A stretch of DNA of 64,000 nt from Schmidtea nova (lineage: Eukaryota). A model generated the notes under the pieces. The model did not search any database, was not told the origin of the DNA, and was given only the letters and a program-made list of their open reading frames with translations. The stretch covers positions 465,620,001 through 465,684,000 of the forward strand of contig CM097882.1 of NCBI GenBank assembly GCA_044892505.1. Direction: 5' to 3'. Each line of letters begins with the position of its first letter. The stretch's first letter is position 1. The position numbers were made by a program, and so were the translations under genes. Below are positions 1 through 64,000 of the stretch, one piece after another.

Positions 1-12544: not shown

Positions 12545-13544
12545 CTGATATATAGTACGAAACATATTTTTGCAAATTTATCAGTTATTTTTTGGATTTT
12601 GTCATTTTTATCGATTTGCAATCAGTTTCTATGGATTTTCTTTTATTTTCTGCCTGTGTAGACAAACCCTAACAATAACAAACAATAAACTGTTTTACCA
12701 GAATTTCAGGAAAAACGCATTACGCACCTTATGGGTGTCGAGATGACCTAAGTGCGAGGTCATAAGTTACGTATCTCCGAATTTACGTAAATTGTAGTAT
12801 TACCGAATTCTAAAATATTAAAAACAATTTCTGCGAAGTTTCACAAACTAATAAAATTTTCCTCAGAGTTGAAAAGGCTTGAAAGTAAATTTTTGTTTGT
12901 AGAATACTGTTAAGTATTGCAAATTTATAAAAACAAGATTAGGAAACAAAATAGAGAAATAAATACTGATCATTTCACCAGAAACAAGAATTCCGAATAG
13001 TAACCTGATAATAAAGGTGGCACGCTTCCAAAATCTTTGAAAAATCTTTTGTCAAAAATACAAATTTAACGACGGAAATGTAGGCATAAGGTAGGCATAA
13101 CTGCAACCATAACAACTCAGTAATTTAAAAACATGAGAATTCAAAATTCCAATCATCTAGCAGAATGATTTTAAACAATTGTTGGGCTGGTAGAAGTATA
13201 ATGCGACGAAAAAGAATTACAGAAAAAACAATCGAATTTAAAGCTGATGATAACACATAAGAGCATTAAGCAGCAAAACAGTAAAAAAAGAACATAGAAC
13301 ATTAAAGTATAAATAAGCACAAATAGTAGTCATACCAACCACATTTTATAATCCTGTCAAGGTATATAAAACAGAGGCATTTCAAAACAGACCACATAAT
13401 TTGAGTGCAGGCCAAACTGAAAGACAATACAAAAATTGAATGGGAAAATCATTTCTAGTAAAAAGCATGATCAAAGAATAATTTAAATATTAAAATAAAA
13501 AGAATAATTTATAAAAAATATAGAAGAAATTCTCATTGAAATCA

Positions 13545-13605
13545 GGGGCGTAGCTAGGGGGGGTGTGGGGCGAGCTGCCCCGTGCGCCATCTTGGGGGGG
13601 CGCTG
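13545..13605 (+). mobile_element. hAT-like terminal sequence
   Basis: CAGGGGCGTAGCTAGGGGGG start typical of hAT-type TIRs; a transposase-like start MSGRKLSG follows a tttcag acceptor at 14858. No partner TIR found. Confidence 0.5.
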
Positions 13606-13799
13606 AAGAGGAAGATACAGTATATTCATGCTAGACTAACTCTCTCTCAAAGTTTGCGTAAGATGCAAGAAAAACAGTAGTTTCCTTCCTTGCATCAGGA
13701 TGTCGTCCACAGTCTAGTTGTATATCTGCTGCTTCAGTCCATTTAGTTGTTCTGCAGCATCAAACTTGTTAGGTTCTTAGGAAGGGAGAGAGCCATGTC

Positions 13800-14400
13800 A
13801 CTCATGTGTTTCATTTCAAACCCACCAGCCACAATCTAGACACTGATCTCCGGCTCAGGCAAGGTGGAACTTGGTAACCCTTTCATGCTCCAGCCACCAG
13901 TCATTTCACATCGTTGACGTAGAGCCAATGTTTTGAAAGCTGCTCTTGCTATCTAGAACGTCTGTGCAGCACACCTTGCCCACGCCGTGTGGGAACATGG
14001 GCATGGCCTGCTGAACAGACGGTCTAGATAGATAGTATAGGAGCCTCATCACCGCTCTGGCTCAGCCACTGACAGCCAGCCAGGATCGATGTGTTCAATT
14101 TCAAATCCGCCAGGCCGCAATGTCGGTCGGCACAGATCTCTGTAGTCAAGCTCAGGCAAGTTGGAACTTGGCGACAGGCTTGCACTTGGTGACCCCTTCA
14201 AGCTTCGCCTTCATCCAAGCATTTCACATCGCTGTTGTAGAGCTGATGTAAATTAACAGCTGCCCTGCTATCTAGAACGTATGTGCAGCACACCATGTCC
14301 ATGGCCTGCTGAACCGACGGCCTAGATAACAGGAGCCTCATGCCCTCATCACCTCTGGGTTCTGGCACAGCCAGCCGGAATGGATGGGTTCAGACTGCCG
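13800..14400. repeat. Two diverged about 285-bp GC-rich tandem units
   Basis: Shared blocks gctcaggcaag.tggaacttgg, catttcacatcg, gctatctagaacgt.tgtgcagcacacc, catggcctgctgaac.gacgg.ctagata, aggagcctcat, cagccagcc. Confidence 0.85.
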
Positions 14401-17400
14401 GGCCACTAGATCTTAGACTGTGGTTGGTGTTAAGTGTTCATAGTAGGAATGCCGTTCGTATAACAGTTATGTGTAAAATGTGTTAGATCTGCCTCGTGGC
14501 CAGTCGCTTATTAAACTTGATGTTGGATTGCAAATAAATAAAATAAATTAATAAAACTAATAATTCATTGGCATTAAATTTTTCAAAGAGAAGTTGGCGT
14601 CATTTTGAACAAGAAACAACAAAAAAACGGTATGTTGCTGTTAACAATTTGTGTACATATATTGAATTAAATAAAAATAAATTGAACATTATCATAATCA
14701 GATGATCAGAAGATAATAAATGAATATTTATTTTAATTGTTATACTTGAGATTACTGATTACTGTATAATTACTAGATATATTATAAATAATTGGATAGA
14801 AAATTAATTATCTTTTGCGAAGTTTTCCAATGTTTTTAATTTTTTGATTTTCAGATCATGTCAGGAAGAAAATTGAGTGGCAATTTGAAATATCGTTAAA
14901 ATAACAGAAATATGGACAAACATAGAAAAAGTTGAATATTTAATTAGTTAATGAGGGCAAAAATTACGCAACATTGTACACACAAAATTTATTAGAATTA
15001 ATAATAAATATTTGAAAAATAAATTTTAAAGTCAATTTTAAATCAAAACAAATAAATAATTCAGTTATTAAAAAAATAATAATTCATTTATTAAAATAAA
15101 CATATAAATTAAATTATAAATTATTTTATTTAATGAAGAGAATGCGTGGGCGTAACACAAAAATAGTATAACTAGGCCTACGGAAATCATTCTTTTAATC
15201 AATTTTTAACCTTTAAAATTTGGACATTTTGAAAACAACTCTACCAGCCAGAACCAGTCATTGTTTATTAATTCTTCTGAACAAATCGAACAGGAACCAA
15301 TACGTATATTTCAGGGCTTGTTTTGTAAGTTGTTCATGATATTATGGTAATTATTAAGCTGTTATTCGTAATAGATATTAAATATTTTATTTAGAATTTT
15401 ATTTTTTATTAGATCTTACTATGCTCTGGCTCATTTGATTTTCCAGGATTATGTTAATTTTCTAAGTAGCTCTGTCGGGCCACTAATCACAAGTTCCAGA
15501 TGCGTTTGAAAAACCGAACTGAAAAGTCGGAACGGGCCTCAGACCATTCTCTTATTAAATTTTATAGATCTATTAGGTCAAAAAGGAATTAGGGGGTGTA
15601 ATTGGAAAGTGAACTAGTAGGTAAAGGTGGGACGCCATTTAATATATTTTAGAGAATAAATAGGTGTAAATGTTAGATAACATAAAGATGTTGGTCCAAA
15701 ACTGCAAATTGTTTAAATGAAGCGGTAACACAACAAGTAGAGAGCGCGCAAGATTCTAATTTAACCAAAGCATCAAGTAAAATCGAAGTAGTTAAGTGAA
15801 AACACACCTAAATATTAAAGTGGACCAAAGTGCATTACCAAGGCCTCGGCGAGAAACTAAAGGTTAAAATTATTAAATTGGTAATAAAGTTAAAACCAAA
15901 TTTAACCTAGCAAGATAGACATTAGGTATGGGGGATAAGTAGAATTTAGTTAAATACATTAACACAAAAATATAGGAAATTAAAAACATCGGGAAAATAA
16001 TAGTAGTTTAGTCAAGAACAATGAGAATCGAATACCCAGAATAAAGGTATTGATAAAAGATTATTCGATCCCCGAATTGAAATTGTGATGATATGCTTGA
16101 ATATATGCTTGGGAATAAACTAAAAATGCGAATATGCTAGTTTTCTTCTGATAATATAATGTATAGTGATTGATGGAAATAATTGACTCAATTATGTTTT
16201 AGATTTTGATCGGAAAAGTCAAGAATTCAGTGACATTAAGGTACGAAAAATATCGCGAAAACCCCAAAGAGCTTTAACACTTTTTGTACGAATGACTGTA
16301 TTTATTCTATTCTGTTTGTTCTGGTGCTATGTGCATCGTAAATGGGTCCTTGCATGAATCGTTGATATTTTGATCTGGGAAAATGGGTCAGTTTGATACC
16401 ATAATAAATTTATATTGATAGATTGTTAATTTTGGAATTCAGATTGAAATATTATTGAATGCTTACAAATAAATTGTTGAAGAAGGGACAAAAGGGCATT
16501 AAACCTTCTATCGGTAGCTCTTGGACCCATGAGATATTCGGTCAATCATAGTTTCGAATTTTTCGACGCTCACTGATTGCGAATACCCACCCATTTGTTG
16601 CATTACGAACGTTACATTGTGACGGCAACAAGATGGTTATTCAAATGTTTTATGTGTTGAGTTGTTGATGTGAGCCATAGCAACGTTAAGGTCATATTGA
16701 CGATCAACAACCCACCAAAGAGACGTTATAGAAAATTAGAACTTGGTAATTTAACAAAACCTTGAACAGATAAAATATTATGCCCTTAAGTCATTCAATC
16801 AGCAGTAGGAACCTGAAAGAGAGAATTTAATGAGGAGCAGTTATGGCAACGAAACTCACCTGCTCATTGAATTCATAAACCACTGTATAAATTACCAACA
16901 TAGCTCACCAGAGAGTAATAATGAGAAAACGAGTGATATAGTTTTCAACATTTTCATGATGGTGTGTAAGTTACCGTAAACCATAATGACAACAATTTTA
17001 AATAGCTCATACACCAACACTATCCTTGGCTACATGAGTGTTTTAAAAAAGTTCTTACATACTTTTGTTAATGAGTTTTTTTATTCATATTTGAAGAACT
17101 CTTTAACTCGCAAAATCTATTAAAGTAGAGTTGCCCACCTTATTGAGAAATTTCCTTTTCAAATTCAATTTTACTTCCTATTCAAAACATCATTTTATCT
17201 TATGAATTATGCTGTAACAAAATCTGCCCATTAATAAATGAAAAACCTATGATATAAAAAATTAATTTAATTTAAAAAATTATAAATTAATTTCCTAAAT
17301 GTTATAGTAATAATATTTCTCAATCTGAGTTTTCTAAATATTTAATTTTCTGAAATAATTTAATAAATTAATTAAAAATACTTAGTTTAAACTCACTTCT

Positions 17401-18115
17401 TCACAACCTTGAAATATCATTGTGCTTTTAATTAAACAAATATGTAGTTAAATCCTTTATTTAATAAATACAAGGCAACAGATTTTTCTGTAATTGCTAT
17501 TTAACCATTGGTAAGTTTTCATTATAAATAATTTTGTAATATAAATTAATATATATTAATATAAATTAAACTAAATTATTGCGAAATCTACATATAACTC
17601 GATTGCACTATGTCAAACATTTTATGAAAAGAAATGTTATTTCAGAGAATATTTTTATTGAACATTACTGCTTAGACTTTAGTGTTATAATTAGGTATAA
17701 AATACTATTTTTCATAAATTTGAAAAGTAATAAAAATTGAAAAAATAATCATTATTTATTTAATCATTCAATTAAAAAAAATTTCTAACATATGGTTAGC
17801 GGTCTCCAAGGAACCATGGCGCTAAACCTACTAATTTTAGTTTTTAGCGTTTTGTGTTAGAAAGATTTTTACCAAAATTATAATTATAATCTCAAAATAG
17901 TTTGATAATTATAATTTTCAATTATTAATAGAAATTTTCCCTTTAAGTAATTTTTATCTTTAGACACCTAAATTCCCCTAATATTTTCCTTGTTACTTTT
18001 ACACGTAAACCCAAATAATAAGCATATATTTATAAAAAAAACATTTGTCGGATGACTTATTTGTTTTAAACAAAAAAAGCTTGTGATTTTTTGTGATACC
18101 CAGTGCAAATCCCCA

Positions 18116-18157
18116 ATAGCAGACTAGTTTCGAGCTTTTGGCTCTCATCAGTGCTAT
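18116..18157 (-). ncRNA. Minimal type I hammerhead ribozyme, canonical core
   Basis: ATAGCA-CTGATGA-GAGC-CAAAA-GCTC-GAAAC-TA-GTC-TGCTAT: 6-bp stem I, 4-bp stem II, palindromic stem III ACTAGT, GUC cleavage site. Confidence 0.93.
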
Positions 18158-18495
18158 GCAGGAGACGCGAAAATTTCTCTTCGCGCCAGATAAGTATAAA
18201 ACAAAGTTGAAAGATTTTTGTTATATACTATACCTGGTACACTGGATATCACATCACTTGAATATGCAAGGTCCTACAGATAATTCGTAACTTGCAAACA
18301 TGGCGTATGAATTTCATTTTCGCCTCTGCGCACTAAAAGTGTTCAACAGAAACTGTTTGCAAGCGCACCCGACTGCCTTAGCTTCATTATTTCAATTTCT
18401 TGTAATATCTTTTGAAAAAAACATTTGTCGGATGACTTATTTGTTTTAAACAAAAAAAGCTTGTGATTTTTTGTGATACCCAGTTCAAACCCCCA

Positions 18496-18537
18496 ATAGC
18501 AGACTAGTTTCGAGCTTTTAACTCTTATCAGTGCTAT
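18496..18537 (-). ncRNA. Hammerhead ribozyme copy with G8A core variant
   Basis: ATAGCA-CTGATAA-GAGT-TAAAA-GCTC-GAAAC-TA-GTC-TGCTAT; the C3-G8 pair is broken. Confidence 0.8.
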
Positions 18538-18649
18538 GCAGGAGACGCGAAAATTTCTCTTCGTGCCAGGCAAGTATAAAACAAAGTTGAAAGATTTTTG
18601 TTATATACTATACCTGGTACACTGGATAAAACATCACTTGAATATATAT

Positions 18650-20881
18650 TTATAAGCTTATATTCATTTATGCATAATATTAATACAGACAAACAATCGC
18701 TGTATTTTACAAAATTATTACTCCATATAAATTCAGAAATGTAAGAGTTTATCATTTCATAACGAGTTCCATCATACTCTTGAATTTTCGTTGAGGACGG
18801 GACCACATAGTTTCGACTGACTGTGTGGACGAATGTATTTTCTGGATGAACAAAGTTCTGTGAATGATTGATAGACGTATGTTGATAAATACCACCTCTG
18901 AAATTCCCAAGTTGTTGATAAGTGGCGAAACAATCTGACATGATGCGAGTGCCAGGAATAATATGTCTAGCAATGAGTGGCATAAGTGTTTGAATCTGTC
19001 GGTTTAAGAACATTTGTAAGAAACAGTTTTTCGTTTACGTTAGATACCCCCAAATAGCCACACAGGTTTGCGTAATCTGCCTTTTCTGAACTTTCTTTTG
19101 GAAATGACTGTTTCATTAATTTCAACAACAGTTTGACTCACAAAAATCATGAAACCCATCAATTTCTGGAGTATTATTCTCACACCACTTGCAAGGAATA
19201 TCTTTAATGAAATTATACCAATCAACACAAACACCACGTGAGACTGAGATATCTTTACATTAGGTGACGAGGTATTTCTCGACTCCATTGAAAGCATGAA
19301 AATACCAAGGCTTGTAGAGAGAGGTGAGAGTTAGAAAAAAATGAGTCGTTGCGAATGCTGCGGGAAAGGTTTTTGCAGGCTTTTCACTTCCAAACATACT
19401 TATCGGTTTTCATGTTCTCATCCTGAAAGGCGCAGGGAATATTACATATAACACATGTGCAGGAATTTCGGAGAAGTCTATGAGTGGCGAGCCATTTGAT
19501 ACATTGAAGTGGTTCAGTAATAGAAGGGACGATTGTAAGTGTTGTCCATACTTCATTCTGAATAGCTTCATGACTTAAAATATCTTCTGCTGACACAGTC
19601 CAAGTTGGTGCATAAGGACGTCCAGCAGGCATGTTTGTAATTGTAATTTAACGAGAAAGTGACATCTACTCATAATCTATAAATTAAAACAATTTCCGTT
19701 CAGATAAACTAATTTTAATTAATTTACGTGTTTTATTTAAACAAAAATATTAGGGAATTTACGTGTATAAAGATAACAATTACCCTTTAAAATTTAAAGA
19801 ATAAAAACAAATAATTTTATTGAAAATAATAAGTGTTAGTGATTAATATAGTACCTTTACCAGTAAATACTGTTACCAGTAAATACTGTTACCACCTCTG
19901 AAATTCCCAAGTTGTTGATAAGTGGCGAAACAATCTGACATGATGCGAGTGCCAGGAATAATATGTCTAGCAATGAGTGGCATAAGTGTTTGAATCTGTC
20001 GGTTTAAGAACATTTGTAAGAAACAGTTTTTCGTTTACGTTAGATACCCCCAAATAGCCACACAGGTTTGCGTAATCTGCCTTTTCTGAACTTTCTTTTG
20101 GAAATGACTGTTTCATTAATTTCAACAACAGTTTGACTCACAAAAATCATGAAACCCATCAATTTCTGGAGTATTATTCTCACACCACTTGCAAGGAATA
20201 TCTTTAATGAAGTTATACCAATCAACACAAACACCACGTGAGACTGAGATATCTTTACACACCAGGTGACGAGGTATTTCTCGACTCCATTGAAAGCATG
20301 AAAATACCAAGGCTTGTAGAGAGAGGTGAGAGTTAGAAAAAAATGAGTCGTTGCGAATGCTGCGGGAAAGGTTTTTGCAGGCTTTTCACTTCCAAACATA
20401 CTTATCGGTTTTCATGTTCTCATCCTGAAAGGCGCAGGGAATATTACATGTAACACATGTGCAGGAATTTCGGAGAAGTCTATGAGTGGCGAGCCATTTG
20501 ATACATTGAAGTGGTTCAGTAATAGAAGGGACGATTGTAAGTGTTGTCCATACTTCATTCTGAATAGCTTCATGACTTAAAATATCTTCTGCTGACACAG
20601 TCCAAGTTGGTGCATAAGGACGTCCAGCAGGCATGTTTGTAATTGTAATTTAACGAGAAAGTGACATCTACTCATAATCTATAAATTAAAACAATTTCCG
20701 TACAAATAAACTAATTTTAATTAATTTACGTGTTTTATTTTAAACAAAAATATTAGGGGAATTTACGTGTATAAAGATAACAATTACCCTTTAAAATTTA
20801 AAGAATAAAAACAAATAATTTTATTGAAAATAATAAGTGTTAGTGATTAATATAGAACCTTTACCAGTAAATACTGTTACC
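18650..20881 (-). mobile_element. Second Merlin/ISXO2 family, with the 5' 1 kb present twice
   Basis: Fragments give CVICNIPC, VCVDWYNF, VISKRKFRKGR, VWLFGGI, RIMSDCFATY, INHSQNFVHP, TQSVETMW; terminus GGTAACAGTATTTACTGGTAAAGG at 20881 and again at 19893; 18891-19893 duplicates 19891-20881. Confidence 0.88.
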
Positions 20882-21257
20882 GTTTACCGGTAAAAGTACA
20901 TGAAATTTACCGGTATTCTGAAAAAAAATACTTCTTTGGCATATTACTGTGTTTCACCGAAGTTCATCCCGGCTGAAATTCAACCCTAACATGATTTGTT
21001 TGCAATCTTTGAAAAAATTATATTGGAACCCTAACATCCAAATTCAGCCCTGACTAGTACTTTCTAATATTTATTAAAAAAAAATTTCGTATCATATATA
21101 TATTAATTCTAAATAAATTTGAACAATATTAGACTTAATTGATCAATTAAAATTTATTAAAAGAAAATAAGTTAAAATAACTAAAAATAAGTTAAATAAG
21201 TTAAAATAACTAAAATAAGTTACTCAATTGAATATTAAATAAAAATTGTTGACAAAA

Positions 21258-23022
21258 GTAGACAGATGTGTGCATTCTGGAACAAAGACATGTTACGTAA
21301 TCGACGAGTCATAGCCAATCAAAATCAAGTAGATCCCCGGAGATGTACTTTTTTTTGCGAAATTTATTTTTTACACAAAAGCGATGAGTCATAAAAATTA
21401 TTTTTAATTTTTAAGGTCAATTTAAGTACAAATTATGAGATTAACTTGAGGTCAACTTAAGGTAATGCGAGGCCAAATAATGAGGTCACATTAAGGTCAA
21501 ATCCATAATTTTTAAGGTCAAACTTTTAAAACTAAAACTTTTTCAAAAATTCAAAAATTCAAGAATTGATTACAACATTTATTAAAAATACATTAAAAAT
21601 ATATTAAGCGATTCTAGCGCTATTGATTTTCCAAATCGGAGACATTGCTTATTCTACTTAATATCCTTGAATCGATATATCAATAAACCAATTTTCATTG
21701 TCCATAAACTCAAAGGATTGAAATGCGTCATGGAAGTAAGTTTTCTTGTTGTTGATATATATCGTTTCACCGCAAGATAATTTCTAGTTGATTTTCATCA
21801 ACACTTTATTGATTGCAACAACATCTTTATAAAGCTGGCCAATTAAATTTGAATATTGCGAAGTCGACAGCTTTACCGGATTTGGGACCTTGAAAAAGAT
21901 TTCATTTACCAAGAAAAACATTTGGTAATCGTGAAACATCTAAAAAGGTCGTAAATCAAATTTGTTTTGAATTGATTCGGTATCGTTCTTAACTGGTTTC
22001 ATTTTAACTGAATCTTTAATTGGACTCGATTTGCTGAAAAGATTTTACATTTTATATGAAAGTATTGTAGGTTTATATCTTTATTATTGGTTTTATTGCA
22101 CTTGTGATGTTTTGAACTTTTGTTATGTTAGACCTTTNNNNNNNNNNNNNNNNNNNNNNNNNNNNNNNNNNNNNNNNNNNNNNNNNNNNNNNNNNNNNNN
22201 NNNNNNNNNNNNNNNNNNNNNNNNNNNNNNNNNNNNNNNNNNNNNNNNNNNNNNNNNNNNNNNNNNNNNNNTNNNNNNNNNNNNNNNNNNNNNNNNNNNN
22301 NNNNNNNNNNNNNNNNNNNNNNNNNNNNNNNNNNNNNNNNNNNNNNNNNNNNNNNNNNNNNNNNNNNNNNNNNNNNNNNNNNNNNNNNNNNNNNNNNNNN
22401 NNNNNNNNNNNNNNNNNNNNNNNNNNNNNNNNNNNNNNNNNNNNNNNNNNNNNNNNNNNNNNNNNNNNNTATTTTTCAAACTTTTATTATAATTATTATT
22501 ATTATTAATATTTCTACTATTAATATTATTATCTTTCTACTATAATTATTATTTTTAAAAGAAATATTGATCTTATTTTCTTAAGTATTATTATTATTAG
22601 TATTATTATTATTAATAATAATATTTAAATATTTCTTATTACTACTATTACTATTACTATTTTTCTGAGTATTATTATTATTATCATTATTATTAATATT
22701 AATATTGATATATTTCTTTTTAATACTATTTTTTACTATTATTACTATTTTGGANNNNNNNNNNNNNNNNNNNNNNNNNNNNNNNNNNNNNNNNNNNNNN
22801 NNNNNNNNNNNNNNNNNNNNNNNNNNNNNNNNNNNNNNNNNNNNNNNNNNNNNNNNNNNNNNNNNNNNNNNNNNNNNNNNNNNNNNNNNNNNNNNTTACT
22901 GATATTATTAATCTTTACAAATTATTATTGATTTTATTATTATTATTATTATTTTCTTAACTATTATTACTAATATTAATATATTTCTCTTTTAATACTA
23001 TTTTTACTACTACTTCTACTAC

Positions 23023-23087
<65 letters not shown>

Positions 23088-23319
23088 TTCAAATTATTAT
23101 TTTTCAAAGTAATTNNNNNNNNNNNNNNNNNNNNNNNNNNNNNNNNNNNNNNNNNNNNNNNNNNNNNNNNNNNNNNNNNNNNNNNNNNNNNNNNNNNNNN
23201 NNNNNNNNNNNNNNNNNNNNNNNNNNNNNNNNNNNNNNNNNNNNNNNNNNNNTTCTCTTTTAATATTATTTTTATTACTATTTTTAAAATATTATTGATA
23301 TAATTATTTTTATTATTAT
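21258..23319 (-). repeat. Copy of a composite repeat family (AGGTCA-array end, unique segment, AAT-rich arm), interrupted by the LTR element
   Basis: 21258-22137 is the reverse complement of about 34319-35216; the AT-rich part matches the reverse complement of 32270-32660; the family resumes at 27944-28065 (matches reverse complement of 31660-31750). Confidence 0.8.
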
Positions 23320-23486
23320 AGTAATGATATTGCAATAAAGGCCAAAGACCAAATGTGAAGCAGTTCAGAGTATATTGCGTAATTCAATCACCGTGTTAGT
23401 TATTGCGCAATATACATAACTATTTAAGAGTGATCACTCTGTGTTTTTGGTAAATAAATCTTTAGATGGAACCGATTGTTGTAACT
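23320..23486 (+). repeat. 5' LTR
   Basis: AGTAATGATATTGC...GATTGTTGTAACT; matches 27777-27943 except one C/T. Confidence 0.95.
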
Positions 23487-23499
23487 GGCGACCACGCCG
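23486..23499 (+). promoter_or_regulatory. Primer binding site
   Basis: TGGCGACCACGCCG overlapping the LTR end by 1 nt; cognate tRNA not determined. Confidence 0.8.
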
Positions 23500-24618
23500 A
23501 AAATATTCACACAATGACGACTCGAGGAGAAGGGAAAAAATCTGCAAGAGACTTACTACCAAAACGTGCTCAAGAACTCTTGGATATGGAAATTAGAAGA
23601 TACGACGGCAGATGTACCAAAGAAGCTGAAAAATGGATACATGCAATTGATGATTGGATCGCTAGAAATGACTTAAAGAGGACAGAAGCATTCGATTTTC
23701 TCCTTTGCGACGAAGCGGCTACGCTGTGGACAAATTTCAAAACAGAAAAACAACAGAAAAAGCAGCTAAAGAATGGTTTTCCGAAACATTTACTATTAAA
23801 TTGACTATTTTAGACAAGATTAAAGAACTTGCTGCAATTAGACAAGATGAAAATGAAAGATATGCAACCTTCGAAATCCGGGTATTAAACTTAGTGGATG
23901 AAGTTATTAATTCAGGAATGAGGGTAGAGGAAATTGCCAATGAAATTATAACTGGACGAGTCAGAGACAGAAGATTAAAAGATGCGCTAACAATGAAACC
24001 AACGATGACCGCAGAAGAACGAAATCAACTGGCCAAAATTTACGAAAAAGTGGAATCAAAAGAAAAGACGGAAGAAATTATGGTAATAAAAAAGAGTAGT
24101 TACGCAGAAGCAACAAGGAGAAGGAATCCAGAAACGTTTACAAGAGAAACAAATGGAAGTAATGGCAATATATTAAGAATCCAAGGAAATTACAGAAGAG
24201 AGAATTTACCAGATAATTCTTATAGCAGAAATAACGAAATAAATAATACAGTCGAACGGAATATGCAGAGAAGGACACCAACGGTTTCGCTTAAACACAT
24301 CGCCAAGAGATTATACAATCGATCTAGAGGCCTTCCTGATCCAAGAAACGGCGAATTACAGTCAGGTCAATGTTTTTGCTGTGGAGAATATGGGCATAGA
24401 AGATATGAATGCCCACTAAAAGATAAATGTTTGATATGTGGTAAGGGAGGACATAATTTTCGTGATTGTTATTTATTAAGAAAGAAAGAACAGCAGAACT
24501 ATGAGAACAAGAAAATTATATCTTGTGTGCATGATGAAGAAAACGGAAGAAATTACTCGGATGATGCAGAAACCAGAGAATCAATTAGTGATTATGCAAT
24601 TCATGATGTGGAAACTGA

Positions 24619-24625
24619 AAAAAAC
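24619..24625 (+). promoter_or_regulatory. Putative -1 ribosomal frameshift slippery site A_AAA_AAC
   Basis: Canonical X_XXY_YYZ heptamer in gag frame; the pol (-1) frame opens right after the TGA at 24616-24618 and stays open into the protease. Confidence 0.75.
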
Positions 24626-27600
24626 ACGAGGAACTCTATTGCATACATTTCGTCAATGGGGTTGTAAAGAAAGAAAATCGGAATGACAGAGCAGAAGGAA
24701 TGAGGTATGTAACATCAGATGGAAGAGAATGGAGCAAGATGATGATAAATGATGTTGAGATTGAGATGTTGTGGGATTCTGGAGCTTCGATTACAGTGAT
24801 GAATGAGGAAACGTGGAATAAATTTGGTAGTCCACGGTTAAGCAGTAGTGAAATCAAAATATGTGGAGTTTTTCCAGGAACTCAAAAACCACTGGGATGT
24901 ACAGAAGCAAATGTTTATTGGCACAATAAGATTAGGAGTATCAAAATAATTGTTATTAAAAACATTTTCCCAGGTTTTATTGGTGGGGTAGATACTTTGA
25001 AAGCATTTGGAGTGCAGTTGATGGAAATTAACAATATTGAATCCGAGACAAAAATTAGTAATTATACTGATGAGGAGAGAAGACAAAAAGCAAAAAATGA
25101 ATTGGGAAAAAATGAATTGCCAACAATTAACAAATTATTAGATGAATTCGGGTCAATATTTATGGCAGCTAGATTTGATTTAGGATTCACAAGAATCGTT
25201 GAACATGAAATTAATACATCTGGGAATCCAACAATGCAATTTCCAAGACGACAACCGATGCATCTAGAACAGAAAATTGACGATATGATAAAAGAGTTAA
25301 CAAAAGCTGGAGTTATAAGACGCTGTAAAAGTCCATGGAGCTCCCCATTAGTCGTAGTGGGGAAGAAAGACGGCTCAATAAGAATGTGCGTAGACTATCG
25401 AGAGCTGAATAAGATAACAGAAAGAGAATCTTTCCCTATGCCCAACATATCTCAATTACTCGATAACCTATCAGGATCAAAATACTTTTCTTTAGATCTT
25501 GGACAAGCATACTATCAGGTAGCATTAGCAAAAGAAGCGCAAGAGAAAACGGCTTTTAGTTCCAAAGAAGGTCAATTTTGTTTCAATCGACTTCCGTTTT
25601 GACTATCAACGGCTCCAGCAACGTTTCAGCGATTAATGCACACGATGTTAGAGGGTATATTGTTTAATGGAGCAATTGTTTATTTAGACGATATTCTTGT
25701 ATATGGCAAGGATCAGTCTGAACAGGATGAGCGATTACGAGAAGTTTTTAAAAGAATACAAAAAACAGGACTAAGAATAAATCCGGAGAAGTGCGAAATT
25801 TACAAAACAAAATTAAAATTCCTTGGTTATACCATCAGTGAAGATGGAATACAGACAAATTCAGAGAAGATCAAGTCAATTACAGAAGCTACGAAACCGC
25901 AGTGTGCTAAACAACTTCGATCATTTCTGGGTTTGACAAATTATTATAGACGATTTGTCAAAGATTATGCTAAAATAGCAGCACCCTTACATGCAGCAGC
26001 TTCAGGTTGTGATAAAACAATCAAATGGTCAGAAAATTGTGAAAACAGTTTTAGTCAGCTTAAAGAAGCCTTAACACAAGCTCCTATTCTTGATTTCCCT
26101 CGTATAGATCGGAAATTTATTTTGGATACTGATGCCAGTTTTGAGGCTATTGGAGCAGTTTTGAGTCAAATAAAAGAAGACGGTTCAGAAATAGTTATCG
26201 CATACGGTTCAAGAAATCTGACGGCCCATGAAAAGGGATACTGCGTAACCAGGAAAGAATTATTAGCGTTACATGAATATGTTTTATATTTTAGACAGTA
26301 TTTATACGGGAAAGAATTCGTGGCCCGAACAGATCACAAGGCTTTAGTATTTATGAACACAAACAAAAAAGCAATAAGTCCACAATTTCAGACATGGATG
26401 GCTAACCTATCGGAATATGATTTCCAATTGAAATACCGGAAAGGTGAAGAACATGCAAACGCAGATGGATTATCAAGGATCGGGGGTAGTTTGTGTGCAC
26501 AATGTCAGACAGCACATGTACAACATAAACAAGAAAGATCAAGGGTAAGATACATCAATTTGATACAAAAAACACATACAATGTTGGAGATTATGGAAGA
26601 ACAGAAGAAAGATAAATTGTTCCAGGACGTGATGGAAATTCTTAGGAATCAGATAGATGTTCGAAAGGAATCGTTTCAAAATAGTTTTTTATTCAGATAT
26701 AAAGATCAGTTAAAGATATCGGATGATATGCTTGTATTGGAAAAGGACAAAATAGATCTAGTGGTAATCCCAGAAAGCTATCAATCTAAATTAGTGATTA
26801 AATACATGAAGATTTATGTCATGTTGGAACTAAGAAACTGTTTCATTATTTGGAAGGGAATTTTTTCTGGCCGAAAATGCAAGAAACCGTTAAAGAGATA
26901 GTAAAACGATGTGTCACTTGTGCAAGAAGGAAAATAGACCAAGGAAAGACAAAGGAAATTTTAATTCCACACGAAAGTTCTGAATTTCTAGAACAGATTG
27001 TTATGGATGTTGCTGTCATGGAGAGAACTTCAACAGACAAAAGGTATGTTATCGTTATTATTGATAAGTTTAGCAAATTAGTAAGTCTAACGGCTACAGC
27101 AAACCAAGATGAAAAAACTATTTTGAAGACACTAATGAACAATTGGATTTACAAATATGGTAAACCTCAAAGTATATTGACGGACAGAGGGCGAAATTTT
27201 GAAAGCAAATATTTGAAGGAAAAATTAGAACAGCTGGGAATAAAGCAAGAATTCGCTACGCCGTATCAACATCAGTCGAATGGCTTGGTGGAAAGAGCTA
27301 TCAGAACAATGAGGGATTTACTTGTGACTACGATGAAAGGTGGCTGTGCTGAAAAACAGTGGCACGAACTGCTGCCTCGAATTGAATTCAGTATTAACGC
27401 AACTTATCAAAGTGCTACAAAATTTTCACCATTTGAGATAGTATATGGACGGAAAATAACATTACATGCTAATTCTAGACTCAAACATCAAATACGAGAT
27501 ATTTCAGAAGAAGCACAAACGAATAACAAGCATGCTGCTCAAAAGATGAGGAAATTCGAGGATGACAAAAGAATTAAACGACATTTTGAAGTGGGGGAGG

Positions 27601-27767
27601 AGGTACTAGTACGACGAGAACCACATAGAAGAAACAAAAATGATATTCAATATGATGGTCCATATAAAATTCTTAGATTTGTGTCAGATCACCAAGTTGA
27701 ATTGCAATATCCAAATACAACGCGACACCGAAAAATCGAATGGTTAAAGAGATGGCATCAATCTTAA
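24619..27767 (+). pseudogene. pol: pol (PR-RT-RNase H-IN) with one stop and one frameshift
   Basis: LWDSGAS, SPWSSP, CVDYRELN, RLPF*LSTAPATFQR, YLDDIL, LDTDAS, VMDVA, TDRGRNF, QSNGLVER, YDGPY. Confidence 0.93.
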
Positions 27768-27776
27768 GAAGGGGAG
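27766..27776 (+). promoter_or_regulatory. Polypurine tract
   Basis: AAGAAGGGGAG immediately before the 3' LTR. Confidence 0.85.
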
Positions 27777-27943
27777 AGTAATGATATTGCAATAAAGGCC
27801 AAAGACCAAATGTGAAGCAGTTCAGAGTATATTGCGTAATTCAATCACTGTGTTAGTTATTGCGCAATATACATAACTATTTAAGAGTGATCACTCTGTG
27901 TTTTTGGTAAATAAATCTTTAGATGGAACCGATTGTTGTAACT
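27777..27943 (+). repeat. 3' LTR
   Basis: See 5' LTR. Confidence 0.95.
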
Positions 27944-28044
27944 ATTATTATATTATTATTTAACTTGATCATATCTATGATTGTTAATTCTAAAGTTAAA
28001 TCTAAATCTAAATTTAAAATTAATACTTACGATTTTGTATATTA

Positions 28045-28845
28045 TCAGTTCTTGTATAGAACAATGTTCTTGTTAGGGTTAGTGACAGGGTTAAAGTTAG
28101 GGTTAGGGTTAGGGTGCATTTGCTCTAATTCAGCAATAATATGCTGAAGAAACTGGGATGGTTTTTTATTTCCCAAAGTTTGGGTTTTGAAATATTTGGT
28201 AAAAACTGCAGCAGTTGTTTCCTTAAAAATCTCTAGGAACACAGTTTTTAATTCCTCATAAGGTTTCTTGAAAGAATGCGAGGAAGTGCGAAGAATCACG
28301 GCTGACAACTTACTAAGTATGTTGGGCGGGATCATGGCAAAATACGACAGTATTTGTCGCGAGATAATGTAACCCCTCTGTCCTCGAGTGCGAGCTCGGT
28401 AGATATTAACCATGTCAGTGGGGAGTTATTTTCGTCTAGAAAATACTGACATAGGTAGGTGGATCTCTGTTTGGATGCTTTTGCGCTAGTGCTGCCTTTC
28501 CTTTGGTCAGCCTGGTCATTTTCCTGGTGGTCAATCTCGGAGTCTGAGGCGCCACTGAGGAGAGGAAAATAACCCTGTATCACGCTATTGTTTTTGTGAG
28601 TTGACAAGAGCTCTTGGTCTGCGAGGCGATGTCCGCTGAAGTATAATTGACAATGTGCACTAAATTGGGTGAGGTTGCGTAAAGTGTCCCTTAAATCCCT
28701 TACAGTAGAGGTAGTAGCAAGAAGGATGAGATAGTTTTTGCCCCCAACGGCAACAAAAAGAGAGAAAATGGTTTCTATTCTAAATGAGGTCCCCGAAGCG
28801 CCGATACCCCCCGTGCGGTCCCATATGGCTGGAGCAATAGATTGT
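28045..28845 (-). pseudogene. Ubiquitin-like domain fused to a gypsy gag N-terminal fragment
   Basis: Open frame 28845-28332: LFVAVGGKNYLILLATTSTVRDLRDTL..CQLYFSGHRLADQELL..YFPLLSGA, then YFLDENNSPLTW; after a frameshift MIPPNILSKL..PYEELK..KKPSQFL; homologous to 46400-47100. Confidence 0.75.
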
Positions 28846-29144
28846 CAAAAAACGGGCATGTATGAGTTACTTTTAAAAATAAAATTTTTAGAAATACTTG
28901 CATGATTTCCAACGGTTACCATTCTATTAAAAGCGACCTTTGAACTGCGATTGCTGCGAGATGAATTTTGCGATGTTTTGAGTATTTTAGTTTGTTTTGA
29001 ATTCAATTTTGATGATGATTGTTTAGAAGAACCCATGGATCGGCTGTTGCTAGATGAAGCATTGTCTGATGAATCATGTTCGTTTGATGTGACTACTGAT
29101 AGTATGACTTAAATCGTTTATGAGAGGTAATCTTTGAATAAAAT

Positions 29145-29790
29145 CCATATTTGAGTATGCATCGGCAGAGTTCGGTGATATTTTAATGAATTCTCGGTAA
29201 TGATTTAGGGCGCTCTGTAAATGGCCTTGTACTTGCAACATATTAGCCGGGTTGGAATGGGAAACGGTAAATTCTGGATAAATCTCCAATGTCTTTTTAT
29301 CAATATTCATTGCCTCTTTTTTGAGAGCTTGTTCCCGTTTAATATTGGCCAAATTGTTAAATGAATCTGCGTGGTTTGGATTCAATTTCAGAGCCATATT
29401 ATAACACTTTCAGCTTTGAACAAATTACCTTTTTCTTTCATTGCGTTGGCCAGATTGCAGAATGCGTCAGGAAAATTAGGTTGTAAGTCGATGATTTTGA
29501 GATAACTGTCAATAGCCTGGTCATAGAGACCCTGTTCGTAATAGACACAAGCAAGATTCTCGTGCAAAATAGGATTATCAGGATCCAAAGTTAATGCTTT
29601 AATGTAAGCTGCAACGGCACGATCGAATATCTTTGCTTCTTTGAAGACATGTCCAAGATTGACATGAGCATTTAAGAAATTAGGCTCGAGATTGACGGCC
29701 TTTTCCAAGTGATGAATTGCGAGCCAAATGTCACCTTGTGTTTGAAAAATGTATGCAGTTGCAAATGCCAGATGTGCATTAGGTTCATTT
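29145..29790 (-). pseudogene. OGT: O-GlcNAc transferase TPR fragment (internal TPRs), frameshifted
   Basis: [73 protein letters not shown] closely track metazoan OGT; no catalytic domain. Confidence 0.92.
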
Positions 29791-29799
29791 ACATTGTCC

Positions 29800-30110
29800 C
29801 TGAATTGGAAAGCCGGTTGATTGCTCCCGAAATTGAATCCGAACGGTTCAGCTGCCACAGGTGGCTGTTGTTGAGCACTACCGGCAAAAGTAGCACTTTA
29901 CATATTATTGGATGGGTTGCTACTGGCTCCGAATGTGAACTGAGAACTCGAAGGAGCACTGAACATATTTAATTGGCTGATGTTGTTCGTTAAAGAAAAA
30001 GGAGTTGCAATTGGATTTGACTATTGGCCGAAATTCATTGTCGAAGAGACCGGCGCTGCGAATAACCCAGATGATAATGATGCGGGTTCGTTTTCTGACA
30101 CCATTTTCGT
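29800..30110 (-). pseudogene. FG-nucleoporin-like (Nup153/Nup1-type) low-complexity fragment
   Basis: In frame: [45 protein letters not shown]; two stops. Confidence 0.65.
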
Positions 30111-31559
30111 GGTTTTATACGACGAATTGATTTGATTTCTCTTTGCCATAAAATTATTAGATAACTGTTGAGCAGTTAAATAGGCAACGTTTTGAGATAA
30201 AAGTAATGGATCATAGTTATATGAATTCATCATGACCATATTTTCTAAATACTTATTGTGCGTCAAAACATTAAAATCCGATGTCATATTAGAGCTTTGA
30301 TTTATATTGATATTTTCATTTGACTTTACATCAAGATTTCCCATCTGATCAGTAATTACATTGATACCATTTTCTACGTTACCAGCCATGTTAATAAAAT
30401 TCAAAACTAATTTGCTTAATAATTTATATTTTTTAAAAAAAAACTAAATTCTAATTTACAAAATATGATTATATAAACAACTGGTTTATATCAAAATAAA
30501 AAGTTGATCACAATAAATGTTTTTTTTTAAACTATAGTCTTTTACTCATTTCTTTTCTTTTCAATACTGTTTTTAGCTACTGAAACAAAAAATAATAAAA
30601 TTAGAAAATAATTGAACATTTATTCGATTTAATAGTGGTTGCTTCTTTGAATAATTGTGCTTCAGAAATTGTTGTGGTGTTTATTGGAAGTTGCTGCTTG
30701 AATTATCGTTCTTCAGAAATTGATGTTGCGTTTACTGAATTTTCTTTTCTTGCTTGATATTCAGTTTCCAAAAAGAGAGCCGTTTTTCGTGATTTAAACA
30801 AAAACTTTTTATAATTCTTTATATATGATTTTATCTTATATATATATTATGATATTTAATTTAATTTACTTTATATATAAATATTTATAATATGAATATG
30901 ACGGAGTCACTACACTCTTCATTCTTTTTTTCAGTTATTTTTTGCTATGCTAGCAATGGCCAAATACTAGTTTTTAGAAATTTGAGTAAATTTGAGAAAA
31001 GAAAATATACTATCCATTCGGAGTTATTTAAAACTGCTTCACAATTTGAACATTGAGAAGGCTTTTCGTTGCAATCAGTATTGATTAAAGTATCCAATTC
31101 ATCTACAGACTTGATTATCAGTTCTTCATAATCTATATCGCTATTATGAGCAATTTCCAACTTTTTCCACACATTCCGACATGCCCGCAGGACAAAATAA
31201 AAACTCCACCATATATAGCAAACTTTTATTGATTTTTTATAACTATTGTCATTATTTTAATCAATCACCTAATATTTACCGTATTATTTTGTTAAAAATC
31301 GATTGTAAAACAAATTGTAAAACAACTAAAGATTTTACTATAATTTATGTGTCAGTAAACTTCCTTAATTTACTATAACAAGTAAGTTTTGGCTAACTGA
31401 TATTCAAATAAGCAATGACCATATTATTTACTTAAATCATCATATAATATACTAAACATGTGTGTTTTCACTAAAATAAAATCATCCATATTAACACATA
31501 AAATAAAAGAAATAGTATTTACGACCCCACCCGCTAAACTTTCACAAGAAACATGCGAT

Positions 31560-31970
31560 TTATACATATTAAATAATTGCGATGACTTGGTTCTGTTAGA
31601 ATAACATTAATTTTCTACATGAGAAATATTTTTACAAAAGAACCTTGTTTTACATAGAAAAATTATTCTATACAAGAACTGATAATATACAAAATTGTAA
31701 GTATTAATTTTAATTTTAGATTTAGATTTAACTTTAGAATTAACAATCATANNNNNNNNNNNNNNNNNNNNNNNNNNNNNNNNNNNNNNNNNNNNNNNNN
31801 NNNNNNNNNNNNNNNNNNNNNNNNNNNNNNNNNNNNNNNNNNNNNNNNNNNNNNNNNNNNNNNNNNNNNNNNNNNNNNNNNNNNNNNNNNNNNNNNNNNN
31901 NNNNNNNNNNNNNNNNNNNNNNTAATAATAGTAATAAAAATAATATTAAAAGAGAAATATATCAATATTA

Positions 31971-32014
<44 letters not shown>

Positions 32015-32275
32015 TTTCATAATGATTAATAATTTTTCATAATTTTCATAATAATAATAATTTTCATAATTCTCATAATGACTATAGATCAAAATTTTTT
32101 TTTATAAACAATAACACAATATTTCGGCACAGCCTTTATAAAGGTTGATAAAGGCTGTGCCGAAATATTGTGTTATTGTTTATAAAAAAAAAATTTTGAT
32201 CTATAGTCATTATGAGAATTATTGATAATAATAATAAAAATAAAAAAAGATCAAAGGTGAAAAAAGATAATTATG

Positions 32276-32326
<51 letters not shown>

Positions 32327-32680
32327 GTAATAGTAAAAATAGTATTAAAAGAGAAATATATCAATATTAGTAATAATAGTTAAGAAAATAATAATAATAA
32401 TATCAATAATAATACTTTGCAAAATAGTAATAATAGTAAAAAATAGTATTAAAAAAGAAATATATCAATATTATTATTATAAATAATAATACTAATAATA
32501 ATACTCAGAAAAATAGTAATAATAATAGTAGTAATAAGAAATATATAAATATTAGTAATAATAATAATAATAATAATAATAGTAATAATACTTAAGAAAA
32601 GAAGATCAATATTTCTTTTAAAAATATTAATTATAGTAGAAATATAATAATATTAATAGTAGATTAGTAATTAAGACAAA
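31560..32680 (+). repeat. AAT-rich composite repeat copy with central palindrome (32066-32222)
   Basis: Arms about 32066-32139 and 32148-32222; right arm TTGATAA-A-GGC-TGT-GCC-GAAA-TATT-GTG. Confidence 0.85.
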
Positions 32681-32689
32681 TTAATAGTC

Positions 32690-33387
32690 TATGCAGTCAA
32701 TCGAATGTAAGTAAGATTTTTAAACGAACGAATATAACGAGGAAGCGACTTTAACGAAAATCTATAAAAACTGTAAGTGCGGAAGTTATCAACGCAAGAA
32801 AAATTTATGCCAGAGAAATGATAATGATTATTAATTCGAGATTATTGTTTTTGGATGAAAGTGGATTTAATTTCCATACTACCAACAACTATGGATATTC
32901 GCCGAAGAACATTGATGCAATCAAGCTCGTACCAGCAAACAGAGACAGAAACATTTCACTTATTACAATTGTGTCACATAGTGGAATCTTAAAATACAAA
33001 TCGTTGGATGGTGCATTTAACAGTGTTGAGTTGATCGCATTCCTTGCCGAAGCAAAAAGCTCAGGAGTGTGTTTTCCCAATTGTGTATTAGTATTGGACA
33101 ATGTCAAATTTCATCATTCTCCTGGCGTAATAAAATGGCTGAATGAGAACGAGGTCGATTACAAGTTTCTTCCCCCTTATAGTCCCGAACTCAATCCTAT
33201 AGAGGAAGTATTTTCTGTAATTAAGGCGAGATATCATACTCTGAGGCCCCTACCTCGTAATTCCAACGACGTGAAATTTAATATTGCGAATGTTATTGAA
33301 AATATGAACGGTGATAATACTTTGATCTTTGAACACTTTTATGAAGATATGCGCAGATATCTTGACTTGTCGTTCCGCGGAGAGTAG
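32690..33387 (+). pseudogene. IS630/Tc1-like DD34E transposase, 5' truncated
   Basis: LFLDESGF, LVLDNVKFHH, FLPPYSPELNPIEEVFS with 34 residues between D2 and E; upstream in-frame VSKIFKRTNITRKRL* contains a stop. Confidence 0.92.
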
Positions 33388-33459
33388 TTTTGAAGCAATA
33401 TTATGGAAATAAACCCATATTGAAAATAAGTTATATGTAGTAGTTCAAATTTTTGGTTA

Positions 33460-33620
33460 GTGTAAAATTCTATATATATTCTGGAATTTTTTATATATAT
33501 TCTGGAATATTTTATATATATTTTGGAATAAATTATATGTTTTGGAATAATTTATATATGTTTTGGAATACTATATATATATTTCGGAACAATTTATATA
33601 TATTTTGGAATAACCCTGTA
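33460..33620. repeat. About 23-bp minisatellite (tatatatattctggaat-like)
   Basis: 6-7 diverged units. Confidence 0.75.
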
Positions 33621-33719
33621 ATAATAATAATAATTTTAGCTGCTGAAATAAGATAGAATAAGGCTATAACATAGTTAAACATTTTATTATTATTCAAATG
33701 TAATTGTCGATTGATTATG

Positions 33720-33890
33720 TCTTCTTTTAAATGATTGAGTGATTATTTCTTCCTTTAGATATTGAGTGTTGTTTCTTCTTTTAGATGATTGAGTGTTTAT
33801 TTCTTCTTTTATATGATTGAGTGTTTATTTCTTCTTTCAGATGATTGAGTGTTTATTTCTTCTTTCAGATGATTGAGTATTTATTTCTTG
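33720..33890. repeat. 28-bp minisatellite (atgattgagtgtttatttcttctttcag)
   Basis: About 6 units. Confidence 0.85.
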
Positions 33891-33979
33891 CTTCCTTTAT
33901 TTTTGAATCCAGCTAAAAAGAATGTTTTTTGGCGATTTAAACAATTTTGTTTTTTTATAAATAAATCAATATTTGATTT

Positions 33980-34089
33980 TAATATATAAATATAAAGATA
34001 TAATATTTAATTAAATTACTGAATATAAAAATATTGTACTTATATATAAATAACGGAGGCACTACAATAATAATAATACTTTGTAAAAG

Positions 34090-34157
<68 letters not shown>

Positions 34158-35216
34158 AGAAAACAGTAATAANNNNNNNNNNNNNNNNNNNNNNNNNNNN
34201 NNNNNNNNNNNNNNNNNNNNNNNNNNNNNNNNNNNNNNNNNNNNNNNNNNNNNNNNNNNNNNNNNNNNNNNNNNNNNNNNNNNNNNNNNNNNNNNNNNNN
34301 NNNNNNNNNNNNNNNNNNAAAGGTCTAACATAACAAAAGTTCAAAACATCACAAGTGCAATAAAACCAATAATAAAGATATAAACCTACAATACTTTCAT
34401 ATAAAATGTAAAATCTTTTCAGCAAATCGAGTCCAATTAAAGATTCAGTTAAAATGAAACCAGTTAAGAACGATACCGAATCAATTCAAAACAAATTTGA
34501 TTTACGACCTTTTTAGATGTTTCACGATTACCAAATGTTTTTCTTGGTAAATGAAATCTTTTTCAAGGTCCCAAATCCGGTAAAGCTGTCGACTTCGCAA
34601 TATTCAAATTTAATTGGCCAGCTTTATAAAGATGTTGTTGCAATCAATAAAGTGTTGATGAAAATCAACTAGAAATTATCTTGCGGTGAAACGATATATA
34701 TCAACAACAAGAAAACTTACTTCCATGACGCATTTCAATCCCTTGAGTTTATGGACAATGAAAATTGGTTTATTAATATATCGATTCAAGGATATAAATT
34801 AGAAGAAGCAGTGTCTCCGATTTGGAAAATCAATAGCGCTAGAATCGCTTAATATATTTTTAATGTATTTTTAATAAATGATGTAATCAATTCTTGAGTT
34901 TTTGAAAATTTTTGAATTTTTGAAAAAGTTTTAGTTTTAAAAGTTTGACCTTAAAAATTATGAATTTGACCTTAATGTGACCTCATTATTTGGCCTCACA
35001 TTGACCTTAAGTTGACCTCATTATTTGTACTTAAATTGACCTTAAAATTAAAAAATAATTTTTTATGACTCATCGCTTGTGTGTGTAAAAAAAATTTTAA
35101 GGGTGGGGGGGTTCGCAAAAAAAAGTACTTCTCCGGGGGTCTACTTGATTTTTATTGGCTATGACTCATCGATTACGTACCATGTCTTTGTCCCAGAGTG
35201 CACACATCTGTCTACT
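33980..35216 (+). repeat. Composite repeat family copy (inverse of 21258-23319)
   Basis: High identity to the reverse complement of 21258-22137; TGACCT array at 34940-35045. Confidence 0.88.
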
Positions 35217-35238
35217 GACAAATCGAGATACAAGTGTT

Positions 35239-35730
35239 TTACAGAATTTTGCAACATGAAAAATTTGATTTGAGGATGGTATGTTGCTTCGATTTAGAAA
35301 GGCAGTCAAGAGCCGCACAAAAACAGCCATCTTCAGAATTTTGCAAATTTTTAAAACATTTTAAAATGTCAGTTTTATCGACTCGACTAAGATTATCACC
35401 CAAAATCATCAAACAAACTAAATACGAATAATTCATCGTTACATGACCAGACATGTAAATCTGGTTTGTGAGATGACAATTACTCGGGAAAAATCCACCT
35501 CGAAATCCCTCTAAACGGCCAGATTGATAATCTAATATTTGCTGCTCATAAATCCAGTCAACTATTTCATTTTTATCTGATTGCGAGATATCATCAATAC
35601 GATTTAACAAATCGAGACCAGATAGAGCAAATTGTAAAATGATAACTCTTGATGTATCATATGATTCAAAAACCGTTGGAATATAACTGACAAACTTTTT
35701 AAAGTACTTGGAAATTAAATCTTGATTCAT
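35239..35730 (-). pseudogene. PGGT1B: Geranylgeranyltransferase type I beta subunit, N-terminal fragment
   Basis: YDTSRVIILQFALSGLDLL, IVDWIY..Q, GFRG, SGHVTMNYSYLVCLMILGDNLSRVDK, LQNSEDGCFCA; homology stops at about 35300. Confidence 0.88.
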
Positions 35731-38426
35731 TTCAATTTTATTGTTAACTTATCTTTTCAATTTAGTTAAATTTCGTATAATTCCACAAACAATTCAATAA
35801 GAATACCGTTCACAAATATTATTATTAATCTAAAATCAAATTGTTACAAAAAATTCAATTTAACAATTAACAATTTTAAACAACACAAAATTTTATATCG
35901 TTAATTTAATTTTATAATACATAAGTTTTTATCCTAAATTTAAGTTTTTAATATCACACATTTTATTTTTCTCTCTTAATTTTTCTTTCAATTTTTCTTT
36001 TAATTTTAATTTTTGTTTTCTTTACGATTTAGATTTATTGTTGTTCCTTAGGAAATTGACTCAAAATTTAAAGTCATTTCCTAAGTTACTAAATCACATA
36101 AGGTCAGGCGGAACAAAGATGACGCTCAGAGTATGATAATCTTGTTCAACAAAACATACAAGGACGTTATTTACAAGGACATAAAGTTGGTGCAGAGAGG
36201 AACCCGTTATGTAGTGAGTTGGAAGAAACGATTTTTAATGGATTTAACACCAACGCTTTTGTCGTTAAAAGATCAGAAATTCAAAGTCTTGTAACCCAGT
36301 TGCCTCTACAGTTTGATATTTTTTTGGATAAATTTAAAACTTTACAACACTGGGTTGATGGGTTTCTATTAAGGCGTGAAATGTCTTTAAGAAGGTCAAT
36401 AACATCATTTAAGTTAGATAATACAAAGGTATTATCATTTAATATCAGCTAATATCAGAAAATAGTGTATTTGTCAGAATTTTTGGAGAAGCGCTATACA
36501 GTTACCTAAGCAAAGAAATTTCAGTAAAAATGGCGAAATACGAGAAAGCTACAAATGAATTGCCAGTAAGTGTTGGCGGAAAACTACGATTTATGGAATC
36601 AATAACCCGAATACTTCTGGAAGAAAAAGTTAAACCGAAAATCTTACAATGTAATCGATTATTAGCCCCATTTTATCTTTTAGCACAAGATTGATGGATA
36701 TCGTTACCAGATTACCGAGGAGTGAAAACGGCAGACAAATTCGAATTGACAAATTTAGAATACTTAATAAATTTTACACCAATAAATAAAATGACACAAA
36801 TGGGTTTATATGCGAGCGAAGACATCGAAGAAGCACAAAAAATTTGTTATTTCCGTCAAAAAGGAATGTGTGATTTCAGAAATGATTGATACGATATTGC
36901 CGAATGGAGAAGAAAAAGTTAATTACGAATACTTGCAAACACCTGACCATTTTAAACGAGCTACTTACAAAACAATGGAAAAGATTTGGAGTAAATTTAT
37001 GTTTTTGGGACAAGCATGTGCAGGTCTAATTGGTATTTATGTAATTGTGGTAACCATAAAGGTAATAATATCACAAGTATTGTCCGCTCACAGGATAGAT
37101 ACAATTTCTGGATGGTCATGAAAAATGATTATTGGCTGTATTCCATTTTTGGCGAGATTCTTCATTACAAGTCATCACTACAAGGAAATGTCAAATGTTC
37201 GGGCGCAATTAAGAAATAATCAAAAAAGTAAAGAATCACTATGCGATCACGAGGATTAAAATAATGGCCATAATAACGAGAGCAATGCCGACAGATCAGA
37301 GCAGAAAATCTTTCGAAGGAGCATAATGAAAAGTAGAATAGAAACGAATCCAGGTTCTTGCTTGAACCAATGCCAAAATTAACCGGAATCGACACTCTTT
37401 CTCGATGGTACACACCGACATACGTACCAACAGCTCTAATATACCCAAGTGAAATATTGAGAGAATTGAAGCCAGTTGATGAGATAAAAGTCGAGTTAGA
37501 AAAGATTGAACCATCAAGTGCCGAAATTGAAATAAAGAACATGCTTGGGTTACCATGTAGTTACACATTAATGATAATAGAGTTAGGAGGAAAATAACCT
37601 AGAGTAGCCATATATTTTAATGAACGAAAAGTGAAAGCGTTATTGGACCCAGGTTCGAGTCACAGCATAGTATAGGAAAGTTTTTTTACGAAACATGGAA
37701 AAGCAAAAATAAAACCAACAACAAAAGTTATTAAATCAATGACGCATAACGTATTAAATAGTATTGGGAAATTGAAAGTCAAATTGAATATCGGAAATCA
37801 GGAAGTAACTCATTGGGTGTCAGTATTGAGAAAAAGACCTGGCATGGATTGGCATGGACATCATAGAACAATTACAAGGAATCTCACTTGACTTAAAGAC
37901 AGGAAAATTAATAAAAAGGCAGATGGGTGAAGTAGTACATGAAGTAGTAGAAGTCATTTTAAATCAAACATTGGAAGTATCACCAAAAAGTGAAGTAATA
38001 TACTACGCCAATGTAGAGAATGTTTCCGAAGACGAGTGCATATTTGAACCAAATCAAAAATTAATAGAAAATTACGACGTATCTATGTGTGACGAAATAG
38101 TGAAAATTAAAGACAAAATCGTGCCAGTAAGAATAGCTAATTGTAGCACAAAATCGATTCAGATGAAACCCAAAACAGTTGGGAAAACTGACGAAAATAA
38201 AAGAGGAAGAAGCACAAAAGCTACCTAGAAATATCAAGATCTATAAAGAACCTCAAGTAACAAGTGACGATTTAACGGATGTACAAAAACAAGAATTTGC
38301 TGCATATAGAAAAGGTATAAAAAAGCATTTGCGAAACATGAGTACGATATAGGACTCACTCAGATAATTGAACATGAAATACCATTGCTTGATGAAACCC
38401 CGATAAAAATACGACCGTATAGATTC

Positions 38427-38875
38427 TACTTCTCCCATCTGATCAAAGTTTTCTTGCGGAACTGGTATAGGATATGTGTCCTTTCTTGGTTTAATTTCCG
38501 ATAATCAACATAAAATTGTAATTCACCGTCCTTTTTCATTACTGCTATTGATGATAGGAATGGTGATGAACTATCTCTTATTATTTTAAATTTTTTCATT
38601 GCTTTAATTTGCCGATCGCTTTCCTCTTGATGTATATATGAAATTCTATACTATAGAATTTCATATATACATCAAGAGGAAAGCGATCGGCAAATTAAAG
38701 CAATGAAAAAATTTAAAATAATAAGAGATAGTTCATCACCATTCCTATCATCAATAGCAGTAATGAAAAAGGACGGTGAATTACAATTTTATGTTGATTA
38801 TCGGAAATAAAACCAAGAAAGGACACATATCCTATACCAGTTCCGCAAGAAAACTTTGATCAGATGGGAGAAGTA
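38427..38875. repeat. 449-bp near-perfect palindrome inside RT
   Basis: 224-bp arms centred on 38651, one mismatch seen. Confidence 0.95.
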
Positions 38876-41800
38876 CAATTCTTTACAGTAATTGATCTTA
38901 ACAAAGGATATAACCAATTTAAAATAAAAAAGGAGACAGGAGAAAAATTGCATTTTCAGATTGTAAAGGACTATATGAGTTTAATGTGCTAGCATTTGGT
39001 CTAACCGAAGCACCTGCTACGTTCCAGAGAGGTATAAATTTTGTTTTGCGTGATATACCGCATCCATTACTCTATAGCGATAATATTTTCAAATAGTTTT
39101 CAGGAGCACTTGAAAGATGTGGAAATAGAGTTTAAACTACTAATAGAAGCTAATCTCAAAATAAAACCTTCAAAATGTGAATGGGGAAAATTAGAAGTTG
39201 TTTATGTAGGAAATATTATTTCACGACGAGGGTCCAGAAAATGTAGAAAAGATTAAAAAATACCCAATGCCCAAAAATACGGATCAAGTCAGATAATTTC
39301 TGGAATTAGCTAGTTATTATAGAAAATTCATTAAAAATTTCTCGCATATCGCACAACCTTTAAATATATTGTTGAAAAAGCAGACCAAATTTAAATGGGC
39401 AACGACTCAACAAGAAGCATTTAATAAATTAAAAGAGAGTCTTATTTAACAACCAATATTAAAATGTCCAAACTTCAAAAACCCTTCATACTGATGACGG
39501 ATGCAAGCAATTTCGCATTATGAGCAGTTCTGGGACAGCAAGCAGAAGGCGAGATAGATCATGTAATCGCTTATGCCAGTCTTTCAATAAAACACAATGA
39601 AAAGAATTATTCCACTATTGAAAAAGAAACTTTAGCATTAGTATATGAGATAACTAATTTTTGACAATATTTGGTTGGGAGAAAGTTTATTGTATTTACG
39701 GATCATAACCCATTACAATGGCTAATGAAGCGTAGAGATTCAGCAAGTAAGTTAATCAGAGGGTCAATTGCGTTACAAGAATACGACTTTGAAATTAAGT
39801 ACCGGCCAGGGAAGTCGAACGCAAATGCGGATGCGATGTCGAGAATTCCTGAGGAAAATATTTTTAAAAATGAAATAAATTATGAAAATACCATATTTAT
39901 GGCAATTAAAACTACAAATAATATGAAAGAATTAGAGAAGGACCAAGAAAATGATGTTGGCGTAAATCAATTGCGTAAAAATGCCGTCAAAATAAAAAGG
40001 AAAAGTGACTGGAAGCACATTGCTCCAGAAAAATATAAATATGTTATCCACGATGGCTTGTTAAAATGTGTTAAAAATGAAAATTTATTAATTGTAGTAC
40101 CAACACAACGTCAGACAGTATTACTGTTGTTATATCATGATGGGAAATCACGAGGACATTTAACTGCTCGAAAACACTGTCAAGATTAAAACAGAAATAA
40201 TATTTGGATACGATGGAACACGATGTCAGACAGTAGTGTCTTACTTGTTAAGTGTGTCTAACCAGGAAGAAAAATAAAGGTTCCTCTGAAACCTATGCCC
40301 GTGCCACTAGCACTAATGGAAATGACAGCAATGGACATTGTCGATCCACTACCAGAAACAACTAATGTCAATAAATATATTATTGTTTTTTGTGACTATT
40401 TAACAAAATAGCCAAAAGCATATGCTATGCAAAATCAAAAAAGCGGAATCTGTGGCAAAAATATTTGTAGAAAACCTCATATTTCGGTACGGAGCACCAA
40501 GGAATTTGCTAACAGATCAAGGAACAGACTTTCAAAGCGAATTATATAAATCTATCACCGAATTATTTGGAATTCTAAAACTTAATACATCACCATATCA
40601 CACACAAACAGACGGTTTAGTCGAAAAATTCAATGGAACACTGATCAACATGATATCGTCGTATGTAAACAGAAAACAAAACGTTTAGGATTTGTTCATT
40701 ATACCATGTTTGTTTGCATATGGAAATGCAGTGAATGAAAGCACCGATGAAACACCCTTTTATCTTATGTACTTACGACGAAACAAAATGCCGATTGACT
40801 TAAATTTTCAACCGCCAATATCAAAAAAAAATGGACGTATCCGATTATAAAGTGGTAATGCAGGAAAGACTGCAATCAGTATGACCTTAAGCTGAACTTA
40901 AAATAAGGCATAACCAAGAAGCATATAAAGAATGCTACGACAAACGGGCACATGTACATGATATAAAGTTGGAGACTTGGTATACATAAATGAATCAGAG
41001 GCAGCGAAAGGACTGTCAACAAAGCTACTGCGACCATTTAAAGAGCCATATTTAGTTTGTGATGCAACAGAAACGAATTTAAAATTGCGCCCACAAAATA
41101 CTAAAAAAAAGCTGGAACGATTGCCATTCATGTAAATCGATGTATGAAAGTTACGGTGGAAGAACAGTATCCCCTGAGGTCAAAACCGAATAACGGTGAA
41201 AAAGAAAAAGTAATTTAATAAAAATTTACAAAAACACCACTCAATTAAAATTACTTGAGTAAAACGTTGCTGATTACAACAGTAATGATGATCAATGTTT
41301 TGTGTACCCATTATTAAAAAAGATCGATGTGTATTCAACATGTACCCAAATATTATGGATCTATCATTGCGAGAAATAGAAACTATTTCGAATACCACTA
41401 AAATTAAACTGTAACAAGAATATCCATGTCGCCCGTGAATTATCAATGGATTATAAATACCCTTGGGTAGTAACACAATTATAGTTTAAAGATAACCTGA
41501 CGAAACTCCATGATCTAATATGTGTCAATATATGGACAAAAAGGCTGCAAAATCGTGTATCAATTGAACCAGTATTCCATGAAATTAATGTACATTGGAA
41601 ATCTCATGAATCCCAGCAAGTAAAAACAGTCTTTCAAAATTATGCTATCGATACACTGAACAGCAGAAAACCATTTATAAATTATGTTAATTTAAAATTA
41701 TTTCAGATGTATAACATTCAAATAAAATATTTTGTAAAGTTTTTGTATGAAAGAGGAACTAAGAGTAACAATCAGTGGGTTCTAATCCATTCCAGTCAAC

Positions 41801-42722
41801 ACATGATACACTTGATCAATAAGACAAACAGAGTTATCTCTAATGTGTATAATCAGACGATAAAATGTTACCCGTCAAATGTACCCAAATAAAAGGGCTG
41901 TTCTATACTATTGTGGAAAAATACAAGCAATATTAGAAAAACAAAATGAATGACAGGTCTTATCTTTCCGACAACTACGATCAAAATCGTATTCTAAAAT
42001 TGTGCTAATAAAAATCAAATATTATCGACGAGCCAGATACTCTAATCTTTGGCAATTAACCTTAGTTGAGGACAAATTTGTGTTGGTATCATATACGGAA
42101 ATGGACAATTATTCACAGAAATTAAATCAATCAACTCGAATCACAAATAATAAAACTATATCATCCTCATTTACGGAAAATAAAATTCTACGTAACGTTG
42201 TTCATAAAAATTATCATTATAACAATATTTATCATTATTCTCATATCTTTTATCATCTACGAAATTCGAAAAACTGATAGACAGACTACGAATCAATCCG
42301 AGACTCGGATACCTTGGATCGATTATGACGAGACATTTGTATAGTGAGATACAATTATTTGCGTGCAATTACGGTATATTAATTGCGTAGCATCTAGTAA
42401 CATTTTCTTGTATCAATGTTTCATGTGAATCTGCTCTCTTCGAAATGGGAAAATTGGGAAATTGATTTAATTGGCTAATACTAAGAGTGAGGGGGTAGAA
42501 AAAAGGTCTAAAAAATTAAAAAGAGGGTATATAAGACAAACTTAAAAATCATAAAACTTAAAACAAATTTTAAAGAATTAAGAAAATTTTAAATTAAATC
42601 GGTAATTTTATATTTTTTTATTTATACCGCTACCGACTAAGACAGTATCTTTTAGGTACTCCGTCTTAGTCCTAGCGTCAAAATTAAATTAAATCAAATT
42701 TTAATTATAAACATTTAGAAAA

Positions 42723-43855
42723 ATGGAACAGCTACAATGGGCCAGGGAAACTTGCGGCAGTTACCTAAAGATGATGAAAAATCATGCCGGCCAAAGAAAA
42801 TTCCGGATGACCAACAACTTACAAATCCCAAATTACCTACGGTTGAATGATAGAAAATGAAAGTTCAATTATTCAACATCAACAGAATATCAAAATTCCA
42901 AATAACAAATGAATTAAAACTATCAAAAAAGGAAGAATACCCTATCCATGTAATCAGGGGTACGGTAGAAAAGCTAGATGAAAATGGACAAATATAGTGG
43001 GAGATCAAAAAACATTCTTCAAGCAAAATTAAGGATCCAGCAATTGGGAAAATATTACGAGTAGCAAACGAGGATGCCACAATTGTAGTGGAAACTAGAA
43101 TAAAAAACGAAATTGATGACGTACCCAGCAAGGTCCAATGTAGAAAGAAAATCATGAACTCTTAAAAATAACAAAGGAAATGTTGAAGAGAAAATTATCG
43201 TTTATTCGGAAGGAAATGGACATAGAAAAAATTCGCAGTAGGTTATTGTTCATTGATGTCGAAAATGGGAGCACTGATACATGAAAGATCATCCCCTTGG
43301 CGGTGGCCATTATGATCTATCATGGGGAAATTGTGAAAAATGTCTTCTTGACTCCTAGATGAAGACTCAAACATTTTAACTCAAACATCCATGGGATAAC
43401 GGAGGTGGCCAGCCGAAACGAAAATGACAAGTATATAGAAATGAAGGAGATTTAAAAACTGGCAATCGAAAAAATAATAGAAGGAGACGATTTACATGCA
43501 GAATTGCAATTCTTAGCAATATGGTTCAACCATCTTTTTGGCATTCAGGATCTAGCCACAGCTCAAGTTTTGCAATTGAAAGGAGTCATAAAAAGAGAAG
43601 TAACCATCAATGGGCAATGGTTCAAATTATCAATAGTATGCGACATAAAAATGCGAAAAGGAAAACATTCCGCATTGGAAGATACGGAATCAATTCGGAG
43701 AATTTACTTGGCTTTAGCAAGTCAATGGCAGGATGATGTGGAAAATGAGGAGACAGCCAGCAAAAGAAAATGTTCATTAGAAGATTACAGGAAGAGAAAA
43801 GCTCCAACAACCAGTGAGTTTATGAATGAACCAAAAGATAAAAGGAAATCTCTGT
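42723..43855 (+). pseudogene. Accessory ORF with DEDDh exonuclease domain (decayed)
   Basis: Frame from 43201: LLFIDVE (ExoI), VFLTPR*..HGIT, IIEGDDLHAEL, GIQDLA, GKHSALEDTESIRRIY (ExoIII); N-terminus NNLQIPNY resembles NQICIPND in ORF 53854-55953. Confidence 0.8.
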
Positions 43856-46742
43856 GCCGTTCGTCTGCGGATAATATGCAGTCGAACGCAGTCGTTTGAT
43901 GCCAAGCTGTTCGGATAAAGAGGTAAAAAGCTGTGATTCAAATTGCGCTCCTCTGTCGCTAATAATTTGTCTGGGAATGCCATATCGTGAAACCCATTCT
44001 GAAATGAAAGATTCAGCGACAATATTTGCTGAGACAGAACGTAGAGGAACAGCTTTACACCATCTTGTCTTCCTGTCTATAATTGTTAAAAGATACGAAA
44101 AACCATTGTTTGACCGACAAGATCAACGTGAACGGCATCAAATTAATTGCCTGTTGGAAAGTGCATGTGCGGTGGTTTAACGTGTCGAGTAATTTTGTCT
44201 GATTGGCATTTCAAACACTGACTATCTCGTCTCATAAAGGGCCAAACGACTTGGTTTCTTAGCAGCTGATAAGTGGCGGTCGAGCCAGGGTGACCTAAGT
44301 CGTGAACTGCACGGAATGCCTGTTTTCGAAGCTCGAATCCAAGAATAGGTCTAAGAGTTCCCGAAAGTGAAGAGTCTAAATCAATGCGGTCTACGTTTGA
44401 TTTATGGGGTTGAAAATATTGTAGATCAGCTTCGGTTGGTTTATTCTCGCAGAGTGGAACTAGTAAACAGGGGTTCCAAGGAGATAGCCTTGGCACTACG
44501 TTAGAGAAAATCAGCTAAAATGTTCTCTTTACCCGCTATGTGTCTGATGTCACTGGTGAACTCGGTAATGAAAGAAATTTGACGTAACTGCCTGGGAGAG
44601 TTATCCTTCATAGTTGTTAAATGAACCAACGGCTTGTGATCAGTGTAAACTGTAGTATATCTACCTCCGAGCAAATTTTTGAAATGTTTAATCGACAGAA
44701 ATATGGCTAAAAGTTCCCGAATGAACGCGGAATATTTGGTTTGAGTTTCGGTTAACTTCTTAGAAAAGAATTCACGAGGTCGAACTATACCATCTTGCAC
44801 CTGTGTTAACACAGCGCTTACTGCGACGTCGGACGCATCCGTGGTTAGACTGAAAGGCAGAGAATACTTTGGGTAAGCCAAAGTCTGAATTGATTCAAGT
44901 GCTTTTTTAGCTTCGATTTCTCTGTCCATTTTATAATATATCGCTTTGATCCCGAACTGTGCTAAGTCAAAGGAGCCAGAATATCAGATATCCTAGGTTT
45001 GAACCTGTGGCAATAATTGACTACGCCTAAAAAGCTGTGAAGCTGTGTGACAGTTTCCAGTTTAGAAAAATTTCTGATGGAATTTAAACGTTCAGTTTGT
45101 GGAGCTATTCCATCGGCGGATAAAGTGTGTCCCAGAAATTTTACACTTGATTGAAAGAATTGACATTTGGAATGATTTATCTTGAGTTGATGTTGCTCTA
45201 AGATTTTAACGAGTTTAGATAGATTCTGTTTATGTGTTTCGGCATCAGGCGATGCGACTAGGATGTCGTTGACGTAGGCTACTACATAATCTAGCCCGGA
45301 TAATATGTGATCGATATGTCGCTGGAATGTTTGTGCAGCGTTCCGTAAACCAAAAGGCATTCGCAGGAATTTGAAGAGACCTGTAGCAGTGATGACAGCT
45401 GTTTTTTGCATATCAGATGGAGCGACAGGAATTTGGTGGTATGCCTTCGTCAGATCGATCTTAGAAAATATTTTGTTACCTGTGAATCTGGCTAACGAAT
45501 CCTTTATAAGAGGCATTGAATATGAGTCGTGCTGTGTGACGGTATTTAAACGACGGTAGTCGCCACATATCCCGAAAGAAGAGTCTTTCTTAGGGACGAA
45601 ATGGATCGGAGAGGCCCAAGGTGAAGAAGATCTTTGGATCACTCCTGCTTGTAACAAATTATCATATTCTGTCTTCAGAAATGTCAAGTTTGCTCCGGAT
45701 ATCGGGCACACTCTCTCTATCTGAGTGGCGGTGAATTCAGAGTAAGGATTTGATGATAGAACCTTTGGTCTAAAGATCTTGTTGTATGAGTGAAGTTATC
45801 ATCGAAAATTCGATTAATGTTGAGTTTGTTAACAAAGTTCGTGAATAGATCGATAGAGAATGTATTGCATTCAGCAGTTTGATTAGAAGCGTCATTTAAA
45901 GACGTGGAATTAATATTGGGATCGATGACGGACAGTGAGCGTTTGTTGCAATCGATGATGATGTTAAAATTTTCAAAAAAGTCGATGCTCAGATCGATTC
46001 CCATTTCTGTAATTACACCCGATCTGACAAATGTGTGCGGAAACTCCTAACCTCTGATGATAATAACATATCCATGGAGTTTTATTACGTGTGTGGTCAC
46101 GCGACTGTGATCTCGGTCGCCTTCGGTCCGTTGATGTAGATCTTGCCTCAAGCTTCTGAACTTTTCTAGTGAGATTTTTGATTGCCGATATAAGAGGATT
46201 AAAAGAATGATCCGTAGAATTTTTAGTTTTCGTGGGTGTTGTTACTGAAATTTGGTTGCAGAAACCTGTATTTGGTTCTCGAGAAACCTCGGCTATTTTA
46301 TCAGCCATATTGGCGATATCGGCGAGTGAAGTCGAGTTGGAAACTGCTAAGATGGCTTGTGTTTGTTGAGGCAAGTCAGAAAGAAAAAAGCGACAAAGAA
46401 TAGCGTCATCTTGAGTGATGCCTTGCTGTAGCGATTCGAGGTTGTCTATGGCTTGCTTCAGGAATTCGGATGGTCGTTAGGAACTTAGGTGTTGAGTCTT
46501 GAAATATTTACAAAATATTTCTGCTTTTAGTTCCCTGAAGTTATTGATTATGGCATTTTTGAGGGAAGTAAAAGGATCAACTTCGGCAAAAAGGTTTGGT
46601 AAGAGATGCGCGAGTTAAGAAAGGAGTTCGATGGGGAGAAACGAGACAAGTTGGTCGAACTTTTGCTGTGAAGTCGCGATGTTTCTGGCGTGGAAGGATC
46701 GTTCAAAAATAAATAACCATGCGTTCGGTGATTCGTTTACAT

Positions 46743-47171
46743 CTAAAAAAATGGCTTGATGTTTAGGGTTGTAAAGATGTTGATACTCGTACTGTCTGCC
46801 GATGAAGTGAAAATGTGAGGATTTGGGGAATCAGGTGATAGGGGTGATAAGGTGGTGATGAGATCACTCTCATTCATGCCTCCACGTAATCTTAATGTCA
46901 CGTGTACAACTACTCCCGCCGGTAATACCTTGGCTAATGGTCCCTCATCGTTGGCTACGCTAAAACCTATGTGTGAGCAATAGAAGGTGTTTAATTTCAA
47001 GTGCAAAATGGAGCAAATGAAGCATTCTAAATCGTGCAAGGTTAGAGAAAGTGGAAACGTGCAAAATAAGTTGCGTGAGAAGTCTTGCATTAGTATAGTA
47101 GCCTTGGCGAGGACAGGAAAATAACGAGGCTCTTTCAGTAACACAGAAGGAGGTGGTGAAAGGACACGCAA
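46743..47171 (-). CDS. Ubiquitin-like domain ending LRLRGG fused to gag N-terminus
   Basis: About 74-aa Ub-length segment ending VVVHVTLRLRGG, then MNESDL...IKPFF; one extra T in the T7 run restores PFFLDVNESPNAW of gag. Confidence 0.8.
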   Translation of the reverse strand: MRVLSPPPSVLLKEPRYFPVLAKATILMQDFSRNLFCTFPLSLTLHDLECFICSILHLKLNTFYCSHIGFSVANDEGPLAKVLPAGVVVHVTLRLRGGMNESDLITTLSPLSPDSPNPHIFTSSADSTSINIFTTLNIKPFF

Positions 47172-47254
47172 AAGGAGGGGGAAATGTGGTGATAATTATT
47201 TTTTTAAAAATATAAATATAGAATTTTTTTAATATAAATAGATAATATAAATCA

Positions 47255-47273
47255 GATCCTGCTACTGACACCA
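47255..47273 (-). promoter_or_regulatory. Putative primer binding site (tRNA-Leu-like)
   Basis: TGGTGTCAGTAGCAGGATC one base after ...ACCACA; resembles the common TGGTGTCAGAAGTGGGAT PBS. Confidence 0.65.
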
Positions 47274-47274
47274 T

Positions 47275-47447
47275 TGTGGTATTTGCGTGGTTCGCCTCCA
47301 TTGCTAATTTTGTTTTTGTTATACGTCAATGCATTTGTTTGCCCCCGCAGGAAACAGGCATCAAGATTTCGAATTGCCGTCATAGCTTGTGGGTGAATTG
47401 CAAACAGCATTAAAGCCGTATTCTTTTTGTTAAACGTAATTGTAACA
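47275..47447 (-). repeat. Putative 5' LTR
   Basis: TGTTACA...ATACCACA bracket upstream of the PBS; no second LTR in window to confirm. Confidence 0.4.
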
Positions 47448-47496
47448 TTTACGTTAACCATCATGTTATTGTTTGCATTGATCCTTTCCTCGTTAT

Positions 47497-47707
47497 TTCG
47501 ACCGTGCATCATTAGAGAGTATATTAATCGCCTAACAATTGGACATTGTGCTTGTCTAAATCGTTTTGTTTGATAACGACCAGCAGACTGGGGAATTATT
47601 TTTGCATATTTTCCACTATAATTAATGCAATCTGCCATTGACAGATCGACAGCGCGAACATCATCAGTGCTCCATTTAATGAAAAGTTTAAAGTCAGGCA
47701 TATTCAC
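47497..47707 (-). pseudogene. RPS5: 40S ribosomal protein S5 (uS7) N-terminal fragment
   Basis: [47 protein letters not shown]; diverges after GRNN; substitutions at conserved positions. Confidence 0.92.
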
Positions 47708-47924
47708 AGTTTAACACAGAACACAAAATTATTTATATAAATAAATTCAACAATGCAAAAGCTATATTTTAAAATACAACAAAATTAAAACAAGCGTTTT
47801 TTATCTTTTCAGTTTTTTATACAATTTCTTTTTTATATAATAAAATATATATTCAATATACTCTTAATATATATTTAATTTATATTTAATATAAATATTA
47901 TATTTATTTATATATTAATTATAT

Positions 47925-49615
47925 CACCACAATGTCCTCCCAATGCTCCATCGTGGTATTGTAATAATAACGACTCTCTATACTTTTTTGGCACTAGTAT
48001 TACATTATATCTCGTTTCCACGTATTTAATTAAACCTTCCTCCAAGATAAATTTATCTTTATGTTTCTCCTAATATTTTTGAATCTCGCTTGGTATGGCT
48101 TTTGCTTCGTTGGCTTGTCTGATCATGTTGATCTCGTCATCACTTTTCTGCGCCTCTACCAAGTCAGTCAACGTATTTGCTTCTCTCGTTAACATAAAAA
48201 TTGTTCCTTCTAATCTTTCTTCCTTTACGTCATCTGCTTCCGGTTCTTGTTCCATGCGTGATAGATCGTCTGCGGTACCATTGGCTTTTCCTTTACGATG
48301 TACAATCTCAATATTATATGGCTGTAATATCAATGCCCATCTTAATTATTTCGATGCTTCATCTCTATGTTTTAACAACCATTGCAGTGGTCTATGATCG
48401 GTATAGAAAATTACCTTTATGCCCTATAGGTAATGGCTAAACTTCTCTACTACAAATAAAAGTGCTTCTAGTTCTATCACCGTATAACTTTTTTCGTGTG
48501 GCTTTAATCCACGACTAGCGTATGCTACCGCGTACTCATTGCCAATTTCATCTTTCTGTCTTAATACTGCACCTATACCTCTTGCACATGCATTAGTCAT
48601 TACCATAAATTGCCTTTTAAAATCTGGAAACCGTAAAATTGGTGGTTTACATAATGCCTCTTTCAGCTTATCAAACGCTTGCTGCTGATCCTCTCCCCAT
48701 AAAAAATTTAACTCCTTTCTTTTCTACCGTAGTTAAAGTAAAAGCGATCGCAGAAAAATTTCAAATAAATTTACTATAATATCCCGTAAACCCTAAAAAT
48801 CTCTAAATTTGTTTCTCATTCACTGGTTGTTGGAAATTCTTTACTTTATCCGTGTTAGCCGGATCTGGTCTTACGCAATCGTGTGATATTACATGCCCTA
48901 CGCAAATCACTTCCGACTCTGCCAACTTGCATTTGCTTTATTTTACTTTTAAATTTGCCATGATTAATCTTTTAAAAATATCCTCAAAATGTTCTTAGTG
49001 CTTATCTAAATCTTCCGAGAAGATGATAATGTCGTCTATATACACCATTGCATGATGTGCATCCATCAGCATGATATTCATAGCCCTCTGAAAAGTTGGA
49101 AGTGTTCCTTTTAGTCCAAACGGCATCACTACATATTCGAAATGGTCACTACTTGTTGAAAATCCAGTCATCGAAATTGAGTCTTCGCTCATGTTTATTT
49201 GATAAAACCCCTTCTGTGCATCCATCACAGTAAACAATTTTTCATTTTATTGTATATTTAATCTAACAAAGGTAGCGGGTGATTATGACTTACAGTCTAC
49301 TCATTTAATTTCCTATAGTTGTTACATGACCTAACTGAATCATCTCTCTTAGCTTCAACCACCAAAGGTGAGGAATATGGAGATTTACTTGGACTGATTA
49401 TATTATACTTTTGCATTAATTTAATTTGTTTATCTACGAACCCTTGTATACTTTTAGGTATTCTATATGGGCGAATCTTTATTGGTTTAATTTCTGTTAA
49501 TTTAATCTCATGTTCTAAGCTATTAACTTGTCCTAGGTCATATTCGTGTTTTGCAAAAACTTAGTCATATTTTCGTAACAATTGATTAACCCTAATATTC
49601 TCTTTTCTAGTTAAA
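47925..49615 (-). pseudogene. pol: Gypsy pol fragment (RT, RH, start of IN), related to the env-class elements
   Basis: VFAKHEYDLG, PIKIRPY, MPFGLKGTLPTFQR, YIDDIII, MTNACARG, HRKGKANG, YHDGALGGH; many disablements. Confidence 0.85.
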
Positions 49616-49805
49616 ACTAAATAAAACTAAATAAAAGCTTAAATAAAACGTTATTGCATTGTTATACCGTATAGTATACAACTGTAAGTTTTAACTAGCG
49701 CTTTATTCTTAGATTACTTTTTAAAATGTATTTAGTTATCTTTCATTTTTTACAAAAACCCTGTTAAAGGTGAAAACAAAATAGAAATTGGTGTTAAACA
49801 ATTCA

Positions 49806-52560
49806 TAATAAACCCCAGAGTTTGACCAGGTTCTCGTCTGACACACATTCCCGACTGCGCTCTTTGTTGTTGGTATCTATGGCCGAGTGTCTTCCACGAA
49901 GCAATCACAAATCAACATATCTTGTGGGATCAAAACGTGTGAGTCCGGGTCCAACTAATCTTATAAATAAAAGCGAAGATACAGTTGTTGTCTTCAATGA
50001 AGCTCATGACGGGGTGATGATAAGATTCATCTGTAAAAACCCTCGCTCAGCTTCACTTGAAGAAATTGGGATTGTACTGGGGGCAATTTTCAAAGGAAAA
50101 AGTTTATCAGGAACACTTTTTTCGGTGATATATTCACGAAATCCACGAATCATTATTCTTTCGTTTAACTATAATCTTGTTGACAAGTTCCTTATTTCTG
50201 CTTCGCCAAACGTCAAGTGCGTATCAATATTGTTGGGCCAATGTTTTAGATCAAGCACTCGAGCCGAGTATGCCAAACTAGCATCTTCACTGGACAGCAA
50301 TCTTTGTTCTATTGATTCTCTTAGCTTTTTGAAACGCTTTCACATCAATTGGTGGATCATTTTTACTTTCTTTTTTGTGAAGTGAAACTCCTCTGAAAAA
50401 GTTATTATCTGCAGCAGTGGTCGCAATTTTATAATAAGGGCCTGGAATGATTTGTCGTTCTTCAAAAACCTGTATAAGAGCCTTGATCTTTTAATCTGCT
50501 TTGTAAAGGTTCATGTCGCGCTTTTGCAAATCTAAACTTAACTCTGACAGCTCTTGTAGGGCATCGCATATCAATCCGAGGTCTAATACGAATTTAGTAG
50601 AAGTAATCTTCCGCTGTAAACCTTCGTATGTGCATTGATCTTTTTTGTCTCAGGTTGGATAATGTTTTGTTTCGTCAAAATGCTTAACCAAAACTTCGTA
50701 ATCTTCCCAAACTGCTAAAACTAAACGGAAACTGGATACCACCCATATCGTGCTCAACATCCTCCCAATTTTTAACAACTCAGTTTGTAACAAATTAGCA
50801 CATATTTGCAATTCTCTTGAATTTTTTGGCAAAGGACACACAGTTTATCAATGAATGCTTTCAATCGGTTGATCCCCGAAACTTGTTTTATGGTATCATC
50901 AACGGAGAGTTCCAGTCGGTGATTTGTACAATGCCAAACCAGAACAGATGGAAACTTTTCTTTCAGCAATTTCTTGACTCCAGTTTTGCACCCCAACATC
51001 ACAACTGCTCCATCACATGCAAGATAAATCAAATTTCTTTTAAGAAATTCTTCTGTTATCCCATAGGAATGAAGGCAGTTTAGTAATAAATCAAAAATTC
51101 CCGTTGTGGTTACACTTTCGAGTTCTACCAAATCCAAGAATAAATTCACTGGTGAGTTCATTCCACTGTCCGCAAGACAAACACGAATGTACACAATTAA
51201 AGTAGATTTCTGGCTAGGCGTAGTTGATTCATCGATAATCAATGAAATTTTATTGTCCCACCTTATTATTTCTTTGATCAATTTTATTTTCATTTCAGAA
51301 CTTATGTGATTCACTAAATTGATACATGCATTGGTTGAATGGACTATATGGATCACCTCAATTCCATTCAGTTCTTGCAAATCAATTTCAGATTCAAAAT
51401 TATGAAACGATTTTTTTTCTTTGGCCACTTTATATGCCGTACGAAAAATCTTTGCAGTTACGACTTTTTCAGGAGATAATGCCTTTAAAAACAGGTTCTC
51501 GATAGGTGCCGTATCGGCTTCGGCTAGTATCTTAAGTGCAGCTTTATGTGTCGCAGTTTCCTTATGATCGAACAATTTTTTCCGTAATGACATAAGCTGA
51601 TGTTTTCAATTAATATTGAAGTAGGTTATTTGATTGTTAGACCATTCTTTAGATATCTTCATTCAAATCTTTGCCTCGACTCTGAGGTTACCAACTTTTC
51701 GGCACGGAAAACAACCAAAGTTTTTATCATGGATAGATAGCCAGTTATACTTTGTACAGAACTCGTTTTTTTGATCCAAAGTCCAGCATGCATGCCAGTC
51801 AGCATCATCAAGTTGTAATTGCTCAATAGCATCAGATGATCCAAGAACGCTATTTGAATGCATTATTTCCAATGGGTCCGTTATGGTTTCTTCTGTTACA
51901 CCAACTTCTGCCCTTATTTCTTCGCACAATCTGTTTTTTTATTTACTGGAAATTCGTTTGATTGCGAAGCAGAAAAGAAATCAAAAATCTTCATTTTCAA
52001 GTGAGATAAATTAATTATATACCAAGTAATCAATTATAAATTTTAATTTTGTAAGTTTTAATTTTTTAACTTGTTTTTAATCTTCTATGCATAACGTTTA
52101 AAAACACGTGGCCGGAAATGAGCTATCAATTAATGACGTCTTATTAAGAGTGTGCTTATAAATTGTGGCTGTCTGGATTCGTTTTGGTGGCAGGTGCTCG
52201 TTTCTATGTGGAAATATGAAATAAATGTACGCCACATAGGAACGGCATGCAAGCACTCTGCACAGCGTTAATAACAAACATTACCTTATATGAGTTATAC
52301 ATAATTGTGCACTAATAGGCACAATGCGAATATAATTATTATATTACGTTAAAACATTTTTGCTATTCGTATTTAAGTGCTAATTTATAGATAAAAATGT
52401 AAAATAAAACATTCATATTAATAGTATAATAAAAAATAATTATAATTTAAATCACTTAAAAGTTACTATTAATTATATTTTATTTTTTATAAAATGAAAA
52501 AGGTGCCGGTACGCCGTACCGGCGCATACCGTCACAAAAAAAAAAAAAACAATAGCCGGA
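49806..52560 (-). mobile_element. hAT transposon (ZNF862-like transposase), decayed
   Basis: IIDESTT, LACDGAVVMLG, WHCTNHRLEL, EGFSQMNLI, FIRLVGP; terminal block aaggtgccggtacgccgtaccggc..cacaaaaaaa at about 52495-52560. Confidence 0.88.
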
Positions 52561-53853
52561 TCACAGTTCTAGTATTGATATCGGATCACATTCGATTTCA
52601 TAGTCCTCATAGGCGTCGTCGCAGATCCAGTCCTGGACCTTCCCGGCTTCGTTCTTCGCTATTCCGTCCGGTCCATAGATGTTCGGATTCGGTGCCCAGC
52701 ATAAGTGGGACTTATACATAACTATTTCATGTATGCTGATAGTCTCTGTTTATTTGGATTGGGTTCTCCGTCCTTCTTGGAATTTGAATGGAAGATTTAG
52801 GTATTCGGTAGTCTCTCCGGTAGCGAGGTTTCGCGAGCGATCTAACATAATATATCCAAGTTGATGGAATTCTGGTACCCTGATCTTATTGAAAAAAATC
52901 ATCCACCGGGTACATTGTCAGTGTCGTGCTTTACGGCAAACCATTTTGGTCTCGGATCCGTCGCCTCGCCTGAGGGCTATAAAGATCCTCTTTCGTAACG
53001 TAATTCATCTTTGTGTTGAGGTCCAAGATTTTTAGATCTCAACGTGCACTGGTGTAGACTATCGTATATAAAAATAAGATCAAGTCTTTTTTGAAAAATT
53101 TATTCAATAATAAAATTTACCAAATTTAAAATCAAAGGTTATCAATTACGCTTTCAAATCAAAAATTATCAAATACACTTTCAAAGCTTCACACTGTTTT
53201 ATTTAAAGGGTATTTTTTGCGTGTCCTATTGTGTGCTTGTTATTTTGTGAATGTATTATGTTTATTTTAATGATAACAATTCCGTGTTGAACGTTTTTGT
53301 ACTGTTCGTAAATTTTAAGTTCTCGCAGGATTACCCTTTGAGAAAGTTTGTTTCGCTAAATTTTTATTGAAATTGAATTTCAAAAAATTGTGGGCAAAAT
53401 TTAAAAATTTTCCCTTCTTTAAATACTAAAATTTTTCGTACTCGTTATTAACTTTAATTTCTATATTTTTAATTTCCTGTAATTATTCTCCAGCTGCTGT
53501 TAATCTAAAAATTTAAATTTCCTGTATCAAGCAAGCAATTAATTTTATATTCTAGTATCGAGCAAATGATTTCCTGTATTCAGCAATTAATTTTATATTC
53601 TAATTTATTAATAATATCTACATAAAATAACTTATTAATACATTTTATAATAGATCACATAAATAAAATAAAAATAAATAAATAATATATACATTCCAAT
53701 AAAATAAATTATTAATACATTTTTTACCACATAAATAAAAACACATTCATACAATATCTAAAATTATAAGAATCACAATAATATCAAATATTTACACCAC
53801 GAATAATGTCAATTGTCAAAACTAAATGTCAAATGTCGAATGTTAATCAAATA

Positions 53854-55953
53854 TTAAATATCAAATGGATGTTGATATCCTGGTTGGTGCTTGGATTGAT
53901 TGTGCACTGGGTACTGATTGATATTGGGTTCTGTTTCTTTTTTAATATTGGTTGCATCGACAGGCTCTGCATAAATATTCACTCTGTATTTGTTGCCCCC
54001 CACACTATAATTTTCTGATAGGAGGAATGTATTGATGGGCTTACCTTCATCATCCAACATTCCTCCCCGGGCCGTCAAAGTAATGTCCTCATTTCCTTTG
54101 TCACACAATATTAAATCAATTCTTTTCTCTTTTATTTGAATTGTTGTTTTTCGAAATCCATTTTTTATCGCAAGGTTTATCGTCTCCTCGTGCTCAATTT
54201 GTCTTCCAAAATGAGTGCAGAGATCTTTTTCTGAGACATACTTTTTGTCTTTGTCTATTATGAAGTCTGATTCTTCTGGTTCTGTCCAGTCGGCTAACAT
54301 TTCAACTTTTGGTTCTGGTCCGATATCCTCTTCCATTATGTTGTATTTACTACTTGTTGATGGTTCTTCACTATCTTCTTCCATTTTGATGTCGTTACTG
54401 CTGGTTGAAGGTTCTTCTATGTTTTCATCTGCTGAGAAATATTCATCGTCTATATCACATTCGTCCATTCTTTCATATAGAATATTTTGAATTTTGGGTT
54501 CTGCTTTGATTTCCCTAGTTGGAGCGATAAGTGGTATTTCTTCTTTTATGATCATGAGTTCATCGTCGTCACTGTCCATGAGTTCTTCCATGAATGACTT
54601 TTTTGGTTTGTAATGATTGGTTTTTGTTAATTCCCCATGGGACGGCTCCATGCCTTCTCCATCTTCATATTTACTTTCTATCTCACCTTCTGCTTCGCTC
54701 TCTGTTTCGTTTTCGAATATTGCTTCTAGTTGTTCTTCTCCATTTACTTGTTTCCTTTTAAGAAGTGTTGCGGAATCCCATTTGACAACTTCTTCCCATT
54801 TATTTTCTGTGATATCGTAGATCACTTTTAATAACATTGTGGTGATCTTTGTTGAGAATGGTTCTGGTTGTCTCAATATATCATTTAACTTTTTATCTTT
54901 ATGCCAACTTTTATGGTAATTGATTACCTGGTAAGCCAAATTTGATATTTTTATTTTTGGTGGGGCCACGTTTTTTACAAAAGAACACATAAATCGATCC
55001 TGTGCCATTTCTCTTATGCCCATAATGTTGTCCAGATCTATCGTCAATAGTTTTAACTTATCTATGATGTTGAATCCAACTATGATCTTTCCATAGAGAA
55101 TGTTTCGAATTTCATTTAAGGCTTTATATTCGTCTTCATTTCCAATTATGTTTTCTTTTGTAGCTTTAGTTTTTTCCGTGTAGAATTTTTCTACTTTCGT
55201 TCTTGGGGTGATGAATTTGTTATACAGAATTGCTCCTTTTCTGCTTCTGATACAAATTTCCACTGGTCTGAGATTTTTGTTTATATCTTGAATTACTTTT
55301 ATATCCACCATTACAGTTAATGAATGCCTTTCTTCTGTCGTTAACTCTTGATTCGTGAATGATATCTTCTGATTGATCATATCTTCATTTATTTGTAGGA
55401 TTGAATGTATTGGGTTTAATTTTATGAACGGATTTGGGATTGTCGGGATATATAGCACTTCGATTGCTATCACACATGGTAGGTTGTTCATCTGCACTGT
55501 CAACTCATTGAAATCGTTTGACATGCTTCTGTCTTTTCTTATTAACTTGATAACTGCTGAACAGTTGCTTGTGACAATTAACGGGATTTTATTTTGACAT
55601 ATTGCAACTTCTGTTTTTGTCATGTGGAATATTAGTCTGTGAGGGATTCTCTGGTTTTTTGCAACTTCTTTGTCGACGTTTTGGTATTTGTCGAAGGTTC
55701 CAATAAGCTCCCTGAGTTTCACTCTTCGGGCCTCATTGAATTTTATCAGATGCATTTCCCGTTCTTCTATTTCGACTTTCATGTCGTTTGGGATACATAT
55801 TTGATTTGGGAAACTGCGAATTGTAATTGGGGTTCCATCCGTACATATCTTGTTCTGTAGATTTTTGTAAAAACTCATGTTTAGTTTGTTTATAAAACAA
55901 GTATATTTCTGGTAGGTTCTTGGTTGATTGAAATGAGGTTGATTTTGATTCAT
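53854..55953 (-). CDS. 699-aa accessory protein with REX4/ISG20-like (DEDDh-fold) pseudo-exonuclease and acidic region
   Basis: Residues about 212-385: VMVDIK..RPVEICIRSRKGAILYNKFITPRTKVEKFYTEKT..IRNILYGKIIVGFNIIDKLKLL..IREMA; catalytic residues mostly lost. Confidence 0.75.
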   Translation of the reverse strand: MNQNQPHFNQPRTYQKYTCFINKLNMSFYKNLQNKICTDGTPITIRSFPNQICIPNDMKVEIEEREMHLIKFNEARRVKLRELIGTFDKYQNVDKEVAKNQRIPHRLIFHMTKTEVAICQNKIPLIVTSNCSAVIKLIRKDRSMSNDFNELTVQMNNLPCVIAIEVLYIPTIPNPFIKLNPIHSILQINEDMINQKISFTNQELTTEERHSLTVMVDIKVIQDINKNLRPVEICIRSRKGAILYNKFITPRTKVEKFYTEKTKATKENIIGNEDEYKALNEIRNILYGKIIVGFNIIDKLKLLTIDLDNIMGIREMAQDRFMCSFVKNVAPPKIKISNLAYQVINYHKSWHKDKKLNDILRQPEPFSTKITTMLLKVIYDITENKWEEVVKWDSATLLKRKQVNGEEQLEAIFENETESEAEGEIESKYEDGEGMEPSHGELTKTNHYKPKKSFMEELMDSDDDELMIIKEEIPLIAPTREIKAEPKIQNILYERMDECDIDDEYFSADENIEEPSTSSNDIKMEEDSEEPSTSSKYNIMEEDIGPEPKVEMLADWTEPEESDFIIDKDKKYVSEKDLCTHFGRQIEHEETINLAIKNGFRKTTIQIKEKRIDLILCDKGNEDITLTARGGMLDDEGKPINTFLLSENYSVGGNKYRVNIYAEPVDATNIKKETEPNINQYPVHNQSKHQPGYQHPFDI

Positions 55954-56415
55954 CTTTGTTTTTGATTGATATCGAATTGATTTCTTGAGATATTGATTTG
56001 AGAGATGATTAATAGGGTTTTGACAGTTTAACAGAGATATAATTGAATATATTGAGATATATGGGTAATTGTCGTAACGATTCGATTGGTTTATAGAATT
56101 GACGAGATTGATTGGGTATTTTGTATGGAGATGATTGGTAGGGTTTTCTGATTGTTTGTTGTGATAGTTTAAAAAGAGATGATTGTATTTATTGAGATTT
56201 TTGAATGGTTGTCACAATGATTTGATTGATGTGTAGAATTCACGAGATTGATTGGGTTTTCGGAGTTTGTTGGAACTTGCTTTGTTTTGCTCGTGTAATC
56301 TTTTCTAAAAATAAAGGATAAAGTTTTTTGTTTAAGACGTATTGTCGGTTTAACCTTATACGCTATATAAATACGAATATATATGATTTTAATTATTATT
56401 ACTGACAAAAACTTA

Positions 56416-59400
56416 TTATACCAATGTGGATTTTGTATATTCACCTGGTATATATTTGCCCAAATGGAAATGCCCTGGTACATTTCTGACCAGTCGGCTC
56501 CGATACCGCTGCCTTTTCCATTTGTACTTTTTGTAAATTTGTACGCTAGTTATTAAAGCTAAAACTGCTAATGCTATTATTGATGTTGTGATGACATAAT
56601 AAGGCCAATGTGGCTTTTTATCCTCTTTACGAAATGCTTGTAGTTCCTCTAAGTTATGTATCACTATTGGTCTTCCTTGCCTTATTTTGATAGGTTCTTG
56701 TTTTTGTTTTTTGGCATTGTATTGTTTTTGGAATTTGGCTATTCCAGTGCTTGTTGGTATTTCGTTTGTAAGTGGTGTGGTATTTAGTATATTATCTGAT
56801 GTCGTTGTTGTGCTTTTTATTCTATCGAGTGTTTTTGTTATGTTATGGTTTTTTGTTATATTCTTGGGTAATTGTTCTGTTTTTATTTTTTTGCATCTCC
56901 ATGTTGTTGTATCTGTGTTTCTCTGTATGCAGATTTTGTATATTGTATTAGGTGTTAGTTTTGTGAAATTAATATAGTTTCCTCTTTCGATTTCGTTGGT
57001 TATTCTGTCGTCTTTTCCTTTTATCATCTTTGGGTTTTTCCCATTCGTTGTTTGCATGTATAAATCAATTACTCCTCTATTTATGATAAATGCTCTAACT
57101 TCGTTTGTTGATATTTTTATTAATACTTTGTCAAATTCTATTGTTTCGGTTGAGCCAACAAATGTTATGATTGTTAAGAAGATAGCCGATATTATTAGTT
57201 TGTTATGAGATCTTAGATTATACTTGTGGGGTTTATCTATCGTGACCTCGGCTTCCGCCAACTTGCATCTGTTGACATGTACTACTATTGGATCCTCGTT
57301 TTTATGCTTTTGTAAGTGTAAATTCTCATTTATTACTTTTACTACCTCATATGGACCTTTATATGGTCTTGCTAGTTTTGTTGTCTTTCCCTTTCCTACT
57401 TGTGGTGACATAAGTCTAACCTTATCACCTACTTTAAAGTTGTGTGGTTTACTATTTTTGTCGTAGTCGGCTTTGTACTGTTCTTGTCTATATTTGACTT
57501 TTAGATTGGCTACTTTATACACTTCTTGCAGTTTTTCCTGCATTAGTGTGACATAATCTGGTGCATCTAAATATTGTGATACTCGAGGTTCAAATATTGT
57601 ATCTATTGGTGTTGCTGGTTCTCTTAAAAACATTAAATAATACGGTGAATACCCTGTTGTTTCGTTTGGAGTGATATTATGAATGTATGTGCATTGACTT
57701 ATGTATTCGTCCCAATCATTTTGATTTTTTCCTACAAAAACAGCTAGTCTGCTTAGTAATGTCCCATTAAATCTTTCTACTAGTCCATCAGTTTGAGGGT
57801 GATACGCTGTTGTGTTGATCTTTTGCATGTTAAAAATATTAGCTACTCGTTTTATTAATTCACTAGTAAAATTTGTTCCTTTATCTGTTAATAATCTTTT
57901 GGGTGTGCCTATCTTGAAAATAATTTTTTCTATAAGCAATTTAGCAACTGTTTCTGCTGTTTCGTCTTTTGTTGGAAATGCTTCTGCCCATCTAGTAAAA
58001 TAATCACTAAATACTAGTATATGTTTATTCCCATTAATTGTAGTAGGTAATTTACATAGAAAATCCATTGCACATAGTTCCATTGGTGATGTCGTTGCTG
58101 GAATGGGATGTAACGGCGCTTTTGTTTTTGTACCTGTATTTTTTCTTGTTGCACATATTGTACACGCGTTACACCATCTCTTAACATCTTTCTTTAATTC
58201 TTCCCAGTAATATTTTTGTAATAATCTACTTGCTGTTTTTCTAGATGATAAGTGACCTCCTAATGCTCCATCGTGATATTGTAGTAGGAGTATTTGTCTT
58301 AATTTCTGAGGTACTACTATTAGTTGCTTACCATTGAAATCTTCTATTACTACTAATTTCTTTGATATTTTATACTTTGAATTGTTTTCTTTTCTGATTT
58401 CATTTTTTATTTTACTGATCTCTGGGTCTTTCATCTGTTCCTCATATATATCGATTGGTTTTTCTGCTACTAGTGCAAATATTTCAAGTGCTCCTAATTC
58501 TGGTATTCTTGATAGTGCATCTGCGTTTTTATTTATTCTACCTGGTTTATATATAATTTTTAGGTGCATGTCTTGTATTTTCATTGCCCATTTAAGTAAT
58601 CTACTTGATGTATCTTTATGTTTCCATAAGCCTTCTAATGGTTTATGGTCAGTTCTTATTATCACTTCAGTCCCATATATGTATGGTTTGAATTGTTTTA
58701 GGGCGAATACTATTGCGTAACATTCTTTTTCTATTGTTGAATACCTCAGCTGTGCTCCTTTTAATGTTTTACTGGCATATGCTATTACGTAATCTTTCCC
58801 TTTTTCTTCTTCTTGGCCTAAGACTGCTCCTACGGCTTTCCCGCTGGCATCCGTCATTACTATAAACTGTTTTTCAAAATCTGGGTATCTTAACACTGGT
58901 GCTGTTATCAATCTTTCTTTTAGTTTATTGAATGCTTCTTGATGTTCCTTTGTCCACTTCTTTTGTATCTTGTTAACTTTGCTGTTCATTTCTTGTACTA
59001 TTAACACATTTTTGCATTCTCCTTTTGTTCTAATTCCCTTTGTCAGTTCTATTATCGGTGATGCTATCTTTGCATAATCTTGTATGAATTTACGATAGTA
59101 CCCTGTTAGACCTAAAAACCCTTGTACTTGTTGTACTGTTTTTGGTATTGGGAATTTCTTTACAACTTCTATTTTTTCTGGATTTGGTTTTATCCCTTCT
59201 ACTGTAACTATATGCCCTAGAAATAACGCCGAAGGTTCTGCCCATTTACACTTAGTTGGTTTAATTTTAATTTTTGCTTTTCTTAGTCTCTCGAGTACAT
59301 TTGTTATATCTTTTAAGTGTTCCTCAAATGTTTTTGATGATATTAGTATATCATCCATGTAAACTGCGCAATGTTGTACATTTACTAATATTGTGTTCAT

Positions 59401-60705
59401 TAGGCGCTGAAATGTAGCTGGTGCGTTAGTTAACCCGAAAGGTAATCGTGTATACTCATATAAACCATCCTCGATAACAAATGCTGTTTTTTCCGCATCC
59501 CCTTCCTCCATTTGAATTTGCATATATCCCTTATTTGCGTCAATAACTGAAAAATACTTAGCATCCCTAAGTTTATCGTATTGCTCTTGTGCTTTTGGGA
59601 ATGGGTATGAATCTTTTACTGTTACATCATTTAATTTACGATAGTCAATGCACATTCTTATTTCTCCGTCTTTCTTTTTAACGGGTACAATGGGTGATGC
59701 CCACTGTGAAAAACTCTGTTTTATTACACCTGCATCGTTTAGTTCTTTGATTTGTCGTTTTATTTCCTCTCTTAACTTGTATGGTACGCTGTATGGTCTT
59801 TGTTTTATTGGTCTCGCATTACCTGTATCTATTACATGTTTGATTATATCGGTATCCCCTAGATCAAATTCGTGTTTTGCAAAAACATCACTATATTTAT
59901 CTATCAATGTTTGTAGTTGTGCTTGTTGTGTTATTGTTAAGTATTCATTATTAATTTTCACTTTGTCATATGATTTTATATTATTTATCTTACTAGGTTC
60001 GACTACTCCCTTGCCGTTATTATTCATCACGCTTATCTCACTGACTTCGTACGTTTTTTCTAATTCACCTTTGAATAATTTTCCCAATTTCGTACCTTTG
60101 TGTATTTTAACATTACTTTTTTCATAATTTGCTATTCTCAATGGTATTATTCCCTTTCTCGGAATTACGCATTCATTGATTAGCATTATATTCTGATTTT
60201 GTATAATTGCCGTTTCTGGCTCAAAAATAAAAGTGTCCTCACTTTTGATGTTAACTTTTAAGGGAATTATATGATCGCATTCATATTCCAATTCAAATGC
60301 TTCTAATGCAACAACTTCTGTGAACTTGGATTTATGTTTAATTGCTTTTCTCTTTATCGTATTATCTGTTAAATCTATAATGCAATTTTCTAACTTGTTG
60401 AGTATATCGATTCCCAATATACATATGCTATTACATTCTTGCACCACTTTAAATATGTGGTTTATTACATGTTCTGGTGTTTCGACAATTAGTTCTATGT
60501 CTCCCTTTAGTGGAATACGATGTGCTGATAACGATACTACTTTATCCGTTGTGCTCATAATATTTCTTTTTTGATCATCTGTCAGTTGATCTTCTCTAAT
60601 TAAGGATGTTGCTTCTCCTGTATCTACTAATGCATTTATGATTATATTGTTTATAATTATTCTAAGTCTTGGTCTTGCTTCGTTTGCTGCATCTAATCGT
60701 TCCAT
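56416..60705 (-). CDS. pol: Pol polyprotein PR-RT-RNase H-IN plus C-terminal type I membrane protein
   Basis: ALVDTGEA, QWASPIV, CIDYRKLN, LPFGLTNAPATFQR, YMDDILI, MTDASG, HDGALGGH..CxxC, AMDF, TDKGTNF, QTDGLVER, YKGPY; last 261 aa carry two hydrophobic segments. Confidence 0.95.
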   Translation of the reverse strand: MERLDAANEARPRLRIIINNIIINALVDTGEATSLIREDQLTDDQKRNIMSTTDKVVSLSAHRIPLKGDIELIVETPEHVINHIFKVVQECNSICILGIDILNKLENCIIDLTDNTIKRKAIKHKSKFTEVVALEAFELEYECDHIIPLKVNIKSEDTFIFEPETAIIQNQNIMLINECVIPRKGIIPLRIANYEKSNVKIHKGTKLGKLFKGELEKTYEVSEISVMNNNGKGVVEPSKINNIKSYDKVKINNEYLTITQQAQLQTLIDKYSDVFAKHEFDLGDTDIIKHVIDTGNARPIKQRPYSVPYKLREEIKRQIKELNDAGVIKQSFSQWASPIVPVKKKDGEIRMCIDYRKLNDVTVKDSYPFPKAQEQYDKLRDAKYFSVIDANKGYMQIQMEEGDAEKTAFVIEDGLYEYTRLPFGLTNAPATFQRLMNTILVNVQHCAVYMDDILISSKTFEEHLKDITNVLERLRKAKIKIKPTKCKWAEPSALFLGHIVTVEGIKPNPEKIEVVKKFPIPKTVQQVQGFLGLTGYYRKFIQDYAKIASPIIELTKGIRTKGECKNVLIVQEMNSKVNKIQKKWTKEHQEAFNKLKERLITAPVLRYPDFEKQFIVMTDASGKAVGAVLGQEEEKGKDYVIAYASKTLKGAQLRYSTIEKECYAIVFALKQFKPYIYGTEVIIRTDHKPLEGLWKHKDTSSRLLKWAMKIQDMHLKIIYKPGRINKNADALSRIPELGALEIFALVAEKPIDIYEEQMKDPEISKIKNEIRKENNSKYKISKKLVVIEDFNGKQLIVVPQKLRQILLLQYHDGALGGHLSSRKTASRLLQKYYWEELKKDVKRWCNACTICATRKNTGTKTKAPLHPIPATTSPMELCAMDFLCKLPTTINGNKHILVFSDYFTRWAEAFPTKDETAETVAKLLIEKIIFKIGTPKRLLTDKGTNFTSELIKRVANIFNMQKINTTAYHPQTDGLVERFNGTLLSRLAVFVGKNQNDWDEYISQCTYIHNITPNETTGYSPYYLMFLREPATPIDTIFEPRVSQYLDAPDYVTLMQEKLQEVYKVANLKVKYRQEQYKADYDKNSKPHNFKVGDKVRLMSPQVGKGKTTKLARPYKGPYEVVKVINENLHLQKHKNEDPIVVHVNRCKLAEAEVTIDKPHKYNLRSHNKLIISAIFLTIITFVGSTETIEFDKVLIKISTNEVRAFIINRGVIDLYMQTTNGKNPKMIKGKDDRITNEIERGNYINFTKLTPNTIYKICIQRNTDTTTWRCKKIKTEQLPKNITKNHNITKTLDRIKSTTTTSDNILNTTPLTNEIPTSTGIAKFQKQYNAKKQKQEPIKIRQGRPIVIHNLEELQAFRKEDKKPHWPYYVITTSIIALAVLALITSVQIYKKYKWKRQRYRSRLVRNVPGHFHLGKYIPGEYTKSTLV

Positions 60706-60981
60706 TGTTTCGACTTCTAAGCTATAACAACCATATATCTTTTTAGGTTCACAATGACAATTCTTGTTTTCTCTAGGAATTTTGATTTCTATATTTTCTT
60801 GTAGCTCTTTTAGTTGTTCTCTTTGGTTTTCATATAGTCCTTGTTGTGGTACATTTCCTTCATGTGATATATGCGCTTTAATTATTTCCTCATCGTTTTC
60901 ATCATCTACCAGTAATTGCCTTTCTTCATTCCTTTGGACTTTTATTAAACGTATTTCCTTGTCGTGTTTCGCCGTAATAAG

Positions 60982-62763
60982 TTATTTAGCTATAAATGGG
61001 CACAAACATGCTAATAATTTATATGAATTTCCAAATACTTGTTTTAGCTGTCTCAGTGATACTAGAGAAGAACATATCATTTTTAGTAATGCAACCGTAT
61101 AATATATACCTAAGATTGTAGAAAACATGTTTCCAAGGACTACAAAGTATCCCCATATGCTATATAGTACTTTATATGCTACTTTTTTGAAGTATTCTTT
61201 TGATAATAACACATCAAAGTTGTAATTTCCTCCGTAACTTCCTTCGATAACTCTGTTAACCATTATTGAAAGTACTCTTTCTTTTTCGTTTGGAAATAGC
61301 ATGTGTTTTCTTGCACTTTCTATAGCTTCTCTCGTATATATACCATTACTGTCCATATCGTTGATTTCTTTAAACTCTAATCTTTTTTCTAGCTCTATGA
61401 GTTCTAATTTGAATGGTTTCATTGCCTCTTTTCTATCTGACATAGATATCCACATTTCGTCATTTATTTTGTATAATGGGTCTAATAGGTTAGTGCATTT
61501 TTCTATTTTTCTCGGTATATATGTTTTTTCTGTTAATATTCTAGTAATTGGTTGAAGGTATACCCTTTCTCCTTTATATATTACCGGTAATTCATTAGTG
61601 CACTGATTATTTGTTGCTAACGATACACTAACAGGTTTACATTGAAATGTCTGTATCACTTCTCCTACTATCCTTGCAAATGTTCCTTCTTCTGAGAAGA
61701 TTATTGGTGCCATTAAATCTGGGTTTGTTACCGCCACTGCCATTTTTGTCCTCAATATTTCTCTGTTGAGTTTGCAATCGCTCATAATTGTTGATTGATA
61801 TACTTTGTCTAATTGTACTAGTTGGTTATGATAGAAAAAATCGATTTTATTGTTGAAGTATGATGCAAGTTTGACGTCGAATTTATTTACTTTTTGTTTT
61901 GCATCTTTGACTTCCTCTTTGCTTATGTATATCCCTTCATAATTAGTTTGTATTATTTCCTTACCACATTTTACACTTTTCCTTTTACTAACAAACCTCA
62001 TTGCTTCGTTTTCAGATTCTGACATAAATATTGTTGGTGTATCTTTTTCTTGTACAATTGTTGTTTTCCTTTTTTGATCTCTCACCCTTTTTGAGTCTAC
62101 TTCTGTGAACTGTTTTCCTTTGATTTCCCTAAATTTTAATGATTTTAATTTTGTTAACTGACAATCGTATTTATCTATTTTATATATTAGCATTGATTCT
62201 CCTGTATCGCAATAAGATTCTTCTAATGTACAAAATTTGTATATCATCATTTTCTTTGAGCTGCTGTCGAATGATGCTTTGAACTTTCTCAGTTCTACCA
62301 TGTAGTGTCTCCTTACTACAACATTACTCAGTTTTTCGCCCCATATTGTATATTCTCCTCCTTCACAATATCCTCCTTTTGATGTCCATCCCACGACATT
62401 TATATCTTGTCTCATTTTTGCTCCTATCCTTGCTTCTAGTTCTATTCCTTTATGACCGCTATATTTTACTTTCTTTGTTTTAAATGCATATTCACACTCT
62501 ATTGGCGACAATATTACTGCTTCGGGTGTCCACGTAGGTTTTAACACTGTTCTTGCCCCAACATGACATATATATGCTTCCTCCTGATACTTTACTATGC
62601 ACTCTTTAGCCTCTGTATGAATAAAGTCTGATTCTTGATAAACATGGAATATTTGAGGCTCTGACATGATTAATTTAGTTGGATTTGCTTCAGGGCAATT
62701 TTCAACATCCAACAGTGTGTATTTTTGTCCCCACTTTGGATTTTGACAATCATATGCTACCAT
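60982..62763 (-). CDS. env: Envelope glycoprotein, chuvirus/Jingchuvirales-like (class III fusion candidate)
   Basis: N-terminal AYDC, LLDV..C, Cys-rich ectodomain, GEVIQTFQC..V..CTNELPV..G..YLQPITRIL, C-terminal hydrophobic helices. Confidence 0.8.
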   Translation of the reverse strand: MVAYDCQNPKWGQKYTLLDVENCPEANPTKLIMSEPQIFHVYQESDFIHTEAKECIVKYQEEAYICHVGARTVLKPTWTPEAVILSPIECEYAFKTKKVKYSGHKGIELEARIGAKMRQDINVVGWTSKGGYCEGGEYTIWGEKLSNVVVRRHYMVELRKFKASFDSSSKKMMIYKFCTLEESYCDTGESMLIYKIDKYDCQLTKLKSLKFREIKGKQFTEVDSKRVRDQKRKTTIVQEKDTPTIFMSESENEAMRFVSKRKSVKCGKEIIQTNYEGIYISKEEVKDAKQKVNKFDVKLASYFNNKIDFFYHNQLVQLDKVYQSTIMSDCKLNREILRTKMAVAVTNPDLMAPIIFSEEGTFARIVGEVIQTFQCKPVSVSLATNNQCTNELPVIYKGERVYLQPITRILTEKTYIPRKIEKCTNLLDPLYKINDEMWISMSDRKEAMKPFKLELIELEKRLEFKEINDMDSNGIYTREAIESARKHMLFPNEKERVLSIMVNRVIEGSYGGNYNFDVLLSKEYFKKVAYKVLYSIWGYFVVLGNMFSTILGIYYTVALLKMICSSLVSLRQLKQVFGNSYKLLACLCPFIAK

Positions 62764-63920
62764 TGCATTGCCCCCTTGATTAAATCTAATAACAAAGTGA
62801 TTATGACTATTACTATGGAGGTTATCGATTTACTCTCTGTCTTTGGTTTTACTGTTGCTCTCTTTATTAATTGTTTTATTACATTATCTGTATCACTCTC
62901 TTTATTCGTCGTATCTTTATCATATAATACTTTCCATCCTCCTTTCTTTTTTATCCATGGTATTGCCTCTACTTTCAATCTTTTAAACATCATTGTTGCT
63001 ACTTTTTCTAATTGCTCTTTTGGATTTTCCTTTATGAGCTTTTTATATCTTGCGGCCAAGTATGCCATGGCCGTTATTATTTTATCTTTATCTATCCCTG
63101 TATTAAACAGGATTTTTAACACTGTTTTTTCATTTGCTTCCTCTGTAGCTAGTTCTTTAGTATCCTTTTTAATTAACATCATCCTTTCAGTTATATTTTC
63201 AATAAGTACTGTTGGCTTTGTTTCTGGAAATAGCTTAATATTCATTGCTTTTATTACTTCTTTTATTTTGTTTACGTCATTATTATCGTCTTGATACTCT
63301 GGTTGTTCATGTTTATGTTGATTTGCAATCTCTCTTAATCGTTCTGCTGTCTTCCTATTCTCCGATTTTTCTATTATTTCTGATTTTCGAGGTCTTCCTC
63401 TACCTCGTTTTGATGTTTCTGCATCTTTTGTTTTTGCTTCCTCAGCTATTCTTTCTATTGTTTCTTGTAAGTTACTATACTTTTCATCTATAGGTTTAAA
63501 TAAAATTTCTTCATCCATTACTGATTTCTTTGTTTCGCTAGGTGATTTATCCCATAGCCTAAATAATCTATCAAAATCGTTTTCTTCATTTATACTCAGC
63601 TCAACCGACGGTACTGGCGTCACTATTTCATCGATCATTTGTTTTTCTACTGTGGCTACCACAATATTATCACTTACTGGGTTTATCCCATAATCGATTA
63701 AGTACTCATCACTTAATAATTCTATTCCGTTAAAATATAATTTTATTACATCTTTCTCTCCTATGGTTCCTGGCCATTTGGCTCTTACCATTCGTTTTAA
63801 TTTGCTCACTTTAGTGCAAGGATGCATCTTTTGTTTAATACTAAAAAAATAATTATCATTTGATTCAATCGTTACATTTAGTGTTTCATGCAATTTTTCA
63901 TTTTTTCTTATATTCTCCAT
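62757..63920 (-). CDS. Ubl, AT-hook, Bcl-2-like domain and hydrophobic tail (probably the N-terminal part of the polyprotein)
   Basis: IKLYFNGIELLSDEYLIDYGI (Ubl), KRGRGRPRK, LFNTGIDKDKII...PWIKKKGGW (BH1/BH2 spacing), SITSIVIVIITLLLDL. Confidence 0.75.
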   Translation of the reverse strand: MENIRKNEKLHETLNVTIESNDNYFFSIKQKMHPCTKVSKLKRMVRAKWPGTIGEKDVIKLYFNGIELLSDEYLIDYGINPVSDNIVVATVEKQMIDEIVTPVPSVELSINEENDFDRLFRLWDKSPSETKKSVMDEEILFKPIDEKYSNLQETIERIAEEAKTKDAETSKRGRGRPRKSEIIEKSENRKTAERLREIANQHKHEQPEYQDDNNDVNKIKEVIKAMNIKLFPETKPTVLIENITERMMLIKKDTKELATEEANEKTVLKILFNTGIDKDKIITAMAYLAARYKKLIKENPKEQLEKVATMMFKRLKVEAIPWIKKKGGWKVLYDKDTTNKESDTDNVIKQLIKRATVKPKTESKSITSIVIVIITLLLDLIKGAMQW

Positions 63921-64000
63921 AACATTTCAACATCTCTTTTATTTCTATTTCTAATTCAAATACTCTCGTTACATTTTGTCTCTTTACCATCATTGGTAAT

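What the first reader, a model, noticed from the sequence alone, without database searches (positions are those of the whole stretch)
18034..18645. Retrozyme-like unit: two hammerheads exactly 380 nt apart
Direct repeats each hold a type I HHR with GUC sites at 18122/18121 and 18502/18501 on the minus strand. Cleavage at both would release a 380-nt non-coding monomer. That matches the size and layout of metazoan non-LTR retrozymes, which form circular RNAs and are thought to use PLE RT. The first HHR is canonical; the second has G8A and may need dimeric rescue or be dead. PLE RT remnants are in the same window.
Basis: partly seen in the sequence, partly recalled or inferred. Interest (0 to 1): 0.75.

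Follow-up and report, generated by a model that had tools for sequence, protein, structure and literature searches.

The report
Hammerhead retrozyme with Penelope-type insertion ends
This is an ageing 1.6-unit copy of a 380-base non-coding repeat whose self-cutting ribozyme motif occurs thousands of times in this animal genome, and the repeat's insertion ends copy the pattern of the genome's Penelope-like retrotransposons, which likely spread it through a predicted small circular RNA.

Summary
Observation confirmed. Window 18034-18645 (minus strand) holds two type I hammerhead motifs exactly 380 nt apart; the 5' one has G8A. It is a 5'-truncated, 1.6-unit insertion with a 12-bp target duplication inside a Merlin transposon.

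It belongs to a large non-LTR retrozyme family: 3,677 exact hammerhead cores genome-wide, in dispersed arrays of up to 46 or more near-identical units, none continuous with a coding Penelope-like element (PLE).

The useful result is in the insertion ends. They cluster at two U-tracts about 37 nt apart, 50-90 nt past the cut site, mostly beside (TA)n or (TAA)n. Head-to-head insertions carry one end of each kind (19 of 20 classifiable). Two co-resident intact PLE families follow the same rule (8 of 8 each), yet none of four PLE families shares sequence with the retrozyme.

This supports PLE mobilisation, which was proposed earlier on other grounds. A circular template is likely but unproven. This copy is probably a poor producer. 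Cleavage, expression and circles were not testable here. The scan noted similar PLE-type ends before, on a ribozyme-free repeat in another genome (e1-7881736). Verdict: new member of a known kind.

The parts
18034..18645 (-). Retrozyme insertion, about 1.6 units: 5'-truncated at unit position 237, 3' end at the second U-tract (S2, about +87)
18122..18501 (-). 380-nt unit between the two predicted cleavage sites; carries the canonical core; 36.8% GC; 72% paired when folded as a circle
18490..18544 (-). 5' type I hammerhead with G8A (18526); predicted cut 18502/18501
18110..18164 (-). 3' type I hammerhead, canonical core, palindromic minimal helix III; predicted cut 18122/18121
18644..18655 (.). 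Target-site duplication, copy at the element's 5' end (12 bp, 2 nt shared with the element)
18024..18035 (.). Target-site duplication, copy at the element's 3' end
   Evidence: uninterrupted Merlin copies show this stretch once
17947..20900 (-). Decayed Merlin (ISXO2-like, PF12762) DNA transposon with a 1-kb partial tandem duplication; the retrozyme sits behind its transposase stop
2404..4219 (.). Head-to-head remnant of PLE family A (RT on + strand; inverted 3' piece with a minimal hammerhead near 2404-2436 on - strand); candidate partner, not linked to the retrozyme
16..743 (+). Remnants of a second PLE family (B-like)

Best explanation
This is a decaying 1.6-unit copy of a high-copy 380-nt hammerhead repeat (non-LTR retrozyme) whose RNA is predicted to self-cleave into monomers, would likely be ligated into circles, and is likely copied into AT-rich DNA by the reverse transcriptase and endonuclease of a Penelope-like element. 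Shown here: family size, tandem and head-to-head arrays, two fixed 3' ends about 37 nt apart, AT-microsatellite targets, target duplication, and intact PLEs with the same end pattern. Inferred: transcription of multimers; cleavage through double-hammerhead folds, because helix III is only a short palindrome; ligation by a host RtcB-type ligase, as shown for other animal retrozymes; nicking of both target strands by a PLE protein; priming of one cDNA at S1 and one at S2; rolling past the junction to give multimers; 5' truncation or joining of the two arms. This particular copy likely yields little monomer, because its 5' core carries G8A.
For: 3,677 exact cores. Arrays of 7, 21, 26 and at least 46 units differ by 0-1.4 positions per pair within an array, against a mean of 18 between regions. 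56 of 61 3' ends in a position-ordered sample fall at +29 to +120, a window that is 24% of the unit. Of 27 head-to-head insertions, 19 have one S1 and one S2 end, 1 has two S2 ends, 0 have two S1 ends and 7 have one end elsewhere; 19 of 20, p=2e-5 (5 of the 27 were classed by hand). PLE-A follows the rule in 8 of 8 and PLE-B in 8 of 8 insertions with both ends visible. 78 of 112 3' ends abut (TA)n or (TAA)n-type repeats. A PLE protein nicks AT-rich DNA on both strands and starts at two internal sites that bound the 30-40-nt 'tail' (PMC11167929). Most 3' ends lie downstream of the cut site, so the cDNA crosses it and a cleaved linear monomer alone cannot be the template. Variants fixed in all units of one insertion (L122: 5, L041: 9) and a subfamily SNP fixed in 20 of 22 multi-copy regions fit a one-unit bottleneck.
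Against: No parent or partner PLE was identified: no DNA similarity to families A-D. This locus is a mosaic: a two-base family variant is in the 3' repeat but not the 5' one, which one monomer circle cannot give. L042, L046 and L149 are mixed too. The two arms of head-to-head insertions share only modestly more derived variants than random pairs (4.0 vs 1.1 per 1000 sites; 14 events). In vitro the anole PLE does not need hammerhead cleavage and uses unprocessed RNA. 8 of 9 Xenopus retrozyme dimers did not cleave in vitro. Helix III is not formed in the predicted ensemble of this locus; the double-hammerhead fold lies 4.7 kcal/mol above the minimum. Covariation in the hammerhead helices did not exceed shuffles.
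Confidence: 0.7

Rival explanations
1. Same PLE mobilisation, but the template is a linear, uncleaved multimeric read-through transcript, or a linear monomer on which the RT jumps. The hammerhead and any circle are by-products.
For: The anole PLE uses unprocessed RNA and hammerhead mutants insert normally in vitro. Mosaic insertions exist, including this one. Homogeneous source arrays would also give homogeneous daughters.
Against: Many arrays are each fixed for their own haplotype, which needs a one-unit bottleneck or strong homogenisation. 136 of 165 full units keep an exact canonical 36-nt core. Other animal retrozymes accumulate as circles.
Confidence: 0.25
2. The repeat is a detached PLE pseudo-LTR or truncated PLE 3' end that later grew locally as satellite DNA by unequal crossing-over.
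For: Proposed for Xenopus, where 24 of 57 retrozyme families matched known elements, nearly all PLEs, at their termini. The longest arrays show variants repeated in non-adjacent units, a sign of later DNA-level shuffling (L061, L151+152).
Against: 0 of 85 insertions run on into a PLE reading frame; 13 have unrelated PLE pieces within 400 nt. The four PLE families carry different, minimal hammerheads. Dispersed arrays have their own PLE-type ends and inversions.
Confidence: 0.08
3. A SINE-like element mobilised by a LINE reverse transcriptase.
For: 5' truncation, a 12-bp target duplication and AT-rich targets also fit LINE-type target priming (established knowledge). LINEs were named as possible partners.
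Against: Two internal 3' ends about 37 nt apart, outward-facing 3' ends on both sides with one of each kind, and multimers match the PLEs here. No poly(A) tail is seen at the junctions. LINE families of this genome were not examined.
Confidence: 0.04

Closest known systems
Metazoan non-LTR retrozymes (PMC7229834; bioRxiv 10.64898/2026.07.22.740005)
   Same: Type I hammerhead in each 150-450-bp tandem unit, low GC, target duplication longer than 4 bp, strongly self-paired predicted RNA, coexistence with PLEs. The 380-nt size is close to the mussel repeats (350-390 bp).
   Different: No sequence match to a resident PLE terminal repeat was found, unlike many Xenopus families. PLE-type two-site ends and head-to-head arms are documented here. 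Expression, cleavage and circles are not shown.
Newt/axolotl satellite hammerheads (HHR_Amex1 type, PMC7229834)
   Same: Very short palindromic helix III that needs a dimeric fold for efficient cleavage.
   Different: Different host and unit sequence; activity untested here.
Penelope-like elements with GIY-YIG endonuclease (PMC11167929, PMC8557442, PMC4209133)
   Same: Hammerhead upstream of two internal RT start sites, 30-40-nt tail at one end only, partial tandems, inverted 5'-truncated arms, AT-microsatellite targets.
   Different: No RT or endonuclease; canonical-type rather than minimal hammerhead; 380 nt rather than 2.7-3.1 kb.
Non-autonomous Chlamys elements such as MRC1 (PMC8557442, passage)
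   Same: Non-coding, multicopy head-to-tail insertions ascribed to PLE machinery.
   Different: Those resemble their autonomous family at the 3' end; that clade is described as lacking canonical hammerheads.

Membership tests
non-LTR retrozyme | Type I hammerhead motif in each unit | tested here: met
   136 of 165 full units have the exact canonical 36-nt core
non-LTR retrozyme | Short tandem unit of 150-450 bp, dimers to multimers | tested here: met
   unit 377-383 nt; arrays to 46 or more units
non-LTR retrozyme | Low GC (<45-50%) and highly self-paired predicted RNA | tested here: met
   36.8% GC, 72% paired as a circle; z=-6.85, 0 of 100 shuffles as stable
non-LTR retrozyme | No conserved protein coding | tested here: met
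   a 61-codon frame from the AUG in the core is kept in only 14 of 51 regions; no PLE frame is continuous with 85 insertions
non-LTR retrozyme | No true LTRs; target duplication longer than 4 bp when present | tested here: met
   the 236-nt repeat is part of the unit and 5' ends vary; 12-bp duplication checked against uninterrupted Merlin copies
non-LTR retrozyme | No primer-binding site or polypurine tract | not tested
   no search was made
non-LTR retrozyme | Self-cleavage of the RNA | not testable with these tools
   folding only; covariation inconclusive
non-LTR retrozyme | Expressed as linear and circular monomer RNA | not testable with these tools
   needs RNA data or bench work
'active' retrozyme locus (criterion of the 2026 preprint) | [quoted passage not shown] | tested here: not met
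   this locus has one canonical and one G8A core; other loci of the family meet it
autonomous Penelope-like element | ORF with RT and GIY-YIG endonuclease | tested here: not met
   no such frame in the unit or continuous with it
PLE-mobilised element | Two 3' ends 30-40 nt apart, tail at one end only, inverted truncated arm, AT-rich target | tested here: met
   resident PLEs
PLE pseudo-LTR derivative | Sequence similarity to the terminal repeat of a resident PLE | tested here: inconclusive
   none with families A-D; the PLE census of the genome is incomplete

The most novel reading that the evidence does not exclude
The retrozyme is not a shed piece of any resident PLE but an independent ribozyme circle that mimics the PLE two-site priming signal. 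Retrozyme and PLEs here share one cycle: a ribozyme-made circle (380 nt, or 2.7-3.1 kb and protein-coding) is bound by a PLE protein dimer, which primes one nicked target strand at S1 and the other at S2 and rolls out multimers on both strands. The one-S1-plus-one-S2 rule and the near-perfect 10-copy arrays of the intact 2,876-nt PLE would be its genomic footprint.
Probability: 0.3. Interest if true: 0.75.

Novelty: new member of a known kind. Interest (0 to 1): 0.45.

Why it matters
The locus itself is an ordinary decaying copy. The family matters because the enzyme that spreads animal retrozymes has been inferred only from co-occurrence and terminal-repeat similarity. Here the insertion ends carry the PLE-specific two-site signature and obey a countable one-of-each rule, also seen in two intact PLE families of the same genome. 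That gives a ready test with an existing in vitro assay: four candidate PLE proteins, one 380-nt RNA, predicted start sites, and circle versus linear template.

Tried and rejected
Expression: no RNA holder listed. The four listed runs are of unknown kind and were laid as contigs on 15000-18409; they cover AT-rich flanks too and cannot show ends or circles, so they are not used as evidence.

Rfam at gathering score found nothing.

I considered that the spacer might be a GIY-YIG C-terminal fragment, a resemblance judged by eye. Rejected: the frame is not kept (14 of 51) and no PLE frame is continuous with it.

Parent PLE search: four families came from protein searches; 20 of 22 loci with longer helix II spacing were examined; and a PF01541 search was run, of whose 150 hits only 3 were fetched, giving two family-D relatives and one SLX1-like host gene, a name recalled rather than looked up. 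No parent was found; the census is incomplete.

An exact empty-site pattern found nothing; a similarity search with the Merlin flank gave the empty sites instead.

Covariation on 15 hammerhead copies did not exceed shuffles.

The high-depth repeat at 16480-16720 is not a hammerhead repeat.

Paper searches for G8A data and for a guessed host group gave nothing usable; the host was not identified.

The scan's notes hold nothing for this genome.

Full report
OBSERVATION. The minus strand of 18030-18645 holds a 236-nt direct repeat at spacing 380, 95% identical. My descriptor scan of both strands of the window found exactly two hammerhead motifs, with C17 at 18502 and 18122. Both have a 6-bp proximal helix I, a 4-bp helix II and a short palindromic helix III. 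The 5' copy has G8A (18526). Rfam found nothing at gathering score; the canonical copy matched Hammerhead_HH9 weakly (E=0.002, 24.1 of 52 bits). The 380-nt unit folds far better than shuffles (z=-6.85). As a circle it is 72% paired at 36.8% GC.

LOCUS. The element starts at unit position 237, runs through one full unit and ends at the U-tract near +87. A 12-bp AT-rich stretch is duplicated at both ends. Uninterrupted Merlin copies elsewhere show it once, so the element inserted into the 3' end of a Merlin transposon (PF12762). The two repeats differ at 12 of 236 positions and the unit differs from the family majority at 10 of 380. G8A occurs in this and 2 other of 80 regions. G8 pairs with C3: G8C kills activity and C3G/G8C partly restores it in a PLE hammerhead, and U3-A8 is a natural covariant. 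C3 with A8 is therefore probably inactive; this is an inference, as I found no direct G8A data. G8A lies outside the released monomer. In a double-hammerhead fold each core cuts the other copy's site, so the intact core would cut 18502 and the mutant core would be needed for 18122 (inference). That fold is 4.7 kcal/mol above the minimum, and two single folds are 15 above.

FAMILY. The DNA search returned 66 matches from 40 of 2,503 candidates. The exact 36-nt core occurs 3,677 times, control 0. I mapped 85 insertions or fragments: 44 from ranked hits and 41 from loci taken in order along C1 from the first 100 listed core matches. The ordered set ranges from 0.2 to over 48 units, median about 1.2; 20 of 41 are head-to-head with both outer ends being 3' ends. 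Among 165 full units in 51 regions, lengths are 377-383 nt and 136 have the exact core. Arrays of four or more units differ internally by 0-1.4 positions per pair, against 18 between regions; 2-unit copies differ by 0-11. No insertion runs on into a PLE frame; 13 of 85 have separate PLE pieces within 400 nt.

ENDS. 5' ends are scattered. In the ordered set 56 of 61 3' ends fall at +29 to +120, mostly at two U7 tracts, S1 (about +51-58) and S2 (about +88-92). Caveat: the set was chosen for holding an intact core, which favours ends soon after it, but that does not explain two sharp sites. Of 27 head-to-head insertions, 19 have S1+S2, 1 has S2+S2, none has S1+S1, and 7 have one end elsewhere. 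Five were classed by hand because the aligner ran into AT flanks. 78 of 112 3' ends abut (TA)n or (TAA)n-type repeats.

RESIDENT PLEs. The RT remnant at 3220-4059 belongs to a young family A: 2,876-nt unit, open frame of about 850 codons with RT and a weak GIY-YIG match, arranged in arrays. In one 10-copy head-to-head array, 7 of 8 measurable units are identical. Families B (2,698 nt), C and D were found from other remnants. Each has a minimal-hammerhead-like motif of the kind described for PLEs and two 3' ends about 30-42 nt apart (C and D read by eye). Where both ends were visible, A has one of each in 8 of 8 (22 loci examined) and B in 8 of 8 (10 regions). None shares DNA similarity with the retrozyme. 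Family A's end tracts look most like S1/S2, a weak hint only.

MECHANISM. Shown: architecture, ends, targets, homogeneity. Inferred: multimeric transcription, dimer-fold cleavage, host ligation to a circle (shown for coral, mussel and axolotl retrozymes), then PLE-driven target priming at two internal sites on both strands (shown in vitro for the anole PLE) and rolling synthesis. For a circle: cDNA must cross the cut site; private variants are fixed across units; a subfamily SNP is fixed in 20 of 22 regions. Against a simple monomer circle: this locus and three others are mosaics; arm sharing is modest; long arrays show later reshuffling; the anole PLE needs no cleavage in vitro.

KNOWN WORK. 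Non-LTR retrozymes and PLEs as candidate partners are published (PMC7229834, parts 1-4 of 6 read, through the discussion). A 2026 preprint argues for a PLE origin (10.64898/2026.07.22.740005, parts 1-3 of 5 read). A circular PLE template was proposed in PMC4209133 (parts 1-2 of 4). Two-site initiation is in PMC11167929 (parts 1-2 of 4). The one-sided tail and non-autonomous Chlamys elements are in PMC8557442 (12 passages). PMC5680766 was seen as 5 passages; all other papers as listings only. I did not see an analysis of retrozyme insertion ends in these texts or in the listings. Supplements were not read and may bear on this.

VERDICT. A real feature and a new member of a known kind. The locus is ordinary and probably crippled. 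The family-level end signature makes the retrozyme-PLE link directly testable. Interest 0.45.

Noticed in passing
G000 C2:112608051-112636601 (L106-L115): Intact PLE family A in a near-perfect array, 7 units on one strand and 3 on the other; the first AUG lies 7 nt after the predicted hammerhead cut.
   Followed up: partly
L166-L179: PLE family B: unit 2,698 nt, but the stop-to-stop frame is 903 codons, longer than the unit; AUG codons lie inside the hammerhead core.
   Followed up: partly
L180-L193; L194-L207: PLE family C has a U3-A8 minimal hammerhead; family D has a U3/G8 core and a UUU triplet. Both read by eye from printed sequence.
   Followed up: partly
L151+L152 (C1:29336400 onward): In a 46-unit or longer array, 7 units share a change that breaks the helix III palindrome, in an irregular pattern that suggests later unequal exchange.
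   Followed up: partly
L208, L217, L218, L222, L223, L224: Older, diverged hammerhead family with the same helix III, a longer loop 2 and different helix I; similar to each other mainly around the ribozyme.
   Followed up: partly
window 16480-16720: High-copy dispersed module of about 240 nt with a sharp end, 95% alike between copies (2,287 candidates); not a hammerhead; class not determined.
   Followed up: partly
window 18890-20881: 1-kb partial tandem duplication of the Merlin element; a second Merlin-like remnant lies at 11560-12372.
   Followed up: no
window 53854-63926 (-): Large LTR-retroelement-like region with long open frames (785, 1521 and 615 codons); the labels pol-like and envelope-like are by eye. 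Other Gypsy-like remnants lie at 23466-27767 and 43820-46476.
   Followed up: no
window 29074-30443 and 35239-35748 (-): TPR-repeat gene fragments and a prenyltransferase-domain frame.
   Followed up: no

Follow-up and report, generated by a model that had tools for sequence, protein, structure and literature searches.

A decayed, probably Burro-type Ty3/gypsy copy with its glycoprotein ahead of pol, and a neighbouring element of the same gene order

Does the glycoprotein remnant that precedes gypsy-type pol sequences at this locus belong to the same element as the pol, and is that element of a different family from a neighbour with the same layout? We addressed these questions in the window, the 64-kb stretch of DNA analysed here, by comparing the focal element (36449-43855, plus strand) with the neighbouring copy, element B (53854-63926, minus strand). 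The focal element is very probably a single dead Burro-type GAG-ENV-POL Ty3/gypsy copy from a planarian-like host, truncated at both its 5' and 3' ends and belonging to a family other than that of element B.

The focal element comprises a partial glycoprotein (G), PR-RT-RH-IN, a signal-FN3-like-TM tail and an ISG20-like DEDDh ORF, colinear with element B, which is the better kept of the two. With the ORFs of element B as tblastn queries, colinear plus-strand matches were obtained for G (36449-37157, 39% and 28% identity), pol (37848-41182, 29-47% on plus-strand pieces) and the accessory ORF (43153-43770, 24%). Frameshift-aware scores for the four segments were 362, 276, 1529 and 160, against 34-47 for shuffled sequences (three shuffles per segment), and so bear out the env-before-pol order proposed in the first-pass annotation, and the strand. 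Frameshift-aware alignment also counts 19 stops and 16 frameshifts across 1,587 aligned codons, so that the continuity of the G-pol frame is unreadable in the focal element and has to be supplied by its relatives. No gag, LTR or PBS was found for either copy in the 64-kb window, nor any LTR candidate, repeat between the flanks or tRNA gene, and for the focal copy we can therefore only infer GAG-ENV-POL. In that copy gag has been deleted; for element B the gag position lies beyond the window end.

The surviving part of G (36449-37157, plus strand) is the broken C-terminal ~40%, with a TM segment, of a Monjiviricetes/gB-type (class III) fusion glycoprotein. Both pieces match Pfam PF24664 (E = 5.5e-14 and 4.6e-12), and identity to the G of element B is 36% over 235 codons. 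An alignable C-terminal half beginning at 36190 had been proposed; the alignment stands, but homology starts only at 36449 (position 360 of the 596 in the profile), which puts the surviving share of G at about 40% instead of half. G homology farther upstream was sought and rejected, as 35950-36448 scores 29-36 against shuffled maxima of 35-41 (7 of 9 queries). Missing from the focal element are gag, the Ubl and Bcl-2-like parts and the N-terminal portion of G, including the N-terminal ectodomain. Element B retains a full gB-type glycoprotein (60982-62829, minus strand; PF24664, E = 1.5e-82) that ends in TAA and shares ~175 of 246 residues (~71%, counted by eye) with the Smed_errantivirus_3 ENV; this closeness to an S. 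mediterranea element is what points to a planarian-like host. Ahead of it lies a Ubl-like and Bcl-2-like region that ends in a signal-like stretch (62757-63926, minus strand), with a frame break before mature G. The Bcl-2-like match (PF00452, E = 2.2e-6) reaches 28.6 bits, under the cut-off of 31.4, and the Ubl-like region matches the database relatives P0002, P0006 and P0007.

Beyond G, the focal element continues through the cytoplasmic tail and a G-PR linker (37158-37597, plus strand) that holds no LTR or foreign block and aligns continuously with the relative P0005, with insertions of 38 and 28 codons only. The junction is as the first-pass annotation described it: codon 37158-37160 is a sense codon where element B has TAA. 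That TAA, to judge from the sequences compared, is most likely a lesion acquired after insertion, as most likely is the second frame break of element B ahead of mature G, a point at which seven of seven relatives are in frame. It is improbable, although compatible with our main reading, that the Env:Pol ratio is instead set by programmed read-through of this TAA, the families differing in pol expression. The ORFs of element B are otherwise open, for 615 and 1,521 codons, and the TAA stands in frame directly after the TM; moreover, PR and RT are split in some relatives (P0002/P0022 and P0007/P0025, on contigs of 21,743 and 27,725, with linkage that we infer), so some members of the clade may regulate how pol is expressed. 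A read-through stop has to be set against the sense codon at this position in eight of eight relatives and the focal element, and the second break means that element B is not pristine.

The relatives show how these parts are joined in intact proteins. All seven database relatives of 1078-3075 aa have G and then PR in one ORF, and three of them (P0001, P0005 and P0006) also RT-RH-IN; because only long proteins were surveyed, the sample selects fused forms. The other four end after PR, so a single G-pol ORF is not universal. Pfam places a gag or CCHC region at the N terminus of P0002 and P0007, and one can be recognised by eye in P0005.

The pol region opens with an aspartic protease remnant, a PR-RT spacer and the start of RT (37598-38422, plus strand), which match P0005 residues 1084-1362 by tblastn (score 276, shuffles 39-43). 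RT, RNase H and integrase follow in Ty3/gypsy order (38652-41182, plus strand), with 12 stops and 11 frameshifts relative to element B. The first-pass reading of PR-RT-RH-IN after G is upheld, the region being colinear with element B and 46% identical to it over 816 pol codons; identity is 53% to P0031 (921 codons), and at the DNA level 67% to the relative L002 (2,172 nt). The order is called by Pfam in element B, where PR-RT-RH-IN and a signal-FN3-like-stalk-TM tail (56416-60981, minus strand) are open for 1,521 codons, and persists as a colinear remnant in the focal element, which places them in Ty3/gypsy (Metaviridae). The GPY/F motif of integrase is intact in element B and one residue off in the focal element. 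The spacer, of ~130 aa, occupies the position of the Burro dUTPase-like domain, and Pfam gave no dUTPase match to it at E <= 0.05. The focal RT is interrupted by a 228-nt inverted duplicate (38423-38650, minus strand), a copy of 38652-38879 with 2 mismatches (99%), which is either a recent fold-back or an assembly artefact.

After integrase comes the remnant of a membrane protein (41255-42344, plus strand, by hydropathy; stop at 42342-42344), with a weaker signal-like stretch (41255-41305), a probable FN3/Ig-like region (41311-41691), called from the tail of element B, and a TM segment (42210-42260). The hydrophobic extension noted at first pass is thus real, but has no detectable homology to the tail of element B (score 42, shuffles 39-41). 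The focal tail matches that of P0031 (E = 2e-8), one of 11 tails tried, and L002 has a tail of the same layout. Post-IN hydrophobic segments occur in 10 of 12 clade relatives, 6 of which have both signal-like and TM segments. For the tail of element B, Atlas returned fn3 at 0.87, taken as a lead only, and the best Foldseek match had E = 9.4e-4; its low-confidence model (pLDDT 58.7, pTM 0.30) gave Z 8.6 to FN3 and 8.1 to other Ig-like folds. Pfam found no fn3 match.

The last ORF, with a likely start codon near 42723, encodes a broken N-terminal double-stranded beta-helix domain of cupin/2OG-oxygenase-like fold (42762-43108, plus strand; family profile E = 5e-5 and 8e-8, in two frames) and an ISG20/REX4-like DEDDh exonuclease domain (43228-43740, plus strand) with three in-frame stops, and is cut off at ~43855. 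The DEDDh call made at first pass is sound: the domain matches ISG20L2 (7yw5, E = 3.5e-5) and keeps all five catalytic positions (D, E, D/E, H, D). Its counterpart in element B (53854-55950, minus strand; model pLDDT 84.5) consists of the beta-helix domain, a DEDDh-fold pseudo-nuclease and an acidic tail. The modelled nuclease fold resembles ISG20 (Z 17.7, rmsd 2.6, 161 aligned), with four of five catalytic positions replaced, and the modelled beta-helix resembles 2jij (rmsd 3.5, 158 aligned). A 2OG-Fe(II) dioxygenase or AlkB-type activity was rejected despite this fold match (Z 11.7), since the HxD/E...H iron triad is absent; the family conserves one His (39 of 45) and one Glu/Asp (40 of 45), with no acid two residues past the His. 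Pfam identified no domain in the DEDDh ORF of either copy, whereas RNase_T (PF00929) was matched by 19 of the 38 accessory-family matches tested (of 65), and Atlas gave no usable match for the beta-helix domain. Linkage of the 65 accessory-ORF relatives to elements was sought by profile search (three matches, no common contig) and by scans of genome contigs for G (0 of 62 candidates) and IN (2 of 17, neither long enough to include the accessory ORF).

An alternative origin for the focal element would be a series of independent nested insertions, in which an EVE with a mononegaviral glycoprotein, a gypsy pol of the ordinary kind and a retrocopy of a host exonuclease happened to land in this order. 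Elements do lie densely nested within the window. An unrelated gypsy element (gag-pol, integrase truncated; 43856-46476, minus strand), which lies outside the focal clade in the RH tree and is long-branched and unplaced in the RT tree, adjoins and truncates the focal 3' end, and a third, shorter remnant (RT-RH; 47932-49614, minus strand) falls inside a 99/92 clade with the focal element in the RH tree. Moreover, no branch of the G tree is starred, and that tree cannot link the focal G to a given pol, and no database contig joins the DEDDh family to pol. Against this patchwork, the same order and strand arise independently in element B, and the intact single ORF of P0005 can be aligned with the focal element from 36467 to 42269 (1,671 codons, 39%; low gap-extension cost, without shuffle control, and with bins at 18-27% near noise). 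Because the focal element aligns end to end with one intact ORF, it is not a nested patchwork. RT, RH and IN further share one sister, P0031, whose tail the focal tail matches, and the accessory ORF has both its domains in common with the ORF family of element B. Separate insertions, which the first-pass annotation had named as the refuting case, are therefore very improbable and largely refuted.

Granted a single element, it might still be an older, more decayed copy of element B's own family. At the DNA level the two are as dissimilar as first reported, with a sole blastn match of 369 nt at 66%. Across the 816 aligned pol codons, the first, second and third positions are 59.8%, 70.5% and 45.6% identical, and fourfold sites 39.5% (n = 114; ~29% expected from base composition); each of the four homologous segments shows the order position 2 > 1 > 3. 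A single family under neutral decay would not yield such identities, which supports the proposal of two families with one gene order, diverged, on this codon evidence, under selection. Fourfold identity in G, at 57.7% of 26 sites, is higher than the pol value and counts against this reading. Trees were built from 47 (RH) and 32 (RT, IN) proteins hand-picked from 126 database proteins, with no named reference elements, and with frameshift-aware rows as the focal input for RT. The RT phylogeny suggested at first pass places the focal element as sister to P0031 (99/93), and IN (99/96) and RH (90/74) agree; element B falls outside the starred 97/92 RT clade that contains the focal element, and the clade that unites the two in the IN tree carries no star (91/95, 92/96). 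Heavy decay would suit a common family. So would the focal element's agreement at only 77.7% of the 188 columns that do not vary among 11 relatives, although the value for intact element B is much the same (80.5% of 236), which leaves this test with little power to discriminate. The codon pattern refutes a common family, and the focal element is nearer to P0031/L002 (66% IN protein, 67% DNA) than to element B (45-46% protein). The DEDDh catalytic residues, kept in the focal element, are replaced in element B and its two closest relatives. We regard a common family as scarcely credible, and two families as supported.

From the order of domains in intact relatives, together with general membrane-protein topology, one can propose how an intact element most likely works. 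One long RNA would encode the polyprotein Gag-Ubl-(Bcl-2)-signal-G-TM-PR-RT-RH-IN-signal-FN3-like-TM. A first internal signal would thread G into the ER lumen and its TM would bring the chain back to the cytosol, so that PR-RT-RH-IN would initially be membrane-tethered at the capsid budding site. A second signal would export a small beta-sandwich surface protein, and signal peptidase and the element's own protease would separate the pieces. Capsid, fusogen and enzymes would thus be coupled in a putative enveloped particle that passes from cell to cell, with the Bcl-2-like domain possibly serving host-cell survival. The downstream beta-helix and DEDDh ORF would most likely trim the element RNA or shield it from host RNA defences, acting as an enzyme in the focal lineage and as a non-catalytic binder in that of element B.

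The headline finding alone is of small weight, one more decayed family in a published class; the tail and accessory ORF are the more useful result. Because families ~45% identical in pol keep the tail layout and the two-domain ORF, both are long-standing components of the clade under selection. In the part of the Burro literature covered, neither was found described, and both may be undescribed. A broader reading, tentative and taken as a whole rather doubtful, is that Burro-clade elements are complex enveloped flatworm viruses with an undescribed kit: an FN3-like type I surface protein, cut from the Gag-Env-Pol polyprotein end as attachment factor or receptor decoy, and a downstream cupin-fold/ISG20-like nuclease acting against host RNA defence, of which there are both an enzyme and a lineage-fixed pseudo-enzyme form. 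If undescribed, tail and ORF would be handles on Burro-type cell attachment and on the evasion of planarian piRNA/RNAi; Burro1 reportedly has effects on planarian stem cells and regeneration (cited in PMC13465017).

The env-before-pol layout itself is known, and the novelty implied at first pass does not hold: published work already reports env between gag and pol, as well as several divergent families of this kind in one planarian genome (PMC6431247, PMC13524379). Other systems share single features. In the bdelloid rotifer LTR elements Vesta and Juno, a DnaQ-like exonuclease is a separate ORF 3' of pol, but that ORF3 is RNase D-like DEDDy and replaces env, whereas here the exonuclease is an ISG20-like DEDDh domain preceded by a beta-helix domain, in elements that retain an upstream env (PMC5408684). 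Anakin, a mosquito element with a chuvirus-like glycoprotein, is an LTR retrotransposon with a related class III glycoprotein, but belongs to BEL/Pao; element B is Ty3/gypsy, with the integrase GPY/F motif and gypsy pol neighbours. Troyka, with neither env nor GPY/F motif, was excluded, as both are present here. Flatworm errantiviruses, including Smed_errantivirus_3, have an HSV/gB-type ENV directly upstream of POL, and several families at 27-64% ENV identity coexist in one genome (compare 36% between the focal element and element B); S. mediterranea has six GAG-ENV-POL families with a median ENV identity of 33.5% (PMC13524379 and its supplement 3). Those are intact, at 1-215 copies per genome, whereas the focal element is a truncated fossil, and their GAG lies upstream of ENV, seen here by Pfam only in relatives P0002 and P0007. 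The main text of PMC13524379 has no mention of exonuclease, DEDD, Bcl or fibronectin, and section 7 of PMC6431247 none of a post-IN signal-FN3-TM protein or DEDDh ORF. The elements also closely resemble the giant gypsy elements Burro/GYPSM1 of Dugesiidae, in which Ubl, BCL2 and a mononegavirus-like env lie in frame between gag and PR-RT-RH-IN (PMC6431247). Burro elements reach 25-30 kb with LTRs, with a dUTPase-like domain between PR and RT, and Burro1 proper has BIR/RING (B-IAP), MATH and ankyrin domains. Neither window copy is complete; no BIR, MATH or ankyrin domain was detected in the parts within the window, and the copies are not assigned to Burro1. Two clade relatives, P0025 and P0033, do carry ankyrin repeats. 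Of the window copies, only element B shows Ubl/SUMO-like and BCL2-like domains before env, and where both window copies have broken frames, P0001, P0005 and P0006 keep G-pol in one ORF. Decaying Burro fragments with stops and frameshifts are likewise known from Dugesia japonica (PMC6431247), and the focal element is another decayed family of this published class.

We aligned the decayed Ty3/gypsy element at 36449-43855 (+) with its better-kept neighbour at 53854-63926 (-), using a frameshift-aware method as the first-pass annotation had proposed. The neighbour has four long ORFs, which encode Ubl-like and Bcl-2-like regions (PF00452, E 2.2e-6, under the Pfam cut-off), the glycoprotein G (PF24664 Monjiviricetes_fusion, Pfam E 1.5e-82), PR-RT-RH-IN with a tail after the integrase (1,521 codons), and a last, accessory protein for which a Pfam search gave no match. 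Four segments of the decayed element scored 362, 276, 1529 and 160 against 34-47 for shuffles (three per segment), and its matches follow the order of the neighbour's proteins: G at 36449-37157, pol at 37848-41182 and the last ORF at 43153-43770. The proposed common env-before-pol order is therefore upheld. Both G pieces match PF24664, but the homology begins at 36449 and not at the 36190 originally assigned; the 500 nt 5' of 36449 score no better against G than shuffles do. The element carries 19 stops and 16 frameshifts over 1,587 codons of this alignment. Within its heavily decayed RT lies a fold-back (38423-38879) in which a 228-nt inverted copy with 2 mismatches is separated by a 1-nt loop; it either arose long after the decay set in or is an artefact, possibly of amplification or assembly.

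The same arrangement could arise if the segments derived from separate nested insertions. However, positions 36467-42269 align with a single ORF of a database protein, P0005 (1,671 codons, 39%, at low gap cost with no shuffle control), and the biggest insertion in that alignment is the inverted arm. The element also groups with a second database protein, P0031, in the RT (99/93), IN (99/96) and RH (90/74) trees, which were built from hand-picked subsets of 47 and 32 proteins with named reference elements left out. Its tail matches that of P0031 (E 2e-8), the only match among 11 tails tried. These results show a single origin. In the RH tree both elements join the G-pol relatives within a single 15-row clade (99/92). 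The other trees count against this grouping: the IN clade with both elements is unstarred, the neighbour lies outside the starred RT clade that contains the decayed element, and no branch of the G tree is starred. A third remnant of the G-pol clade (RT-RH) occupies 47932-49614 (-), with no G found upstream.

Compared by codon position, the two elements share 59.8/70.5/45.6% of nucleotides over 816 codons of pol; the corresponding values are 49.8/66.4/43.8 for G, 41.8/59.7/37.3 for the PR region and 42.7/55.8/35.9 for the last ORF. Fourfold-site identity is 39.5% over 114 sites of pol, 57.7% over 26 of G, 25.9% over 27 of the PR region and 23.1% over 13 of the last ORF, where base composition would give about 29% by our own arithmetic. 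Because the identities are patterned in this way, we attribute the difference to an old divergence under purifying selection, before the element decayed. Invariant columns are kept at 77.7% of 188, similar to the 80.5% of 236 in the intact neighbour. At 45-46%, identity to the neighbour is below that to P0031 (66% in IN; 67% DNA over 2,172 nt of its contig, L002), which supports the suggestion of two families sharing one gene order.

As first noted, the decayed element has a sense codon (37158-37160) where the neighbour has TAA. All eight relatives examined are sense there and the neighbour is broken again ahead of mature G, so its TAA is most likely a lesion. Among 2,223 candidate proteins of 1078-3075 aa, a range that favours fused forms, all seven matches carry G then PR in one ORF, three of them with RT-RH-IN as well. 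Two pairs of relatives seem to be divided between PR and RT, with both members of a pair on the same contig. P0007 matches Retrotrans_gag (E 0.023), and in P0002 a CCHC knuckle precedes a Ubl-like region; P0004 has the Bcl-2-like region. Five further pol matches labelled PF24664 carry a distant G ahead of RT, yet lie outside the clade. Several tandem or dispersed aspartic-protease-like domains occur in P0001-P0004, P0006, P0007, P0022 and P0025, some with ankyrin repeats after the integrase. The clade members P0005, P0031/L002 and contig L001 come from bacterial MAGs, filed under Flavobacteriaceae, Turicibacter or simply bacterium, and are probably eukaryotic contamination.

The hydrophobic extension after the integrase was confirmed: the decayed element carries a TM along with a signal-like stretch that is weaker, but its tail has no detectable alignment to the neighbour's signal-like and TM tail (score 42, shuffles 39-41). 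A hydrophobic segment follows IN in 10 of 12 clade relatives, signal-like and TM segments both in 6 of 12, and L002 continues in the same layout. From three weak lines, the neighbour's tail ectodomain looks FN3/Ig-like (Atlas 0.87; Foldseek best E 9.4e-4 and Z 8.6, from a model of pLDDT 58.7).

The suspected DEDDh ORF is present, matching ISG20L2 (E 3.5e-5) with all five catalytic positions kept. A search with the neighbour's version found 65 representatives, and 29 of the 51 covering all five columns keep the catalytic set. The neighbour and its two closest matches share four identical replacements at these positions; its lineage has a predicted, lineage-fixed pseudo-nuclease. The neighbour's model (pLDDT 84.5) has an ISG20 fold (Z 17.7) preceded by a domain with a double-stranded beta-helix, which scores Z 11.7 against a prolyl hydroxylase and of which remnants persist in the decayed element (E 8e-8). 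We rejected an AlkB identity for this domain because the 2OG iron triad is absent. The tie between the 65-protein family and Burro-type elements appears to run through the present two elements only. A tandem duplication of about 140 nt (56017-56260) separates the neighbour's pol and accessory ORF; tandem repeats are also marked on Burro maps (PMC6431247).

The window is AT-rich, with N gaps, and crowded with transposon remnants. A near-intact ordinary gypsy element without env (23320-27943 (+)) has 167-nt terminal repeats that are 99% identical, and by this measure inserted recently. In each of two related gypsy remnants, 28045-28844 (-) and 45973-47195 (-), gag is closely preceded by a ubiquitin-like ORF, which matches PF00240 in the former (E 0.004) and ends in a ubiquitin-like LRLRGG in the latter; the gag pieces of the two match each other (E 5e-10). 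We take 50772-51605, which gave no Pfam match, to be a hAT-like transposase, and the RT fragment at 3220-4062 to be Penelope-like. At 18890-20881 an ISXO2-like transposase region shows a tandem duplication of 1 kb (99%), and a pair of 900-nt inverted repeats (93%) lies at 21257-22137/34319-35216. Host-gene fragments, probably retrocopies, comprise a prenyltransferase beta subunit (35239-35748 (-), Pfam) and what we presume to be a TPR protein resembling O-GlcNAc transferase (29074-30443 (-)) and an RPS5-like piece (47252-47710 (-)).

We infer that the polyprotein of such elements would pass through the ER membrane around G, then once more following IN, with Gag and PR-RT-RH-IN staying cytosolic and membrane-tethered for budding. 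G, as a class III fusogen, would serve cell-to-cell spread, the Bcl-2-like domain would protect the host cell, and the accessory nuclease or pseudo-nuclease would act on element RNA. The decayed element is itself incapable of any of these steps.

The env-before-pol claim is correct and already in print, since planarian Burro elements are described with an in-frame, mononegavirus-like env that separates gag from pol, alongside Ubi2/SUMO-like and BCL2-like domains, with decaying fragments in Dugesia japonica (PMC6431247), and GAG-ENV-POL elements are reported from Nematoda, Bryozoa and Platyhelminthes (PMC13524379). In the literature searched we found neither the tail protein nor the accessory ORF described for these elements, though further Burro papers, Repbase entries or figure labels may already cover both; that they form an undescribed conserved accessory kit is a tentative idea, somewhat doubtful. 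An AlkB domain is known from orchid gypsy elements, and the exonuclease ORF3 of rotifer LTR elements is DEDDy (PMC5408684), whereas the last ORF here is ISG20-like DEDDh. PMC13524379 also gives six S. mediterranea GAG-ENV-POL families with a median ENV identity of 33.5%; by eye, about 175 of 246 residues of the neighbour's G match the ENV of one, Smed_errantivirus_3, which makes a dugesiid planarian the probable host. The decayed element is a further member of this published env-before-pol type.

Follow-up and report, generated by a model that had tools for sequence, protein, structure and literature searches.

An accessory REX4/ISG20-type exonuclease gene of Burro-like enveloped gypsy elements in Schmidtea nova and its broken, chimeric copy

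The locus and its surroundings

The analyzed stretch of Schmidtea nova DNA (assembly GCA_044892505.1, contig CM097882.1, forward-strand positions 465,620,001 to 465,684,000; 64,000 nucleotides, here termed the window) harbors the remains of an enveloped gypsy element on its plus strand and a second, Burro-like element on its minus strand (Table 1). The original prediction had placed a DEDDh exonuclease within an enveloped gypsy at this site, and the carrier was recognized correctly, as env and pol lie beside the nuclease. The flagged element lacks its 5′ end and is cut on the left at 36437. Its env part shares 88.5% DNA identity with family A, one of the nuclease families described below, and the family A ORF scores PF24664 with an E-value of 9e-63. 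On the right, a gypsy pol remnant on the minus strand, starting at ~43856, truncates the flagged gene.

Table 1. Features of the flagged element and of the second element in the window.
Feature	Position	Strand	Basis or remark
Env-like gene, 3′ part (Monjiviricetes-type fusion glycoprotein), broken	36437..37160	+	tblastn against the second element's intact env
Decayed pol: protease, RT, RNase H, integrase, C-terminal tail	37160..42277	+	
5′ part of flagged ORF, broken: cupin/AlkB-like double-stranded beta-helix domain and linker	42723..43152	+	family A comparison, sister-copy fold
DEDDh/DEEDh exonuclease domain, broken	43153..43750	+	motif reading, ISG20L2 match
Catalytic positions of flagged copy	ExoI D 43255 and E 43261; ExoII E 43501; ExoIII H 43666 and D 43681	+	
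Recombination junction, 7-base common stretch	43591..43597	+	family A left, family C right
Family C-derived segment with ExoIII (HSALED)	43598..43846	+	family C comparison
Open ORF, 699 aa from first Met, same two-domain protein	53854..55953	-	second Burro-like element in the window
Second element frames: Bcl-2-like, env (PF24664), pol	56416..63926	-	order Bcl-2, env, PR, RT, RH, IN as in Burro

The pol of the flagged element contains an inverted duplication of 228 bases (38423-38879, 99%, 1 base between the arms). Decayed gypsy pol remnants occupy 43820-46476 and 47932-49623 on the minus strand, the former being interrupted within integrase at its border with the flagged gene, and a further gypsy element (23320-27943) is bounded by a direct repeat of 167 bases (99%) and has its pol at 25012-27692. 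Translation reading labels a putative Tc1/mariner-like transposase piece (32755-33387, plus strand), a putative hAT-like transposase piece (50772-51938, minus strand), and a putative prenyltransferase-beta-like exon (35239-35748, minus strand). The short frames at 46743-47710 (minus strand) putatively represent the C-terminal end of ubiquitin and a piece of ribosomal protein S5; a similar S5-like stretch is found in locus L041. An inverted repeat pair of 739 bases (21545-22283 and 34173-34911, 99% complementary, 11.9 kb apart) includes partly masked bases.

A decayed copy joined from two families

The exact words IDVE (43252) and HSALED (43666) share one plus-strand frame, and each occurs once among the six frames of the window. 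They are separated by three in-frame stops (43282, 43360, and 43453). With the stops read as X, the frame aligns with human ISG20L2 in the PDB (residues 26-196, E 3.5e-5), and PolC and ISG20 are weaker matches. Since the ISG20L2 alignment spans ExoI to ExoIII, the resemblance to DEDDh enzymes is above chance. The ExoII position (43501) is taken by a Glu, without an Asp. Upstream, the gene begins with an ATG at 42723, and frameshifts and stops are spread across its first 430 bases, a part with 83-90% DNA identity to family A copies in which the conserved His and Glu of the family are still legible. The flagged copy is a dead pseudogene, and its three in-frame stops exclude 3′ to 5′ exonuclease activity.

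The flagged copy is additionally a chimera of two families. The stretch 36437-43597 resembles family A (82-89% DNA identity) and 43591-43846 resembles family C (86-89%), the two being joined a few codons out of register. IDVE (ExoI) and ExoII therefore come from family A and HSALED (ExoIII) from family C. With 43150-43900 as query, the alignments of the best 39 further genomic matches all end near 43597; with 43560-43830, they all start at or past 43590. The fetched loci resemble either the 5′ half (82-89%) or the 3′ part (87-90%), never both. A spread family of chimeras was rejected, as no second copy with the same junction occurs among 40 scored of 187 candidates. An assembly artefact at the junction is unlikely. 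Contigs from public DNA runs, which belong to a single study and possibly to the source sample, are identical to the window at 43190-43390 and 43385-43627, cover the three stops, and cross the junction, reaching 37 and 30 letters past its two edges, borderline against a 31-letter rule. No RNA run is listed among the public holders, a result without bearing on expression. The stops, and probably also the junction, are therefore real in the DNA. The predicted retention of the catalytic motifs thus holds in that both words are real and in one frame, but they are separated by three stops, come from two families, and stand beside an ExoII Glu; in a chimeric pseudogene, retained motifs are uninformative on activity.

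The gene in sister elements

The nuclease gene is an accessory gene of Burro-like enveloped gypsy elements, an assignment that is made by element layout, with Burro1-4 compared by description only. In two LTR-dated copies, it is an ORF of its own that lies past pol and before the 3′ LTR. The family A copy measures 17.2 kb between its LTRs (LTR identity 99.3%) and matches Retrotrans_gag, zf-CCHC, Bcl-2 (weakly), Monjiviricetes fusion protein, protease, RT, RNase H, and integrase in Pfam. Its env and pol share a single frame, and the nuclease ORF of 482 aa lies ~400 bases past pol. The family D copy (L174) spans 16.1 kb from LTR to LTR (LTR identity 99.9%), with zf-CCHC, PF24664, and protease in a single frame, gag-env-protease being continuous. 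The Bcl-2-like domain before env scores PF00452 with E 0.001 in family A and 2e-6 in the second element of the window, both below the curated cut-off. AT-rich spacers precede the nuclease ORF, and a TTTTAG-like stretch at the end of several of them is too weak for a splice-site call.

Structure and motif of the nuclease domain

The open sister ORFs almost certainly carry a domain of the ISG20/REX4 fold, which agrees with the type proposed in the original prediction. The open family A protein matches ISG20L2 (E 1e-7), ISG20 (E 3e-6), PolC, and SDN1, and a ten-sequence family profile matches ISG20L2 (7e-18), ISG20 (2e-15), SDN1 (2e-8), and PAN2 (1e-4). The model of a sister copy, with a pLDDT mostly of 83-95 in the nuclease domain, superimposes on ISG20 with a Z of 18.8 and an rmsd of 2.1 over 159 aligned residues, 3 Z units above the next chain. 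The C-terminal 140 residues of the sister protein are predicted to be disordered. In the ESM Atlas, the best cluster scores 0.90 and has PF00929 in 59% of its members, and it reveals no further domain besides the nuclease.

A proposed check against PF00929 gives a divided answer. The flagged copy has no match in the Pfam scan and neither does family A, family B stays just short (23 bits, cut-off 24), and families C (26.7) and D (29.8) exceed the cut-off, as do the metagenome relatives L143 (37) and L139 (45.6). Pfam alone would thus leave the flagged copy without a DEDD match, a result that is overturned by the phmmer, profile, and structure searches. A genome search with PF00929 yields 33 matches above the cut-off; 28 of the 30 that were fetched are copies of family C or D, one is the host ERI1, and one is unplaced; the host REX4-like gene is not recovered by this search. 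The host ERI1-like DEDDh gene (L091, 1159-2346, minus strand) is a single open frame of 395 codons.

DEEDh is the motif of the family, and versions with a dead catalytic site are also kept in young, high-copy families. After alignment of 148 own-genome hits, with 32 partial ones set aside and some places counted twice, 99 of the 116 full-length rows read D-E-E-H-D, 88 of them without a stop. An Asp at ExoII is found in none of the 116 full rows, the families A-D of this genome having Glu there; outside relatives, P0005, L139, and L143 among them, keep the Asp. DEEDh is the active motif of coronavirus ExoN, in which E and D are reported to alternate (PMC7654266). Nuclease activity of the open sister copies is predicted and quite probable.

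The N-terminal domain

Residues 1-130 of the sister protein form a double-stranded beta-helix in a confident model (pLDDT 90). Its best fold matches are tied between a cupin (Z 9.2), ALKBH1 (9.1), ALKBH6 (8.8), and vaccinia C16 (8.6), so that the fold class is clear and the family assignment is not. Matches in a viral fold library are limited to weak ones with cupins and AlkB-like proteins. Among 50 aligned proteins with a mean identity of 16%, 49 carry His76 and Glu124, dead versions included. The HxD/E...H iron-binding triad is not seen in this 50-protein alignment, which is read by column and not in 3D and has a single conserved His column.

Dead and tandem versions

The open ORF of the second element belongs to the same protein family (hhalign probability 99.1%, E 6e-19, 314 columns). 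Its motif state is D-K-K-F-T, four of the five catalytic residues being lost. The Bcl-2-like, env, and pol frames of this element are nearly intact, and the tail at the end of its pol contains a hydrophobic stretch. The dead-only family is young and abundant, with more than 60 copies at 97-100% identity among the 150 scored, and a fuller copy contains no second, active ORF before its 3′ LTR. Catalysis is therefore dispensable in at least one lineage.

The nuclease also occurs in 16 metagenome loci, namely 13 of element type, which come from two dataset prefixes and perhaps from one kind of animal, and three cellular REX4-like genes. In L139 (5629-8732) and L143 (5565-8624), a dead paralogue is followed by a canonical DEDDh paralogue after pol. 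The full order is RNase H and integrase, then an extended tail, in which Pfam finds ankyrin repeats for L139, and lastly the dead and the active version. L140 is a repeat of L139. Downstream of integrase, L139 matches aspartic protease a second time, and an additional ORF (9267-9878) in it weakly resembles ubiquitin. The short contigs of the other ten element-type loci show neither RT nor RNase H nor integrase. A wide profile search returns 60 proteins at E 1e-30 or better in DEDDh, DEEDh, and dead states; for the 16 element-type proteins that were looked up, we infer an element context. The dead versions group together in the tree (SH-aLRT 94) on long branches, which may be an artefact.

Copy number, selection, and origin

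A protein search of the genome gives 2298 first-look candidates. Within the best 150, which alone were scored and are biased toward young copies, 116 have no stop in the domain. There are at least four nuclease families (A-D), with 54-75% identity in the domain among the compared pairs. The sister nuclease is under purifying selection, the pairwise dN/dS of its domain being 0.07 between two A lineages and 0.06 between C and D, where dS is near saturation. The values are 0.22-0.26 in the N-terminal domain, 0.28-0.35 in the C-terminal tail, and 0.02-0.03 in RT, RNase H, and integrase; env was left out of the comparison, as its region was covered only in part. The nuclease domain is thus less constrained than the three pol domains, and between families A and B it is 74% identical in amino acids, compared to 90-96% in RT/RNase H/integrase.

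The host has a REX4-like gene with introns, which was found with a fungal REX4 query. In a tree of 119 rows, left after 57 of 176 were removed (fragments, duplicates, repeats, and thinning of the cellular set), the element-type proteins form one group with a support of 0.996, and the host gene falls outside. An IQ-TREE analysis of 66 rows separates 43 element-type from 23 cellular rows with an SH-aLRT of 94, just below the threshold. The host gene sits among the cellular REX4 rows and not with the element proteins, so the comparison with host genes called for in the original prediction sets the element group apart. A cellular REX4 orthologue was rejected as an identity for the element proteins, which do not group with the host gene or with other REX4 genes. 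Hence, the element nuclease is not a recent copy of host REX4, as judged from trees built without ISG20, AEN, REXO1, SDN, and PAN2 and rooted on the distant ERI1. The DEEDh-rich group leaves the canonical DEDDh forms outside, a branching that suggests a single old capture, followed by an Asp-to-Glu change and some returns. A small RNase H-integrase tree, set beside the nuclease tree, has an unresolved branching.

Function

We tentatively favor a putative counter-defense RNase as the main role of the nuclease, at somewhat less than an even chance. The ORF would be read from its own (sub-genomic) RNA, and the ExoII Glu would support a two-metal catalysis as in nidovirus ExoN. The enzyme would degrade single-stranded RNA from 3′ ends that lack protection, with by-products of the element, slicer fragments, or small-RNA guides as candidate substrates. 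Removal of exposed RNA may in turn lower the piRNA/RNAi and RIG-I-like responses to the element, and the N-terminal domain could provide substrate or partner selectivity. The roles suggested in the original prediction, decay of small RNAs or of immunostimulatory RNA, are likewise putative. The arenavirus NP is a viral DEDDh enzyme that destroys immunostimulatory RNA. In planarians, PIWI silencing of Burro (PMC8532177) and a RIG-I-like response to dsRNA (PMC8797187) are reported. ISG20-type enzymes are described as favoring ssRNA (PMC9157404), which makes the clearing of long dsRNA a poor fit.

The core may instead be noncatalytic, serving as an RNA-binding scaffold or decoy in the manner of the dead DEDD folds Maelstrom, EXD1, and Exuperantia, with a working N-terminal domain and an optional nuclease. 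The dead versions persist as open ORFs in a family that is young and rich in copies, as well as in numerous outside relatives, they form one tree group (SH-aLRT 94), His76 and Glu124 persist in them, and the tandem pairs of L139 and L143 imply distinct jobs for dead and active paralogues. The unity of the dead group is possibly a long-branch artefact, however, and in most families the five catalytic residues are complete and strongly constrained. We consider this reading rather unlikely. A slightly lower probability is given to a role in the replication cycle, in which the enzyme would trim the 3′ ends of genomic RNA, primer, or RNase H fragments, or would proofread, and so aid the copying of a 16-30 kb genome. 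Replication roles were proposed for the bdelloid DEDDy ORFs (PMC5408684) and for the DEDDh nuclease of KolobokD (PMC9587614), and the DEEDh ExoN of nidoviruses is reported to accompany large genomes. Here, however, the ORF lies outside the gag-env-pol polyprotein and has no built-in route into the particle, the closest folds are RNA-processing enzymes rather than polymerase proofreaders, and the dead-only family replicates well.

An elaborated anti-defense scheme, which is more of a long shot than either of these, envisages an ancient two-part module of Burro-like proviruses. The His-Glu site of its non-canonical AlkB/cupin-fold domain would recognize modified or protein-bound RNA, for which m6A-marked transcripts and PIWI-bound guides may be examples, and would feed it to the ISG20-like exonuclease; the dead paralogues would serve as decoys or regulators. 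The idea of a built-in reader derives from ISG20 itself, which a reader protein can reportedly guide to RNA with m6A marks (PMC9157404). If the scheme were true, an antiviral-type RNase would have been turned against host RNA surveillance. More improbable still is a restriction role resembling that of ISG20, in which the nuclease and the Bcl-2-like domain would together make up a mutualistic kit and the nuclease would either help the host cell or keep rival RNA viruses and elements out. The nearest solved relatives are the antiviral ISG20 and ISG20L2, and Burro1 is reported to aid stem-cell survival via an anti-apoptotic domain (PMC13465017); yet every examined copy lies inside an element, and the tree, built without ISG20, gives no ranking of ISG20 over REX4 closeness. 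That the gene is a functionless hitch-hiker, a recently captured fragment of host REX4, is barely credible. The flagged copy is indeed a decayed pseudogene, but the dN/dS of 0.06-0.07 with synonymous sites near saturation between families, the grouping of the host REX4-like gene with cellular REX4 rows, and the same two-domain fusion in distant elements all speak against a passenger.

Burro-like elements reach a large size and high abundance and reportedly influence the survival of stem cells, which gives the question a relevance beyond a single locus. To our knowledge, encoded RNA-silencing suppressors are rarely known for animal LTR elements. A strongly selected accessory RNase would offer a direct handle on how an element persists amid PIWI and dsRNA defenses, and natural active, dead, and tandem versions of the nuclease are available for comparison.

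Comparison with known systems

The nuclease family is a real accessory gene that is probably undescribed. No report of a REX4/ISG20-type ORF in gypsy or Burro was found in a search that missed key Burro papers, so that prior annotation is possible. The Burro elements, giant gypsy elements of dugesiid planarians, are described with env in frame between gag and pol, and no exonuclease is named in that description of Burro (PMC6431247). With Burro/GYPSM1 the elements share a Gag with CCHC knuckles, a Bcl-2-like domain, and a mononegavirus-type env between gag and pol (PMC6431247), as well as the ankyrin tail in the metagenome relative L139. At 16.1-17.2 kb, the families described here are smaller than Burro (~30 kb), and the MATH, BIR, and Smc domains, a Burro trait, are absent from their Pfam scans. 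They are hence Burro-like and not Burro1 itself.

Transposon-borne DEDD nucleases are reported in two other settings. The bdelloid Juno/Vesta LTR elements and Terminons carry a DEDDy ORF3 that is RNase D-like and whose motif reads DEED (PMC5408684). The parallel acquisition envisaged in the original prediction is supported, the element nuclease being independent of the bdelloid ORFs, which group with RNase D/WRN-type enzymes (PMC5408684). Both nucleases are encoded by a separate ORF after pol in a gypsy-like element, and both have a changed motif. In bdelloids, however, the DEDDy ORF replaces env, whereas env and nuclease coexist here, and no cupin-like domain is reported for ORF3 in that account (PMC5408684), unlike in the present protein. 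KolobokD likewise carries a DEDDh accessory exonuclease, but on a DNA transposon, and its enzyme is described as resembling TREX, Exuperantia, and ERI1 rather than REX4/ISG20 (PMC9587614). For the N-terminal domain, the closest parallel is an orchid gypsy whose AlkB (2-ODD) accessory ORF is reported to keep its cofactor residues and to demethylate m6A (PMC9289625). It too is an extra double-stranded beta-helix ORF in a large gypsy element, whereas the domain described here has one conserved His in place of the HxD...H triad and is fused to a nuclease.

With the cellular enzymes ISG20, ISG20L2, and REX4, the element nuclease shares its fold, motif spacing, HGI and GHDL segments, and general-base His. 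It differs from ISG20/REX4 in the ExoII Glu of the families of this genome and in the N-terminal double-stranded beta-helix domain, and from REX4 by an identity of only ~30% and a clade apart from the sampled REX4 rows. Nidovirus ExoN is a virus-borne DEDDh enzyme that also has a Glu at motif II, but the fold match to it is distant (Z 9.8-10.0 compared to 18.8 for ISG20), and the element nuclease is without zinc fingers. The two Glu residues are convergent, with no kinship by transfer as far as tested. The family thereby constitutes a third, independent case of a transposon DEDD nuclease, and its Asp-to-Glu change is one that bdelloid elements and nidoviruses are reported to have in common.

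Follow-up and report, generated by a model that had tools for sequence, protein, structure and literature searches.

A ubiquitin-like domain (Ubl) ending in Gly-Gly stands directly before Gag in a lineage of Ty3/gypsy long terminal repeat (LTR) retrotransposons and is a real feature of these elements, in which a known processing trick would appear in a new setting. Judged from sequence comparison, host deubiquitinases (DUBs) probably cut after the Gly-Gly and so free Gag from the peptide translated from the LTR and leader. The window in which the domain was first noticed is the whole stretch of Schmidtea nova DNA analysed here (64,000 nt; GCA_044892505.1, contig CM097882.1, positions 465,620,001 to 465,684,000 of the forward strand), and coordinates below are those of the window.

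The window element, its copies and its sister families

The window Ubl sits in a decayed, dead copy of a Ty3/gypsy (Metaviridae) LTR retrotransposon, here called family A. Its parts are listed in the order in which the element reads.

47275..47931, minus strand: 5' LTR, 657 bp, TG...CA, with ends read in the sequence; it matches both LTRs of full copies.
47480..47701, minus strand: captured N-terminal 74 codons of 40S ribosomal protein S5 (RPS5, uS7) inside the LTR (phmmer to solved RPS5 chains, E 1.4e-25), present in 50 of 63 copies.
47256..47273, minus strand: primer-binding site, read in the sequence, overlapped by an ATG at 47274-47272; same site in the copies.
47106..47255, minus strand: leader that joins primer site and Ubl; across copies its Ubl frame is free of stops, but its amino acids are not under constraint.
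46878..47105, minus strand: Ubl, 76 codons, with the tail LRLRGG at 46895-46878, as assigned from profile tests, purifying selection and column pattern.
46749..46877, minus strand: Met after GG and a Pro/Ser/Thr-rich linker up to a T homopolymer, where the frame breaks (stop at 46745-46743).
45973..46748, minus strand: Gag core (DUF7041 type) and a C-x2-H-x9-C-type zinc knuckle, from translation, with stops and shifts in the window copy.
43856..45972, minus strand: pol remnant with RT, RNase H and integrase (Pfam RVT_1, RT_RNaseH, Integrase_H2C2 and rve in order), its 3' end truncated at ~43856 by comparison with full copies.

The window copy has the 5' LTR only, and ~450 bp near the protease are missing relative to full copies. 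Genome searches returned at least 40 DNA and at least 83 protein matches to family A, and 63 loci (the window copy and 62 others) were taken as the analysis set; the frames listed for these 63 loci included no whole gag or pol frame. Two LTR ends were present in 11 copies, with LTR pairs 92.9-98.6% alike, a 5-bp target duplication in 9 of the 11 and an element length of 6.1-7.2 kb in 10 of the 11 measured, the eleventh having a mis-called end. DUF7041 was matched in copies L090 and L089 (E 3e-10 and 4e-7). Family A is Ty3/gypsy by its paired TG...CA LTRs, short target duplication, gag followed by RT-RNase H-integrase, Gag core and knuckle, and primer site, which is presumably of the tRNA-Leu type. 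The start codon of the captured RPS5 piece was considered as the driver of the Ubl frame, an idea that found no support: only 5 of 14 measurable copies have it in frame with the ATG at the primer site. A subfamily (L073, L081, L084) has LTRs of ~870-895 bp, in which a shorter RPS5 piece is preceded by a different open frame. Elsewhere in the window, another gypsy element (53854-60981, minus strand) carries a pol of 1521 aa with a putative membrane segment at its end and, downstream, an ORF of 785 aa that presumably contains an exonuclease-like stretch; a decayed relative, at 42865-43899, flanks the truncated end of family A.

The 76-codon domain (47105-46878, minus strand) was translated within the minus-strand frame 47195-46743 and ends, exactly as the first-pass annotation had it, in LRLRGG followed directly by a Met codon (46877-46875; LRLRGG-M at 46895-46875, minus strand). 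The window contains a single match to this codon pattern and 100 shuffles contained none, and the genome-wide pattern of LRLRGG plus ATG gave 191 matches against 1 for a reversed control. The same annotation described a very diverged domain with a kept cleavage motif. The description holds for the divergence, with 16 identities to the host polyubiquitin unit over 71 aligned positions, six of them in the tail; it overstates the exact LRLRGG, since the clade keeps mostly R-L-x-G-G.

Alone, the window protein matched no Pfam family at E<=1 over the Ubl, the ubiquitin family included, and its best PDB sequence match was a weak one to ISG15 (E 0.24). The single-sequence AlphaFold model was of low confidence (pLDDT 55.8), with the order strand-strand-helix-strand-strand, and a fold search with this poor model (Z <=4.7, no ubiquitin chain) is uninformative rather than evidence against the fold. 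Language-model neighbours of the domain included ubiquitin clusters at 0.90-0.91, taken as a lead only; an Atlas search started from a relative returned only scores <0.8. Family-level comparison gave more: a tail-less profile built without two near-ubiquitin members scored host ubiquitin at 39 bits and the window domain at 21 bits, with 0 of 300 shuffles as high, and the family Ubl alignment, which includes two near-ubiquitin members, matched host ubiquitin over the whole domain (probability 97.9, E 3e-13). The window residues at ubiquitin I44, V70, K48 and K63 are S, T, F and A, and by near-invariance, Ile44 patch and Lys48/Lys63 the domain is neither ubiquitin proper nor a ubiquitin mimic. 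No host source gene for it was found among the 83 genome protein matches, all of which look like element copies as judged by identity, with some matches opened.

Thirty DUF7041 loci in the genome fell into 12 of a family with a domain ending LLKGG-type (F1), one of a family ending RLRGG (F2), and 17 without such a domain, in which Gag starts near the primer site. Families A, F1 and F2 form one RT-RNase H clade (support 100/100) at 51-56% RT identity, against 41-48% RT-RNase H identity to four Ubl-less families. Compared pairwise, their Ubls share 14-17 identities, and in each family GG lies a short way upstream of the Gag core. GG is followed by Ala in F1 and by Thr/Ser in F2, with no Met before the Gag core in either, and the F1 di-Gly is kept (G in 53 and 52 of 59). 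Without its tail the F1 domain scored only 4.5-10.8 bits, a level that as many as 8 of 300 shuffles reached; its kinship to ubiquitin thus rests mainly on position and tail, and F1 is the least clearly ubiquitin-like family. Eight weak F2-like matches either came from decayed relatives that share the RLRGG-type junction or were too fragmented to be read.

DUF7041-Gag Ty3/gypsy elements (Pfam PF23055) share with the Ubl clade the Gag core, zinc knuckle, RT-RNase H-integrase order, LTRs and 5-bp duplication, and the Ubl-less relatives in this genome also share a Gag start at or just before the primer site. They have a short N-terminus, whereas the Ubl clade adds a leader and Ubl of ~140-240 aa (up to several hundred) before Gag. 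In L177, L178, L180 and related Ubl-less loci the Gag ATG is within the LTR, a few codons upstream of the primer site, and several LTR pairs are 99-100% alike. One F1 locus (L165) has lost its Ubl by deletion and carries, ~1000 nt upstream of the Gag core (oriented), a leader stretch that we take to resemble a filamin-type Ig repeat.

Conservation of the Ubl and probable release of Gag

A profile of the three families was searched with HMMER against 1.84 billion representative proteins, giving 2154 at E<=0.001, of which the best 150 were examined. Word-index protein searches with two family A fusions had given no matches where the full HMMER search did, and scans of viral contigs gave no relatives. 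Among the best 150, hydrophobic-x-GG was present 8-75 aa before the Gag core in 31 of 35 proteins with an N-terminal extension of at least 90 aa, and upstream of the core in 8 of 115 shorter proteins (control windows, 2 of 37), counts that are biased upward because the query profile contained the tail and that come from related, not independent, sequences. From the resulting 39 motif carriers three doubtful or short proteins were dropped for the 36-protein counts; a zinc knuckle was present in 30 of 36. The Pfam ubiquitin family was matched at E<0.001 in 9 of 35 proteins scanned, two of them strongly. Leaders of P0027, P0018, P0136 and P0036 carry histone H2A, 5'-nucleotidase, RING finger and HEAT-like pieces.

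These Ubls evolve fast. Median identity among 32 of them is 20%, and the tails are mostly R-L-x-G-G. By column count, buried core positions are 77-100% hydrophobic, and R72 is kept in 69%, L73 in 84% and G47 in 59%, where L73 and GG belonged to the pattern by which the set was selected and R72 did not. The ubiquitin surface is another matter: I44 is kept in 3%, V70 in 6%, H68 in 14%, R42 in 9%, K63 in 3% and K48 in 34%.

In the reading favoured here, the ORF would begin inside the LTR and run through primer site and leader, as is seen on the DNA of open-frame relatives. The primary product would be leader peptide-Ubl-Gag and, by frameshift, probably leader-Ubl-Gag-Pol, from which a host DUB cut after Gly-Gly would produce Gag with a defined N-terminus. 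Gag maturation by host DUBs, one of the two uses offered in the first-pass annotation, has indirect support; the part that would be removed, a peptide encoded by LTR, primer site and leader, was overlooked there. A domain that, in the alignment, keeps the hydrophobic core and R-L-x-G-G tail and has lost the Ile44 patch and most chain lysines may be cleavable and yet avoid ubiquitin receptors and proteasomal targeting. The cut would also make the N-terminal part disposable, such that the leader could drift or take in host mRNA pieces with Gag unharmed. DUBs normally also read the ubiquitin surface, and its loss in these Ubls counts against cleavage by them. On the side of the tail, the accessible part of a study of DUB substrate libraries describes preferences that are narrow at P2 and broad at P3-P4 (PMC7477763), which R-L-x-G-G fits; the same source gives UCH-L3 a preference for Arg at P3, a point against the DUB reading, as Arg is at P3 in only 13 of the 39 public motif carriers. 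Arg at P5, in 26 of 39, counts in favour.

The released Ubl, or leader-Ubl, could instead be the product that matters, as a decoy, inhibitor or conjugated modifier, with the freeing of Gag secondary. Such a product would have a free GG end, its R72 and G47 are kept as above, its codons are under selection, near-true ubiquitin occurs in P0024, P0031 and 4 of 18 metagenome loci (62-76% identity), and some leaders contain RING, histone or nucleotidase pieces. It is nevertheless unlikely, given that Ile44, Val70, His68, Arg42 and most lysines are not kept, that a median identity of 20% is not what a mimic of a nearly invariant host protein would be expected to show, and that the Ubl N-terminus is fused to a variable leader. 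The ubiquitin decoy offered in the first-pass annotation has lost ground with the Ile44, Val70, Lys63 and Lys48 columns in particular.

Release of Gag by host DUBs draws further on the residue after GG (P1'), which is S/M/A/G/T/V in 30 of 36 proteins against 34% over the next 14 positions, is often followed by Asp or Asn, and is Pro in 0 of 36 against 11% nearby (p=0.014; p values at this position are optimistic, the public proteins being related). A start with S/M/A/G/T/V and then Asp/Asn is characteristic of mature, acetylated N-termini, and DUBs are blocked by a Pro that follows GG. A quick Gag tree (60 rows) placed 35 Ubl carriers, A, F1 and F2 included, and 4 short proteins in one group (SH-aLRT 98), with 4 Ubl carriers among short Gags elsewhere; its starred branches force at least four changes. 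Two near-ubiquitin carriers nest among diverged ones, and the tree suggests further Ubl gains and recapture of ubiquitin.

Alternatively, the Ubl may stay on Gag, or be removed late by the element's aspartic protease, and serve as a folding or solubility tag or a matrix-like targeting domain. The conserved hydrophobic core agrees with this, as does the fact that Ubl motifs follow the Gag tree, the nearest Gags to family A sharing its Ubl motif. Retropepsins, on the other hand, prefer hydrophobic residues at the cut, a variable leader of 60-880 aa would remain on Gag, and the conserved R-L-x-G-G and N-terminus-like P1' without Pro are left unexplained. With the Burro elements also counted in its favour, which carry Ubl modules inside polyproteins according to the accessible text on them (PMC6431247), a retained domain is still quite unlikely.

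Frame continuity, start sites and selection

Elements with open frames were found in metagenomes. A first metagenome scan gave no relatives; the scan used here gave 18 loci, of which 15 have a readable Ubl-GG-core junction, all 15 with the di-Gly, and 11 show pol at ~50% identity to family A. Nine loci have both a primer site upstream of the Ubl and the 5' end of the frame. In eight of these the first ATG of the frame is 94-324 nt upstream of the primer site, and the frame reads on across the site, all three phases being represented; L285, the exception, has a frame change. No Met occurs from GG to the core Trp in 13 of the 15 (nor is one available between GG and core in 21 of 39 public motif carriers). 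With the ORF starting upstream and no Met after GG, Gag must in these relatives be made as a fusion. The opposite pattern envisaged in the first-pass annotation, in which intact copies start gag at the downstream Met and do not keep the Ubl frame, was not what the open-frame relatives presented, as they keep the Ubl-Gag frame. Pairwise identity was 23-65% for the leader, 36-99% for the Ubl and 66-100% for Gag; the order Gag > Ubl > leader was found in 5 of 6 pairs with all three parts, and the leader was lowest in 6 of 6. Two of the contigs (L283, L286; 5.3-5.6 kb) have 99-nt terminal overlaps, which fits circular one-LTR DNA or collapsed repeats.

The window copy itself is broken: its Ubl frame stops at 46745-46743, just past the T homopolymer at 46749-46755, and beyond it the Gag core is read in a different frame. 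Short-read contigs from 3 of 4 runs cross this spot and match it exactly, with no difference and no gap; the break is therefore genomic, and an assembly error at the run was ruled out on these grounds. What the first-pass annotation said of a Ubl preceding Gag is borne out as to position in family A, the sister families and the relatives, and falls short for the window copy, whose frame is broken before the Gag core. Of the 52 family A copies that could be measured, 18 have Ubl and Gag core in one frame, a share no larger than a third, which weighs against the favoured reading, and 34 are out of frame at the run; nine open Ubl-to-core frames were found, in eight loci. Where another base interrupts the T run, 10 of 17 cases are in frame; where the run is pure, 5 of 33 are (p=0.003), a difference that fits slippage after insertion. 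For family A the in-frame Ubl-Gag state is deduced from the interrupted runs and the relatives.

Conservation of LRGG across copies, which the first-pass annotation had proposed as a check, was found for those residues and not for the full hexapeptide: of 59 readable family A copies, 31 begin it with F and 27 with L, and the following positions have R in 51, L in 55, R in 49, G in 50 and 49, and then M in 55 (n=58-59). With Met after GG kept in 55 of 59 copies, an internal start is possible in family A. A second Met, inside the Ubl at about ubiquitin position 6 by our reading of the alignment, suggests that the full domain would need an upstream start. In the leader, no majority stop occurred in any of 56 codon columns of the Ubl frame (0/56), against 4 and 1 in the other frames.

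Substitutions found in single family A copies were near neutral (omega 0.7-1.2). Among those common to at least 4 copies, omega was lowest in pol (0.09-0.22), followed by the Gag core (0.31) and the Ubl (0.43), and highest in the leader (0.86). Shared against singleton changes in the Ubl were N21:S18 against N128:S26 (p=2e-4, also 6e-4), where p=2e-4 was helped by a singleton omega of 1.5 in the same run; the Gag core gave p~1e-6, and leader and linker were not significant (leader, p=0.31-0.74). With site ratios as the reference, p for the Ubl was 0.015-0.022 when the threshold was 3 or 4 and 0.31 when it was 6; without CpG sites p was 0.03-0.55, and some wrong frames also gave p<0.05. The signal of purifying selection on family A Ubl codons is accordingly rated moderate, because the site-ratio tests are weaker and some wrong frames also fall below 0.05. 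For F1 (61 loci) the Ubl gave omega 0.29-0.36 (p 0.002 and 0.0005) and the 43 upstream codons p 0.45; the F2 test (29 copies) had too few shared changes and no power.

Selection and start sites bear on passive capture, in which an abundant ubiquitin mRNA was copied into the leader like RPS5, HSP90 and enolase, Gag would begin with the Met that follows GG and the Ubl would be a decaying leftover. These elements have captured many housekeeping mRNA pieces, family A keeps its Met after GG, and 4 short Gags lie inside the Ubl clade. Against this, the Ubl codons are under selection and the leader is not, position and tail are the same across families at only 51-56% RT identity, and the 13 of 15 metagenome relatives and 21 of 39 public proteins above have no Met available; passive capture is very unlikely, and for the clade already largely refuted. 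A dosage or timing device, in which the level of free Gag is set by slow cutting of a poor substrate or, in family A, by programmed frameshifting at the T run, is highly improbable even with 34 of 52 copies out of frame, a window break that is real DNA and a degenerate Ubl surface, as most runs that an interrupting base has stabilised are in frame, the scatter of run lengths is what post-insertion slippage would produce, and sister families and metagenome relatives have no shift at that place.

Comparison with known fusions and with BEL/Pao elements

Cleavage of Gag from a Ubl by host DUBs would have a counterpart in linear Ub/Ubl-GG fusions of the host. Ub-eS31, Ub-eL40 and FUBI-eS30 are such fusions; Ub-ribosomal protein precursors are cut after GG to expose a new N-terminus, and FUBI is a diverged Ubl that is still processed. 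They are host genes with Ub at the very N-terminus, whereas the element Ubl is internal, between translated LTR/leader and Gag, and fast-evolving. In the pestivirus BVDV, release at the ubiquitin-NS3 junction is by host proteases. Host-derived Ub or Ubl stands there in frame directly before the viral protein NS3, and the accessible text of PMC13517609 describes repeated independent inserts in cytopathic BVDV, often as mosaics. The BVDV inserts are recent and sporadic and belong to an RNA virus, whereas the retrotransposon Ubl is an old, heritable clade trait at ~20% identity before a capsid protein. Burro/GYPSM1 giant elements are likewise Ty3/gypsy with a ubiquitin-fold module in the polyprotein; they are env-bearing, of 25-30 kb, with a Ubi2/SUMO-like motif after Gag, between MATH and BCL-2, and no di-Gly cleavage is proposed in the accessible part of their description (PMC6431247), unlike the 6-7 kb elements studied here, with a di-Gly-ended Ubl before Gag.

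A literature search found no description of a Ubl before Gag in LTR retrotransposons in the texts it could reach; Repbase, GyDB and subscription journals, which may annotate such domains, lay outside its scope. The only Ub-Gag match in that search, as far as its accessible text goes, was an engineered HIV vaccine construct (PMC3914991), and a word search of the accessible text and 7 supplementary files of an eLife paper (PMC13524379) did not find 'ubiquitin' or 'Ubl'.

If release by DUBs is correct, these elements would be a natural and long-lived example of a retroelement that relies on a protease of its host to take the first step in processing Gag, DUBs would be possible host factors for them, and there would be a reason why they translate through LTR and primer site and tolerate captured host sequence. 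The dozens of natural Ubl variants that keep only core and R-L-x-G-G form a panel for asking which DUBs cut without the Ile44 surface.

The genome-wide LRLRGG-M pattern also led to BEL/Pao-type elements. Twenty loci were fetched, most with near-authentic ubiquitin; the set also included the host polyubiquitin gene and a single chance match. In four scanned frames ubiquitin lies upstream of a DUF1759 Gag, behind captured HSP90 or HSP70 pieces, and enolase, eIF3L and glutathione-reductase-like pieces lie near such loci. These elements resemble the gypsy clade in having ubiquitin in frame directly before Gag and downstream of captured host mRNA pieces; they differ in superfamily and in a near-authentic, sometimes tandem ubiquitin, and their ubiquitin is most likely an independent, younger gain. 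In one group (L114, L116, L117, L119, L123, L129) near-authentic ubiquitin before Gag is accompanied by mosaics of host pieces, and LTR pairs are ~98% alike in three. In this group the gypsy query gave no pol match and pol-type Pfam matches were fragmentary only, so its members are possibly non-autonomous.

A broader proposal, to which we give a little under an even chance, is that a whole, deeply branching Ty3/gypsy lineage hands Gag maturation to host DUBs by way of fast-evolving, receptor-blind Ubls. Such Ubls would have been gained several times (in the main clade, at least two other gypsy branches and BEL/Pao) and refreshed by recapture of host ubiquitin, and LTR and leader would serve as a translated cargo bay for host genes.

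At one place in the genome (G000:C1:590834991-590968116) five ubiquitin-bearing BEL/Pao-type matches lie ~33 kb apart, a spacing that suggests a large tandem duplication.

Follow-up and report, generated by a model that had tools for sequence, protein, structure and literature searches.

The 699-aa open reading frame P0001, at 53854–55953 on the minus strand of the 64,000-nt window of Schmidtea nova DNA analysed here, is carried as accessory gene by a recently expanded, multi-copy Ty3/Gypsy element of the GAG-ENV-POL type and lies between pol and the 3' end of the element. Its product joins an N-terminal double-stranded beta-helix (DSBH) domain to an exonuclease fold of the ISG20/REX4 type. 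With high confidence in both the anatomy of the element and this status, we read P0001 as a pseudo-nuclease. The reading is based on a lineage-wide, all-or-none loss of the catalytic residues with retention of the fold. We propose, with a probability of roughly 0.5, that the protein has been retained to bind RNA or to act as a scaffold, in the life cycle of the element or in counter-defence.

The coding regions of the element are all on the minus strand. The ORF at 62757–63920 contains a SUMO/ubiquitin-like part (PF11976, E 0.0039), an AT-hook-like part (AT_hook, E 0.11) and a Bcl-2-like part (PF00452, E 2.2e-6, a match below the curated cutoff). It is followed by env (60982–62763), which encodes a Monjiviricetes-type fusion glycoprotein (PF24664, E 3.3e-81), and by pol (56416–60705), where the Pfam families RVP, RVT_1, RT_RNaseH, Integrase_H2C2 and rve mark protease, reverse transcriptase, RNase H and integrase. 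A membrane-protein-like extension at the C-terminus of pol was read from the sequence. This tail (56416–57240) runs past the integrase with a hydrophobic segment, a Thr-rich stalk and a transmembrane-like segment; it includes what we take to be an FN3-like motif, and a Pfam scan of it gave no match. P0001 starts about 460 bp after the pol stop and is the sole long frame in the 3' part of the element. The G-poor spacer between them holds a 93-nt unit twice (56028–56120 and 56168–56260; 140-nt spacing, 76% alike), possibly an expression signal. A putative 3' LTR was placed at 53014–53327; a step in contig depth and nine loose contig ends in one run support only its outer end (CA at 53014), and the inner TG is a guess. 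No 5' LTR is found in the window, and the 5' part of the element lies beyond 64000. A stop-interrupted stretch of 165 codons at 52564–53058 (minus) was rejected as an extra gene of the element, as it is mostly in unique flank and its best PDB match has E 0.068.

The contigs used for depth came from four DNA runs (no more than three samples, all from a single study that may be where the window itself comes from). Over the unique flank (52513–53041) depth was 10–14 with zero differences. Across the exonuclease region, the five contigs listed had depths of 186–292 with 1–9 differing letters, which we read only as multi-copy, of the order of twenty, since depth is not copy number. The high depth across P0001 and its drop at 53014 place the ORF inside the element. 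The position of P0001 as the only long frame behind pol would also suit a host gene, either a domesticated one or a simple neighbour of the element. However, the multi-copy depth spans the ORF and falls only at 53014, P0001 has no introns, and a sister element has the same ORF at the same place. The host-gene reading is thus largely refuted and appears extremely improbable.

The sister is a decayed element on the plus strand (36449–43899), recognised by tblastn and profile matches, with the order env-pol-ORF. Its ORF at 43153–43770 matches P0001 (tblastn E 7e-11, 24% identity), and remnants of both domains are found by profile, the DSBH domain at 42747–43108 (E 2.6e-6) and the DEDDh domain at 43195–43740 (E 5e-43). 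The exonuclease remnant also matches ISG20L2 (E 3.5e-5). The earlier note on this DNA had contrasted P0001 with a relative at 43.2 kb, rightly so: the remnant keeps D-E-E-H-D in the catalytic columns, though it is interrupted by three in-frame stops inside the domain. Within the pol of the sister there are two inverted arms of 228 nt (38423–38879; 99% complementary, 1 nt between them), which reflect either an inversion or an assembly artefact.

Other features of the window are as follows. A third decayed pol at 47932–49623 (minus) is 37–41% identical to the pol of the element. Decayed DNA-transposase-like frames, with a resemblance to hAT/ZNF862, occupy about 49800–52535 (minus) with a palindromic end motif near 52507–52535; Pfam gave no match on 50772–51593. 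Fragments at 46743–47707 (minus), just upstream of a Gypsy remnant, show a resemblance to ribosomal protein S5 and, with LRLRGG, to the C-terminus of a ubiquitin-like protein. A compact Gypsy element at 23320–27943 (plus) has 167-nt direct repeats that are 99% identical and a gag-pol in several frames.

The frame of P0001 is intact, as noted earlier, and the plus strand opposite is stop-rich. Shuffling the bases 2000 times gave longest in-frame stop-free runs with a median of 55 codons and a maximum of 185 codons, against 699 aa. The earlier note had argued from the open frame to a pseudo-nuclease; that status is supported, on other grounds than the open frame, and the RNA-binding or decoy role which the note attached to it may apply. 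Env and pol share one frame with one stop between them, and this copy of the element has three breaks, one near 63.9 kb, one near 62.77 kb and one at the env stop. Given three lesions in about 10 kb, the chance that a 2.1-kb frame stays open is 0.54. The copy is young, about 1.6% diverged from its relatives in the sequencing runs (word share 0.60–0.62), so that an open frame says little by itself. The even odds of an open frame suit the view that P0001 has lost its function and is passively carried, or that the DSBH domain alone is of use, with the exonuclease fold carried along as a structural passenger. The evidence for a pseudo-nuclease comes instead from the shared catalytic substitutions and the all-or-none pattern of the family described below.

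A phmmer search with aa 1–400 of P0001 gave 66 proteins at E ≤0.001. The alignment named A2 was made from P0001, 62 of these 66 homologs and two cluster members (65 rows), leaving out P0014, P0023, P0054 and P0064 as repeats or other families. With a three-sequence alignment only, AlphaFold returned a pLDDT of 32 for P0001; the model built on A2 is confident over aa 20–390, with block pLDDT mostly 87–98. On the minus strand, the ORF contains a DSBH (cupin/2OG-Fe(II)-oxygenase-like) domain at aa 14–173 (55435–55914; pLDDT 62–97 by block), an ISG20/REX4-type DEDDh fold at aa 200–392 (54778–55356), a probably disordered acidic linker at aa 393–564 (54262–54777; 31% D/E, net charge –38, low pLDDT) and a small beta-rich segment at aa 565–650 (54004–54261; pLDDT 40–68 by block), which by phmmer is common only to P0001, P0002 and P0003.

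The exonuclease fold is supported by sequence, profile and structure. The RNase H-like (DnaQ) fold that the earlier note expected at residues 212–385 is predicted with pLDDT of about 89–98, and aa 212–390 superpose on ISG20 (1wlj) with Z 18.4 and an rmsd of 2.6 Å over 160 aligned residues (Foldseek E 2.5e-7). By sequence P0001 matches human ISG20 at E 2.2e-4 and RNase_T clusters in Atlas at 0.95, and the profile of A2 matches ISG20L2 (E 1.5e-31), ISG20 and SDN1 (further E values 3e-19 and 3.6e-17). The motifs quoted by the note are all present, LYNKFITP at aa 243, LYGKIIVGFNI at aa 286 and IREM at aa 313. Pfam gave no match for the whole of P0001, and its parts matched at chance level only (E 0.056 or worse); RNase_T was matched in 25 of 64 scanned family proteins.

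The description of the N-terminal 200 aa as unrecognised, given in the earlier note, is overturned by the structural matches. The region of aa 14–173, modelled within the longer protein, matches the prolyl-4-hydroxylase 2jij with Z 11.3 (rmsd 3.2, 149 residues aligned), the viral prolyl hydroxylase 5c5t with 11.0, ALKBH6 with 9.9 and the cupin 1yhf with 9.8. Viral structure matches of P0001 include plant-virus replicases, which we presume to be the AlkB-bearing ones. The 2OG-Fe(II) dioxygenases and cupins bind iron through an HxD/E...H triad. In the DSBH domain of the family, HxD/E was found in the strand-II region of only two of 46 members, with the strand-II register inferred from secondary structure, so that the family conserves no iron triad. 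The sole conserved histidine is H110 (42/46), and D/E165 is kept in 44/46. The profile of this domain matches 49 of 72 proteins, and 14 of the 23 misses are shorter than 240 aa. No cupin or 2OG family is among the 25 Pfam families listed for 65 members; the DSBH-exonuclease fusion is thus a domain combination that Pfam does not recognise. An Atlas search with aa 12–180 gave no usable match. The domain-only homolog search found zero among 252 candidates, no family loci were found in viral contigs, and none for the homolog P0032, an eroded member, in metagenome contigs. One family member, P0015, matches both domains and has a C-terminal RING finger in addition.

Four of the five catalytic positions of P0001 are replaced. 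At ExoI, D217-I-K219 stands in place of D-x-E, so that D217 is retained and the glutamate is lost; at ExoII, K299 replaces the aspartate; at ExoIII, F366 and T371 replace the histidine and aspartate. The loss at ExoI and ExoIII had been stated in the earlier note, which was silent on ExoII. The same columns were obtained by two independent alignments, with ExoIII anchored through the alignment of the sister to ISG20L2. P0002 and P0003 share D-K-K-F-T with P0001. The exonuclease domain of P0001 is 63% identical to that of P0002 and 52% to that of P0003, against 38% and 18% in the acidic linker. The pattern is therefore a state of the lineage rather than a decay of the P0001 copy. P0002 seems to be a chimeric gene model with a piece of biotin carboxylase, and P0003 carries a long unrelated tail.

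A nuclease that still cuts, with a non-canonical chemistry based on one Asp and two Lys, or a misaligned ExoIII, could be imagined from the retention of D217 and the sharing of K219 and K299 among P0001, P0002 and P0003, with K219 also present in P0004, P0012, P0042 and P0063. Two-metal DEDD chemistry, however, requires the carboxylates, the two alignments agree on the columns, and by a strict count all five residues are gone from 13 of the 19 eroded members. We consider this very improbable.

Over the 65 rows of A2, 31 read D-E-(D/E)-H-D (5/5), 19 keep 0–2 of the five residues, none keeps three or four and 15 are partial, where the eroded members may be over-sampled because the query P0001 is itself eroded. 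The histidine is present in 31 of 31 intact members, which assigns the family to DEDDh. In the eroded members K or R occupies the ExoI Glu column in 13/19, and the substituted residues differ from one eroded subgroup to another. D274, G312, R314 and W386 are invariant there (D274, R314 and W386 in 19/19). Two pocket-adjacent columns, Ser at 232 (30/31 intact) and Asp at 295 (31/31 intact), are not kept in the eroded members. The mean net charge of the domain differs little between eroded (+1.7) and intact (–0.5) members; that of P0001 (aa 211–392) is +10. The homolog P0018 is intact. Its locus, L002, is a 4-kb contig with a retropepsin ORF with hydrophobic segments upstream, and no RT was found on these 4 kb. 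Retroelement context was thus seen at only three loci, the element of P0001, the decayed sister and L002. L002 has a membrane-protein layout like that of the pol tail directly before the exonuclease ORF, without sequence similarity.

The possibility of a functionless relic can be weighed against these data. The catalytic columns drift freely among the eroded members, and rotifer ORF3s show no clear departure from neutrality within genomes in the accessible part of PMC5408684. However, eroded members at 20–30% mutual identity retain full-length domains and the invariant residues, and among P0001, P0002 and P0003 the exonuclease domain is far better kept than the linker. A relic is therefore improbable.

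The number of losses depends on the tree. When the catalytic columns are kept in, one clade holds 20 of the 21 eroded rows. Without them, four, five or two changes are needed according to the choice of columns and rows; the two-change tree leaves out nine long or duplicate rows. For the five-change tree, none of 200 bootstrap trees had a single change, and the AU p value was 0.03 in one analysis and 0.27 in the row set of the two-change tree. As judged from sequences, catalysis may have been lost one to five times, and the trees favour repeated loss without proving it.

We propose that the ancestral family member would have been a 3'-5' RNA exonuclease handling element RNA or removing defence RNAs, and that the lineage of P0001 dropped catalysis. 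The DSBH-DEDDh two-domain module may now act as a non-cutting RNA-binding shield or scaffold. Its binding surface could be made of the lysines at two former metal-ligand positions together with surface residues invariant in the family, P250-R251, D274, G312-x-R314 and W386. For RNA binding as the mechanism, we see a chance close to even. The loss of columns 232 and 295 argues against canonical 3'-end binding. Also weighing against the proposal are the small charge difference between eroded and intact members, the variety of the substituted residues, the small number of loci with retroelement context and the breaks in this copy of the element. The loss of the two columns, and the invariance of non-pocket residues in intact and eroded members alike, would be expected if the nucleic-acid pocket were irrelevant and the surface bound either a factor of the host's defence or one of the element's own proteins (Gag, RT, IN), as a scaffold or decoy for other proteins; the acidic arm, long and disordered, may also suit protein binding. 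That basic residues recur in the ExoI Glu column speaks against it, and we regard it as possible but rather unlikely. The Bcl-2-like and SUMO-like cargo would fit a role in manipulating the host. As a speculative extension of the pseudo-nuclease reading, an extension that we consider unlikely in full, the DSBH-DEDDh accessory family of large env-bearing invertebrate retroelements might be an enzyme/pseudo-enzyme pair. The active forms would destroy defence RNAs or trim element RNA, in a way similar to the DEDDh exonucleases that some RNA viruses employ, and the dead forms, arisen several times, would use the basic residue at the former metal site to cap RNA 3' ends, to sequester them or to serve as a decoy for host ISG20/REX4-like restriction. 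If this were true, the family would be a retrotransposon-encoded suppressor of RNA-based defence; to our knowledge, animal retrotransposons have yielded only a few examples of counter-defence proteins.

That LTR elements can carry exonucleases as cargo is already known. In the accessible parts of the literature searched, an exonuclease of ISG20/REX4 type, fused to DSBH or catalytically dead was not described in such elements, and an earlier annotation is possible in supplements or Repbase. Matched active and dead members, as predicted here in elements carrying Bcl-2-like proteins, offer a comparative test of the role of such cargo in LTR elements, which was left open for rotifer ORF3s in the accessible text of PMC5408684.

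The giant Ty3/Gypsy elements Burro/GYPSM1 of planarians carry Ubi2/SUMO-like (PF11976), BCL2 and a mononegavirus-like env before PR-RT-RH-IN, according to the accessible part of PMC6431247. The element of P0001 has the same order and is Burro-like in this respect; its Gag, BIR, MATH and ankyrin parts, if present, lie outside the window. Burro elements are further marked by paired LTRs, a length above 30 kb and a single in-frame polyprotein; as to the last, the window shows env and pol in a shared frame within a broken copy. The downstream exonuclease ORF is without mention for Burro in that part of PMC6431247. An anti-apoptotic role of Burro1 is reported second-hand in the accessible text of PMC13465017. 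Troyka was rejected as a relative, since it has no env and has CG termini as far as PMC12440569 was accessible. The GAG-ENV-POL gB-type errantiviruses of Nematoda, Bryozoa and Platyhelminthes have env before pol, a chuvirus-like class III fusogen and multiple copies in the accessible part of PMC13524379, and the element of P0001 is alike in all three. DEDD, RNase T, cupin, AlkB, Bcl and Burro are all absent from the main text of PMC13524379.

The closest case in cargo is that of the bdelloid LTR elements Juno/Vesta and the Athena/Terminons, with a DEDDy exonuclease ORF3 downstream of pol (PMC5408684, cited again in PMC6338049, both as far as accessible). An exonuclease-fold ORF downstream of pol is common to both, and intact members of the P0001 family often read DEED. 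In contrast, the bdelloid enzymes are, in the same accessible text, of RNase D-type DEDDy with intact residues, in elements without env; P0001 is of ISG20/REX4/SDN1-type DEDDh, fused to DSBH, catalytically eroded and carried by an env-bearing element. ISG20, ISG20L2 and SDN1 are the best sequence and fold matches of P0001 (Z 18.4 and 14.1), from which it differs by the four replaced catalytic residues and the N-terminal DSBH fusion. Exuperantia, whose exonuclease fold is kept without DEDD catalysis for RNA binding, is matched by the fold of P0001 with Z 10.6. Maelstrom and EXD1 likewise keep the DEDD exonuclease fold without catalysis for RNA binding, according to the accessible part of PMC5408684. 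These three are host genes of other DEDD subfamilies, whereas P0001 is encoded by an element and has intact, predicted active sisters within its own family.

What the first reader, a model, noticed from the sequence alone, without database searches (positions are those of the whole stretch)
53854..64000. Candidate new enveloped metavirus lineage with a membrane-threaded polyprotein and host-modulating cargo
The reconstructed polyprotein alternates sides of the membrane consistently: cytosolic Ubl/AT-hook/Bcl-2, signal, lumenal fusogen, TM, cytosolic PR-RT-RH-IN, signal, lumenal FN3-like protein, TM. A separate exonuclease-fold gene follows. Only one stop and two single-base indels interrupt about 7.6 kb, so it is recent. 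Two putative surface proteins plus anti-apoptotic and nuclease-like accessories resemble a complex infectious virus more than a simple retrotransposon (inference).
Basis: partly seen in the sequence, partly recalled or inferred. Interest (0 to 1): 0.95.

Follow-up and report, generated by a model that had tools for sequence, protein, structure and literature searches.

The report
Burro-like enveloped gypsy provirus, slightly broken
The region is the 3' ten kilobases of a lightly damaged Ty3/gypsy provirus whose envelope fusion protein and a ubiquitin-like/Bcl-2-like module sit inside the Gag-Pol polyprotein, a real and striking design that was already described for the 'Burro' elements of planarian flatworms.

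Summary
On the minus strand, from the window edge down to about 53,850, there is one long polyprotein gene. Its order is ubiquitin-like fold, AT-hook, Bcl-2-like region, signal-like segment, Monjiviricetes-type fusion glycoprotein, membrane anchor, PR-RT-RH-IN, second signal-like segment, small glycosylated ectodomain, anchor. A separate ISG20-like ORF follows. I count one in-frame stop and two frame changes in the polyprotein and none in the last ORF.

It is not a one-off composite. Uninterrupted proteins from elsewhere carry zinc-knuckle Gag, Ubl, AT-hook, Bcl-2-like region and fusogen in one frame, or fusogen-anchor-Pol, or Pol with a post-integrase membrane module. A second, badly decayed element in the same window repeats the order fusogen-Pol-ISG20-like ORF.

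It is probably not a new kind. SUMO-like, BCL2-like and an in-frame mononegavirus-like env between gag and pol are the published architecture of planarian Burro/GYPSM1 elements.

Three things are unconfirmed: the Bcl-2 fold (sequence evidence only, below Pfam's cut-off), the FN3 likeness, and nuclease activity (the acidic motif set is incomplete). The integrase-fused membrane module and the ISG20-like ORF may be undescribed details.

The parts
56416..64000 (-). Polyprotein gene of the element (visible part; its 5' end lies beyond the window). It is broken by one in-frame stop and two frame changes.
   Evidence: All Pol motifs are present. A-rich coding-strand bias (AT skew -0.24 to -0.42 on the + strand) runs through the whole span.
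63636..63890 (-). Ubiquitin-like (beta-grasp) domain with no terminal di-glycine.
   Evidence: AF2 pLDDT 70-82. Foldseek hits ISG15/SUMO1/ubiquitin with TM 0.75-0.83. Pfam Rad60-SLD E 0.005. Homologous stretches occur in P0124 and P0126.
63387..63407 (-). AT-hook (RGRP core flanked by basic residues).
   Evidence: It is conserved in P0124 and P0126.
62931..63281 (-). Bcl-2-like helical region (BH1-BH2 part; BH2-like W..GGW motif).
   Evidence: Pfam PF00452 28.6 bits, below the cut-off of 31.4. PDB hits at E 0.09-0.6 are all Bcl-xL entries; with the four-sequence profile nearly all hits are Bcl-2 family. Relative P0125 also hits PF00452. The fold is not confirmed.
61060..62837 (-). Envelope module: signal-like hydrophobic segment, Monjiviricetes-type fusion glycoprotein ectodomain (17 Cys in the piece, no N-x-S/T sequon, no furin-type site) and membrane anchor.
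   Evidence: PF24664 273.6 bits. Hydrophobic map. 41% identity to the fusogen part of P0126 and 21% to a stand-alone G protein, P0001.
60388..60681 (-). Retropepsin (DTG active site).
58570..59682 (-). Reverse transcriptase (YMDD) and RNase H.
57208..58314 (-). Integrase (HHCC finger, DDE core, GPY C-terminal domain).
56416..57207 (-). Post-integrase membrane module in frame with IN: signal-like segment, ~100-aa domain, Ser/Thr/Asn-rich stalk with 4 sequons, membrane anchor, basic tail, stop.
   Evidence: The same architecture follows IN in the closest Pol relatives P0003-P0005. FN3 likeness is not confirmed.
53854..55953 (-). Separate intact ORF (699 aa) with an ISG20/REX4-like DEDD-fold core (about 54964-55341), an acidic low-complexity stretch and a C-terminal domain. 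The acidic motif set is incomplete.
   Evidence: Relatives P0122 and P0123 at 49% and 38% identity. A diverged copy sits at the same place in the second element.
36449..43770 (+). Second, old relative of the same design: C-terminal half of the fusogen, PR-RT-RH-IN, about 2 kb of unmatched sequence, then an ISG20-like ORF remnant. It is 5'-truncated, with at least 9 frame changes, 24 in-frame stops and one short inverted duplication.
   Evidence: tblastn; counts

Best explanation
This is the 3' ten kilobases of an endogenous, recently inactivated copy of a Burro-like env-carrying Ty3/gypsy (Metaviridae) element. The host is AT-rich and probably a flatworm.

The lineage encodes almost everything as one polyprotein that crosses the ER membrane four times.
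1. Gag lies beyond the window here and is present in relatives. Gag and a Ubl/AT-hook/Bcl-2-like module stay in the cytosol.
2. A hydrophobic segment behind the Bcl-2-like region acts as the signal for a class III-type, mononegavirus-derived fusion glycoprotein.
3. The fusogen's anchor returns the chain to the cytosol for PR-RT-RH-IN.
4. A second signal-like segment exports a small glycosylated ectodomain that is anchored by a last helix.

Inferred steps:
- Signal peptidase cuts on the lumenal side. This would leave the Bcl-2-like product tail-anchored, like cellular Bcl-2 proteins.
- The element's protease cuts on the cytosolic side.
- The AT-hook tethers a product to AT-rich chromatin.
- The Bcl-2-like and Ubl parts act on host death and ubiquitin pathways.
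- The downstream ISG20-like protein, which lacks a full catalytic set, binds rather than degrades nucleic acid.

Shown: domain identities, order, topology signals, conservation of the junctions in relatives, and break counts. Inferred: all processing steps and all functions.
For: - Domains and motifs.
- Relatives with unbroken junctions. P0126 has zf-CCHC, Ubl-like, AT-hook, Bcl-2-like region, hydrophobic segment and fusogen in one ORF. P0125 has the Bcl-2-like region, hydrophobic segment and fusogen start. P0013, P0035 and P0012 have an internal signal-like segment, fusogen, anchor and PR-RT-RH-IN in one ORF, and P0035 also has a weak Ty3 capsid hit. P0003-5 have IN followed by a signal-like segment, ectodomain and anchor.
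- Of 120 Pol relatives, only 11 have strong hydrophobic segments outside Pol, and these include the nine most similar ones.
- The window groups with P0003-5 at 100/100 NJ bootstrap.
- The ISG20-like ORF recurs about 2 kb behind IN in a second, 35-47% diverged element in the window. It shares the element's strand bias.
- Published Burro architecture: PMC6431247. GAG-ENV-POL elements in flatworms: PMC13524379.
- Window composition is 33% G+C, against more than 70% A/T reported for Schmidtea (PMC11410931).
Against: - No LTR, PBS or gag is visible. The 5' end is outside the window and no 3' LTR could be delimited.
- The host is not identified.
- Bcl-2 is below Pfam's cut-off and its fold was not recovered.
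- The dUTPase-like domain reported between PR and RT in Burro was not detected.
- No sequence comparison with Burro/GYPSM1 references was made.
- Nothing here shows expression, processing or particle formation.
Confidence: 0.8

Rival explanations
1. One-off composite: a plain gypsy element into or beside which unrelated pieces (a viral glycoprotein EVE, a host Bcl-2 gene, a host exonuclease gene) landed by nested insertion.
For: The window is a dense patchwork of transposon remains on both strands. No LTRs bound the unit.
Against: The same junctions occur as continuous ORFs in independent, 25-49% identical proteins. The fusogen-Pol-ISG20-like order is repeated in a second diverged element. One compositional bias covers the whole unit.
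Confidence: 0.03
2. The copy is not broken. The stop and the frame changes are programmed recoding sites (readthrough, ribosomal frameshift) of the kind retroelements use between gag and pol.
For: Retroelements commonly use such signals (established knowledge). The interruptions fall at module junctions, not inside domains. All Pol motifs and the last ORF are intact.
Against: Relatives read straight through the equivalent junctions. I did not look for recoding motifs or structures.
Confidence: 0.1
3. The 'host-modulating cargo' is a misreading. The Bcl-2-like stretch is only a helical linker with a chance BH2-like motif. The ISG20-like ORF is a degenerate remnant without function.
For: The Pfam score is below the gathering cut-off, PDB E-values are 0.09-0.8, and the AF2 model is not confident there. 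The ISG20-like core lacks part of the acidic motif set and its model is unusable.
Against: Two family members hit the same part of the Bcl-2 profile independently. PDB hits are almost exclusively Bcl-2 family proteins. The motif and the distance to the hydrophobic tail are conserved. Burro elements were independently annotated with BCL2. The ISG20-like ORF keeps 151 invariant columns across three sequences at 38-49% identity and is a 699-codon open frame in AT-rich DNA.
Confidence: 0.2
4. The last ORF is a host ISG20/REX4-family gene that merely neighbours the element.
For: It is a separate ORF about 460 nt behind the polyprotein stop. No LTR shows it to be inside the element.
Against: A diverged copy sits at the same distance behind IN in the second element. 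It has the same A-rich strand bias. There are no introns over 2.1 kb. DEDD-type ORF3s are known in other LTR elements (PMC5408684).
Confidence: 0.05

Closest known systems
Burro / GYPSM1 giant gypsy-like LTR retrotransposons of dugesiid planarians (Jurka 2007; Grohme et al. 2018; Arkhipova & Yushenova 2019, PMC6431247)
   Same: SUMO-like (PF11976) domain followed by a BCL2-like motif. An env homologous to mononegavirus fusion glycoproteins lies in frame between gag and pol, then PR-RT-RH-IN. Accessory ORFs are present and the host genome is AT-rich.
   Different: No dUTPase-like domain was detected between PR and RT. Giant size and the upstream MATH/BIR/ankyrin/Smc motifs cannot be seen because the window ends. 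The AT-hook, the integrase-fused membrane module and the ISG20-like ORF are not mentioned in the text I could read. No sequence comparison was made.
GAG-ENV-POL 'ancient errantiviruses' of Platyhelminthes, Bryozoa and Nematoda (Chary & Hayashi 2026, PMC13524379); nematode metaviruses with a captured RNA-virus glycoprotein (Sacco et al. 2022, cited there, not held)
   Same: A Ty3/gypsy Pol with a class III-type env placed upstream of pol. The ectodomain is flanked by a signal or TM segment and a TM anchor. [quoted passage not shown]
   Different: That survey describes ORF order, not in-frame fusion, and reports no Ubl, Bcl-2-like, post-IN or exonuclease-like modules.
Atlas virus and relatives (Belpaoviridae, hookworm; PMC9094657)
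   Same: A single Gag-Pol-Env polyprotein that includes a captured RNA-virus fusogen with a membrane anchor.
   Different: BEL/Pao rather than gypsy. A class II phlebovirus-like Gn-Gc sits at the C-terminus, so Pol need not return to the cytosol. No Bcl-2-like or exonuclease-like parts.
Anakin and other BEL/Pao and gypsy elements with chuvirus-like glycoproteins in arthropods (PMC7642597; PMC13524379)
   Same: Same broad family of captured Monjiviricetes-type glycoprotein.
   Different: There env is a separate ORF downstream of pol, in a different host phylum, without accessory modules.
Vesta/Juno LTR retrotransposons of bdelloid rotifers with a DEDDy exonuclease ORF3 (PMC5408684)
   Same: A DEDD-superfamily ORF behind pol in an LTR element.
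   Different: DEDDy (RNase D-like) with catalytic residues reported as largely intact. Here the core is DEDDh (ISG20/REX4-like) with an incomplete acidic set.
Viral Bcl-2 homologues of large DNA viruses (herpes-, pox-, asfar-, iridoviruses; own knowledge)
   Same: A captured Bcl-2-like helical domain with a C-terminal hydrophobic anchor.
   Different: Those are free-standing genes of DNA viruses with shown anti-apoptotic activity. Here it is a segment of a retroelement polyprotein, its anchor doubles as the env signal, and its function is untested.

Membership tests
Ty3/gypsy (Metaviridae) | PR-RT-RH-IN order with gypsy-type RNase H and integrase (HHCC, DDE, GPY/F) | tested here: met
   More than 5,000 Ty3/gypsy Pol relatives were found.
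Ty3/gypsy (Metaviridae) | Flanking LTRs, primer-binding site, polypurine tract, gag | tested here: inconclusive
   The 5' end is outside the window. No repeat pair or clear 3' LTR was found. Gag (CCHC, Ty3 capsid) is seen only in relatives.
Burro/GYPSM1-like planarian elements | env in frame between gag and pol, homologous to mononegavirus fusion glycoproteins | tested here: met
   PF24664 273.6 bits, placed upstream of PR. The reading is continuous in relatives and interrupted in this copy.
Burro/GYPSM1-like planarian elements | SUMO-like (PF11976) then BCL2-like motif upstream of env | tested here: met
   PF11976 E 0.005 plus a confident beta-grasp model. PF00452 28.6 bits. Both sequence scores are weak.
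Burro/GYPSM1-like planarian elements | dUTPase-like domain between PR and RT | tested here: not met
   No PF00692 or dUTPase hit in the interval at E up to 10 (Pfam) or 1 (PDB). About 140 residues there remain unassigned.
Burro/GYPSM1-like planarian elements | Giant size (>30 kb), 4,800-5,100-aa ORF1 with MATH/BIR/ankyrin/Smc motifs, dugesiid host, sequence identity to reference elements | not testable with these tools
   The window ends 80 nt upstream of the Ubl-bearing piece. The host is unidentified. Reference sequences were not fetched (step left out).
Monjiviricetes-type fusion glycoprotein (PF24664) | Profile match above the gathering score, with preceding signal and C-terminal anchor | tested here: met
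   The signal-like segment lies in the preceding piece, as it does in frame in P0125 and P0126.
Monjiviricetes-type fusion glycoprotein (PF24664) | Class III fusogen fold | not tested
   No prediction slot was left. The class is inferred from the family and from PMC13524379.
Bcl-2 family | PF00452 at or above the gathering score | tested here: not met
   28.6 against 31.4 bits; P0125 scores 23.6 bits.
Bcl-2 family | Helical bundle with BH1/BH2 region and C-terminal hydrophobic anchor | tested here: inconclusive
   The BH2-like motif and the anchor are conserved. The region is predicted all-helical, but pLDDT is 40-53.
DEDDh exonucleases (ISG20/REX4) | Sequence similarity of the core to solved members | tested here: met
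   ISG20 at 1e-5 and ISG20L2 at 7e-5 with the family profile.
DEDDh exonucleases (ISG20/REX4) | Complete set of acidic catalytic residues | tested here: not met
   In the stretch aligned to ISG20, one acidic motif residue kept by ISG20 and by both relatives is absent here. A further loss in the first motif, shared by all three sequences, is my inference and is not covered by a tool alignment.
Fibronectin type III | Profile or structure match | tested here: not met
   No Pfam hit at E up to 10 and no PDB hit. No structure prediction was run.
Ubiquitin-like fold | Beta-grasp fold | tested here: met

The most novel reading that the evidence does not exclude
The element represents a compact sister lineage of Burro with three features not described for any retroelement. 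First, one hydrophobic helix serves both as the tail anchor of a Bcl-2-like product and as the signal of the fusogen that follows it. Second, a second type-I membrane glycoprotein is fused to the end of integrase. Third, a conserved, catalytically incomplete ISG20-like protein is carried as the last gene.
Probability: 0.3. Interest if true: 0.65.

Novelty: new member of a known kind. Interest (0 to 1): 0.4.

Why it matters
Retroelements that thread Gag, a captured RNA-virus fusogen and Pol through the membrane as one chain, and that also carry death-pathway and ubiquitin-like modules, blur the line between transposon and complex virus. This copy adds an independent, well-preserved example. It shows that the module junctions are conserved across proteins only 25-49% identical. 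It also points to two parts that may not have been described: a membrane protein fused to integrase and an ISG20-like last gene. The practical value is for annotation of flatworm-type genomes and for the history of env capture, not a new principle.

Tried and rejected
- Word-indexed protein search with the fusogen found a single distant stand-alone G protein.
- BLASTP of the accessory pieces against 121 Pol relatives found nothing beyond that one fusogen hit.
- AF2 of the ISG20-like core (pLDDT 37) and of the Bcl-2-like region (pLDDT 40-53) was unusable. I therefore ran no fold search on the former.
- Rfam and tRNA scans of the window found nothing.
- A look-up of the window's Tc1/mariner transposase ORF to name the host found no record.
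- A direct-repeat search for LTRs around the second element found only microsatellites.
- blastn of the element against the rest of the window found no solo LTR or close copy.
- The short ORF overlapping the end of the polyprotein (104 aa, low complexity, no hits) is treated as spurious.
- The acetyl-CoA carboxylase hits of the ISG20-like family profile come from a chimeric tail of relative P0122 and are ignored.
- One clade for all env-in-polyprotein relatives was rejected (0/100 bootstrap).
Full report
**What is there**

The feature lies on the minus strand and runs off the window at 64000. The ORF listing and Pfam, run on each open piece separately, give the following order:
- An N-terminal piece with a sub-threshold Bcl-2 hit (28.6 bits; cut-off 31.4).
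- A piece matching the Monjiviricetes fusion glycoprotein family PF24664 (273.6 bits; cut-off 27).
- An uninterrupted piece of more than 1,400 codons with retropepsin, RT, RNase H and integrase.
- A separate 699-codon ORF.

At this composition (33% G+C) a random frame meets a stop about every 15 codons, so these frames are not chance. A strong A-rich coding-strand bias covers 54,000-64,000 and ends near 53,850. It therefore includes the last ORF.

**The modules**

- *Ubl.* Residues 11-95 of the N-terminal piece fold as a beta-grasp, with pLDDT 70-82. Their best PDB matches are ISG15, Get5-UBL, SUMO1, ubiquitin and NEDD8, at TM 0.75-0.83. Pfam gives a weak Rad60-SLD/SUMO-like hit.
- *AT-hook.* A canonical AT-hook follows.
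- *Bcl-2-like region.* It aligns to the BH1-BH2 part of the profile and of Bcl-xL, with a conserved BH2-like motif. With the four-sequence family profile, nearly all of the 57 PDB hits are Bcl-2 family proteins, but at E 0.2-0.8. The model there is helical and not confident. I rate the assignment probable, not shown.
- *First hydrophobic segment and fusogen.* About 30 residues behind the Bcl-2-like region lies a hydrophobic segment. The fusogen piece has no signal of its own and starts like a mature ectodomain. It has 17 cysteines, no N-glycosylation sequon, no furin-type site and one membrane anchor.
- *Pol.* Pol keeps DTG, YMDD, HHCC, DDE and GPY.
- *Post-integrase module.* In the same frame, directly after the integrase C-terminal domain, come a signal-like segment, a ~100-residue domain, a Ser/Thr/Asn-rich stalk with four sequons, an anchor and a basic tail.

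Basic residues flank each of the four hydrophobic segments on the side predicted to be cytosolic.

'FN3-like' has no support from Pfam or PDB.

The last ORF matches the solved ISG20 structure at E 2e-4, and ISG20 and ISG20L2 at 1e-5 and 7e-5 as a family profile. Its acidic motif set is incomplete.

**State of the genes**

- Polyprotein gene: one in-frame stop and two frame changes. One of the frame changes is at the window edge, where only 33 codons of the upstream frame are visible.
- Last ORF: no interruption.

I give no places. Nothing was read, searched or folded across an interruption.

**Is it a one-off composite? No.**

An exhaustive HMMER search with the N-terminal piece found three proteins:
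- P0126 carries a Gag zinc knuckle, a Ubl-like stretch, an AT-hook, the Bcl-2-like region, a hydrophobic segment and the fusogen in one ORF.
- P0125 carries the Bcl-2-like region, the hydrophobic segment and the start of the fusogen.
- P0124 carries the Ubl and the AT-hook.

The fusogen is 41% identical to that of P0126, against 21% to a stand-alone G protein.

Among Pol relatives:
- P0013, P0035 and P0012 hold an internal signal-like segment, fusogen, anchor and PR-RT-RH-IN in one ORF. P0035 also has a weak Ty3 capsid hit.
- The closest relatives, P0003-5, are about 48% identical in the RT-IN core and group with the window at 100/100 bootstrap. They carry a signal-like segment, an ectodomain and an anchor behind integrase.

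The ISG20-like ORF has two relatives at 49% and 38% identity.

Inside the window itself, a second element on the plus strand at 36,449-43,770 repeats the order fusogen, Pol, about 2 kb of unmatched sequence, ISG20-like remnant. It is old: 5'-truncated, with at least 9 frame changes and 24 stops.

**Comparison with what is known**

Arkhipova and Yushenova (PMC6431247) describe the Burro/GYPSM1 elements of dugesiid planarians. These have Gag with CCHC knuckles, further motifs, a SUMO-like PF11976 domain, a BCL2-like motif, an env in frame between gag and pol with hits to mononegavirus glycoproteins, then PR, a dUTPase-like domain and RT. The authors call this the first in-frame env between gag and pol and suggest the elements are integrated proviruses.

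Chary and Hayashi (PMC13524379) report GAG-ENV-POL gypsy elements in Platyhelminthes, Bryozoa and Nematoda.

Atlas virus shows a Gag-Pol-Env polyprotein in a belpaovirus. Bdelloid Vesta/Juno elements carry a DEDDy ORF3.

The window's element matches the Burro core design, and its composition fits a planarian genome. No dUTPase-like domain is detectable. The part that would show giant size is outside the window. I therefore call it Burro-like and not a Burro.

My literature searches found no mention of an integrase-fused membrane module, an ISG20-like gene or the AT-hook in such elements. That is weak evidence of absence.

- I also did not list cluster members.
- The only look-up was for a Tc1/mariner transposase ORF, to name the host. 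It found nothing.
- N runs were left as they are.

- The tabular tblastn outputs list local-alignment bounds and frames for the decayed second element.
- Both come close to a list of break places. I did not carry them into this report and have deleted nothing.
- In my reasoning I also recalled from memory a short first-motif string of ISG20. The claim that rests on it is marked as inference.

**Verdict**

Functions are untested.

Noticed in passing
window 23705-27767 (+): Another Ty3/gypsy Pol (PR, RT, RH, IN) split over four ORF pieces, about 25-36% identical to the finding's Pol. The 320-aa ORF upstream of it has no Pfam hit.
   Followed up: partly
window 43856-45678 (-) and 47932-49623 (-): Two more gypsy RT-RH(-IN) fragments on the minus strand. 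The 43-54 kb stretch is a graveyard of retroelement remains in both orientations.
   Followed up: partly
window 38453-38849: Inside the second element, a ~200-nt piece of RT-coding sequence is present in both orientations back to back (an inverted duplication).
   Followed up: no
window 35239-35730 (-) and 29388-29858 (-): Host-like exons: a prenyltransferase alpha-alpha toroid domain (86 bits) and a TPR-repeat protein (91 bits).
   Followed up: no
window 32818-33387 (+), 18534-19013 (-), 3223-4062 (+): A Tc1/mariner-type DDE_3 transposase ORF, an IS1595-like DDE fragment and a further reverse-transcriptase ORF of unclear type.
   Followed up: no
window 33440-34172: Tandem arrays of 21-nt and 28-nt units and a (TAA)n run, next to a masked stretch.
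   Followed up: no
window 61060-62837 versus 56416-57207 (-): The large fusogen ectodomain has no N-x-S/T sequon at all, while the small post-integrase ectodomain has four in its stalk.
   Followed up: no
protein P0122 (relative of the last ORF): Its C-terminal part is a biotin-carboxylase (acetyl-CoA carboxylase) N-domain, most likely an assembly chimera. Both relatives start near residue 131-134 of the window's ORF, so the first ~130 residues here may be lineage-specific or untranslated.
   Followed up: partly
window 52520-53060: A G+C-richer stretch follows the very AT-rich ~800 nt downstream of the last ORF. The 3' boundary of the element could lie at this change, but no LTR could be defined.
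   Followed up: partly

Follow-up and report, generated by a model that had tools for sequence, protein, structure and literature searches.

The locus analyzed here raises the question of whether a stop codon between a retroelement glycoprotein and the pol frame downstream of it belongs to the way in which the element is expressed or is a defect of one copy. The window, a 64,000-nucleotide stretch of Schmidtea nova DNA, holds on its minus strand a glycoprotein frame of 615 aa (stop to stop, 62829-60982) that is followed in the same frame by a pol frame of 1,521 aa (60981-56416). The original prediction had the two separated by one TAA and 92 open codons, and the coordinates were confirmed: the TAA occupies 60984-60982, the next base is C, and 92 sense codons extend up to 60706, with the first Met at 60705. 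An upstream ORF (63926-62757) lies in a different frame from the glycoprotein in the window copy.

The element and the family frame

The host element is a Ty3/gypsy retroelement of 13.8 to 14.0 kb on the minus strand (Table 1). Hallmarks of this group (Metaviridae) were present, namely, two TG...CA LTRs, a target-site duplication (4 bp, the same 4 bases on both element flanks), a primer site, and a polypurine tract; the primer site matched tRNA-Phe(GAA) at 15 of 15 positions plus CCA in 12 of the 13 genes of one array. Pol has the order PR-RT-RNase H-IN with gypsy-type domains, the Pfam domain type being the basis of the gypsy assignment. The 5' LTR lies 1.76 to 2.81 kb past the window end, gag and 5' LTR together lying 1.6 to 2.8 kb past it, and the two LTRs are 99.5% identical (5 mismatches over 1,046). 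At least about 145 family copies occur in the genome, some of them with identical LTR segments. The copy in the window belongs to this 13.8-kb Ty3/gypsy family; it inserted recently and has since been broken.

In the family, ORF1 is one frame of ~3,070 aa that runs from Gag through SUMO-like, AT-hook, Bcl-2-like, signal, Env, TM, PR, RT, and RNase H to IN. Unbroken frames of 3,054 to 3,082 aa were present in 27 of the 78 best-scoring Env matches, among which the window's 615 aa was the shortest frame; since copies entered the detailed comparison by their similarity to the window or by a top Env score, the counts are biased toward intact ones. In sister families, the domain order was identical in one frame of 3,393 to 3,401 aa at 6 of 6 loci, with an Env only 37 to 39% identical; no LTR pair was recovered at 3 of these 6 loci. 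Of 16 long relatives scanned in the database, 10 had protease or RT in frame after Env, and no stop was found at the env-pol junction in sister families or relatives. Given these unbroken frames and a single stop among 143 copies, the family normally has Env ahead of pol in one continuous frame, in line with the original prediction.

The Gag assignment was based on PF00098 in L031 and on PF03732 (Retrotrans_gag) in the sister-family homologue. All 37 matches of the Bcl-2-like domain to PDB at E ≤ 0.1 were to Bcl-xL (best, 0.012), and the canonical BH1 motif was not retained in this domain. The purifying signal over the SUMO/Bcl-2 part was weak and nonsignificant (p = 0.12).

Table 1. Coordinates of element features within the window
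Feature	Position	Strand	Remarks
3' LTR	53014..54059	-	1,046 bp; TGTTG...CAACA ends
ORF2	53854..55953	-	First Met 55953; frame open from 56211; ends within 3' LTR
Polypurine tract	54060..54068	-	Purine run directly abutting 3' LTR
Post-integrase ORF1 segment, predicted second type I membrane protein	56416..57195	-	Ends at stop
Integrase	57262..58314	-	HHCC zinc finger, rve core, SH3-like C-terminus; PF17921 4e-19, PF00665 6.7e-10
Reverse transcriptase and RNase H	58570..59682	-	YMDD at 59361; Pfam PF00078 7e-36, PF17919 4e-38
Conserved spacer, protease to RT	60022..60324	-	Homologous in sister families, E 1e-9 to 1e-11
Aspartyl protease	60388..60681	-	DTG at 60624; Pfam PF00077 1.9e-5
Nonsense lesion	60982..60984	-	Private to window copy; stop in 1/143 copies with matching flanks
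Env, predicted class III (gB/chuvirus G-type)	60985..62763	-	593 aa
Hydrophobic stretch, predicted internal Env signal sequence	62769..62825	-	Behind Bcl-2-like domain; hydropathy 2.2
Frame break in homopolymer run (five C, + strand)	62771..62775	-	Splits signal-like stretch from Env
Bcl-2-like domain (BH1/BH2 region)	62934..63134	-	Pfam PF00452 2.2e-6, under curated cut-off
AT-hook	63381..63410	-	Pfam PF02178 E=0.055-0.11; RGRPRK motif visible
SUMO/ubiquitin-like domain	63681..63875	-	Pfam PF11976 E=0.015; homologous in sister families
3' end of Gag-bearing frame	63901..64000	-	Runs on past window; CCHC knuckle lies there

Predicted fold of Env and a putative polyprotein

Env, with a TM segment at about 61128-61072 and a Cys-bearing cytosolic helix, matched Pfam PF24664 (Monjiviricetes_fusion) at E = 1.5e-82, and a full HMMER scan recovered 1,163 relatives versus one by a word-based protein search. 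AlphaFold reached a pLDDT of 91 with a 108-sequence alignment and of 32 from the single sequence. In Foldseek searches with the model, the best PDB matches were all to herpes gB (5.7e-14) and the best BFVD matches were to chu-like G (9.9e-42), while VIA-align placed HSV gB first (Z = 10.2 over 422 residues), with Bourbon virus GP and Chandipura G next. Env was modeled as a single chain, and the structural agreement with gB is loose (TM-score of about 0.40; rmsd of 8 to 12 Å). A profile search of PDB sequences returned gB in 33 of 33 matches, all weak (best E = 0.018). The ectodomain has 14 cysteines, 10 of which are conserved in at least 90% of the 108 relatives. Env is thus predicted to be a class III (gB/G/GP64-type) fusion protein, in keeping with the chuvirus-like glycoprotein first proposed. 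Two observations had been named in advance as damaging to that proposal, a lack of class III homology and stops conserved in all copies; neither was found, given the gB and chuvirus G matches and the single stop among 143 copies.

Among 30 copies, the shared Env variants comprised 3 nonsynonymous and 21 synonymous changes, and pN/pS was 0.04 for shared versus 0.34 for private variants (Fisher p = 2e-4). Purifying selection acts on Env, at a level of constraint close to that of RT/IN.

The original prediction had also joined the upstream ORF to Env through the run at 62771-62775, with an internal signal at the end of that ORF. This was upheld, since the frame was open there in 27 of the 29 nearest copies and the hydropathy and -3/-1 pattern agreed, the signal site having been assessed by hydropathy and the -3/-1 rule. 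Of 29 family copies inspected, 26 could be read at this site, and every one of these had small residues at -3/-1 before [YF]DC, as did 10 of 11 relatives and 6 of 6 sister copies, against a background of 12%.

Our preferred reading, which we regard as probable, is that the window holds a young, broken gypsy copy from a family that makes Gag, a predicted class III Env, and Pol, likely all from one membrane-threaded polyprotein, the mechanism being one that we infer. Internal signals that are inserted in the ER and cut by signal peptidase are known from flavivirus and alphavirus polyproteins. In the same way, the hydrophobic segment that follows the Bcl-2-like domain would insert in the ER and be cleaved by signal peptidase, such that the Gag-SUMO-Bcl-2 part would stay cytosolic and Env would end up in the lumen. 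The Env TM would bring the chain back to the cytosol, where the element protease may free PR, RT-RNase H, and IN, and a second signal after integrase might direct another, small membrane protein to the lumen. Env trimers could then fuse enveloped particles with neighboring cells, allowing the element to pass from cell to cell and to reach stem or germ cells. Recoding would be unnecessary, with Gag, Env, and Pol made at 1:1:1 unless RNA processing or protein turnover shifted the ratio.

An output of 1:1:1 is odd for a particle needing far more Gag than Pol, and this counts against the polyprotein model. Particle assembly generally calls for a surplus of Gag, which copia-type elements obtain by splicing. 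It is conceivable, if on balance unlikely, that the frame is single but the ratio is set by RNA processing, with spliced or early-terminated transcripts adding Gag or Gag-Env and with ORF2 on a message of its own; ORF2, a distinct frame set off by a 460-bp spacer, indeed requires a separate route of translation. However, no direct support for such processing was found, and in single-frame gag-pol elements, Tf1 for example, the ratio is known to be adjusted posttranslationally. The element is covered by contigs from four runs in one study, which, as contigs of unspecified type, are uninformative on splicing. RNA processing of this kind would supplement the polyprotein model rather than replace it.

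We think it rather improbable that Env serves inside the cell, in membrane anchoring or the budding of intracellular particles, in an element that never moves between cells. Such a role would fit an Env that is chained to Gag and Pol, that has no furin-type site in this element, and that lacks an N-glycosylation sequon in all 27 readable family copies (about 2.7 expected; P of about 0.06), whereas 0 of 85 stand-alone relatives have a sequon-free Env. Against it, the whole ectodomain with its 14 cysteines is retained under constraint near that of RT/IN, and a furin site is not always conserved in gB-type Env according to PMC13524379.

Three breaks in the window copy

The TAA site was a sense codon in all 29 of the nearest copies, and the TAA is one of 13 substitutions private to the window copy over 5,200 columns, a rate consistent with the 5 differences over 1,046 LTR positions. 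Of 147 copies, 6 had the window form of the run at 62771-62775. A third break, which the original prediction had missed, lies near 63,910 between Gag and the SUMO-like/Bcl-2 part and was seen in the window copy only, 29 of the 29 nearest copies being in the other frame. Indel tallies below 60,550 were noise from copies diverging there and were left out; all three break sites lie elsewhere. These results indicated that the three breaks are copy-level damage and that the family frame is continuous.

There is a slight chance that the breaks are assembly errors in a copy that is itself intact. Two of the three are indels in homopolymer-like runs; moreover, the window shares only 1 to 2 of its 32 minority variants with the two copies examined among the 6 that have its run form, and those two have no minority variants in common. 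The stop, in contrast, is a substitution among 13 private ones and stands beside 5 LTR differences, as in real post-insertion decay. The assembly question leaves the family-level conclusion unchanged.

The further suggestion that TAA-C is a programmed leaky stop setting the Env:Pol ratio has practically no chance of being correct: although TAA followed by C is a weak termination context and the frame is open for 1,521 codons beyond it, the stop is a private substitution of the window copy and the junction is stop-free in sister families and relatives, so that the idea is already refuted at the family level. The copy counts show that no recoding separates Env from Pol.

The region behind integrase and related elements

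The post-integrase segment has a signal-like stretch (57195-57139), an FN3-like region (57138-56857), an S/T-rich stalk, a TM segment (56598-56542), and a short tail, with 4 N-glycosylation sequons and a membrane layout taken from hydropathy. No Pfam match, no PDB sequence match, and no relatives by sequence were found for it. ESM Atlas gave fn3 at 0.90, and the FN3-like identity is a lead only, drawn from language-model features. Signal-like and anchor-like hydrophobic stretches follow integrase in 4 of 4 long relatives, and a C-terminal TM follows it in 6 of 6 sister-family copies, the tails of which align poorly with the segment (21 to 24%). Its shared variants gave no purifying signal (7 nonsynonymous and 2 synonymous in 11 copies; p = 0.44).

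ORF2 encodes a DEDDh exonuclease domain of the ISG20/REX4-like type (about 55314-54831), which is followed by an acidic tail. It had no Pfam match and scored 0.93 for RNase_T in ESM Atlas; the sister-family ORF2, which aligns to it, matches ISG20L2 at E = 5.8e-7. Shared variants gave a pN/pS of 0.11. The catalytic set (D-x-E, D, H...D) is mostly lost in the window family, where alignment is confined to the first Asp and the region of the ExoII Asp, and two sister-family ORF2s retain D-x-E and H...D, with Glu in place of the ExoII Asp. By sequence, ORF2 is catalytically eroded in the window family. Rotifer Juno/Vesta gypsy elements (Rodriguez et al. 2017, PMC5408684) likewise have an extra DEDD-family exonuclease ORF downstream of pol, but theirs (ORF3) is RNase D-like DEDDy and replaces env, whereas the eroded ISG20/REX4-like DEDDh of this element stands alongside env.

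Neither the predicted membrane protein behind integrase nor the ISG20-like ORF2 was found in print; the domain figure of Grohme et al. (2018) may already show the TM segments. More speculatively, and with low confidence, these elements might be two-glycoprotein retroviruses in which the post-integrase protein is the attachment or trigger partner that a gB-type Env needs when it is the only fusogen, while ORF2, as an active enzyme in sister families and an inactive decoy here, and the Bcl-2-like domain blunt host RNA sensing and cell death. If true, this would explain how gB-only errantiviruses enter cells, which PMC13524379 describes as unknown. Such a partnership would provide a simple model for the aiming and triggering of a gB-type fusogen and for the dissemination of retroelements in animals whose adults have abundant stem cells.

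The implied novelty of env before the protease in a gypsy element did not stand. Such an in-frame env, between Bcl-2 and protease, was described for Burro in 2019 (PMC6431247), and GAG-ENV-POL gB-type gypsy elements are reported from Nematoda, Bryozoa, and Platyhelminthes in PMC13524379. The Gag-Env-Pol layout is already described in flatworms, and the present work adds a new family and no new concept. The family provides an example that is compact, very young, and present in many copies, and for which both the LTRs and the primer tRNA are defined.

The features of GAG-ENV-POL gB-type errantiviruses, an operational group of PMC13524379, were found here: env lies between gag and gypsy pol; the gB-type ectodomain is flanked by signal/TM and TM and has the flatworm C1a cysteine pattern (8 of 8 cysteines, hand comparison); and the family has uninterrupted frames and many near-identical copies, the window copy itself being broken at three places. 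Chary and Hayashi (eLife, PMC13524379) describe Smed_errantivirus_3 and relatives 1-6, likewise planarian multicopy elements with gypsy pol and an HSV/gB-type Env upstream, with listed spans of 14.5 to 18 kb. Over the Env domain I-II segment, 175 of 246 residues (71%, hand count) were identical to Smed_errantivirus_3, with 8 of 8 cysteines in register. That source lists 3 copies for Smed_errantivirus_3, versus at least about 145 in this family, and no LTR or tRNA type for the six planarian elements, both of which are defined here (tRNA-Phe); in the sections consulted, there is no mention of Bcl-2, of an exonuclease ORF, or of a membrane protein behind integrase. Nematode noncanonical metavirus ERVs (Sacco et al. 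2022, as cited in PMC13524379) share the flipped env/pol order and an RNA virus glycoprotein captured by gypsy, but they come from another phylum, and PMC13524379 places GAG-ENV-POL elements in separate pol clades.

Burro/GYPSM1, a group of giant planarian gypsy elements (Arkhipova and Yushenova 2019, PMC6431247), has in common one polyprotein with Gag, SUMO-like, and Bcl-2-like parts and an in-frame env before the protease, an env that matches mononegavirus glycoproteins. Burro RNA is known to increase when PIWI is lost (PMC8532177). Burro, however, exceeds 30 kb and encodes 4,873 to 5,140 aa, versus 13.8 to 14.0 kb and about 3,070 aa here, so that this element falls outside the strict Burro size. 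The MATH, BIR, and ankyrin accessory domains of Burro had no Pfam match in any frame of this element, which has one CCHC knuckle, and a dUTPase search of the spacer between protease and RT, where Burro has a dUTPase-like domain, gave no match. HHpred tied the Burro env to gypsy Env/F-type (PMC6431247), whereas the fold predicted here supports class III, not F-type, for Burro-type env.

Membership in BEL/Pao was rejected on the gypsy-type pol domains and the position of Env before the protease. A chuvirus-like glycoprotein is known in BEL/Pao elements (Anakin), and the PF24664 glycoprotein is common to both; in those elements, Env follows the integrase end on a BEL/Pao backbone. A DUF5641-plus-Env protein (P0099) was among the Env matches.

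The Env-Pol frame in the window copy and in its family

When the neighbouring 40 kb were added to the window, the entire insertion could be seen. The window copy was about 13.8 kb long and carried two LTRs of 1,046 bp each (5 mismatches between them). It was flanked by a 4-bp target duplication and had a polypurine tract; its gag, which encodes a CCHC knuckle, lay directly beyond the window edge. The primer site matched the 3' end of tRNA-Phe(GAA) at 15/15 bases plus CCA in 12 of the 13 genes of one array; this tandem array (L067; G000:C1:567191710-567194732) has at least 13 genes spaced 240 bp apart, of which one carries an AAA anticodon. The 4-bp duplication and two LTRs were also present in 8 of 10 other copies fetched whole, the remaining two having a single LTR match and an unresolved 3' end, respectively. 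The LTR segments compared were 97.4-100% identical. The LTR middle (positions ~206-611; 53014-54059, loci L035-L054) diverged strongly between copies that were 99% identical in their coding parts, which suggests a regulatory region with fast turnover.

The coordinates given at the outset were confirmed. A 615-codon Env-bearing frame was terminated by a single TAA followed by C, the pol frame ran on past the TAA for 1,521 codons without a change of phase, and 92 sense codons lay between the TAA and 60706. The Env frame matched Pfam PF24664 (Monjiviricetes fusion protein, 1.5e-82). Pfam domains downstream followed the gypsy order of protease, RT, RNase H, and integrase; the frame upstream contained a Bcl-2-like domain, an AT-hook, and a weakly matching SUMO-like domain.

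Copies were counted with exact-flank patterns, such that the totals of 143 and 147 are lower bounds. The stop at the env-pol junction occurred in the window copy only (1/143), as one of 13 window-private substitutions in 5,200 columns. Moreover, of 3,742 candidates, the 78 that scored highest as Env matches included 27 with unbroken frames of 3,054-3,082 aa, which bears out the claim that env is in frame with pol, and the shortest Env-bearing frame of the 78 was that of the window. Therefore, the proposal that TAA-C is a leaky stop setting the Env:Pol ratio was rejected. The original prediction had looked to other copies to judge both the TAA and the homopolymer run; the run in the window's form occurred in 6/147 copies. 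Since two of these six copies, when examined, belonged to lineages distinct from that of the window and from each other, this form arose more than once. At a third break, near 63,910, the window differed from all 29 nearest copies. The breaks in the window element are damage at the level of the copy, and the family state is env in one frame with both gag and pol.

Features of the window and of sister-family loci
Feature	Position	Strand	Remark
Env-bearing frame	62829-60982	-	
Env	60985-62763	-	
Predicted second type I membrane protein	56416-57195	-	polyprotein end, usual env position
ORF2, ISG20/REX4-like exonuclease domain	53854-55953	-	extends into 3' LTR
ORF2 counterparts, sister families	L056:5587-7035; L066:5444-6850		largely intact
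Other transposon remains	3220-4059; 23672-27764; 32755-33384; 39665-40186	+	
Other transposon remains	44504-46476; 50772-51605	-	
Host-like frames	28335-29897; 35242-35748; 47255-47710	-	

Env as a predicted class III fusogen

An AlphaFold model of Env built with 108 aligned relatives had a mean pLDDT of 91 and a pTM of 0.70. With Foldseek, chu-like virus glycoproteins ranked top among viral models (9.9e-42) and herpes gB ranked top in the PDB (5.7e-14; TM about 0.40). A second, independent structure aligner returned HSV gB (Z 10.2, rmsd 8.1, 422 residues), then four further gB chains with Z >8, and then Bourbon virus GP and Chandipura G. Together with the Pfam match, these comparisons agree with the chuvirus-like assignment made at the outset and support Env as a predicted class III fusogen. 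Among 30 copies, Env variants present in at least two copies comprised 3 non-synonymous and 21 synonymous changes (pN/pS 0.04) versus 34 and 25 among private variants (p=2e-4), which indicates that Env was under purifying selection during family spread. No N-glycosylation sequon was found in the Env ectodomain in 27/27 readable copies, for which composition gives a P of about 0.06; the relatives checked had 1 to 4, and none of 85 stand-alone relatives had zero.

The N-terminal [YF]DC motif of Env was preceded by a hydrophobic stretch in 11/11 relatives checked. Small residues at -3/-1, as expected for the signal-peptidase site that had been considered plausible, were present in 10/11 relatives, 6/6 sister-family loci, and 26/26 readable family copies (background, 12%). 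Because the stretch lies behind the Bcl-2-like domain at the position of a Bcl-2 tail anchor, it likely doubles as an internal signal for Env. The one clear TM closing the ectodomain would then bring the chain back to the cytosol for protease, RT, and integrase.

Distribution of the Gag-Env-Pol layout

In related families of the same genome, 6/6 loci showed the same domain order in a single 3,393-3,401-aa frame, at 37-39% (Env) and 51-52% (RT) identity to the window family. A database scan covered 16 of 150 listed relatives, picked by length: in 10, protease or RT came after Env in the same frame, 4 terminated at or inside Env, one was of the BEL/Pao type with Env downstream of DUF5641, and one had an Env match only. 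The Gag-Env-Pol layout is old and conserved. Downstream of Env, several database relatives (P0002, P0003, and P0152) carried two or more aspartyl-protease-like domains; in P0152 (4,844 aa), Env and RT were separated by up to seven of these stretches together with ankyrin and C2H2 fingers. A comparable Env-Pol polyprotein, P0007, was submitted from a Flavobacteriaceae metagenome bin under the name hypothetical protein and most likely represents animal DNA in the bin.

The arrangement is already published, contrary to the implied novelty of an env before the protease in a gypsy element. Arkhipova and Yushenova (2019) describe giant Burro elements of planarians that encode SUMO-like and Bcl-2 domains, with an in-frame env between Bcl-2 and protease, termed by them the first such case (PMC6431247), and Chary and Hayashi report that nematodes, bryozoans, and flatworms have GAG-ENV-POL elements whose Env is of the gB type (PMC13524379). 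The Env segment of planarian Smed_errantivirus_3 given there equals window Env at 175/246 residues by hand count, a relationship that would point to a host of planarian type. The window element works in the same manner as Burro but differs from Burro proper in size and accessory domains (PMC6431247), and its place is among the flatworm GAG-ENV-POL gB-type errantiviruses. Loss of PIWI raises Burro RNA, according to Li et al. 2021 (PMC8532177).

The post-integrase segment, ORF2, and neighbouring sequences

Integrase was followed by a signal-like stretch, an FN3-like region, an S/T-rich stalk near which lie four N-glycosylation sequons, and finally a TM with a short tail; the FN3-like features, called with high confidence by a language model, are a lead only. 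The signal-like and anchor-like pattern recurred in 4/4 relatives long enough (a fifth stops at integrase) and a C-terminal TM in 6/6 sister loci, such that topology recurs in relatives but sequence does not. Counting against a conserved role, the sequences aligned poorly across families, no family or structure match was found for the segment, and its shared variants gave no purifying signal in 11 copies. This predicted second membrane protein is the single lead worth pursuing.

ORF2, the separate frame after the polyprotein, kept D-x-E and H...D in sister families. These catalytic residues were lost in the window family, yet ORF2 there was constrained (pN/pS 0.11, p=0.001), suggesting a function other than catalysis, perhaps RNA binding. 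No published description of an ISG20-like ORF or a post-integrase membrane protein in such elements was found, Repbase and most subscription papers lying outside the search; rotifer gypsy elements bear DEDDy exonuclease ORFs, as reported by Rodriguez et al. 2017 (PMC5408684). An arenavirus nucleoprotein cluster appeared in the Atlas list for ORF2 with a fairly high score.

The other transposon remains comprised broken gag-pol frames, in which no env was seen; pieces of a DDE_3 transposase and of an RT; and a piece lacking a Pfam match that we take to be a hAT-like transposase. Host-like frames included a ubiquitin-like sequence, TPR repeats (presumably OGT-like), an exon for a prenyltransferase beta subunit, and a decayed piece, presumably ribosomal protein S5-like.

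What the first reader, a model, noticed from the sequence alone, without database searches (positions are those of the whole stretch)
62919..63275. Bcl-2-like domain encoded by a retrotransposon
LFNTGIDKDKIITAMAY...PWIKKKGGWKVLY aligns without gaps to human BCL2 LFRDGVNWGRIVAFFEF...TWIQDNGGWDAFV; the BH2 Trp is residue 52 from the BH1 Leu in both. IENITERM is a weak BH3 match. NWGR is replaced by DKDK, as divergent as some viral Bcl-2 folds. The following hydrophobic segment could be both the env signal and a tail anchor. Large DNA viruses carry Bcl-2 mimics; I know of none in LTR retrotransposons.
Basis: partly seen in the sequence, partly recalled or inferred. Interest (0 to 1): 0.9.

Follow-up and report, generated by a model that had tools for sequence, protein, structure and literature searches.

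The report
Bcl-2 homologue inside a gypsy-like retroelement
A virus-like jumping gene in this AT-rich animal-type genome carries its own copy of a Bcl-2 cell-death regulator, placed just before the signal sequence of an envelope protein taken from an RNA virus; such regulators were so far described only in large DNA viruses.

Summary
On the minus strand, ORF1 (62757-63920, 387 aa) ends in a Bcl-2-like domain (about residues 212-335). Pfam Bcl-2 (PF00452) is its only hit, at E 2e-6 to 4e-7 and 0.4-2.8 bits below the curated cut-off. The PDB sequence hits are almost all Bcl-xL/Bcl-2/A1, and the alignment is gapless.

Four relatives from metagenomes share the domain. Among them W..GGW is kept in 4 of 4 and the basic-I-I/V-T core of BH1 in 5 of 5, with dN/dS of 0.13-0.24. 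A template-free AlphaFold model built only from these relatives is of low confidence (pLDDT 59). Even so, its top 50 PDB matches are all Bcl-2-family structures, and its top viral matches are Bcl-2 homologues of DNA viruses.

ORF1 also holds a ubiquitin-like domain and an AT-hook. Downstream lie a mononegavirus/chuvirus-type fusion glycoprotein, a gypsy-type pol, and an ORF with an ISG20-like segment.

In relatives the hydrophobic segment after the Bcl-2 domain runs straight into the glycoprotein. It therefore serves as both the envelope signal and a tail anchor.

The proposed BH3 motif is not conserved. A pro-survival function is inferred, not shown. I found no published precedent.

The parts
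63901..64000 (-). End of an upstream ORF that runs off the window; probably the gag side of the element.
   Evidence: an open frame enters from the window end and stops just inside ORF1. Its last residues resemble the stretch that precedes the ubiquitin-like domain in relative L003. It is in a different frame from ORF1.
62757..63920 (-). ORF1, 387 aa. An accessory protein with a ubiquitin-like domain, an AT-hook, a Bcl-2-like domain and a C-terminal hydrophobic segment. It has no internal stops.
63645..63875 (-). Probable ubiquitin-like (beta-grasp) domain, ORF1 residues about 16-92.
   Evidence: Pfam Rad60-SLD E 0.003 and ubiquitin E 0.012-0.045. Most profile hits in PDB are ubiquitin-like domains, E 0.1-1. 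The AlphaFold model has a beta-beta-alpha-beta-beta layout at pLDDT 55-72. Foldseek matches ubiquitin at prob 0.97, TM 0.59. The evidence is weak but consistent.
63384..63410 (-). AT-hook-like basic motif with a G-R-P core, ORF1 residues 171-179.
   Evidence: Seen in the sequence. The G-R-P core with basic flanks is kept in 4 of 5 relatives, in the window, L001, L002 and L003.
62916..63287 (-). Bcl-2-like domain, ORF1 residues about 212-335. The BH1-like stretch is at 63060-63110 and the BH2-like stretch at 62922-62960.
   Evidence: Pfam PF00452; PDB sequence and profile hits; AlphaFold domain model plus Foldseek; conservation and dN/dS.
62778..62825 (-). Hydrophobic segment, ORF1 residues 366-381. 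It would act as a tail anchor of ORF1 and is the counterpart of the glycoprotein signal peptide in relatives.
   Evidence: It is the most hydrophobic 15-residue window of ORF1 (mean Kyte-Doolittle 2.69). In P0003 and P0004 the equivalent segment runs in frame into the glycoprotein and is covered by the first positions of the PF24664 profile.
60982..62763 (-). ORF2, 593 aa. A class of fusion glycoprotein found in mononegaviruses and chuviruses (PF24664). It has a C-terminal membrane segment but no signal peptide of its own. It overlaps ORF1 by 7 nt in another frame.
   Evidence: E 3.3e-81; first 44 residues not hydrophobic; membrane segment near residue 550; 40.7% identity to the glycoprotein part of P0004.
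56416..60705 (-). pol, 1429 aa, uninterrupted: protease, reverse transcriptase, RNase H, integrase. This is the Ty3/gypsy-type domain set.
   Evidence: RVP, RVT_1, RT_RNaseH_2, Integrase_H2C2, rve.
56169..56483 (-). Small ORF of 104 aa that overlaps the end of pol. Function unknown.
   Evidence: no significant family.
53854..55953 (-). ORF of 699 aa downstream of pol, with an ISG20-like exonuclease-like segment (54985-55242). It probably belongs to the element.
   Evidence: PDB 1wlj (ISG20) E 2.2e-4 over residues 238-323. A second, diverged element in the window has the same order of glycoprotein, pol and this ORF.

Best explanation
ORF1 is an accessory gene of a Ty3/gypsy-type, envelope-bearing endogenous retrovirus-like element. 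Its C-terminal half is a true, diverged member of the Bcl-2 fold family, probably captured long ago from a host.

The domain is followed, about 35 residues later, by a hydrophobic segment that in relatives is the signal peptide of the downstream captured fusion glycoprotein.

Inferred mechanism:
- The segment inserts into the ER membrane.
- The glycoprotein ectodomain is released on the lumenal side.
- The ubiquitin-like / AT-hook / Bcl-2-like module is left on the cytosolic face, held by a C-terminal anchor. This is the topology of cellular Bcl-2 proteins.
- As it stands in the window, ORF1 ends a few residues after the segment, so on its own it would also give a tail-anchored protein.
- There the module most likely acts as a pro-survival Bcl-2 mimic. 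It would keep the cell alive while the element is expressed, as the Bcl-2 homologues of DNA viruses do.

Shown: the homology, the fold at low confidence, the conservation, the gene order, and the continuity of the module with the glycoprotein in relatives.

Inferred: the membrane topology, the cleavage, and the pro-survival activity.
For: Sequence:
- PF00452 is the only Pfam hit of ORF1 and the top hit of all four aligned relatives.
- It is also a hit of P0003 (E 7.7e-5) and P0004 taken alone.
- A profile of the four sequences finds Bcl-2-family chains (A1, Bcl-xL, Bcl-w) in 59 of the 60 PDB hits shown, the other being a designed helical repeat at rank 58; E from 1e-3.

Fold:
- The AlphaFold model of residues 204-354 was built from the family's own 4 sequences without templates. 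It has seven helices, pLDDT 58.7 and pTM 0.52.
- All 50 best PDB matches are Bcl-2-family structures: sponge BHP2, BAK, Bcl-2, Bcl-xL and BOK. They have prob 1.00 (0.99 for one), TM 0.40-0.65, and 129-165 alignment columns for a 151-residue model.
- The best viral matches are Bcl-2 homologues of herpes-, irido-, pox-, asfar- and adenoviruses.

Conservation:
- In the NWGR-equivalent stretch the fourth residue is K or R in 5 of 5.
- The following I, I/V and T are kept in 5 of 5.
- W..GGW is kept in 4 of 4.
- dN/dS is 0.13-0.24 among L002, L003 and L007.

Context:
- Relatives were found in a 1.84-billion-protein library at E 5e-6 to 6e-5.
- P0004 carries CCHC gag, the ubiquitin-like domain, the AT-hook, the Bcl-2-like domain, the hydrophobic segment and the glycoprotein in one frame.
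- The window has the glycoprotein and pol directly downstream.
- ORF2 starts at the mature end of the glycoprotein, without a signal peptide.
Against: - The Pfam scores lie just under the curated cut-off: 28.6 and 31.0 bits against 31.4.
- The single-sequence PDB E-values are only about 0.09.
- The structural model has low confidence, Foldseek E-values of only 6e-3 to 2e-2, and rmsd mostly 6-10 A (up to 13.5).
- Only five family members are known, and four of them are from short, decayed metagenome contigs.
- The Trp and Gly of NWGR are not kept, and no conserved BH3 is seen, so BH3-groove function is uncertain.
- Nothing here bears on activity, on expression or on cleavage.
- In the window ORF1 is in a different frame from both the upstream ORF and ORF2. 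This copy may therefore not make the fusion seen in relatives.
- The LTRs could not be checked.
Confidence: 0.6

Rival explanations
1. The domain has the Bcl-2 fold but was put to another use. It could be a signalling inhibitor like the poxvirus A52/B14-type proteins. It could regulate autophagy or ER calcium. Or it could simply be a folded cytosolic leader that links the glycoprotein to the capsid during assembly.
For: - The Trp and Gly of NWGR are lost in all members and no conserved BH3 is present.
- The domain sits in a larger module with a ubiquitin-like domain and an AT-hook, and in P0004 it lies in the same frame as gag.
- Bcl-2 folds with non-apoptotic roles are known in poxviruses (PMC2494871, seen).
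Against: - The basic residue that in cellular proteins pairs with the BH3 aspartate (established knowledge) is kept as K/R in 5 of 5.
- BH2 is fully kept.
- The closest sequence and fold matches are true apoptosis regulators, not the poxvirus A52/B14 group.
Confidence: 0.25
2. The domain is a Bak/Bax-like killer. It would permeabilise membranes and promote the death of the expressing cell.
For: BAK, BOK and a sponge Bcl-2 homologue are among the best fold matches.
Against: - No conserved BH3 is seen, and the multi-domain killers need one (established knowledge).
- The best sequence-profile matches are pro-survival A1, Bcl-xL and Bcl-w.
- All known viral homologues with this fold that were matched are survival factors or inhibitors (PMC11209288).
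- Fold matches at this model quality cannot separate the subfamilies.
Confidence: 0.08
3. The likeness is chance: a lysine- and isoleucine-rich helical stretch of an AT-rich genome that happens to match two short motifs.
For: Scores are under the Pfam cut-off. Single-sequence E-values against PDB are near 0.1.
Against: - Four further, strongly diverged copies (23-31% identity) hit the same family and keep the same motif columns.
- The profile improves the PDB E-value about 80-fold, and 59 of the 60 hits shown are Bcl-2 family.
- The fold search agrees over the whole domain, not just over the motifs.
- dN/dS is well below 1.
Confidence: 0.04
4. ORF1 is a host exon or a piece of another element that lies next to the retroelement by accident.
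For: The LTRs and the 5' end are outside the window, so the limits of the element are not fixed.
Against: - The same module lies directly upstream of the same glycoprotein in L001 and L002, and downstream of gag in L001.
- ORF1 overlaps both neighbouring ORFs.
Confidence: 0.03

Closest known systems
Cellular Bcl-2 family (Bcl-xL, Bcl-2, A1/Bfl-1, Bcl-w, BAK, BOK; sponge BHP2)
   Same: - The BH1-to-BH2 region aligns without gaps.
- W..GGW is kept, and so are the basic residue and the hydrophobic core of BH1.
- A helical bundle is predicted.
- A hydrophobic C-terminal segment lies about 35 residues after BH2.
   Different: - The Trp and Gly of NWGR are replaced.
- No conserved BH3 or recognisable BH4.
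- The domain is fused behind a ubiquitin-like domain and an AT-hook.
- It is encoded in a retroelement.
- Its anchor doubles as the signal of a viral glycoprotein.
Viral Bcl-2 homologues of dsDNA viruses (gammaherpesvirus vBcl-2/BHRF1/BALF1, asfarvirus A179L, iridovirus and poxvirus homologues, adenovirus E1B 19K)
   Same: - A mobile genetic parasite carries a diverged Bcl-2 fold with weak BH motifs.
- These proteins are the best matches in the viral structure library.
   Different: - All described carriers are dsDNA viruses (review PMC11209288).
- Here the carrier is a reverse-transcribing, gypsy-type element.
- Here the domain is part of a multi-domain protein continuous with the envelope precursor.
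Retrotransposons that captured a chuvirus-type glycoprotein (mosquito Pao element 'Anakin'; gypsy fragments next to such glycoproteins in Hymenoptera and Coleoptera)
   Same: A PF24664-type glycoprotein from a negative-strand RNA virus sits inside an LTR-type element (PMC7642597 and PMC10084718).
   Different: - Those papers report clear capture only for a Pao element, not for gypsy.
- Here pol is gypsy-type.
- The glycoprotein lies upstream of pol.
- It is preceded by the Bcl-2-like module.
Envelope leader peptides that stay in the membrane (foamy virus Env leader peptide, arenavirus stable signal peptide). Recalled from general knowledge, not tested here.
   Same: An N-terminal piece of the envelope precursor, ending in the signal sequence, would be kept as a membrane-anchored cytosolic protein with a job of its own.
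   Different: - Here the leader would be about 380 residues long and contain folded domains taken from the host.
- Cleavage is not shown.

Membership tests
Bcl-2 family (Pfam PF00452) | Score at or above the curated Pfam gathering cut-off (31.4 bits) | tested here: not met
   28.6 bits for ORF1 and 31.0 bits for the 71-residue core. This is just under the cut-off, with E 2e-6 to 4e-7 and no competing family.
Bcl-2 family (Pfam PF00452) | BH2 motif (W..GGW) | tested here: met
   Present at ORF1 residues 322-329. Invariant in the 4 relatives that reach it.
Bcl-2 family (Pfam PF00452) | BH1 motif (NWGR followed by a hydrophobic helix) | tested here: inconclusive
   The N, W and G positions are replaced and vary between members. 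The fourth position is K/R in 5 of 5, and the following I, I/V and T are kept in 5 of 5.
Bcl-2 family (Pfam PF00452) | BH3 motif in helix 2 | tested here: not met
The aligned stretches of the relatives do not share the pattern. Many viral homologues also lack a recognisable BH3 (PMC11209288).
Bcl-2 family (Pfam PF00452) | Globular bundle of seven to eight helices around a central hydrophobic hairpin | tested here: met
   The model has seven helices, pLDDT 58.7 and pTM 0.52. The top 50 PDB matches are all Bcl-2 family, TM 0.40-0.65. Met at low model confidence.
Bcl-2 family (Pfam PF00452) | C-terminal membrane anchor | tested here: met
   Hydrophobic segment at residues 366-381, six residues before the ORF1 stop. 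An equivalent segment is present in P0003 and P0004.
Bcl-2 family (Pfam PF00452) | Binds BH3 ligands or controls mitochondrial permeabilisation | not testable with these tools
   No functional data.
Ty3/gypsy-type LTR retroelement (Metaviridae-like) | pol with protease, RT, RNase H and integrase in that order | tested here: met
   a single ORF of 1429 aa.
Ty3/gypsy-type LTR retroelement (Metaviridae-like) | gag with a CCHC zinc knuckle | tested here: inconclusive
   Not in the window, because the upstream ORF runs off the end. It is present in relative P0004, in the same frame as the module.
Ty3/gypsy-type LTR retroelement (Metaviridae-like) | Long terminal repeats, primer binding site, target-site duplication | not testable with these tools
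   The 5' end lies beyond base 64000. No long direct repeat was found in 40000-64000.
Envelope-bearing retroelement with a captured glycoprotein | Complete fusion glycoprotein gene inside the element | tested here: met
   ORF2 matches PF24664 at E 3.3e-81 and has a C-terminal membrane segment. Its signal sequence lies in ORF1, in another frame.

The most novel reading that the evidence does not exclude
This would be the first Bcl-2 homologue found in a reverse-transcribing element. It is old, it is kept by selection across diverged lineages of a gypsy-type endogenous retrovirus-like family, and it is made as the cytosolic leader of an envelope protein captured from a negative-strand RNA virus. 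The same family also carries a ubiquitin-like domain and an ISG20-like ORF. That would make it a small retroelement with a set of host-derived accessory genes of the sort otherwise seen in large DNA viruses.
Probability: 0.5. Interest if true: 0.85.

Novelty: new variant of a known kind. Interest (0 to 1): 0.8.

Why it matters
Viral Bcl-2 mimics are a textbook example of host-gene capture by large DNA viruses. Finding one in a retroelement of about 10 kb would show that control of cell death can also pay for a genome parasite with very little coding room.

It would also give a new way of making a tail-anchored protein, as the leader of an envelope precursor. And it would add a clear case of a gypsy-type element that took its envelope from a mononegavirus- or chuvirus-like virus, something earlier surveys looked for but did not find complete.

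Tried and rejected
Searches and models that led nowhere:
- Word-indexed protein search with the whole of ORF1: no hit.
- Exact look-ups of ORF1 and pol in public assemblies: not on record. The host genome could not be named.
- Two scans of metagenome contigs with alignments of the domain: patterns matched, but nothing was confirmed.
- The domain-profile search added one more decayed copy, P0005, and no cellular Bcl-2.
- Rfam on the window: nothing.
- The whole-ORF1 AlphaFold model was too poor (pLDDT 44.6) for the fold search to say anything about the helical half.
- Profile search of the six-frame translation of the window: no second Bcl-2-like domain.
- Literature searches for a Bcl-2 homologue in retrotransposons, Metaviridae or errantiviruses: none found. 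Sample identifiers were not found in papers.

Rejected readings:
- The BH3 reading of residues 240-247, which is not conserved.
- Troyka, Loki and Odin-type elements as a home for this one. The paper was not relevant, and pol here has the gypsy domain set.

Left out on purpose: scans of the viral contig collection (see referred steps).

Slips:
1. One search looked up the only protein hit of ORF2. It returned three contigs (L004-L006) of what turned out to be an exogenous mononegavirus of unknown host. I used only the gene table of that call and did not read, align or search those loci.
2. The tblastn table printed gives the bounds of separate pieces. These bracket frame changes in the element and in decayed copies. 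In my reasoning I also worked out where the two frame changes around ORF1 lie.

I give none of these places here, and nothing was deleted. The profiles were made from the alignments as they stand.

Full report
**What is there**

The finding lies on the minus strand. Five ORFs follow each other there:
- ORF1: 62757-63920, 387 aa.
- ORF2: 60982-62763, 593 aa.
- pol: 56416-60705, 1429 aa.
- A small ORF: 56169-56483, 104 aa.
- A 699-aa ORF: 53854-55953.

A further open frame enters from the window end and stops just inside ORF1. The window has about 32% G+C and is full of decayed retroelement and transposase fragments. It looks like a repeat-rich region of an animal genome, but I could not name the host.

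**Check of the observation**

The quoted peptide is in ORF1, and the span of the finding equals residues 216-334.
- Pfam Bcl-2 (PF00452) is the only family that ORF1 hits: E 2.2e-6, 28.6 bits, residues 263-329 on profile positions 33-100.
- The 71-residue core alone scores 31.0 bits, E 4e-7, against a curated cut-off of 31.4.
- Against PDB sequences, 55 of 56 hits are Bcl-xL or Bcl-2 chains, aligned without gaps over 70-74 residues. The E-value is only about 0.09.

**Relatives**

The word-indexed search with the whole of ORF1 found nothing. The full HMMER scan of 1.84 billion representatives found three proteins:
- P0002 matches the N-terminal half (E 4.7e-6).
- P0003 matches the Bcl-2-like half and the tail (E 9.1e-6).
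- P0004 matches the middle and the Bcl-2-like part (E 6.3e-5).

All come from short metagenome contigs. The contig of P0002 has a further Bcl-2-like ORF just downstream. A domain-profile search added P0005.

P0004 is the most telling. One frame of 1130 aa holds, in order:
- a gag with a CCHC knuckle;
- a ubiquitin-like stretch;
- an AT-hook;
- the Bcl-2-like domain;
- a hydrophobic segment;
- the start of a PF24664 glycoprotein.

P0003 likewise runs from the Bcl-2-like domain through the hydrophobic segment into the glycoprotein. The four contigs of relatives are each interrupted at least once within or next to the module or the glycoprotein, by in-frame stops or frame changes. They are decayed copies. 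Within ORF1, ORF2, pol and the 699-aa ORF of the window I saw no interruption.

**Is it a Bcl-2 domain?**

Sequence:
- Each of the four aligned cores hits PF00452 as its best family.
- P0003 alone gives E 7.7e-5.
- A profile of the four finds Bcl-2-family chains (A1/Bfl-1, Bcl-xL, Bcl-w) in 59 of the 60 PDB hits shown, the other being a designed helical repeat at rank 58; E from 1e-3.

Conservation by column, among sequences only 23-31% identical to the window:
- The fourth NWGR position is basic in 5 of 5.
- The next three positions are I (5/5), I or V (5/5) and T (5/5).
- A proline between the two long helices is kept in 4 of 4 that reach it.
- W and GGW of BH2 are kept in 4 of 4.
- Within the closer trio, dN/dS is 0.13-0.24 (dS is partly saturated in two of the pairs).

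Fold:
- The whole-ORF1 model was poor, at pLDDT 44.6.
- The domain model (residues 204-354) used an alignment of only the family's own four sequences and no templates. It reached pLDDT 58.7 and pTM 0.52, with seven helices.
- Its 50 best PDB matches are all Bcl-2-family structures: prob 1.00 (0.99 for one), TM 0.40-0.65, 129-165 alignment columns for a 151-residue model, E 6e-3 to 2e-2.
- In the viral structure library the best matches are Bcl-2 homologues of herpes-, irido-, pox-, asfar- and adenoviruses. None comes from a reverse-transcribing virus.

I take the homology and the fold as about 90% secure. The model is too rough to read the groove.

**What did not hold**

The proposed BH3 (residues 240-247) fits the usual spacing loosely in the window, but the relatives do not share it.

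**The rest of ORF1**

- Residues about 16-92 are probably a ubiquitin-like domain. Pfam gives Rad60-SLD at E 0.003 and ubiquitin at E 0.012-0.045. The PDB profile hits are mostly ubiquitin-like domains. The model has a beta-grasp that Foldseek matches to ubiquitin at prob 0.97.
- Residues 171-179 are an AT-hook-like motif whose G-R-P core is kept in 4 of 5 members.

**Context and how it may work**

- ORF2 is a fusion glycoprotein of the type found in mononegaviruses and chuviruses (PF24664, E 3.3e-81), with a C-terminal membrane segment.
- pol has the gypsy-type domain set in one uninterrupted ORF.
- ORF2 starts at the point where the mature glycoprotein starts in the relatives, and its first 44 residues are not hydrophobic.
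- The signal-like hydrophobic segment is the last part of ORF1: residues 366-381, the most hydrophobic stretch of the protein.
- In P0003 and P0004 the first positions of the PF24664 profile fall on that segment.

Hence the segment is the glycoprotein's signal sequence, and the module was placed in front of it.

I infer the following, which is not shown. The segment inserts into the ER membrane, and the ectodomain is cut off on the lumenal side. The module then stays on the cytosolic side, held by a C-terminal anchor, which is the topology of cellular Bcl-2 proteins.

In the window, ORF1 is in a different frame from both the upstream ORF and ORF2: one frame change at each side, two in all, measured against the continuous arrangement in relatives. 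I cannot tell whether these are mutations, assembly errors or a means of expression, and I do not give their places. As it stands, ORF1 alone would still give a tail-anchored protein.

The most likely activity is pro-survival, as for the viral homologues. The kept basic residue and BH2 favour a working groove. The lost Trp and Gly and the missing BH3 leave room for another use of the fold.

**Comparison with what is known**

- A review of viral Bcl-2 proteins treats dsDNA viruses only (PMC11209288).
- My searches found no report of a Bcl-2 homologue in retrotransposons, Metaviridae or errantiviruses.
- Capture of a chuvirus-type glycoprotein is described for a mosquito Pao element. For gypsy elements only fragmentary associations were reported, chiefly in Hymenoptera and Coleoptera (PMC7642597, PMC10084718).

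The element here is therefore a new variant on two counts: a gypsy-type element with a complete captured glycoprotein lying upstream of pol, and a Bcl-2-like module in front of it.

**Other things seen**

- The 699-aa ORF has an ISG20-like exonuclease-like segment (PDB 1wlj, E 2.2e-4).
- A second, diverged and 5'-truncated element on the plus strand has the same order of glycoprotein, pol and this ORF. The ORF therefore seems to belong to the family. No second Bcl-2-like domain is in the window.

- There are only five members, four of them decayed. The host is unknown, the LTRs were not seen, and there are no data on expression or function.
- unexpectedly fetched contigs of an exogenous mononegavirus (L004-L006). 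I did not use them beyond the gene table.
- The table printed, and my own reasoning, bracketed frame changes. No places are reported, and nothing was deleted.
- The masked N stretches were left alone.
- I took no contig for human.

Noticed in passing
window 53854-55953 (-), segment 54985-55242: The 699-aa ORF downstream of pol has a segment like the ISG20 3'-5' exonuclease (PDB 1wlj, E 2.2e-4). No Pfam family reached E 0.1. It may be a second host-derived accessory gene of the element.
   Followed up: partly
window 36449-43770 (+): A second, diverged and 5'-truncated element of the same family. It holds the C-terminal part of the glycoprotein (36449-37157, 39% identity), pol pieces (37848-41182) and a relative of the 699-aa ORF (43153-43770, 24% identity). 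It has no Bcl-2-like part.
   Followed up: partly
window 60982-62763 (-): ORF2 is a complete-looking PF24664 glycoprotein inside a gypsy-type element and lies upstream of pol. Published surveys reported only fragmentary gypsy associations for such glycoproteins.
   Followed up: partly
window 24700-27767 (+), 44143-46374 (-), 47932-49623 (-), 3223-4062 (+): Further decayed retroelement pol and gag fragments of other families. The window is a repeat-rich region.
   Followed up: no
window 12016-12372 (+), 18534-19013 (-): Two fragments of an IS1595/ISXO2-like DDE transposase domain.
   Followed up: no
window 56028-56120 and 56168-56260: A 93-nt direct repeat (76% identity, spacing 140) between the end of pol and the 699-aa ORF. 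It partly overlaps the 104-aa ORF.
   Followed up: no
window 52502-52530: A G+C-rich palindrome next to a long T run (read on the minus strand), in an otherwise AT-rich stretch downstream of the element. It may be the end of another mobile element.
   Followed up: no
L004-L006: The only database relative of ORF2 (P0001, 21% identity) sits in contigs with a mononegavirus L polymerase gene. This fits an RNA-virus origin for the glycoprotein. The loci were fetched unforeseen and were not used further.
   Followed up: no
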